From the IMG/VR virus record IMGVR_UViG_3300023198_000617: a stretch of DNA of 30,663 bases; one strand, 5' to 3'. The notes under the pieces were generated by a model. The model saw nothing but the letters and a program-made list of their open reading frames with translations, was not told where the DNA came from and made no database searches. Positions within the stretch are counted from its first letter, which is position 1. Each line of letters opens with the position of its first letter. Made by a program: the position numbers and the translations under genes. The DNA comes from an uncultured virus (IMG/VR IMGVR_UViG_3300023198_000617). Lineage: Duplodnaviria; Heunggongvirae; Uroviricota; Caudoviricetes; Crassvirales. Shown here piece by piece: positions 1-30,663 of the stretch.

Positions 1-3000
1 TGTGTGCAGGAACATTCTCACGTTCAAGTTCAACTCTTTCTTTATGAGCTTGATCTCCATGAGTCTGAAGTTTACGAATCTCAGCAGCTTCATCAGCAAG
101 AGTCTTTGCTGAGATAGGCAAGATGAGTTGTTCAAAATTATCAGGATGTAAAATGATCTCTTCCTGTACCTGAGATATAGCATTTTCTATAGAGAGCTTT
201 TCAAACTCATCTCTTGAATAAAGGAAAGGTAGATTTTCTCCTTTACTAATCATGTTATTCATAACGTCAATCGCAATATCATATTCTTGCTTAGACGTTT
301 CAGGAACTTTATCCCTGATTGCTACTAACGCATCTCGTACATTTTCTACAGTAACAGTTGCTCCTGTTTCTGAAATCTCTTTAACAATTCGATTGATGTC
401 CTTACCAATAAACGTAGCTGCTTTAGCAGTACCAAGAACTCTACGTACTGCACTTTCTTCCTGATCAATTTTGTAGTAATTATACTCGGATGCTAATCTA
501 CCAGAATCATCACCAAAGTACTCAATGTAAACAGGTTCTTTTTTACTATTAATGTAGTAGTTTGGTAGATACATGAACAGTTTATCAATATCAAAGTCTG
601 ATCCTGTTTTAGCAACAATATCAGATGGAACCATTACTGCATCTCCTGCACTTTCAGGTAAAAATCCTTTGATCTCAATAGCTTCAATTGAATTAAGACC
701 CTGAGTAGGAATCCTAAATCCGATCAGCTTAAATAATTTTGCATCAGAACTTTTTAAGTCTGCGTGTTTCATATGGTTAGGAAGATACACCTGCATATGA
801 GTGACAACAGTCTTACCCTTCTTCGTGATTCTTGTATAAGATTTTAAATCAGATGATTTCCATACCTGACCATCAGCAGAATATTCTGTTAGTCTCTCTC
901 TCCTTGTTTTTCCTACACCATTAGATACCTGTACAGGTGATCCACCAAACCGCCTCTGAGAAGAAGTCATACTATCTGCAATTGAAAGTATAATATTCTC
1001 AAGACGCTCACGGTTCACAAGCATATCTATCTTAGCACCTTTTTTCAGAGATTCAATACCTTCAATAATATTATCAGGTAAATCTCTACGGTTAGCCTCA
1101 TCAGTAAAGGTTTTAATGAGTCTATCTACATCATGAATCTTATATTTCTGCTTTCCTTTCTTGGTAGTAACAAGTTCAAGACCGAGGTCTTTAACAAGGA
1201 GTTTAACACCAATTTTAATACGCTTACGATTCAGCTTGAGATACTTCTTAGCAGGTCTTCCAAGACCACCCTCACTATCATCTTTTACTTTACCGTTCTC
1301 AAAGATTCCGTTAAGAATCTGCTTCATCATCTGACTACCAGTAATAGTTCTGGTCTTCTTCTTAAATCCCATCTCCTGCTGGACACCCCAAAACTTATAG
1401 AATGTGTCTTGGAAATGTAATGTTCTATTCTCGTCGAAGGTCCCATCGTCAGAATAAAAGTTTTGAAGTCCTTCAGAGTTGCCATCTGCATCTGGATAAG
1501 CTACAGCTTCAGTCTTGACACCAGTTCTAAACACAGCAATTCCTATCTCTTGATTCTCAAGAGTCTTACGAAGTTTATCAAGCTCTGCAAAATCATGTGT
1601 TACACTTGGAAGCAGAGGCATTAAGGAGAGCTTATACATACCCATTTTGAATCCTTCTTCTGCAAGAGGACCCATGTATTGAGGTTTAATAGGAGTAGCA
1701 ACAGGAAGTAAATCTTTATTTATAAGTCTCCCTGTCTTTAAATCTTTAGGAGTTTTTCCAAGTCGGGTCTGAACTTCCCATTGATACAAGTCTTCAAGAG
1801 AACCTGCATACCCTGATGTCCACATTCCTGCTCTGAATAGAAGTTGTCTCCACTCATGCATATTGATATATCCCTGACCATCAGCTTCATTCATTTTATC
1901 ATAAGGAAATGCAGCATCTATACCAAGTACTTCAACATACTCATTATAATTATCTGAATGAACAACAAGATCATTAAATACAGCAGTACGTAAAATAGGT
2001 TTACCGAAACCAAAGCGATCATACCTTACATACGGTCTTATAGTTCCTTTAGCATCCAGTATAGTAAGATGCTTTTCAACCCACTTATTCATCTTGTCAT
2101 AAACAGCAGCAATTCTTTTAGGACCGATTACACCATAGTTACGTTTAAACTGATCTCTGGTACTCTTATAGTTAATAGGATCAGAGAATATTACTTTGGT
2201 CTGTTCAACATTAGAAACCAGATCGTTGATTGTATAGAAAAGTAATTCACTTTCAACCTGTGCTTCAGTAAGTACGTCAAGCTGAGGAGAATCTTTCTTA
2301 TCCGGATTTGTCTTAACGTTAAGTCCGTTATTTACATATTCAATCGGTGCTCCCTCTTCTATCTCTTCCTGAGTACGCATATCCTGAATAATATTGAGCC
2401 TGAGAATCTCATCTTTATTCTCCTGTACTCGTTCAGAAACATATTCTTTTAATGCTTTCTCAATACGAGGTTTCATTCTCGGACTTTCCATGAACTGTTC
2501 AACACTCATGGTATTATCGTCAAAGAAAGCATCAAGGTCTTCAGCAAGATCATCACTTTCATACAGGATGGAAATCATAATACCATCGTGCTTACGTGTA
2601 GATGAGTTGATAAACTTATCGTTACGAGTATCTTCTACTGAACGAGAAAGTTCAGCAGTCAGATAATTTATCATTTGACCTATGTGACGATTAGAATCAA
2701 TATCATCTCTTGAGAAAAAAGGTCTTGCATACTTGATAAATCTTTCAAGGGTACTGTCTGATGGACGTAGAAGTGGGAATGTATTTTCAAGTCCATAGTT
2801 TATCTGAACTCTAAGTTGATCAGCAGGACCAAGCTCGTCGAACTGTCGTGATGTATTGGTTACATCCTGCTTACTCTCAGAGTGAATAAAATTTTCAATA
2901 GGTTGTACAGAGATGTCGATTATATCACCATTCTCATCTTTTAATGCAGTACGTTTAACACCGTCTTCATCAAATATGATACCTCCGGGTTCAAGGATCA

Positions 3001-6000
3001 TAGAATAACGATTGTAATGATCAATGTCTGTTGCTAAGTGAGGGTTCAATGCAATCAGCTCATCATAAGTATTGACTCTTTTTAAATCATCAAGAATAAT
3101 TGTATAATAACTATTATCCATAATGTTATAAACAGGATCACCGTTAGCATTTAAATGACTGTGTTCAAGATAATCAATAGTAGTATCTGCTTCGATCTCA
3201 ATAAGCACGTTAAGGTCTTCACGAGCATCAGTATCATTGTCCTTGTCGAAGAGCCAAATTTGACCGTCTTTCGTGGTCTGAATGGACTTTAAGATTGCCT
3301 GTGCTCTATTCTTAATAGAAGCCTTCATAGTAGAGTAATTACCAATCTCATCAGGATCAGTAAATACAATACCTAAACGCTCAAGAAATGCAAGAGCGTG
3401 TCTGAAATCTTTAATTTCCTTTATTCCTTTAAAGTTCTCATTATTATATATAACTATACCTTTCTTATTGACCTTCAAATCTTTACTACCAAGAGAATTA
3501 TTTCTCCATGCTTGACGAATCTTTTCAGCAGTAGAGTTCTGATTTGCATCAAAGGCAATAAATTTTCCGTTAGGTCCAGACATATCTATATTAAAACGAT
3601 GATAAGTCTTTCCGAAAGTCTGGACAAACTGAGACTGCTTGATCATATCCTTCATACTGAGATCATCTACATCCTTCTCCATAGAGAAGTCTTGAATCAG
3701 ACCATTCATATAAGGAAGCTGATAAGACAAGTCTTCCATAATAGACATCATTCCTTCGATTGAAGTCTCTCCTGAAAGTTTGTTTGCAAGAACATTGAAT
3801 ACTTCTCCAAACGGAACAACCTTAGGAAACTCCATACGGTTGCGTTTGTAATCACCTTCGACGGTATTACCATCTTTATCAGTGATAAGCTCTCTCTGTG
3901 TTGTACCTGCAAGAAGGAGTTTTACATTCTTAGATGCACTAACTTTTGAGGAAACCTTGATTACATCTGATGCCCAATTGTTATCAGGATCACGACGAGT
4001 TTCATTCTCATTTCTAAGATCGTCATAGTTTAATGCTTCGAGATTGAACTTAGACAGGTAATGCTTGTGTAATCCTTTTACGGAATACTTAGCTCTATCT
4101 GCAACTGTATCATATGCCTGAGCTTCATAGAAGTTTTCAATAGCAAAGTCAAGAGCCTGTAATACAGAAACAAGACGCTCTTGCTCAACAGGATCATCTG
4201 TCTGATTAATTTTATAAATAATTGTATGTTCAGTATTTTCGTCACCAATATTATCTATTAAATTCTGATATACCTCATCATAGATTTCTCCAATTTGAAC
4301 AGAGTTATCACTTTTATCAAAAAGTATAGCTACATCATTCTGAATTGCGTTAAAGAAATAGAAGTTTGCTCCTTCAATAATATCTCTGGTAAACGATACT
4401 GTCTTGTTATACATTGTTCGACCAAGAGCAACGTCACTGGTATTGAAACTGCTACCGTCAGTATCATCTCTATACTCATTCTGATCAATCTTCCCCCAAA
4501 CTTCAGCAATGCTATCCTGATTACCATATACTAACCAAGTAATTGAATCATAAATTTTTTGAAACAGAGTTCTCTGTACTGGTGTCTGATACTCAATGAA
4601 TTTAGATTTAACTGCATCAGGCATAGTCTTACTCAGCATAAAATCTCTAAACTCTTCTGCAAGAATTTCTTCTACAACTCCATTAGGGTAGTTCGCCTTA
4701 TCAGGATTTCTCCTTTTCCATTCACGATAAAGTGCTCTACGTTCACTACGACTGAGAATGTGTTGCGTAACTACGTGGAAAGCCTCGTGATAGGTAGTAC
4801 CTACCTCTGCATCCATAAGAATCTTAACTGCTCCACGAATCAATTGACCTTGCTTACCATCAGCTATTCTACGAACAGTACCAAAGCCTCTCTTTGGAAA
4901 ACGTTCACGAAACCATTTCTCAGCTTGAGCAATATTTTCTTTACCAAGATGATCTCCTGAAGGAGAACGATAATGAGTCTTGTCAGGCGGTGGATTCTTT
5001 TTACCCTTCTTCTTCTTTGTATCTTTCTCACCCTCAACATCTTCAACATCTACCTTATACTTCTTAGCAATAGCATCAACATCACTTTTGACATCATCGC
5101 TCTGCTTACTTTTTTTCTTTTTCTTAGTATCCTTCTCAGCCTCTTTCTGCTTAACCTTCTTCTTAGCTTTCATGTCACCTGCAACATCAGCTACAGAAAT
5201 TTCTCTCTGATACTTGTAAGTAAGATTGTCATTCAGAGCTTCAATGGCTCTCTCCATTTCCTTCTGAGGAATATTGGCTTCTGCCATTCTATTCATAAGA
5301 TTGTTGATGTTCTGAATACCTTGAGGTGATAGATTTCCATCTACTTCCTCAAAAATTCCATCTTCAGTCAAACGAAGAACTCCTCTTGTTTCTGTTGTAC
5401 GCTTATCCTTAGGACCTATTGAATCATACTGAACATAAATTCTATCTCCAACTTTAAGTTTTCCTAAACGCTTGTAAGTAGGTGATGGACTATCAGTAAT
5501 AGTCACACCAACAGCAGTCTCCTGACCTTCAAAATCTTCCTCAAATTCATCTTCTTCTACTTCTTCTTCTCCTTCAACTTCTACAATACCAAGACCTTCA
5601 GGCACATCATTAATATCAGTATAAATGTCATTAGGATGGTTATCATACTTAGCATACTGACTGTATACATGAGGATCAGTTTCACTTACAATCTCAGTAT
5701 CTTCATTTACAACATCTATCTTACTACCAGTAGGTCTCAAGAATAGGTTCACTAATCTCTCTCCATGTTTATCACCAATAAGAAACTTAACATATCCACC
5801 TTCATCTTTTGGAATAGTTTCTGCTTGAACAACACCATCAGGACTTACCTCAACTACCTGAGAAAATCCTTCTTTGGATTTAAGTTTCTGAGAACTTATA
5901 TTAATACTACGTTGTAATAGAAAATCTCTCAAAGCACCTTCTCCGTTCTCATCAACAAGAGATGGGTTAATCTGAAGATTTCCATCTTTATCAAGAATAG

Positions 6001-9000
6001 GTGTAATCTGATCATCTTCCAGATGAAAGATTGAAATTGTTTCTCTACCTAATATAAGAGAACCACCATTGTAATCACTTTCCTGATCAAAATGGAAAGC
6101 TGTATCCTCATTTTTATTTACGTTATACCACTTGTTAGTCTTCTTATTACGCTTACGATTATTACCTGTCCAGAATATAAAGTCTTCAATGACTCTTAAA
6201 CCATTTCTCTCATATTCAGTACCATTAGCACGACGAAGTTTTGCTGCACCAGTAGAATCAATATCTCCTTTTTTTCTTGGTCCTTTTCTTGACGTTGTTT
6301 TTTTCTTCTTTTCTAAGACTGTACTATTCTTAGCAAAAGACCTGAAGATATTAGAGATAATGCTAATCTCGTCATCGTTCACATTACGAGGTCTTGCCTC
6401 GTAAACATTTCCTGTTGTTGGATCATAAACAAATGTAGCACCTGTACGACGAGAACTAATATTAGCATCACCTAACGCAAGACCTTCGAGCGTATTAACT
6501 GCAACATCCACATTTTCATGACCAAGTGCTTCATCAACAGAAATTCCCGGTCTGTCCTGAAGATTTCTGTTTGCGTTTGGATCGTTAGGTATACCAAGAC
6601 TCTTACCATTTAAGCGAACATATATCTTAGCAGTCGGATCATTTTTAAGAATATCTGTTATCTTCTGACGAAATTCATTATGTTGCTTTAAGACTTTCTT
6701 CTTTTTCTTTTCAAACTTAGCATCACCTTTCTCTTTGGTCATAGGCTTTCCAAAGAATAAACTATATTCTTCAGCAGTTTGAGGTTGAAAATATTTAGCA
6801 CCATGAATCTCAGTCTCAAGTTTCAACGGAACTGAGGTATAAACATTCCATTTAGGATTGAATTTCTTTGTAGTAGTAACGCTATCATCAGCGTTCATCT
6901 TGATATATCTTCCCTTACTATCTACAATACGAGCATAATATACATCGTCAGCTTTATAGTAACCCTTTGGATATTTCTTACTAATACTCTCTTTCTCAAT
7001 ACGTTCACGTTCTTGTTTAGGAGGTCTTACTATTTGAATACGATATTCTCCACCTGCAATATTAGTTTGAGCTGTCCAACGATAATATCTACGTTGAGCA
7101 GGATCAGGATTGAGATTTATATCATCTTCCATAACGTGCTTACCTGAAAGACCTGCAAACACATTGTCTATTGAACGTTTAAGACCATCTTTCCAGAAAG
7201 CTACCGCTTCGGTTATCGTCATTGGAACACGTTCATCACTTGACTCAGCAGAAGTAGCATCATTCTCATCACGAGAACGTTCTGATTCATCTGAACTCAT
7301 ATCCTCATAAGTAGTAAATCCACCACGCTTGTTCTCTTTACTCTGACGATAATCTTCAAGAGCTTGGACTTCCTCATCAATAAAGTCAAGAGTTAAATAG
7401 TGATCATCTATAATCTCTTCAAGAACACTTACTTCCTCATTAAGAGTATTAAGTTTCTCTGACGTTGTAGTATATTCCTTTCCTTTTTCATCAGCCTGTT
7501 TCCGCTTACCTTCAATCTCACGGAGCTTAGCGTCAAGAGCAGTTCTTATTGTCTGTCTTGCCTTCTCAACTCTCATCCTGTCTTCAAGAGAAGAAGGAAC
7601 TGTAACGTGCTGTTCCTTATACCTCTTACGTGAACGATACTGTTTAGTAGGATGCTTTTTAGCTTCAAGGATAACTACAGTAGTTTTAACTGTTCGATCA
7701 GCAGTAAGCTCACCAGCAAGGTCTTGTGTTAATTCACGTTCGGTTTCCGCAAGGAGTTCTGCATTACTTTTAATTTTAAATGGAGAGAGAACATTAAGTG
7801 CATTAAAAAGTTTATTGAGAACTTTCTTTAGATGCTCTTGAATACGTTTCCACCCTACAAGAATTGCAGTATTATTTTCAATCTCCTCAATTATTTCATC
7901 AGCTTTCTTACTAAAAAATTCTTTCTCAGCTTCCGTTGTAGCAGGAGTTTCGGTATCTTCAGTTACCTTCTCTTCATTGATCCTGTTAAGGAGATACTGA
8001 AGACCAAGTTGTAGTTCTCTCTGAGCCTCAACACCTTCCTTAAACTTCTTCTCAGCAGCTTCCATAAGCTGAAAAGTACGGTTGATCAGATCATGAGTCT
8101 TTTTAATAGAATTTTCATTAACCCTTCTGTCACCTTTGTTTTTCAGACCTGTCTGATGTTCAAGATAAGCGATATGATCATGGTAATCCTTGAGCAACTT
8201 ATTATACTCGTCTTCGAGCTTCTTGTTCTCATCCTTCTGCGTACCAAGCAATCCTTTCTTAGCCTTAATTAAATCTTTCAGATTTCTTTTACGAGAAACC
8301 TTGAACTCATGCTGATCCCATTCACCTATGAAAACATATTTTTCATTAAGTTTTTCCTTGTCCAGAGTCTCAATGTTCGTTGCATTGTACCTGTTCTTAG
8401 GTCTCTTAACATAATATTCATTAGGTTTATTCTTATTCCTACGAACAAGAACAGTCCTTCCAGATTTTTTATCCCTATAAGCTGAATCTTCATAGTCAAT
8501 GTTAGTAAGAAGGGTATATGATAAACTCCTACCAGTTATTCGCTTATACGCCTCCTGAGCAGCTTTAAGGACCTCATCATGCTCAGGTAGGTTACGAGGA
8601 CGAATTTCAGTTTCAATAAAATCAGTGAGAGTTTCTAAATCTTTGATGTCTGCAAGTATCTCTACGGCTGCTTTACTATCTTCAGGATTAAAGGGAACAA
8701 CCTTCTCCTGTTCAGTTGAGATAGGTTCATGCTCTAACCTGAACTCATCATTATCAATGTCAATTTCGATAAGATCACCAATAGTATCTCCGTTCGCATC
8801 TACTTCAATCATTACGTGCTTACCGTCTTTCTTACGCACGTATTTTTTAAACTTACGTCCTGTAGAATCTATGAGATTTACTCTACCTTCATATCTCTTA
8901 ACATCTTTAGTACGTTCCTCAGCTACTTGAGCATCAGATACACCGTTAAGGAGTTTTTCAAATTCTTCCTGTCCTTCTTTGGTAAGCAGGTAATTGTACT

Positions 9001-11221
9001 GAGTAGTATAGCGTTCCCTTCTACGACGAAGTTTAGGAAGGTCTTTCATTAATTTATCAAGCTTCTTTTTATTAGATGCTTTTATATTTTTAGCAGCTTT
9101 TTCTACTTCGTCACGAAACTCTTTCATGTAATTTTCATCCTCATTCTGAGGATCATACGTTACACCTGTAAGACCAGCAATATCCTTTCCGACCTGATTT
9201 TCTCTACTTTCCATGTTGTCTATGACGGATGCAGAATATATCAGAGCCTCTCTCTTATCCCTGTTCGCTTGAACACTGAGATCAGCAGTATATGCAGCAT
9301 CTACATTTTCAACAACATTTTGAACCTTATCTACACGCTCCTCAAATGCTCTCTTAGCCTGTTCTCTACGTTCCTGAAGTTCATCTGTACCAAGTTCTTC
9401 ATAACCAAATGTCTCAGCAAAGTCGTTGTCAGACATATTATCAATTACATCTCCAAGTTCTTCTTTAAGATCAGCACCAAATCCACCTTCAATACGAGAC
9501 ATAATGAAACTATGAATCACATCATTTTCAATATTCTTAGTTTCAAAAACATTATTAGCATCAACAGCTTTAGAGTACTCCTTATTCAGATAACCGTTAC
9601 GAATCAGATTCATAACAGTAGACTTGGTACTCTTGAGATGCTGAGGATTATCCTGAAGGAACTTTACTAAATCTTCTACATTATATTTATTCAATTCTTC
9701 AGACAGGCGATCAGCTCTTCTTCTTTTATCGTTACGCTCTTGAAATGCTCCTGCAACACCACCAACCCAAAGAGGTTCACCTTTATTTCTTTTATTAAAA
9801 GCTCTGAAGTTAGGTGATCCAATTCCACCAACGATCATACCTATCCCCATTTCCTTCCAACCAGCCTTACCTCCATACTGTTCTTCCATTGCTCCACCAA
9901 AGGATTCAGCAAGACGTACTACCTGATCAGTACCATCTACTGAGTATTTCTTAGTGACATAATCAAGCATAGTATTATTGGCAACTCCCTGCATACCTTC
10001 TTCCCATACACCTTCTACAAGTGGATTCTTGACACCTGTATAAATCTTACCTGCTATCTTCTCAAGAGTATTATGATCCTTATATGCAGGTTTAAATATC
10101 TGTTTAGCAAGACCTTCAGGAGTTTCTTCAAAGCTCTTTACTACAGGAGAAAACAATTTTGTTTTTGCTTTCAGTTTATTGAGACTTGCTATCTGAAATT
10201 GCTTACCGACTTTTGGACCATAAATTTGTCCAAGACCTATCATGTTTGATAGACCTACAATACCCATGTTTGCAGCAAAGACACCATTGGCACTCTCTGT
10301 AGCCATCTCTTCAATCTTCACAAGTTCATCAGGAGGAACCTCAGTAGCATCAGGATTCTTCTGGAAGTATTGTGCTGTAAGTTCGTTTACAAGTTCATGC
10401 TTGTGATGACGAGCTTCAAATCCTGCTTCATATCCTGCACCTGTATACAATTGACGTACAATCTTTCCTGCACTACCAAGTCTTGCCTGTGCTCCTGCCT
10501 TTGCAAGAGCTTCAGTTGTATCAGCAGTTCTTCCAAATTTCTTCATATACCTTGCTCCTCTTGCTACCATAGAAGCAGTAGAAGCTCCCTGTAAACCAGC
10601 AGCAGCACCAAGAGTAGCTGCGGTTACAGTAGACCATACGAGTTCTGTCAGAATAGCACCTGTAGTAAATGCTGCTGCACCAAGTACATCGTTTGCCCAA
10701 AAGTTAGAAGTACCTAAACTACGTAAGAATCCATAATCCTGTTCCTCTTTAGTATAGTAGTTTGGAAGCTTTTGATCTAAATCTTCCATCCAACTATCAA
10801 ACATTCGTTGAGTAGAATTATCATATACAGATTTATTCTCATCGAACATTCCGGGAATACTTGCAATAGCACCTATTGTACCACCAAGAGTAATGATACC
10901 TGTCTTACCTGCATATTTAATCAGTCCATTCTTCCACTTTTCTCCACTTGATTGACCATAGGCTCGTGCATCTTCAAGACCTTCATTGATGAATACATCT
11001 CCGAAAGGAACATATTTCTCATACTTTGCAGGATCAACTTCGTACCTATCTTCTCTTAATCGTGGAGAAGCAAGTTGAATATCACGAGTAATTACAGGTT
11101 GGTAATCAATACCAGCAGCAACAGGTGGTTTAGGTCCTGTTCGTGGTCCTGTGGGAGTCAAACCTGTATTAGGATCAATTCCTTGTTGCCGAGTTATAAC
11201 CGGCTCATTTCCGTTAGCCAT
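1..11221 (-). CDS. Giant virion cargo polyprotein (>=3740 aa, 3'-truncated by the window): N-terminal hydrophobic domain + zincin protease + two-barrel DNA-dependent RNA polymerase
   Basis: ATG at 11221-11219 overlaps the TAA of the upstream gene (TAATG). Manual translation begins MANGNEPVITRQQG and stays open to position 2; with no stop in the window it is missing from the ORF track. Same-frame motifs: HEAFH (4789-4775), NEADGQGYI (DGQG 1882-1871), PIKPQYMG, KLSLMPL, GFRIPTQG (RIPTQ 715-701), GSDFDIDK (604-581). Confidence 0.93.
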   Translation of the reverse strand, partial: MANGNEPVITRQQGIDPNTGLTPTGPRTGPKPPVAAGIDYQPVITRDIQLASPRLREDRYEVDPAKYEKYVPFGDVFINEGLEDARAYGQSSGEKWKNGLIKYAGKTGIITLGGTIGAIASIPGMFDENKSVYDNSTQRMFDSWMEDLDQKLPNYYTKEEQDYGFLRSLGTSNFWANDVLGAAAFTTGAILTELVWSTVTAATLGAAAGLQGASTASMVARGARYMKKFGRTADTTEALAKAGAQARLGSAGKIVRQLYTGAGYEAGFEARHHKHELVNELTAQYFQKNPDATEVPPDELVKIEEMATESANGVFAANMGIVGLSNMIGLGQIYGPKVGKQFQIASLNKLKAKTKLFSPVVKSFEETPEGLAKQIFKPAYKDHNTLEKIAGKIYTGVKNPLVEGVWEEGMQGVANNTMLDYVTKKYSVDGTDQVVRLAESFGGAMEEQYGGKAGWKEMGIGMIVGGIGSPNFRAFNKRNKGEPLWVGGVAGAFQERNDKRRRADRLSEELNKYNVEDLVKFLQDNPQHLKSTKSTVMNLIRNGYLNKEYSKAVDANNVFETKNIENDVIHSFIMSRIEGGFGADLKEELGDVIDNMSDNDFAETFGYEELGTDELQERREQAKRAFEERVDKVQNVVENVDAAYTADLSVQANRDKREALIYSASVIDNMESRENQVGKDIAGLTGVTYDPQNEDENYMKEFRDEVEKAAKNIKASNKKKLDKLMKDLPKLRRRRERYTTQYNYLLTKEGQEEFEKLLNGVSDAQVAEERTKDVKRYEGRVNLIDSTGRKFKKYVRKKDGKHVMIEVDANGDTIGDLIEIDIDNDEFRLEHEPISTEQEKVVPFNPEDSKAAVEILADIKDLETLTDFIETEIRPRNLPEHDEVLKAAQEAYKRITGRSLSYTLLTNIDYEDSAYRDKKSGRTVLVRRNKNKPNEYYVKRPKNRYNATNIETLDKEKLNEKYVFIGEWDQHEFKVSRKRNLKDLIKAKKGLLGTQKDENKKLEDEYNKLLKDYHDHIAYLEHQTGLKNKGDRRVNENSIKKTHDLINRTFQLMEAAEKKFKEGVEAQRELQLGLQYLLNRINEEKVTEDTETPATTEAEKEFFSKKADEIIEEIENNTAILVGWKRIQEHLKKVLNKLFNALNVLSPFKIKSNAELLAETERELTQDLAGELTADRTVKTTVVILEAKKHPTKQYRSRKRYKEQHVTVPSSLEDRMRVEKARQTIRTALDAKLREIEGKRKQADEKGKEYTTTSEKLNTLNEEVSVLEEIIDDHYLTLDFIDEEVQALEDYRQSKENKRGGFTTYEDMSSDESERSRDENDATSAESSDERVPMTITEAVAFWKDGLKRSIDNVFAGLSGKHVMEDDINLNPDPAQRRYYRWTAQTNIAGGEYRIQIVRPPKQERERIEKESISKKYPKGYYKADDVYYARIVDSKGRYIKMNADDSVTTTKKFNPKWNVYTSVPLKLETEIHGAKYFQPQTAEEYSLFFGKPMTKEKGDAKFEKKKKKVLKQHNEFRQKITDILKNDPTAKIYVRLNGKSLGIPNDPNANRNLQDRPGISVDEALGHENVDVAVNTLEGLALGDANISSRRTGATFVYDPTTGNVYEARPRNVNDDEISIISNIFRSFAKNSTVLEKKKKTTSRKGPRKKGDIDSTGAAKLRRANGTEYERNGLRVIEDFIFWTGNNRKRNKKTNKWYNVNKNEDTAFHFDQESDYNGGSLILGRETISIFHLEDDQITPILDKDGNLQINPSLVDENGEGALRDFLLQRSINISSQKLKSKEGFSQVVEVSPDGVVQAETIPKDEGGYVKFLIGDKHGERLVNLFLRPTGSKIDVVNEDTEIVSETDPHVYSQYAKYDNHPNDIYTDINDVPEGLGIVEVEGEEEVEEDEFEEDFEGQETAVGVTITDSPSPTYKRLGKLKVGDRIYVQYDSIGPKDKRTTETRGVLRLTEDGIFEEVDGNLSPQGIQNINNLMNRMAEANIPQKEMERAIEALNDNLTYKYQREISVADVAGDMKAKKKVKQKEAEKDTKKKKKSKQSDDVKSDVDAIAKKYKVDVEDVEGEKDTKKKKGKKNPPPDKTHYRSPSGDHLGKENIAQAEKWFRERFPKRGFGTVRRIADGKQGQLIRGAVKILMDAEVGTTYHEAFHVVTQHILSRSERRALYREWKRRNPDKANYPNGVVEEILAEEFRDFMLSKTMPDAVKSKFIEYQTPVQRTLFQKIYDSITWLVYGNQDSIAEVWGKIDQNEYRDDTDGSSFNTSDVALGRTMYNKTVSFTRDIIEGANFYFFNAIQNDVAILFDKSDNSVQIGEIYDEVYQNLIDNIGDENTEHTIIYKINQTDDPVEQERLVSVLQALDFAIENFYEAQAYDTVADRAKYSVKGLHKHYLSKFNLEALNYDDLRNENETRRDPDNNWASDVIKVSSKVSASKNVKLLLAGTTQRELITDKDGNTVEGDYKRNRMEFPKVVPFGEVFNVLANKLSGETSIEGMMSIMEDLSYQLPYMNGLIQDFSMEKDVDDLSMKDMIKQSQFVQTFGKTYHRFNIDMSGPNGKFIAFDANQNSTAEKIRQAWRNNSLGSKDLKVNKKGIVIYNNENFKGIKEIKDFRHALAFLERLGIVFTDPDEIGNYSTMKASIKNRAQAILKSIQTTKDGQIWLFDKDNDTDAREDLNVLIEIEADTTIDYLEHSHLNANGDPVYNIMDNSYYTIILDDLKRVNTYDELIALNPHLATDIDHYNRYSMILEPGGIIFDEDGVKRTALKDENGDIIDISVQPIENFIHSESKQDVTNTSRQFDELGPADQLRVQINYGLENTFPLLRPSDSTLERFIKYARPFFSRDDIDSNRHIGQMINYLTAELSRSVEDTRNDKFINSSTRKHDGIMISILYESDDLAEDLDAFFDDNTMSVEQFMESPRMKPRIEKALKEYVSERVQENKDEILRLNIIQDMRTQEEIEEGAPIEYVNNGLNVKTNPDKKDSPQLDVLTEAQVESELLFYTINDLVSNVEQTKVIFSDPINYKSTRDQFKRNYGVIGPKRIAAVYDKMNKWVEKHLTILDAKGTIRPYVRYDRFGFGKPILRTAVFNDLVVHSDNYNEYVEVLGIDAAFPYDKMNEADGQGYINMHEWRQLLFRAGMWTSGYAGSLEDLYQWEVQTRLGKTPKDLKTGRLINKDLLPVATPIKPQYMGPLAEEGFKMGMYKLSLMPLLPSVTHDFAELDKLRKTLENQEIGIAVFRTGVKTEAVAYPDADGNSEGLQNFYSDDGTFDENRTLHFQDTFYKFWGVQQEMGFKKKTRTITGSQMMKQILNGIFENGKVKDDSEGGLGRPAKKYLKLNRKRIKIGVKLLVKDLGLELVTTKKGKQKYKIHDVDRLIKTFTDEANRRDLPDNIIEGIESLKKGAKIDMLVNRERLENIILSIADSMTSSQRRFGGSPVQVSNGVGKTRRERLTEYSADGQVWKSSDLKSYTRITKKGKTVVTHMQVYLPNHMKHADLKSSDAKLFKLIGFRIPTQGLNSIEAIEIKGFLPESAGDAVMVPSDIVAKTGSDFDIDKLFMYLPNYYINSKKEPVYIEYFGDDSGRLASEYNYYKIDQEESAVRRVLGTAKAATFIGKDINRIVKEISETGATVTVENVRDALVAIRDKVPETSKQEYDIAIDVMNNMISKGENLPFLYSRDEFEKLSIENAISQVQEEIILHPDNFEQLILPISAKTLADEAAEIRKLQTHGDQAHKERVELERENVPAH
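581..715 (-). other. RNA polymerase catalytic region (R-x-P motif and DxDxD loop DFDID)
   Basis: Translates RIPTQGLNSIEAIEIKGFLPESAGDAVMVPSDIVAKTGSDFDIDK. DFDID (598-584, about aa 3542-3546) is the catalytic motif variant known from the crAss-like phage phi14:2 gp66 RNAP. Confidence 0.95.
4649..4789 (-). other. Zincin-like metalloprotease motif within the giant ORF
   Basis: GTTYHEAFHVVTQHIL (HEXXH at about aa 2145), followed 34 residues later by EEILAEEF, which supplies a candidate third Zn ligand. Confidence 0.85.
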
Positions 11222-13464
11222 TATGGGTTCTGATTAGATTCCTGTTGCTTTAATTCTATCAATGCAAGTTGTCCAACAATACTTTGCATCTGCTTAGGAG
11301 TAAACATTTTTATATTATTTTCTCCTACTACTTCACCTTGATCATTTAAAACTTTATCCCTTACATAGTTTTTAAAAGGTTCACCAGCTTCATTTACATC
11401 GTTATAATACAATAACCAGTGATTATCCTTTTTATCTGAATGAAATACCTTCTCAAAAAGTAATGGGTGTCCGTGGAAAGTTGCTCCGGGAACTTCTCCC
11501 TTTGCCTTACGATAAAGATCAGCATCTTCTATCATACTACCATAAGTATAGTTAGATATAATGTTACCTGCCATGTCTTGTGCAGTGGGATCACCACTGT
11601 TAAACATATCCTGTGCAACTCTTATCATCGTTCCACGAATACCTCCATCGTCAAGTTCCTGTACAAGTATCTCATTACCAAGATGATTACCGTCTTCATC
11701 ACGAAGATCAACGCTGATAGCTACCTTACCATTGAATGTACCATCAGTAACACTTGCCCATGATTTCTCCTTGTCAACCCTACCATCATATTTCTCTTGA
11801 ACAGCAGTATTGAATTGCATACCTGTACCAGCAGTAACCCAATTACCAGAAGTTGTTCTGAACATAGTGGTCAATGTCTCATTGATTCTTCCAGCAGGAG
11901 TAGTGAGGTCTTTACTACCTACTTCACCTCCAAGTATTTGAACATCCTGAGAGATAACTCCATGTTTCTCAGAGTAATTATCAAGAGACCTGCGTACTTC
12001 CTTTGCTGCTTTCTTGAGCTTCTTCTCAAGAGGTGCAAATCTGGTATTAGTCAGTTCAAGTTCTTTTTGAATCTCGTCTAAGGATAGTCCTTCAGATGTC
12101 ATCTGATACGCATAGGTATTGAATTTCTCAGGAGTTATTACCAAACCCTGATCTTCAGCCATGCCAATTAAAATCTCTCTATCTTCTCTCGTCAGAGGTT
12201 TTGCAGGACGACCTTGTTTCTGTTCAAATTCTTGTTTTAATTCTTTTGTAACAAAGAAATCGTTTACATAGTCATCATATAGACCTGTAGTAATAGGTGC
12301 AAATTCAGAACTCTTCACGTTCTCCATGACGAGATTACGCTCATTGGTCATGTCCTCATACTCTTTCTCTTTAGCAGCCAGTGTAGGATTCTCAGGATCA
12401 TCAGCAAATGATTTTCTAAGAGCAAGTAATTCTTTTCTACTCTTAGCTACATCTCTTGTTACTTTTCCCTTACCAAGTTCTGTCTGATTAACAATTGAAA
12501 TAGCTTCACTACCTACGCCTAAATTATAACCTCCTGCAACAGTACTGGTTCCTGAACTTGTTATTTTACTTCCTCCTGTATAAGAGAGTCTTTCTTCTGA
12601 ATAAGGTTTACCTGCTGCAAATCCATAGACATAATTTTTTGCTTCCTTTATAATTTCTTCCTCAGTCATGTCACCAAGCCTTCTTCTGGATTCTCCATAA
12701 TCAGGAACACTTTCCAAGAAAGATTTAGCAATCGCATTGTTCTCAGAATCACCAAGTCCGATCTTATCACGAATCATTTTATCAGTCAGCTCAGTCCTTG
12801 TTCCATACTTATAGAAATCATTTATAGCTTCATCGGTTAATCCTGCATTTCTAAGCTCAATTGGAGTAATACTTGCTCTGATGTCAGAGATAAGCATTCT
12901 TGCAACAGGAGGATAATTACCTCTCTTACCACCTTCAAAAGTCAATTCTTCAGTAGTGCGTAGTCTCTCTTTATCAGGATCATAAGCTCCTTTACCTATT
13001 ACATCAGTATATATATGAGCATCAGGATTTTGAAGTTCAAATGCCTGTTGTACTTTTTGTTGCTGTGCAACATATTCGCTTCTCTTCCAGAATGGATCAG
13101 CACGAATATCAGTAATCTTACGTGCAACATCCTTACGTGCCTTTCCCCAATCTCCACCAAACTTCTCATCTACAGTCTTTTGCATACTTTCCATGCTCTG
13201 ATTGATAAGTTGATTTCGACGGAAGGTATCATCAAGTGCAACAGGAGCCTCCATTGCCTGTTGTCTTGCAGCTAATGCACCAGCAATAGAAGCATCGTAA
13301 GCCTGTTGTCTGCGATCAAACTGCTGCTGAAGAAACTCTATAGGAATAGGTTCAAAGAAGGATTTATGTTGAAATGCAATAGGTTGTTGATACCTATAGT
13401 TTGATCTATACCCTCCTCCGGAAGAACCATATCCACCTTGTCTTTGATCATATCCGTTAGCCAT
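11221..13464 (-). CDS. Putative virion cargo/ejection protein (747 aa)
   Basis: Long ORF directly upstream of, and translationally coupled to, the RNAP gene. N-terminal FFEPIPIEFLQQQFDRRQQAYD followed by helical segments resembles the crAss-like cargo protein at this position. Confidence 0.7.
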   Translation of the reverse strand: MANGYDQRQGGYGSSGGGYRSNYRYQQPIAFQHKSFFEPIPIEFLQQQFDRRQQAYDASIAGALAARQQAMEAPVALDDTFRRNQLINQSMESMQKTVDEKFGGDWGKARKDVARKITDIRADPFWKRSEYVAQQQKVQQAFELQNPDAHIYTDVIGKGAYDPDKERLRTTEELTFEGGKRGNYPPVARMLISDIRASITPIELRNAGLTDEAINDFYKYGTRTELTDKMIRDKIGLGDSENNAIAKSFLESVPDYGESRRRLGDMTEEEIIKEAKNYVYGFAAGKPYSEERLSYTGGSKITSSGTSTVAGGYNLGVGSEAISIVNQTELGKGKVTRDVAKSRKELLALRKSFADDPENPTLAAKEKEYEDMTNERNLVMENVKSSEFAPITTGLYDDYVNDFFVTKELKQEFEQKQGRPAKPLTREDREILIGMAEDQGLVITPEKFNTYAYQMTSEGLSLDEIQKELELTNTRFAPLEKKLKKAAKEVRRSLDNYSEKHGVISQDVQILGGEVGSKDLTTPAGRINETLTTMFRTTSGNWVTAGTGMQFNTAVQEKYDGRVDKEKSWASVTDGTFNGKVAISVDLRDEDGNHLGNEILVQELDDGGIRGTMIRVAQDMFNSGDPTAQDMAGNIISNYTYGSMIEDADLYRKAKGEVPGATFHGHPLLFEKVFHSDKKDNHWLLYYNDVNEAGEPFKNYVRDKVLNDQGEVVGENNIKMFTPKQMQSIVGQLALIELKQQESNQNP

Positions 13465-13475
13465 AACTATGTTTT

Positions 13476-15119
13476 TTATACACCGTAAACTGATTTTTCC
13501 TGTAACGGATCACCAGTAATATCAGTATATGATGATTGAACCATTTCTCCGGGTTGAGTCATCCCAAGAATCCTTCTTAACGGAGTATCTCCACGACCTG
13601 CTTGAAATCTGTAATTATCAGGAGTTGCCATTTGAGCCATTACATCAAACTGATTAGCTCTGTTAATATCCATACCATAATCAGTTAATGCACCAAGACC
13701 ACTTGCCCATCTCTGACCTCTACGCTGTTCGTTAATCAACTGACCTTCTCTATCGTATTGAAAGTTTAAACGATCTGCTATTGATCTTTGCTGAGCATTA
13801 AATTCACCAGCTCGGTTACGAATTTGAGCATTAATGTTTCCTTCATTCTGGAAACTCGTACTCAACCCTCTACCTAAATTTCGTTGAGTACCAGTTGCAC
13901 CTGCCTGTAATCTTTGACTCAATTTTGCTCTTGATCCTCCTGTCCCTTGACCACCACGAATCGTAGCATTTGCAATATCTCTGTCACGTTGCAGTTGTTC
14001 ACGCTCTCTCGCAAAACTTACAGTTTGAGGTGTAATTTGTTGAGGTTTAATCCGATTTTGATCAAAGTCAATATTTCTATTTCCAATTATGCCTGCTGCT
14101 CCTGATGCTGCGTGTGCCCACCACGGAACTCTTGAATTATAAGGATCACCTTGTTGAGATGCTAATCCTTGCCACCATTGCTTTGCTCTACTTGGACCTT
14201 CCACTTGTGGAAAAGGAGAATCAGGTGATGCAATTACACCGGGATTAGCTTGAGGTTCAATACCTCCCACTGATCCATAACCTTGTGCTAAATCCTGTTG
14301 ATACTGATTAGTTGAAGGATCATAAGCATTTGGATCATTCCATATAAAATCTGATCCTTGACTTCCTTGACCAAGATTAGGTTGATCTGTATAAGTAGGA
14401 GCAAAGAATCCAGTTCTCTGACCTCTATTAACAGGTTGAGCTAAGTATTGAGGAAGCTCTCCCGGTCCTTGATATACTGGAAGAAGATTACCACCTGTTG
14501 CAAATACATTCGTAGTATCTGGTTGCACAGACGAAGGATTTAGAAAAAGAGGTCTTTCTCCTTCCTGAACTTGTCGTGCTTGTTCATTCATATAAGGATT
14601 AATATTTCTTATATTCGGTTGTGGTAATGGTACAGGTTGTACTCCTTGAGGATTACCAAATTGAGGCTGAGGTAAAGGTACAGGTTGAGTACTATCTTGA
14701 GGAAATAATCCCTGAAGCATACTTGTGTTACCAAATGATCCTTTTATTCCTTCTAAACCTTGTTGCCTAGCTGTTTGAAGACTACCACCACCTTGAAACT
14801 GAGGTTGTCCTGTAGCTTGAGGAGCTTGACCACCTGCAAGTCCAGAAGGACCACCTTGAGGTATTCCCGGTTGTTGAGGACCTTGATTTCCTTGTGGTTG
14901 TTGAAGTGCTTGAGACAGTTGTGAAAGCTGTTCAGTATTAGCATTCTTAATCAACTCCTGAACTCTTTCTTTTTCCTGCTTATCTCGTAAACCAGCAAGT
15001 TCCTGATTCATAGCTTCCAAAGCAAGTACATCTCCTTTGTCGAATTTCTCTCCAAGACGAGGCTTATACTTGTTCATTATTGTCTTTGCTTCATCAGCAA
15101 AACTTTTTTTCTTAGCCAT
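13476..15119 (-). CDS. Putative virion cargo protein (547 aa), Gln/Pro/Gly-rich; resembles the C-terminal part of crAss cargo protein 1
   Basis: Starts MAKKKSFADEAKTIMNKYK...LAGLRDKQE, has a long low-complexity Q/P/G middle, and a C-terminal helical region with NAQIRNRAGEFNAQ, typical of ejected internal proteins. Confidence 0.72.
   Translation of the reverse strand: MAKKKSFADEAKTIMNKYKPRLGEKFDKGDVLALEAMNQELAGLRDKQEKERVQELIKNANTEQLSQLSQALQQPQGNQGPQQPGIPQGGPSGLAGGQAPQATGQPQFQGGGSLQTARQQGLEGIKGSFGNTSMLQGLFPQDSTQPVPLPQPQFGNPQGVQPVPLPQPNIRNINPYMNEQARQVQEGERPLFLNPSSVQPDTTNVFATGGNLLPVYQGPGELPQYLAQPVNRGQRTGFFAPTYTDQPNLGQGSQGSDFIWNDPNAYDPSTNQYQQDLAQGYGSVGGIEPQANPGVIASPDSPFPQVEGPSRAKQWWQGLASQQGDPYNSRVPWWAHAASGAAGIIGNRNIDFDQNRIKPQQITPQTVSFAREREQLQRDRDIANATIRGGQGTGGSRAKLSQRLQAGATGTQRNLGRGLSTSFQNEGNINAQIRNRAGEFNAQQRSIADRLNFQYDREGQLINEQRRGQRWASGLGALTDYGMDINRANQFDVMAQMATPDNYRFQAGRGDTPLRRILGMTQPGEMVQSSYTDITGDPLQEKSVYGV
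14616..14687 (-). repeat. Imperfect 24-bp in-frame repeat encoding QPVPLPQP twice
   Basis: 14687-14664 and 14639-14616 both encode QPVPLPQP, with synonymous differences. Confidence 0.85.
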
Positions 15120-15123
15120 AACT

Positions 15124-18100
15124 TTATACTTTTAACTTGTCGCTAAATATATATCCATTCCATGCAACTTCTCCTTTACTTCCCTCGCCTCCTTCTACCT
15201 CTCCTACAGCAGACGATTGAGATAAGTTTCTAATCTTAGCCATAGGATTTCCTTTTGCATCTACTTGAACACCTCCTTGATCATGAGTATTCATACCTGA
15301 ATAATCTACAATTACAGGATTTTGATTAGGAGCAGGAAATCCTTTTGATTGTGTCGTTAAATCTCCACCAAACTCTGCAACTGCTCCATAGTAAGGTGTA
15401 TCAGCTTGTGCTATTTGCTGCTCACCTGCTGTCCTTAATTCATCAAGTCTACCCTTTACTTTCAGAGCTTCAGCAGCTTCAGCAGCTCGTTTCTTTCCTA
15501 CAAGAGCATCTGTAACTTTACCTGCCATATTTAGAATAGGTCCAGCAATCATTCCAATTCCCGGTATCGCAGATACAGCACTTCCTGCACCTTGTAGAAT
15601 ACCTCCTGCATTATCCCCTAACCAACTACCAAAACCAAATTCAGGAAGACCCATAAGATCACCACCATAAGCATATCCACCTTCATTTGGTGGTAACTGT
15701 ACTGGTGTTCCAGCTCCCTGTGTTCCGAGATTTAAAGCAGGTTGTACTTGTTGTTGTCCGAGTGCTTGTATTTGCTGACCTGCTTGAGTCTGCTCAACAG
15801 GTATGTTAGCAGGACCTTGTTGCATCAAACCTCCAATTCCTCCTGCAAGTTGTCCTACAGAACCTCCTATACCTTTTGCAACCTGACCGAATATACCTTG
15901 TGGCATAGGATTATCAAGATATTTAAGAGCATCAAGTGATCCACCTACTCTATATTGTGGTACATCTCCAAGATAACCTCCTTGTTCAAATTCTCGTAAT
16001 TGCTGACGATATAATTCTGCTCCTCCTAATACTCCACCGTGAGCAAATGGTTTAAGTACAGGTTTACCTTTTGCATAACTTTTAGGAACAGCTACTTCAT
16101 ACCACTCATTACCTTTATAATCCTTAACTATTTTTGGTTCTACACCAAGTTCTTTCTTAGCTAAACTTGGAAAACCTGCATATCTGTTAGAAATAGTTTG
16201 TTGACTTGATCCAAGAAACGGTTCATCGCTACCATGTTTATTGAAATGATCAATCGCTTCATACGCCTCATCAATTTTTTCTTGATAACTTTTCCTTGTA
16301 GTAGGATCAAGATCAGAATTATGACTGAGACTTAAATTTAATTCGTCTGTAAGTTCAGCTGCTTGTCTTCTATATGCATCTATATCAGTAGCATCTAATG
16401 TTCTTCGTTTAAAATCCTGAATCACTTCTCCTGTCTCACGAGTAGGGTATCGTACCGCAGTTCTACCTTCTTTTGCTGCTTTCATAAGATTCTCTTGAAG
16501 CAACCTTTTCGGCATAGCCTTTTCAAGTAATTTTTTTTGTTCAAGATTTTTAATCTCAGCTTTTTTACTTAAAAACGTAGGTCCTTGTCCCCTTGCTTGA
16601 ATTTGTAATTCTTTATATACATTATCAGATATAGCATCACCATCATTTAAAATCCATTTTATAATTCTATTACTACCGGGATTCATATCATGGATCGGTG
16701 CAGCACCTTCTATATTTTTACCAACACTTTTATTTGCAGATTCCATTCTATCAATCTGTTTCTGCAAATTTTCTACAGTTTGACCTTTCAATTCCCTAAA
16801 CGGAGATTCAGGGTTTTGAAAATAATCAGATTGAGCTTCAGGTACATATAATGTATTTGGATCATCAGAAAATCTCCACGTTCTATTATGAGCTAGTGCA
16901 TTAGGATCATCAAAATGCATATCACTTCCTGATCCAAGTTCAGGACTTGAATAAACATCAGTCTCAGCAGCTATAGTTAGTGGAGGAGTATCATCATATC
17001 CTAATCTACCTGTACCATAGGTAGAATATTCTGTAGAAGGGTTACTTCTTAATCCAATTATTTCATCATTAACAGCTTGTTTAAGATTGCTAACATTTAT
17101 TTTTTTCTGATTTGGATACTTATCATCTAATATTTTTTGTAATAAAACTTTATCAGATTGAGGAGTATTATGTCCCTTGATAACAGACTCAATATTTCCT
17201 CTCGCTACAAGACCTGATTTATCACCTTTCAACTTACCCATAGATTCTAATTCGTAGAAAGGTCCTTTAGGTTTAACAGATTTAGGAGGTGTAGGAAATT
17301 TAGTAACACCTCTTGATGCAATTTTACTTACAGCCTTACTACCTAATTTACTTGCAACTCCTTCTGTCATCATATCAATACCACCCCACGCTGCACCTTC
17401 AGCTAATAGTCCAGCTTGACCAGCTATTCCACTCCTGCCTCTTTCTATCTCTGCTTGAGTAGCTCTACGCCCTTTAAGTAATGCTGTACCTGCTGTCCCA
17501 AAATCTTTAACCTGATTAGCTCTTTGTTGTTTGTCAACTTCTGCCTGTTCAAGAGCAGCATATCTGGAAGGTAATTCAGGTTCTCTGAAAACATCACCGT
17601 ATGAATCATACATAATAGGAGCCTGACGAAATGGAGCACTTGTTGGATTAGGTACAATTTCTCCACCACCCTGATAAATAGGAAATTCACCAATAGTCTG
17701 ATCCTGTCCCATAGGTGTACTATCTCCTTGAAGATAACCACCATCTTTTAAGTTAAAACTAGCTCTAGTAGGAAGTGTTTGATCTCCAATAGCTTCGTTG
17801 TAAAGTTGTAAGTATTCTTCTGGAGTTTTATTCTCCTCATCAACCTTATAAGGCTTCTTGTCTCTTATTGTATTACCCAAGTATCCTCTAGCTCCTCCTC
17901 TTCCTAAGAAGTGGGAAAGTGCTGCAATTTCATCTGGTCTGTACTTATAACTTTTTCCTATCTGTGGTTTATATTCAGCCTCTAAATCCACAGCATCTTT
18001 AAACAAGTTAGTCTTTCTACCGGTCTTACTCATGTCGCCATAAATACTTTTCCTCATATACTCATTCTGAAGAGTTGTATCAGCACCAAACTGTTCTCTA

Positions 18101-18999
18101 TTAAGAACCTCATTCTCCTTTAACCAGTTGGGGTCCATAGTACTATACAGTTGTCCGTAAAAACCTGTAGCAGTAGAAGATGGATTGAACATGAGTTGTC
18201 CATTAGCACTTTCTACGGATTTGATACCTCGCATAAACATCTCAGGATCAAAAGGTCTATTCTTATTAGCATCGTTACCTTCTGGAATTTGTCCTCCGTC
18301 TTGAAATCTAATATCTACTTTGGAACCTTCTCCCGATGGAGAACCGTAAAACCTTCCTAAGTTTCTCGCCTGTCCATAAATACTTGGACCTCTTGACGGA
18401 ACTGATCTTAAATAATCAACAACGTTAGGATTTGGAACCCTGTTGTTATAATTGTATTGGTCTGATATAATAGTATCTTGAGGTGTAACCTGTATACTTG
18501 CCTGTCCTAAAGTAGTCTTCAGATTATATGCAGGACTGAGCATCTTCTTTACTACTTCAAAATTTGACGAACTACCACCAACATCACTATAAGGATTTGT
18601 ACTGGTTCCATAGTCAGCGTACTCTATGACATTCTTACCTTTAGCTAGATTTTTTCTGGCTATATCTTTAAGTAAGTCTAACTCATTCTTACGTAAACTT
18701 TTTTCAGTAATAGCACCTTCACCACCAAAAATATCATATCCAAGCTGATTAACGTTCAGAGGCACTCCTATCCTTTTATGATAAAAGTCTCTAAATACTC
18801 CACTTAACTTTCTCTTCTCCCTAATACTATCTTGAACATAAGCGTCATACGATCTCTTAGAAACTTTACCCCAAATTCCATCTGGTTCCGGTGCACCTAT
18901 ATCATATCCAGCATCAAGTAATTGTTGCTGTACTTTAACAATATCGTCTTTAGATTTGTTTTCGATATTCTTATCCGATATACGTTTAGTTCTTGGCAT
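15124..18999 (-). CDS. Modular virion cargo protein (1291 aa): peptidoglycan-binding domain, unknown domain, lysozyme/transglycosylase-like domain, H-x-R/E-x-QSD domain, C-terminal crAss cargo motif
   Basis: PGBD-like IVKVQQQLLDAGYDIG...DGIWGKVS; lysozyme-like IKSVESANG...NPSSTATGFYGQ...SHFLGRGGA; HF...AHNR...LYVPEAQSDYFQ; C-terminal THDQGGV...EVEGGE...YIFSDKL. Lies immediately after the muzzle gene, as crAss cargo protein 1 does. Confidence 0.82.
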   Translation of the reverse strand: MPRTKRISDKNIENKSKDDIVKVQQQLLDAGYDIGAPEPDGIWGKVSKRSYDAYVQDSIREKRKLSGVFRDFYHKRIGVPLNVNQLGYDIFGGEGAITEKSLRKNELDLLKDIARKNLAKGKNVIEYADYGTSTNPYSDVGGSSSNFEVVKKMLSPAYNLKTTLGQASIQVTPQDTIISDQYNYNNRVPNPNVVDYLRSVPSRGPSIYGQARNLGRFYGSPSGEGSKVDIRFQDGGQIPEGNDANKNRPFDPEMFMRGIKSVESANGQLMFNPSSTATGFYGQLYSTMDPNWLKENEVLNREQFGADTTLQNEYMRKSIYGDMSKTGRKTNLFKDAVDLEAEYKPQIGKSYKYRPDEIAALSHFLGRGGARGYLGNTIRDKKPYKVDEENKTPEEYLQLYNEAIGDQTLPTRASFNLKDGGYLQGDSTPMGQDQTIGEFPIYQGGGEIVPNPTSAPFRQAPIMYDSYGDVFREPELPSRYAALEQAEVDKQQRANQVKDFGTAGTALLKGRRATQAEIERGRSGIAGQAGLLAEGAAWGGIDMMTEGVASKLGSKAVSKIASRGVTKFPTPPKSVKPKGPFYELESMGKLKGDKSGLVARGNIESVIKGHNTPQSDKVLLQKILDDKYPNQKKINVSNLKQAVNDEIIGLRSNPSTEYSTYGTGRLGYDDTPPLTIAAETDVYSSPELGSGSDMHFDDPNALAHNRTWRFSDDPNTLYVPEAQSDYFQNPESPFRELKGQTVENLQKQIDRMESANKSVGKNIEGAAPIHDMNPGSNRIIKWILNDGDAISDNVYKELQIQARGQGPTFLSKKAEIKNLEQKKLLEKAMPKRLLQENLMKAAKEGRTAVRYPTRETGEVIQDFKRRTLDATDIDAYRRQAAELTDELNLSLSHNSDLDPTTRKSYQEKIDEAYEAIDHFNKHGSDEPFLGSSQQTISNRYAGFPSLAKKELGVEPKIVKDYKGNEWYEVAVPKSYAKGKPVLKPFAHGGVLGGAELYRQQLREFEQGGYLGDVPQYRVGGSLDALKYLDNPMPQGIFGQVAKGIGGSVGQLAGGIGGLMQQGPANIPVEQTQAGQQIQALGQQQVQPALNLGTQGAGTPVQLPPNEGGYAYGGDLMGLPEFGFGSWLGDNAGGILQGAGSAVSAIPGIGMIAGPILNMAGKVTDALVGKKRAAEAAEALKVKGRLDELRTAGEQQIAQADTPYYGAVAEFGGDLTTQSKGFPAPNQNPVIVDYSGMNTHDQGGVQVDAKGNPMAKIRNLSQSSAVGEVEGGEGSKGEVAWNGYIFSDKLKV

Positions 19000-19009
19000 A
19001 ATATTTTTT

Positions 19010-19036
19010 ATTATGTCATTATGTAAAATTAGTCAA
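19010..19036 (-). promoter_or_regulatory. Possible promoter upstream of the cargo/RNAP block
   Basis: 80-bp AT-rich gap between muzzle and cargo genes. The minus strand reads TTGACT-N15-CATAAT, with TG one base upstream of the hexamer. The spacing is short and the predicted leader very short, so support is weak. Confidence 0.25.
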
Positions 19037-19079
19037 GTATTTAGAAGAACTCAACATTTAGCATTAAAACTTTCTAATA

Positions 19080-22000
19080 CTAACTATTAGATATAGTAAA
19101 AGATGTTATAATATCATGTATTACAAATTCTTTATTTGCAGCACCGAGATAATCAAACTTAGCAAACATATGAGTATCACGCATACGTGCATATCTATTA
19201 GCTTGAGGAGTTGTACCATCTGTTAAATACACTGCTCTTGGAATAGTATATCTCCACTTCCTCATTCTACGTCTTACGTTGTCTCTGACGGTTAGAGTAA
19301 TCTGTCCTGTATTCTGATAATCATTCCACATCTGAAGAGTTTCCCATGTCTCAGGTTCATCCACTCCACTAGTTCGTGCTTCTGTAAGCCACTCAAAATT
19401 ATTGAAAATAGATATATCTTCTTGATGTGGATTAAGAAGTAGAGTAACAGAAATTTGTCTATACGCATCATAGATATATCCTCTGTCAGAATAAAAATCA
19501 TTATGTCTATGAATATCCCATGTAGCTATATGACTAATAGTTTTGTCAAGATAATTCATGACGAACTCAGGTTGTAGATCAGTAAAACTTACAAAGGAAT
19601 CAGTAAGTTCACCATATATTATTGTCCAGTTATTCGTAACATCTGTAAGACAAACTTCTTTAAATTCAGGGTCTTGCCATATATGCATACCAGTAGTAGT
19701 AGCATAATGACTATTCTTATCACTTATATCTTCATCACGAATATTATCTCTAAACCAAAAGTCCATACCTTTCATTAAAGATAACTCTTCAGGACCCTTC
19801 CCGTACCTGTACATTGATTTCCCTTTCAAATCCACCCAATAGAGAGCATTAGAGGTAAGAGTAAGATGTCTCCAATGGTAACACCCTATATCAGTCTTTG
19901 CATAGTCATATCGGTCTAAGAGACCTGCTACACCGAGACTCAATTGAGATATATTCCCTGTCTCAAGCAAAGCACGTTCGTTTACTGATACTACTCCAAA
20001 AGCACTATCTTGGAAATAGAGAAGTCTATTATTAACCAACTTCACTGCTTTGACAGGTCCGTATTGAGGATCAACGTCAATGAACTGATTAGCAGGATAT
20101 AGTAACCAATTGTCAGCAGCTTCACCATTCGTTTTTGTCAAAGATGCAAGTATTCTTGTATCAAAACTTGTTAATGATTGCCAATCAAAAGGTGCATCTA
20201 TAAATACCTTAGTAGTATTTTGCTTGGAGTAAACAGGATTGTAAACATATTGATCTCTTAATTGAACATATTGTCTGGTTGTATCATCCTCATACACACC
20301 AGCTTCATCTTGAATGAGACACGCATCAATCTCTTCGTACACTTTACTCCAAGCTGACTCATATCTCAATGATTGAACAATAGTTGTTTCTACAGCAAAC
20401 CCAAGCCAATCATTTCTAAGACCACCAGCATGAACACCATAAGTATCCAAGTGAGATGAATACATACAATCAAATGTTTCAATGTAAGTATCTCCACCAA
20501 ATGTAGCAAGTGAAGTTACAGCCTTATCTGTTACCTTACTTGCAGCTACATACTCATTATACTTTCTTGCCTGAAAAGTATTTCCTCCATATTGACTTTC
20601 ATAAACAACTCTTCTGTAATTAACAAGAGCACGATCACCATAAGATTTACTTGCTGCATCAAAACTTCCATTAGAAGCAAGGAGTAGAAAGTTTATTCCT
20701 TTACGTGTTCTATTAGGTACATCTTCAGTTATATAATGATACGCTCCGATAGTAACCTGAACATCAGTTTGCTTTACGATTATACCTTCATCCATATCTG
20801 AGAGATTCACAGTATCATGCTCATCCTCATGTCCGATATTGTCGTAAAAGAAATATCGTGTTGCATCCATATAATCCTGTGAAGCAGGAGCATAAGTAAT
20901 TAATCCTGAAGCAGTATTATTTGCAGTACCTATAATTTGTAAGTAATCTGTTGTTGGTCTTAGAACAAGATTAGAATTAAAGGAAACTTCAGGTGAATGA
21001 AACTGATACATATCTACAGTATTGTAAATAGCACCCCGCCAACGATCAGGCATAAAAGTATCAGCAGGAACAGCAGGTTTAGGTTCATTCAAAAATCCTT
21101 GAGCGAGAATACTCCGGTCAGTACTTGTACGTAGAACTCTTACGATCTGATAACTTTCAATATCACTTGAGATGCTACTGGTATCTACTTCAAAAATAGG
21201 ATATAATATATTTGCATATACTCTGATTCCTGTACTGAGAATTTCATAAACAGTTCCGTTTGAGTTTGCAGAAGGCATACGAATATCTCCAATCCATTTG
21301 ACAAATGAACTTCTACCTCTTGCATCAAAGAATACAATTCCAAATCGGTAAACTTCATCTCGGAAATATCCAGCATATCTTCCTGCTATATAAGGACTTG
21401 CATATCCTTCATAGGACCAGTTATAACGTAACCCTTCAGGAGGAACATCAGCACTACCATCATAACCTGAATGAATATCATATATGTCCGGATAGGTAGC
21501 TGTTGCTTTCTGATCTATCTCAATTTGTTTGGTATCAAAATAATAAGATACGTTTGGTCCGGTTCCACCAATAGTGCTACCGTCTGATTGAAACTTGAAT
21601 CGGTTCTCTTGAGATGTAAGGAACTGCCACTGTCCATCCAGAGATATATCATTGAATCTACATATAGCATCAGCATCCGTTGGAACTTCCCAATTAACTC
21701 CACCACCACCACCTGTAAATGATCCATCAGGAGAAACCACATACTCTACTGCACCATCTATATATGCTTTATCCCTGTAACTTGCATAAGCACAATGGTT
21801 GTAGTCTGATGCAGTACTTGAAGAACCACCAAACCGATAGGCTCTTGCATCAAATTCTATATCAAAAGCGTCTTCTGAAATATTTGCAGGAAATAAAATG
21901 TTATCTTTTGTCTCAAGATCAAACGCTGAAAACAAAGAAGTAGCTAATACTCTAAGTTCCTCAAGAGTATAGGTTCCAAGATTTTGACCTGTATCTCTAA

Positions 22001-22907
22001 AACTTATCTTATCATCGTATATATCTCCTTCAAGAATAATACGTATTTCAGGTTCATCAACCTGAGTGTAATAATTAATAGCTACGATTCGTATCCTACT
22101 ATAAGTTTCGTCACTACTGTTTAAATCTACCTCACCAGAAAATCCTTTACCAGTATTAGTATCAATATCAGAACCAAAGTATTTAGTACTGGTAGCTGCA
22201 TAATCATCTGCTTCAGTAACATGAAAGAGATCACTTACAGGACTCCATAATGTAGCAGAACCGTGTAGTTGATAAAGTTGATAAGCATATTGAACTTTAC
22301 CTGCTCTAATGTTACCTGCAATTTCTCCTATTAAATAAGGTTCTATAAGTTGAGAATTTCCAATAACTTCAATTCTATCTAAAGGAAGATTAACAAGATC
22401 ATTAGTATCAGCATTATAGACAACGTTTAAATGTCTAAGATTATTAAGTCCGTCTACCCAATAGACTTTTTGAACAGATTCATTTTCATATCGTGGGATA
22501 GCTTTGATAGGATAGTCTGTACTAAAATCCATATCTTCTTTATAGATAAGATTATAACCATCACTGGGAGAAATATGATAATTAGTAAAATCTACAGTAT
22601 AAGCATTACCTAATGTAAGACTCTCAATCTCTTCTATTGGAATCCTTATAACAACATCATCAGTAGATGTATGTGCAAGAAATACAATAATGTCATCTCT
22701 TAAAATACAATATCCAATAACAGTATAAGCAACGTCAATAATAATTCTTTCAAGTGTACCTGCTATATCCTCTAACGCACCACCACTCAATCCATCCTGA
22801 GTGAATATACGTACATTGTTAGCAGAGTAGTAATGCTTATCATCATACTTATTCTTGGATGTATCCTGATCCATCCCCTGATTGAAAGTGTTCGTCATCT
22901 TAGCCAT
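19080..22907 (-). CDS. Muzzle / tail stabilisation protein (crAss family, P22 gp10-like), 1275 aa
   Basis: N-terminal TNTFNQGMDQD...YYSANNVRI, KVYWVDGLNNLRHLN, RDEVYRFGIVFFDARGRSSFVKWIGDIRMP, FGGDTYI, DPQYGPV, C-terminal RRRMRKWR...RMRD. Size and position follow the ring protein. Confidence 0.9.
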   Translation of the reverse strand: MAKMTNTFNQGMDQDTSKNKYDDKHYYSANNVRIFTQDGLSGGALEDIAGTLERIIIDVAYTVIGYCILRDDIIVFLAHTSTDDVVIRIPIEEIESLTLGNAYTVDFTNYHISPSDGYNLIYKEDMDFSTDYPIKAIPRYENESVQKVYWVDGLNNLRHLNVVYNADTNDLVNLPLDRIEVIGNSQLIEPYLIGEIAGNIRAGKVQYAYQLYQLHGSATLWSPVSDLFHVTEADDYAATSTKYFGSDIDTNTGKGFSGEVDLNSSDETYSRIRIVAINYYTQVDEPEIRIILEGDIYDDKISFRDTGQNLGTYTLEELRVLATSLFSAFDLETKDNILFPANISEDAFDIEFDARAYRFGGSSSTASDYNHCAYASYRDKAYIDGAVEYVVSPDGSFTGGGGGVNWEVPTDADAICRFNDISLDGQWQFLTSQENRFKFQSDGSTIGGTGPNVSYYFDTKQIEIDQKATATYPDIYDIHSGYDGSADVPPEGLRYNWSYEGYASPYIAGRYAGYFRDEVYRFGIVFFDARGRSSFVKWIGDIRMPSANSNGTVYEILSTGIRVYANILYPIFEVDTSSISSDIESYQIVRVLRTSTDRSILAQGFLNEPKPAVPADTFMPDRWRGAIYNTVDMYQFHSPEVSFNSNLVLRPTTDYLQIIGTANNTASGLITYAPASQDYMDATRYFFYDNIGHEDEHDTVNLSDMDEGIIVKQTDVQVTIGAYHYITEDVPNRTRKGINFLLLASNGSFDAASKSYGDRALVNYRRVVYESQYGGNTFQARKYNEYVAASKVTDKAVTSLATFGGDTYIETFDCMYSSHLDTYGVHAGGLRNDWLGFAVETTIVQSLRYESAWSKVYEEIDACLIQDEAGVYEDDTTRQYVQLRDQYVYNPVYSKQNTTKVFIDAPFDWQSLTSFDTRILASLTKTNGEAADNWLLYPANQFIDVDPQYGPVKAVKLVNNRLLYFQDSAFGVVSVNERALLETGNISQLSLGVAGLLDRYDYAKTDIGCYHWRHLTLTSNALYWVDLKGKSMYRYGKGPEELSLMKGMDFWFRDNIRDEDISDKNSHYATTTGMHIWQDPEFKEVCLTDVTNNWTIIYGELTDSFVSFTDLQPEFVMNYLDKTISHIATWDIHRHNDFYSDRGYIYDAYRQISVTLLLNPHQEDISIFNNFEWLTEARTSGVDEPETWETLQMWNDYQNTGQITLTVRDNVRRRMRKWRYTIPRAVYLTDGTTPQANRYARMRDTHMFAKFDYLGAANKEFVIHDIITSFTISNS

Positions 22908-23644
22908 TACCGTCCGAGATTATTGTGAAGTATAAGTCTCTCACTATCAGGAGAATAATTAAACGAAGCATTGTGTAAATCGGTATGAATCCTGAGTCGT
23001 AAGAAACGATTCTTAATAGATTCCATTTCATCAATCGAAGGAATCTGAGCTTTCGTACCAGCAGCACCAATGTAAAACAGTCTGTCCTGCTCAAGTTTAT
23101 TATATTTTCTCTCAGTGAGATGATCCTGCATATAAAGTCTGAATCCTATTCTCTCAGCAATAAATGCCTGAACAGCCATGATGAACTTAATATCATCAGG
23201 AACCATTGGCATCCCTAAAGAGTTTGTAGGAAATGCTTTATAATGCAATTCTACCTGTCCTTCTTCAAAGGATGTGAAGATGTAGTTGTTATTGAGTGTG
23301 TAACTATACTGAGACTCTCGCACGAATACTTGATCCATATCTCTCAAAAAAGAACTTGACTTACAGACCATTGGCATCTTTGTATCATAATCTCTTGCAA
23401 GATATAATGAGTGTAAATCTGTTGGTAAATCTCCACGAAAATTCACTATATCAATTGGTTCAGGCATGGTATCACTTCCATTAGTAATCCTATCAATCAA
23501 TGGTTGAGGAGCACCAATTAGCGACATTACATCCCATATCCATTCGATCACTTCATCAAACTTGATCTCAAGATCGAATCCATAATCTCTGTAAACACGT
23601 TCAATAACGTAAGCTACATCAACATATTTTCCTGTTAAGCTCAT
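22907..23644 (-). CDS. Tail ring (tail tubular, P22 gp4-like) protein, 245 aa
   Basis: Motifs VIEWIWDVMSLIG, LPTDL, YTLNNNYIFTSFEEGQVELHYKAFPT...GMPMVPD, PSIDEMESIKN; coupled to the muzzle gene by TAATG. Confidence 0.85.
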   Translation of the reverse strand: MSLTGKYVDVAYVIERVYRDYGFDLEIKFDEVIEWIWDVMSLIGAPQPLIDRITNGSDTMPEPIDIVNFRGDLPTDLHSLYLARDYDTKMPMVCKSSSFLRDMDQVFVRESQYSYTLNNNYIFTSFEEGQVELHYKAFPTNSLGMPMVPDDIKFIMAVQAFIAERIGFRLYMQDHLTERKYNKLEQDRLFYIGAAGTKAQIPSIDEMESIKNRFLRLRIHTDLHNASFNYSPDSERLILHNNLGR

Positions 23645-23657
23645 CGTTATATGGTTT

Positions 23658-23954
23658 TTACATTAAAGGTGTATCAATAAAGTCGAACATCTTTTGATCA
23701 TCAGACTTTTCTTCTTTAGGTTCAAAAGGATTCTCAGTAGTGACATATTCTTTACGTTCATCAATATATTCACTCTTTTCATCTCCTTCGCTTGGTAATG
23801 ATCCATGCTTGGACTCAGTAACAATATATCCACCTTCGACCTGACGGACTTCTTTATTATGATTCATGTTACCAACTTGCCAAGACTTGCTGTATGTGAT
23901 ACTCTTAGTACCATCTTTAGCAGTTTCTCTGGTAATATTAACTCTCTCACTCAT
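23658..23954 (-). CDS. Hypothetical acidic protein, 98 aa
   Basis: ATGA overlap with the upstream gene; fills the gap co-directionally. Confidence 0.7.
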   Translation of the reverse strand: MSERVNITRETAKDGTKSITYSKSWQVGNMNHNKEVRQVEGGYIVTESKHGSLPSEGDEKSEYIDERKEYVTTENPFEPKEEKSDDQKMFDFIDTPLM

Positions 23955-24445
23955 AATTTTGGTTTTTGTTCATAATAATCAACTTCGATATTCTCATCAT
24001 GAATAGCAGATGATAATCTACGCTTGTTTGCTCTACTCATAATAATGCTATATGCACTATGATTTGGAACAGCACAAGTACGTTTATCCCAAAACCATTT
24101 ACAATTGTACCCGTTGAAATGCTTATTCAAGTGATACACAAGTTGTTTCGCTGCTTTTGCTATCGCATCTCTTGCCCATAGCTTTTTAGTTGCATCCCAA
24201 TCCGGTCTGAGGGAACGTCTGTCGATGTCACCATCAGGGGTCATCTTTACTATCACCTTTTGCTTCCTAATTCCAAGAGTACCCAAAGAAGGCATTAGAA
24301 AGTCTTTACCCTCTAAGATGATGTCATCTATCACTTGATCTATAAACCTCTCCCAAACACGCTTAAACGTATGAAAATTGACAGGTTTGGTAGCATTCTC
24401 CTTATAGAACCTGAATATATTTTTAATCCCTTGCTTCTCCTGCAT
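23951..24445 (-). CDS. crAss-type IHF/HU-like DNA-binding protein, 164 aa
   Basis: Basic protein with IILEGKDFLMPSLGTLGIRK (HU/IHF-like arm start), PDWDATKKLW, VYHLNKHFNGY...WDK; located between two ring genes as in crAss-like phages. Confidence 0.78.
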   Translation of the reverse strand: MQEKQGIKNIFRFYKENATKPVNFHTFKRVWERFIDQVIDDIILEGKDFLMPSLGTLGIRKQKVIVKMTPDGDIDRRSLRPDWDATKKLWARDAIAKAAKQLVYHLNKHFNGYNCKWFWDKRTCAVPNHSAYSIIMSRANKRRLSSAIHDENIEVDYYEQKPKL

Positions 24446-25139
24446 CTAATGTGTCCGTTCCATCATTAACGACATCACTCGGAGCTTGTGACTGCTGAGC
24501 AATACGTTCCTTGATAATTAAATTTTCAATATCATCTCTCATTGCTCTGCTTATCGGATAGCGTTTATCATCAGAATAAAGAGAACTTCCTTCCTCATCT
24601 ATAAACTGTGCTACTTGCGTAGGATTTTGAAACACTCCGATAACATCAATGAATTGTATAGGTTTATGATAGAGACTATTACTAATCAGATGAATCCTAC
24701 TATCCACCAGAAAAGCGTAAACCTCATTTCTATTGAACTTTCCGTTTCCTGAATGAATAGCACGATCATAACTGACAAGATTAAACTTAGCTGAGAGTCT
24801 CTCAGCAGGTCCAATCCTTGTAAATGTACCTTCGTAATTCCTGCGATCTATTGTCTCAGGAATATCAACCGTTGTTCTCAACGAATATTTACCTGAAGGA
24901 ATAGTAGGATGTATAGACGTATCCACCTGCTCAGTCTCAATGCTTCCAAGAGACTGAGTAAAAACATCATCTATCACCCTGAGATTTTTGTCAAATTTCT
25001 GCTTCAACAACTTTGCTCTTGCACTATGAACCATATCCTTGATCTGATCAATGTCGATATTATCATCATCTACGATCTTACCTCGGACGGATTCGAGAAT
25101 ACTATGAGCGATCTGATTTAGTGTTACGTTATACATCAT
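24423..25139 (-). CDS. Tail ring protein (crAss family structural protein), 238 aa
   Basis: TLNQIAHSILE...DDDNIDIDQIKDMVHSARAKLLKQ, GVFQNP, YPIS...IENLI, PSDVVNDG; ring-protein size and position. Confidence 0.8.
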   Translation of the reverse strand: MMYNVTLNQIAHSILESVRGKIVDDDNIDIDQIKDMVHSARAKLLKQKFDKNLRVIDDVFTQSLGSIETEQVDTSIHPTIPSGKYSLRTTVDIPETIDRRNYEGTFTRIGPAERLSAKFNLVSYDRAIHSGNGKFNRNEVYAFLVDSRIHLISNSLYHKPIQFIDVIGVFQNPTQVAQFIDEEGSSLYSDDKRYPISRAMRDDIENLIIKERIAQQSQAPSDVVNDGTDTLDAGEARD

Positions 25140-25147
25140 ATCTGATT

Positions 25148-25429
25148 TTAAAAGTCAACCATATATTCCGTGTGACAGATGTTGTTTATCTGTTGAGCAA
25201 CATCATGTGCCTCATCGGTAGTAAAGAAATTTATGTTCTCATAATCATCGGAATCAAAATAGTCAACTATAATTTGGATTAGATATTTAAGAACACGAAA
25301 TTTCATTTCGGGACATTCAAGATCATCTGTCCCTAACCGTTGAGCATTAGCGACACTGTTTCCGTACTCTACAAATGCTAAACGTATATTGTAGAGATAA
25401 GCATTAATTTCATCTTGTGTTGCTGCCAT
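25148..25429 (-). CDS. Small helical Cys-containing virion protein, possibly tail hub-associated, 93 aa
   Basis: Co-directional ORF with an A-rich start context, immediately upstream of the ring gene; function inferred from position only. Confidence 0.6.
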   Translation of the reverse strand: MAATQDEINAYLYNIRLAFVEYGNSVANAQRLGTDDLECPEMKFRVLKYLIQIIVDYFDSDDYENINFFTTDEAHDVAQQINNICHTEYMVDF

Positions 25430-25435
25430 TAGGTT

Positions 25436-25867
25436 TTAAGTGTTAAGTTCGTCTTTAACTTCTTCTGCTTCCTGAACTTCTTCAGGAGCTTCTTTAGCTA
25501 CAGATTTACCGTTTGAAATGATGCCAAGAGCCTTCCAACTCCGCATCTCTTTTACAGATACTTTCAAGCCTTTCAGCTTATCAAGTGCAAATGCAGGAAA
25601 AGTAATATCTACTTCTACCGCTAAGAGTTTTTGCATTTCTTTTGTAAATGCTTCAGGATCAGAAATATTAAAACGATCAGGATTGTCTTCTACGGGAGTT
25701 CCGTTGTTCTTCACAAACTCATCACGTTTCTTCTGAAACTTAGTAACAGCCTTCTCAACTTCATCAAAAGATTCTGTAAGGTCCCAAGCAAGTTGAGCAT
25801 CATCAAACTTAGTTTCGACCAGTACTTTCAATGCTTCTTCATTAGCCACTAATACTTCTAATTTCAT
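25436..25867 (-). CDS. Helical phage protein downstream of the tail fibre (DUF1617-like), 143 aa
   Basis: The pattern ALKVLVETKF...LAWDL...EVEKAV..FQKKRDEFVKNNG...AFTKEMQKLLAVEVDI resembles small proteins that follow tail-fibre genes. Confidence 0.62.
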   Translation of the reverse strand: MKLEVLVANEEALKVLVETKFDDAQLAWDLTESFDEVEKAVTKFQKKRDEFVKNNGTPVEDNPDRFNISDPEAFTKEMQKLLAVEVDITFPAFALDKLKGLKVSVKEMRSWKALGIISNGKSVAKEAPEEVQEAEEVKDELNT

Positions 25868-25893
25868 AATTTAAAATTTAAGATTTATAAATA

Positions 25894-26049
25894 TTATACA
25901 TCATCAAAAACATCTCCAACAACATCTGTATTCTCTACAGTATCAGCCTGTCCTTGATCAGCCATATATTGAGTCAAAGCAAGAGCTGTTAGATTTTTAT
26001 ACCATCCTTTGACAACGGTTTTATTTTCCGAACTTACAGCATCTAACAT
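25894..26049 (-). CDS. Small hypothetical protein, 51 aa (not in ORF track); possibly the 3' part of a frameshifted gene starting at 26092
   Basis: MLDAVSSENKTVVKGWYKNLTALALTQYMADQGQADTVENTDVVGDVFDDV*; fills the gap between the fibre gene and the 143-aa gene. Confidence 0.55.
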   Translation of the reverse strand: MLDAVSSENKTVVKGWYKNLTALALTQYMADQGQADTVENTDVVGDVFDDV

Positions 26050-26104
26050 ATGGCGTTGTCGATAATCCTGTATAAGTTACATCTGCTTCCATAATTTTTA
26101 CTTT

Positions 26105-28972
26105 TTAATGTAGTGAATAATATATATAAACGTATGCTGCTCCTGTTGAAGAATCTTCATTCTGATCATAATATGCGTATGTTATATTGGTAGAACCCGT
26201 CATTCTATCTGGAGTATTAGTTAGTGACATTGTAATCCATCCAGTTGAATCAACACTTACAACATCATAACGATCAACACTTGCAGTTGTTCCTATATTT
26301 ATTTGATCTAATCCAGTTCCATTGAATATTGTAGTAACTTCTACATGGGCATCCCATATAACAGCACCTGTAGGTAAGGTTATGATTGTAGTTTGATCAG
26401 TATTGGTATATAATACTTGAACTCTTTCTACAAACATATTACCACCAACTAGTTCAGCAAGGGTTTTAGTTCCTGTTACACCATCAGTAAACTGCAAATT
26501 ACCACTACCGTCTTCATCAATATAAGTGTTGGTATCATTAAAATACAGAGTAACTACAGTTGGAGAATCAGTAAATTCAAGTGCAGTTTCTCCTGCATTT
26601 ACTTGAGGAATCTTTAATGCTTCTGTTAAATACGATGCAGGAACATCTGTAAGACCTAAGAAAGTAGTAACACCTGTTCCTCCTGCTCCACCACCTGCAC
26701 TTGTATTTGGGAGTTTTCCTCTTAGGTCTTCAGTAGCATATAATACCCAATCGTCAGTTTTATATGTAAAAGTAAACCTTGCAATCAAGAATCCTACTCC
26801 TTGAAATGCTGCTGGAATAGTATATATTGAGTAGTTCGATGGGTCTTGAACTGCTGTATCAGGTGCAACAAAAGAATAACTATTACTTGGAAGGTTCATC
26901 ATTAACTGAGATGGTTCTCCTGCTGAGTTTACTACACCCCAAACTACAAATGAAAATGATCTGTTACTAAGAGTATTTCCCTGAGAATCAGCTAACTGAG
27001 TATTAAGATTACTTATAGCTGCATAAGGTGTTGTAAAATTATTTACTACATGGACATGACCTGATACTTCAAGATCAAATGCGTCAAATGATTGAGGATG
27101 CATTTGGAAGATTGATCCACTTGTTACTGTCAGCCATACATCATCCGGTGTAGGACCAGTATCAACACTTACCGCACCTTCCACACCTGCATTCCACTGA
27201 GAATCAAAACGTCTTATTTTAGCTCCGATATGAGCCAAATGACCCTGACCAGCATCATCCTGAAGGTGATCATTAAAGTTCTGATTTCTTAAAGGTCCTT
27301 CTGTTCCTGTTGTAGTTGCCGATTGAAGAACAATCTGAGCAATCTTAATATGTTCTACTACTGGAAACGATACTGTACTAAGTGTCAGAACCTTAGTAGA
27401 TTGAAGAATATATACATAATTGGTTATAGGAGCAATATCAGTTCCGGGAGTTAATACTATATCAATAGTTGAACTGGTATCTACTAGATAAAATCCATCT
27501 GTAAACAGGTAAGTTAATATATCATTCCCTGTTTGATCATCGAGATGTCCTGTTACGGTTCCTGCTGCTTCTGTAACTGTAAATGAAAACGACTCTCTGA
27601 TTGTACCATTATGGAAATTATCAAAAGTATCATTGAAATTTCTTGTGATTGATACAATTATCTCACCATCAGGAGCAGCAAGAACTGCAATAGCACCACC
27701 GATAGAAATATTATAAGAAGGAAAATTAGGTCTTATATTCGTTAGTTCTCCATCATCTTCAGATACATATAGCTGATCTCCTGCTAACCATGTTTCACCA
27801 CGAGAACTACCTGTAGCATCAAGACCTCTTACTTTACCAAATCTAGTAGCAAGACCTATCTCACCATCAGGAATATTCATTGTAGCTATCATCAGAGTAC
27901 CTTCTACTCCTAACCATGTAGATGAATTTGCCTTCTGTACTGTAGGTACTATAACTCCACCTACCAGAAACGCTGCTTTTGGTCTTAATACAGTTCCATT
28001 GGTAATTAATCCTCCTGAATCATTATAAATAAGAAGGTATGTTTCCTGTCCAACCTGTAGAACCGGACCAAGACCACTACTTATACTTAAAGTATATTCA
28101 GCATCTCCCCACCATATCTCAGCAGGATTCAGTCCCGGAGGTGGAATTACACCTGTATTAAACTTAGCAGTATCAAGTTGAACTCTTCCGTTTACAGCAA
28201 GGATAGAACCATCCCATGTAATATCAGGAGTAGTGAGAACATCACCATTTGAATCTATTGCTAATACTTGAGAAGTCGATGCTGCTGCAAGATTTGTGAT
28301 AGTTAGATCAGGAGTAGTGAGAACTGCTGAAACATAATTGAGACCTGAAGCGTACAGAAATCCATCATTAGTAGCATTTACATAGGGTAGTTCTCCGTCT
28401 AAACCATAGGAGATAATTGATGTAATAATCCGTCTTGAAAGTAAACCTGTACTATCGTCTATTGCTACAATATACGTTTCTGTATTATCAATGGAAGTTC
28501 CTGTAAAATTAAGATCGCCACTAAACACTTTATCTCCTGAGATAGTCTGATTAGTAGATAGTGTAACATATTTGGTATCTAACTCATCTATTGCAGCTTG
28601 TACATTCGTAGCTGTGAGACCTGATGCTATATTACTATAATCAATTTGGACAGCATTATAATCTCCTGCTACTGCTACTACATTTCCACTACGACCAAAT
28701 ACAGAATTAACAGCACCAGTGAGAAAATCATAAGGATTTACATGATAATAAGTTTCATCTGATTCTTTATATACAATCATAAAGTCATCTTCTCTGACTT
28801 TACCTACATCAAGAAGATCAATAAGTTTCTGTGAAATCGAATATGGAACAGAAATAGGCGTTTCCAATTGTACAATTCCTTCTTCTGTTGGAGTAGTACT
28901 CGGAAGAATTATCGAAGGTGTTGATCCTACAGGTGGAGTTCCTCCTCCACCACCAATTTCTATTGCTCCCAT
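26105..28972 (-). CDS. Tail fibre / receptor-binding protein, ~955 aa
   Basis: Start reassigned to ATG 28972 (MGAIEIGGGGG), one base after the upstream TAA. Fibre-type motifs AVNSVFGRSGNVVAVAGDY, SGLTATNVQAAIDEL, NQTISGDKVF, GVTTFLGLTDVPASY...VNAGETALEF; Gly/Thr/Ser-rich, with a beta-rich C-terminal domain. Confidence 0.8.
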   Translation of the reverse strand: MGAIEIGGGGGTPPVGSTPSIILPSTTPTEEGIVQLETPISVPYSISQKLIDLLDVGKVREDDFMIVYKESDETYYHVNPYDFLTGAVNSVFGRSGNVVAVAGDYNAVQIDYSNIASGLTATNVQAAIDELDTKYVTLSTNQTISGDKVFSGDLNFTGTSIDNTETYIVAIDDSTGLLSRRIITSIISYGLDGELPYVNATNDGFLYASGLNYVSAVLTTPDLTITNLAAASTSQVLAIDSNGDVLTTPDITWDGSILAVNGRVQLDTAKFNTGVIPPPGLNPAEIWWGDAEYTLSISSGLGPVLQVGQETYLLIYNDSGGLITNGTVLRPKAAFLVGGVIVPTVQKANSSTWLGVEGTLMIATMNIPDGEIGLATRFGKVRGLDATGSSRGETWLAGDQLYVSEDDGELTNIRPNFPSYNISIGGAIAVLAAPDGEIIVSITRNFNDTFDNFHNGTIRESFSFTVTEAAGTVTGHLDDQTGNDILTYLFTDGFYLVDTSSTIDIVLTPGTDIAPITNYVYILQSTKVLTLSTVSFPVVEHIKIAQIVLQSATTTGTEGPLRNQNFNDHLQDDAGQGHLAHIGAKIRRFDSQWNAGVEGAVSVDTGPTPDDVWLTVTSGSIFQMHPQSFDAFDLEVSGHVHVVNNFTTPYAAISNLNTQLADSQGNTLSNRSFSFVVWGVVNSAGEPSQLMMNLPSNSYSFVAPDTAVQDPSNYSIYTIPAAFQGVGFLIARFTFTYKTDDWVLYATEDLRGKLPNTSAGGGAGGTGVTTFLGLTDVPASYLTEALKIPQVNAGETALEFTDSPTVVTLYFNDTNTYIDEDGSGNLQFTDGVTGTKTLAELVGGNMFVERVQVLYTNTDQTTIITLPTGAVIWDAHVEVTTIFNGTGLDQINIGTTASVDRYDVVSVDSTGWITMSLTNTPDRMTGSTNITYAYYDQNEDSSTGAAYVYIYYSLH
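27659..27872. repeat. 16-bp direct repeat (tatctcaccatcagga) in the tail fibre gene
   Basis: Copies at 27659-27674 and 27857-27872, 198 bp apart, both encoding PDGEI. Confidence 0.8.
28223..28324. repeat. 18-bp direct repeat (atcaggagtagtgagaac) in the tail fibre gene
   Basis: Copies at 28223-28240 and 28307-28324, 84 bp apart, both encoding VLTTPD. Confidence 0.85.
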
Positions 28973-28973
28973 A

Positions 28974-29786
28974 TTAATAGTAGATATTGCTACCATTCGT
29001 AACCATATTGTCAAGAACAATAAGCATATTAATTAATTCTTCTGTTTTAGCAATATATGCAGAACTTATAATTGCATCAAGATGTGCACCACAAAGAGTA
29101 GTCTCAAGAATATTTGCCATAGCATCCTTATCTTCACAATTACACCATGCAGGAATCTGTCGATATTTATCATATACTGCAACTTTTACCTGACCATAGA
29201 CAAGAATAGTAACTTCCAAAAGTTCAGTTCTTGAATAATCACTAGGAGTAACACCTGTTGAATCTAATCCTACATATGTCATGTTGTATTCAAGTGCATA
29301 TAATCCATCAGGAAGCAGTGCTGCTGTTGTGTCACCATCAAGTTCAACTGAAGTAATAGTGTAAACAAGTTCGGATTGAACAACAAATGGTCCACTTTCA
29401 AGAGCATATAAATCTACTTGATTTTTAGCAGTAGGTGTGTTATCTACTCCTGTAACTGTCGTATCAAGAGTTATGGCTGTAATTTCAGGTATAGTAGGTG
29501 TTACAGCTTTTACTTCATCTCCTACTCCAAGTGTAAGTTGACCAGCAGTTGCTGTAGAAAGTGTAACAAATCTTGTACCTATAGTGTTATCAGCAGCACC
29601 AGTATATACACTTGTAAAATCGTATGTAGTTCGAGCGACAATCTCATACATAATACCTGCTGTCATAATTTCAGTATCAGTAAGATGTGTAACACTTTCA
29701 TTACTGAAATTACTAGTAGTATCAGTCAGAATAATAGCCTTATTATCATTCTGTTGTTGGTATCCTAAACTTAAAGTAAGGTCCAT
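28974..29786 (-). CDS. Putative tail hub / fibre-attachment protein, 270 aa
   Basis: IILTDTT near the N-terminus, an LLPDGLYALEY motif, and a C-terminal helical region with CNC, resembling crAss tail hub proteins; adjacent to the fibre gene. Confidence 0.6.
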   Translation of the reverse strand: MDLTLSLGYQQQNDNKAIILTDTTSNFSNESVTHLTDTEIMTAGIMYEIVARTTYDFTSVYTGAADNTIGTRFVTLSTATAGQLTLGVGDEVKAVTPTIPEITAITLDTTVTGVDNTPTAKNQVDLYALESGPFVVQSELVYTITSVELDGDTTAALLPDGLYALEYNMTYVGLDSTGVTPSDYSRTELLEVTILVYGQVKVAVYDKYRQIPAWCNCEDKDAMANILETTLCGAHLDAIISSAYIAKTEELINMLIVLDNMVTNGSNIYY

Positions 29787-29798
29787 CTTATTTTAATT

Positions 29799-30476
29799 TT
29801 AACGGTTTTTTTTAAATAACGTACGAAGATTAATACCTATTTTAATACCATAAGCGTTATAAGTCGAGTATCGTCTGTACTGTAATCCGTAAATTCTATT
29901 GCGTCTGACTATATCATAGTCTATTCCAAAGGTAAATAAATCAAGTGACTTATCTGAAAACTTTCGAGCATTAATACTTACTGTTCCAGATACGTAATGT
30001 CCGGTGATATATTTAGGAATTTCTACCGTTGTTATAACAGGTTGATATACAGGCTTTTCAGTAATGGTTTCGATTGTCCGAATTACCGGCTTATAATTCC
30101 ACTCTATAATCATGGTATCTACAACACCCTTTACCATAATATCAACCCATACACTTACTTCCTTTTCTACGACGAGAGAATCATTATAATGCGTGATAGT
30201 AGTATCATCTATATCCGTCGAAGGTTCAGGAGAAGAGATATAAACTTCTACTGGAACTTCTACATATACGGTATCTGTCTTGGTAACGACAGGTTCCATT
30301 GGAAGGTTCTCAATAGAATCAGCAAATACTATAAATGCTTGTAAGGAATCTAAGGATGACTGATTTGCAATAACTTTTCCCGGTGGAAGTGGTTTGAATT
30401 TATACGACAACCATCCTCCTAACGTCATTCCTATAAGTAGGAAAAAGAAAAATCCTATTACATTAGTCCTTCTCAT
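29799..30476 (-). CDS. Membrane-anchored lysis-cassette protein (spanin-like), 225 aa
   Basis: N-terminal basic residues plus a TM segment (VIGFFFFLLIGMTLGGWL), DTVYVEVPV and YNDSL stretches, and C-terminal amphipathic beta strands; overlaps the holin-like gene. Confidence 0.55.
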   Translation of the reverse strand: MRRTNVIGFFFFLLIGMTLGGWLSYKFKPLPPGKVIANQSSLDSLQAFIVFADSIENLPMEPVVTKTDTVYVEVPVEVYISSPEPSTDIDDTTITHYNDSLVVEKEVSVWVDIMVKGVVDTMIIEWNYKPVIRTIETITEKPVYQPVITTVEIPKYITGHYVSGTVSINARKFSDKSLDLFTFGIDYDIVRRNRIYGLQYRRYSTYNAYGIKIGINLRTLFKKNR

Positions 30477-30663
30477 TTATTTCGATCTCCTTTTGTTTTG
30501 TTTTATTCCAGCCTACACCTGTAAGAACTGCTGCAATACCACCTGCAAACACACCCATAGTTGCCCAATCAGGCTCCTCCTTATGAATGGTTTTCATGAT
30601 TATATAGAATGATATAGCCATGAAGGTAACGAATATTGCGAGTGAAGTCATTACAAGGCTAAA
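30463..30663 (-). CDS. Holin-like membrane protein (probably 5'-truncated by the window)
   Basis: The frame stays open to the window edge (FSLVMTSLAIF...). Two hydrophobic segments and a charged tail (NKTKQKEIEINEKD). Confidence 0.6.
   Translation of the reverse strand, partial: FSLVMTSLAIFVTFMAISFYIIMKTIHKEEPDWATMGVFAGGIAAVLTGVGWNKTKQKEIEINEKD

Follow-up and report, generated by a model that had tools for sequence, protein, structure and literature searches.

A giant reading frame that probably carries the RNA polymerase block of a distant crAss-like phage in one gene

The stretch of DNA analysed here (the window; 30,663 nucleotides of the uncultured Crassvirales record IMGVR_UViG_3300023198_000617) contains the first part of a giant minus-strand gene which, with a probability of roughly 0.85, holds the RNA polymerase (RNAP) block of a distant uncultured crAss-like phage in a single gene. 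From its N-terminus, the encoded chain comprises a hydrophobic domain (domain A), a variable middle, a Lys-rich linker, a zincin-like domain (Z1), a predicted two-barrel RNAP, a SLOG-like insert, a second zincin-like domain (Z2), and a large helical C-terminal module (Table 1). All functions given for the protein derive from homology to studied phages, with which it shares 21-29% identity. Fusion of the RNAP block into giant proteins has been published as a hallmark of the crAss-like phages and is common among the relatives of this one; despite its great size the protein is an unremarkable member of that class, and as a discovery it carries little weight. It is, rather, a clean example, in which all parts are present in one uninterrupted chain under the standard genetic code.

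Both the ORF listing and the translation give a single frame of 3,740 codons without a stop, running from the ATG at 11221 to the left edge of the window, where it is still open, as the first-pass annotation had read it. This ATG overlaps the TAA of the upstream ORF in the junction TAATG. As the DNA of the frame is only 36-39% G+C, a stop-free frame of 11.2 kb is not a product of chance. The full-length product was found in the protein collection as P0002, a protein of 6,118 aa and 700.3 kDa encoded on a 92,663-bp contig, and it is 100% identical to the window frame across the 3,740 aa. Its C-terminal 2,378 aa are known from this database protein alone, the window DNA ending earlier; a 48-base word taken from the left end of the window had no exact match in viral_contigs, and of 17 pattern matches to the final 1,200 aa of the frame none was confirmed. 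The expectation that the units are fused into one chain, likely of more than 4000 aa, is thus borne out by P0002, in which the third partner is fused as well. A megablast search of window positions 1-11300 against GenBank phages returned no match, and Pfam no family for the 3,740-aa translation. PHROGs matched that translation only with phrog_32390, in domain A, and, over a short part of the DFDID region, with phrog_16227, a profile of 4,401 positions.

Table 1. Features of the giant gene and of its upstream context; residues are those of P0002.
Feature	Residues (aa)	Window position	Strand	Remarks
Giant gene, in-window part	1-3740	2..11221	(-)	first 3,740 of 6,118 codons (P0002)
Domain A	66-690	9152..11026	(-)	Gly/Ala-rich, hydrophobic, conserved; homologous to N-termini of crAss001 gp47 and phi14:2 gp67
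Three hydrophobic stretches in domain A	104-127, 178-208, 313-331	10229..10912	(-)	Kyte-Doolittle
Variable charge-rich middle	691-2009	5195..9151	(-)	conserved in closest relatives only
Lys-rich low-complexity linker	2010-2092	4946..5194	(-)	directly before Z1
Z1	2093-2270	4412..4945	(-)	zincin-like; motif HEAFH
HEAFH motif	2145-2149	4775-4789	(-)	within Z1
Virion RNAP module, in-window part	2271-3740	2..4411	(-)	module to ~aa 4380; homology to phi14:2 gp66
DFDID motif	3542-3546	584-598	(-)	within RNAP module
Remaining 2,378 codons		left of window edge		rest of RNAP, SLOG-like insert, gp49/gp65-like module
SLOG-like insert	~4385-4550	outside window		weak PF12694 match
gp49/gp65-like third module	4577-6118	outside window		opens with Z2
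Muzzle protein gene		19080-22907	(-)	PF25731 crAss_MUZ, E 5e-181
Upstream context		11221..22907	(-)	muzzle, then three cargo-position ORFs of 1,291, 547 and 747 aa; last ends in TAATG

The C-terminal part of the window frame is, on the basis of homology, a crAss-type virion RNAP. A phmmer search aligned the RNAP module with phi14:2 gp66 (PDB 6vr4_A) at an E value of 4.7e-27, in an alignment that spans GSDFDIDK, and the virion RNAP proposed in the first-pass annotation is thereby confirmed through the DFDID motif itself. In blastp, residues 799-1771 of gp66 align with residues 2942-4025 of P0002 (E 5e-48, 1,131 columns). Furthermore, a model of residues ~2270-2480 aligns in VIA-align to residues 97-277 of 6vr4_B, which belong to the N-terminal region of gp66, with a Z score of 7.7. 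From the homology to gp66, P0002 is predicted to hold two double-psi beta-barrels in one chain.

Upstream of the RNAP lies Z1, which is a conserved zincin-like domain, as judged from its alignment and its model, with putative metallopeptidase activity. Its HEAFH motif, like DFDID, sits exactly where it had been placed before (about residues 2145 and 3542, respectively), and the region does look zincin-like, as had been suggested. In the Z1 alignment H59, E60, H63, E98, E99 and A102 are invariant in 35/35 sequences, and HExxH lies inside the Z1 match in 123 of 146 relatives. The invariant Glu pair, E98 and E99, corresponds to residues 2184-2185 of P0002 within EEILAEEF; it is found 35-36 residues past H63, on model helix 94-111, and may supply the third metal ligand.

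The AF2 model of Z1 (pLDDT 82.4) consists of a three-stranded sheet, the HExxH helix and a Glu-bearing helix. In a wide VIA-align search with this model the top rows were nearly all zincins, at Z scores of only 6.8-5.0, below 8. The best row was 1yqy_A, the catalytic domain of anthrax lethal factor (Z 6.8, rmsd 3.5, 122 aligned), and others were 6fpc_A (PPEP-2, Z 6.3) and 9g0j_A (PPEP-3, Z 5.9). Foldseek returned no row at E <= 0.001 for the same model, although its weak top rows include the zincin-like chains 6d2s, MATCAP, 6mdx, ArdC and PPEP-3; for an earlier, shallower model (11 sequences, 388 aa, pLDDT 60.6), the one that gave the VIA-align match of residues ~2270-2480 to gp66, it found nothing. 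At the level of sequence, Pfam gave no peptidase family for 11 Z1 segments even at E <= 10, and the Z1 profile drew chance-level rows only from the PDB sequences. The Z1 model resembles the lethal-factor / Pro-Pro endopeptidase (M34) zincins in its sheet, HExxH helix and Glu helix, but not through any sequence-level match. We take the EExLAEEF pattern of Z1 to resemble the third-ligand motif of the same family.

Domain A, at the N-terminus, matches phrog_32390 at an E value of 4.9e-44, and by tblastn it matches crAss001 gp47 and structural proteins of Cellulophaga phages. Residues 116-721 of gp47 align with residues 105-681 of P0002 in blastp (E 5.7e-17), and a domain A HMM finds crAss001 gp47 at 1e-127 and phi14:2 gp67 at 1e-81. 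In the protein atlas the domain matched unnamed viral clusters only, and in one of these 12% of the members bear LPD22. Hydrophobic helices had been described here at about residues 95-470; three Gly/Ala-rich stretches do lie within those limits, but they are only moderately hydrophobic, the 19-residue Kyte-Doolittle means peaking at 1.2-1.5, below the customary transmembrane threshold of 1.6. These stretches may nonetheless insert into a membrane, and the ejection role suggested for the domain is putative.

The variable middle that follows (residues 691-2009) has no Pfam or PHROGs family and aligns with the proteins P0004-P0007 only. It gives way to the linker, where 40-aa windows with at least 14 Lys occur at residues 2001-2060, and the alignments of distant relatives start at residues 2084-2130.

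Beyond the RNAP, the SLOG-like insert matches the cpYpsA SLOG family PF12694 at an E value of 1.4e-5 and 25.3 bits, which is below the gathering cut-off of 26.2. The third module then opens with Z2, a variant zincin-like domain without HExxH, whose motif at residue 4646 is EEAAH; the form EExxH replaces HExxH in 20/20 aligned Z2 sequences. Z1 and Z2 are nevertheless paralogous by hhalign (probability 73.9%, E 2.8e-5). In blastp, crAss001 gp49 matches the third module over residues 4582-4711 and 5403-5919 (E 2.9e-14 and 3.5e-9).

In phage phi14:2 the genes gp67, gp66 and gp65, which were annotated from MS/MS, close the structural gene block on one strand and hold the three modules in the order seen in P0002, and the GSDFDIDK catalytic motif of gp66 is identical to that of P0002. 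In phi14:2, however, they are three separate genes of 1,797, 2,180 and 1,421 aa, whereas P0002 is one chain. Moreover, phi14:2 lacks Z1, as neither gp67 nor gp66 contains an HExxH and the Z1 HMM has no match there; it lacks the SLOG insert; and at the position of Z2 its gp65 has a zincin-like HEIMH in place of EEAAH.

In crAss001, gp47 carries domain A at the N-terminus and Z1 near the C-terminus (YHEAFH, residue 2157), like residues 1-2330 of P0002, and gp47 residues 2137-2209 align in blastp with P0002 residues 2125-2200 at 39% identity. Its gp49 has the same EExxH variant of Z2. Yet the block is again divided into three genes, gp47, gp50 and gp49, with the break after Z1 and with gp50 and gp49 on the strand opposite to gp47, in line with the separate cargo genes that the first-pass annotation gave for both characterised phages. 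Mass spectrometry of crAss001 detected gp47 (262.5 kDa), gp49 (154.5 kDa) and gp50 (276.9 kDa), which sum to 693.9 kDa as compared with 700.3 kDa for P0002.

In the Suoliviridae cr118_1, cr4_1 and cr114_1, proteins of 4,946, 4,491 and 4,272 aa carry 1,680 aa or more ahead of Z1 (HExxH) and the RNAP (DFDxD), and a gene of its own, 1,584-1,803 aa long, encodes the third module. The domain A profile found no match in these three giant ORFs at E <= 1e-3, and two of the three have a recoded stop, with in-frame stops under table 11. The Intestiviridae (CrAssphage LMMB, crAss002, cr107_1, cr3_1 and cr8_1, including the prototypical crAssphage genus) hold the same modules in two genes, one of ~2,000 aa from domain A to Z1 and one of 4,070-4,422 aa with the RNAP and the third module, and the break thus falls after Z1. 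In GenBank the two products of CrAssphage LMMB are annotated as 'RNAP associated protein/zincin protease fusion protein' (QIN93287) and 'RNAP catalytic subunit/RNAP subunit fusion protein' (QIN93286).

The best GenBank match to P0002 is the uncultured phage cr108_1 (Steigviridae, Pipoluvirus). A group I intron (RF00028, 80 bits) splits its RNAP gene within the DxDxD motif, and once the intron is removed domain A, Z1 and the RNAP form one reading unit; in blastp gp_22606 and gp_22607 match P0002 residues 2095-3542 (E 3e-125) and 3543-4305 (E 3e-68). The third module of cr108_1 is a separate gene, 29% identical to that of P0002 across ~1,600 aa, gp_22608 matching residues 4573-6112 at an E value of 1.9e-173.

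The first-pass annotation had presented the fusion as new. It is, however, already in print: the Drobysheva preprint describes the three proteins as fused in some phages, and a review gives the RNAP gene as 'up to ~6000 aa'. Among the 150 best relatives, Z1 and the RNAP share one chain in 140, and 118 of the 150 have 1,000 aa or more joined to them on the upstream side; the same arrangement was found in 3/3 sampled Suoliviridae genomes and in cr108_1 minus its intron. The fusion seen in the window is therefore usual in a described family. The complete triple fusion, taken as more than 1,000 aa beyond the RNAP core, is rarer (7/140). Z1-bearing clusters number 3,082 in all. Because the 150 were selected with a Z1 profile made from P0002's own relatives, the sample over-represents the clade in which fusion is usual, and some of its metagenomic proteins may be truncated.

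The remaining chains reveal where the block divides. Among the 150 best relatives, Z1 comes first in the RNAP chain in 10 and last in the upstream chain in 3; it is also last in the upstream chain in 5/5 Intestiviridae and in crAss001, while in 9 of the 150 only Z2 follows the RNAP. For the order as a whole, the tally offers a handle on possible cutting and activation of the virion polymerase and its partners, and on their mechanism: every break adjoins Z1 or Z2, Z2 has the EExxH form throughout, and Cys is nearly absent from the chains.

By analogy with phi14:2 and crAss001, P0002 would be packed in the capsid, would leave through the tail ahead of or together with the DNA, and, once ejected, would transcribe the early genes. 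Fusion would fix synthesis and packing of the three parts at a 1:1:1 ratio, the parts themselves being unchanged.

The foremost alternative is that P0002 is a self-processing polyprotein, in which Z1, and perhaps Z2, would cleave the 700-kDa chain close to the linkers, either during assembly or after ejection, to yield the three or four proteins that other crAss-like phages make from separate genes. This is the less probable course, albeit one of real standing. All zincin signature residues of Z1 are kept, its model has zincin topology with endopeptidases as the nearest solved folds, Z1 and Z2 mark the exact junctions between modules, gene breaks occur naturally on either side of each, and a Lys-rich linker precedes Z1; the preprint, too, terms the fused forms 'likely cleaved'. 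Conversely, Z1 is just as conserved in crAss001 gp47 and the Intestiviridae, where there is no such fusion to cut, and it must therefore have another job. The EExxH of Z2 is likewise at odds with a second protease, and the fold matches of Z1 are middling. Nor does the virion RNAP of coliphage N4 (Schitoviridae), which we take to be of the T7-like single-subunit type rather than two-barrel, argue for cleavage, as its chain is not known to be cut. It is described as a single chain of ~3,500 residues with the RNAP central and an HExxH in a C-terminal subdomain; it is likewise a giant chain that is packed and ejected, but no sequence relation to P0002 was seen. Since Z1 is equally conserved where the parts are separate genes, we lean slightly toward a chain with no obligatory self-cleavage.

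A bolder proposal, which is tentative and somewhat doubtful, would make Z1 and Z2 junction-resident modules for processing and activation, fusion and fission being interchangeable because the chain would be cut there. The slot after the RNAP, SLOG-like in this phage, would then deliver an extra enzyme into the host, and the near-total lack of Cys would be an adaptive feature of a protein that crosses the tail and periplasm unfolded.

Whether P0002 enters the virion at all can be judged from its surroundings. Besides the muzzle gene, upstream ORFs match crassvirus tail ring 1 and 2 (PF24228, E 6e-41; PF25702, E 2.2e-26), and the muzzle and tail-ring genes together mark the phage as a distant member of the Crassvirales. 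P0002 has a single Cys in 6,118 aa, at residue 3775 inside the RNAP, and among the 2,585 aa of the three cargo-position ORFs there is none; no such depletion is seen in the muzzle and ring genes. Such a near-absence of cysteine would fit a protein that travels unfolded. A role inside the infected cell would suit the SLOG-like insert and the zincin-like domains just as well, which raises the prospect that P0002 is made but not packed and serves as an intracellular, non-virion protein of a transcription/replication factory. This is most improbable, however, as the gene ends the structural operon, downstream of the muzzle gene and translationally coupled to the cargo-position ORFs with which it shares its Cys depletion, and as every studied homologue is a virion protein.

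That the single frame is an artefact of mis-assembly or consensus errors, the genes being really separate, has next to no likelihood even for a metagenomic assembly, since errors break frames rather than create them, the complete P0002 frame runs for 18.4 kb without a stop at ~37% G+C, composition is even along the frame in the window, and an Rfam scan of the window found no family and hence no known intron. Similarly long frames, of 5,285-5,845 aa with the same three-module chain, are kept in five independent clusters at 34-39% identity, which is further evidence against such an artefact, and two more distant clusters have chains of 6,320 and 6,581 aa.

P0002, the full database product of the giant minus-strand gene, belongs to an already described class, in which it is a very large member with all parts fused. 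The first-pass annotation had described a single stop-free frame from the ATG at 11221 and expected it to continue past the window edge beyond 4000 residues, and both points were borne out: all 3,740 codons in the window are open, and a search of a large protein collection returned P0002, of 6,118 aa, at 100% identity across the query. This protein is encoded on a 92,663-bp contig, and the residues past the left edge are known from the sequence of the database protein. The ATG of the giant gene overlaps the stop codon (TAA) of the ORF before it, giving TAATG, and G+C content along the frame is uniform, at 36-39%. The same search yielded 17 proteins at E ≤ 0.001 out of 2,201 scored candidates. 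Five clusters among them (P0003-P0007; 5,285-5,845 aa, 34-39% identity) match every part of P0002, while most of the other listed proteins, of 3,988-4,892 aa, match only the N-terminal domain and aa ~2084-4300. Megablast of the giant-gene region of the window against GenBank phages gave no matches, and an Rfam search of the whole window gave no families at threshold.

Among the ORFs upstream of the giant gene, one encodes the Crassvirus muzzle protein (PF25731, E 5e-181) and others encode tail ring proteins 1 and 2. Since these genes are present and the best GenBank identity of the muzzle protein is below 30%, the source phage is, by sequence, a distant member of the Crassvirales. Three ORFs of 1,291, 547 and 747 aa after the muzzle and ring genes occupy the position of the crAss001 cargo proteins. 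In the 1,291-aa ORF (window 15124-18999, minus strand), which lies between the muzzle gene and the other cargo-position ORFs, the N-terminal region is endolysin-like over aa 37-231 (phrog_7348, E 3.2e-32); Pfam returned no families for this ORF.

Features of the giant gene and its surroundings
Feature	Location	Strand	Basis or content
Giant ORF, in-window part	ATG 11221 to left edge	minus	3,740 codons without stop (ORF listing, translation)
A (hydrophobic N-terminal domain)	P0002 aa 66-690 (window 9152-11026)	minus	blastp to crAss001 gp47
Variable middle	between A and Lys-rich linker of P0002	minus	
Lys-rich linker	P0002 aa 2010-2092	minus	
Z1 (zincin-like domain)	P0002 aa 2093-2270	minus	HEAFH
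RNAP	after Z1, to about P0002 aa 4380	minus	gp66 / 6vr4_A match
SLOG-like insert	P0002 aa ~4385-4550, outside window		Pfam
Third module	P0002 aa 4577-6118, outside window		blastp to cr108_1 gp_22608, crAss001 gp49
Cys-poor region	window 2-18999	minus	giant gene and three cargo-position ORFs

The module map was drawn by blastp against the translated products of GenBank records, and the domain calls of the first-pass annotation proved correct. Residues 116-721 of crAss001 gp47 align with aa 105-681 of P0002, and residues 2137-2209 with aa 2125-2200 (39% identity). Phi14:2 gp66, the virion RNAP, aligns over its residues 799-1771 with aa 2942-4025 (E 5e-48), crAss001 gp49 with aa 4582-4711 and 5403-5919, and cr108_1 gp_22606, 22607 and 22608 with aa 2095-3542, 3543-4305 and 4573-6112, respectively. 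Alignment with the solved structure 6vr4_A (E 4.7e-27), in a stretch that includes GSDFDIDK, confirmed the central part of P0002 as a crAss-type RNAP; the DFDID motif lies exactly where annotated, at aa 3542-3546 (window 584-598). The stretch that separates the RNAP from the third module scored 25.3 bits for the cpYpsA SLOG family (PF12694), just below the Pfam cut-off of 26.2. A SLOG/cpYpsA-like module also follows the RNAP in 7 of the best 150 relatives, and IAS virus carries a separate 'molybdenum carrier' gene directly upstream of its RNAP. Domain A contains Gly/Ala-rich hydrophobic stretches of moderate hydropathy (1.2-1.5) at aa 104-127, 178-208 and 313-331. It resembles virion 'structural proteins' of the non-crAss Cellulophaga phages phi17:2 and phi4:1 (145 kb; 31% identity, E 1e-26), and also a 2,208-aa structural protein of the epsilon crAss-like phage csAssE-Sib.

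The HEAFH motif of Z1 was likewise placed exactly (aa 2145-2149, window 4775-4789). Both the Y/H-E-x-x-H signature and a Glu pair (EExLAExF) 35-36 residues past HExxH are invariant in alignments of 11 and then 35 sequences; among 146 relatives with a Z1 match, HExxH is kept in 123 and absent in 23. Modelling from a shallow alignment first gave a poor structure (pLDDT 60.6), for which Foldseek returned no matches. The second model, covering aa 2087-2304 with 35 sequences (pLDDT 82.4, pTM 0.72), consists of a helix, a three-stranded sheet, the HExxH helix and a helix bearing the Glu pair; Foldseek returned no rows for it at E ≤ 0.001. When it was compared with 48,161 chains by VIA-align, zincins ranked top, at scores that are not decisive alone (Z < 8): the catalytic domain of anthrax lethal factor (Z 6.8, rmsd 3.5, 122 aligned), the Certhrax N-domain (6.6), PprI (6.4) and Pro-Pro endopeptidases (6.3, 5.9), with MATCAP, ArdC, neprilysin, M32 carboxypeptidases, SprT and Wss1 in lower rows. 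Because the invariant motif is combined with these fold matches, a zincin-like domain is the sound reading of Z1, whose enzymatic activity is putative. Searches of curated families and PDB chains with the Z1 sequence and profile, including Pfam on Z1 segments, gave no matches. GenBank labels the homologue from CrAssphage LMMB 'RNAP associated protein/zincin protease fusion protein'.

Profile-to-profile alignment relates Z1 to Z2, the domain of ~200 aa with which the third module opens (P0002 aa 4577-4800), over 125 columns (hhalign probability 73.9%, E 2.8e-5), with PEEAAH opposite YHEAFH and ExxLxxEAxGK opposite EExLAEEF. The motif in Z2 is EExxH, not HExxH, in all 20 aligned sequences; by sequence comparison, Z2 is a variant paralogue of Z1. 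A zincin-like domain has been reported for phi14:2 gp65, which has HEIMH at the position where the Z2 alignment has EExxH.

For the mechanism, homology and gene context are established, and we infer the remainder. The homologues of P0002 in phi14:2 and crAss001 are reported to be virion proteins, and phi14:2 gp66 to be ejected and to transcribe early genes. The mass of P0002 (700.3 kDa) is nearly equal to that of crAss001 gp47, gp49 and gp50 together (693.9 kDa), and fusion therefore contributes just linkage and a fixed 1:1:1 dosage. P0002 has a single Cys in 6,118 residues, at aa 3775; Cys is absent from the 2,585 residues of the three cargo-position ORFs and occurs 13 times in the 3,388 of the remaining seven ORFs of the window (Poisson p 1.6e-9). 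The best 150 relatives hold 265 in 589,490 residues (0.045%), with at most two in 123 of them. Such scarcity would fit proteins that travel unfolded through the tail and periplasm. Z1 or Z2 may also cut the chain: cleavage is plausible because both lie at junctions, with natural gene breaks on either side, and would not be required, because Z1 is conserved where the genes are already separate.

The fusion had been regarded as novel, which did not hold. Giant and fused forms of the gene are in print: the Drobysheva preprint describes fusion of the three proteins in some phages and calls the fused forms 'likely cleaved', a 2023 review gives the RNA polymerase gene as 'up to ~6000 aa', and Yutin 2021 describes the RNAP block as 'several large, multidomain proteins'. 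At E ≤ 0.001 the Z1 profile matched 3,082 representative clusters, a number that falls to 2,496 at 1e-10 and 727 at 1e-30. The best 150, a sample that leans to the clade of P0002 itself and may include truncated proteins, were sorted with locally iterated profiles. One chain combines at least 1,000 aa upstream, Z1 and the RNAP core in 118 of them; the upstream part is 251-999 aa in 12, Z1 forms the N-terminal end of the RNAP chain in 10, the chain stops after Z1, without RNAP, in three, and seven are fragments or other forms. Of the 140 chains bearing Z1 and RNAP, A is detectable in 97 and a tail of more than 1,000 aa follows the RNAP core in seven. Eleven chains are at least 5,000 aa long, three of them at least 6,000 aa (6,118, 6,320 and 6,581). 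Two relatives, P0074 (6,320 aa) and P0108 (6,581 aa), exceed P0002, and in them the RNAP core is followed by 1,464 and 1,721 aa; third-module profiles did not recognize these parts, which may be a C-terminal module that is either divergent or of another kind.

The full triple fusion was found in none of 13 GenBank genomes (three Suoliviridae, five Intestiviridae, and the Steigviridae phi14:2, crAss001, IAS virus, cr85_1 and cr108_1). All three Suoliviridae join Z1 and RNAP in one chain of 4,272-4,946 aa, with the third module as its own gene, whereas all five Intestiviridae encode a ~2,000-aa protein ending in Z1 and a second of 4,070-4,422 aa comprising RNAP and third module; phi14:2, crAss001, IAS virus and cr85_1 have three genes. 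The closest record, cr108_1 (MT774385.1), is split only in appearance. A group I intron (RF00028, L001 18047-18365, 80 bits, E 8.8e-21) interrupts its RNAP gene within the DxDxD catalytic motif (AKAGSD/YDIDKMY), so that the CDSs annotated there, of 2,967 and 798 aa, are two exons of a single A, Z1 and RNAP gene. Read under table 11, the annotated giant CDSs of the Suoliviridae cr114_1 (L007 3619-16437) and cr4_1 (L008 2809-16284) contain 69 and 38 in-frame stops, in line with the recoding of stop codons that has been reported for such phages.
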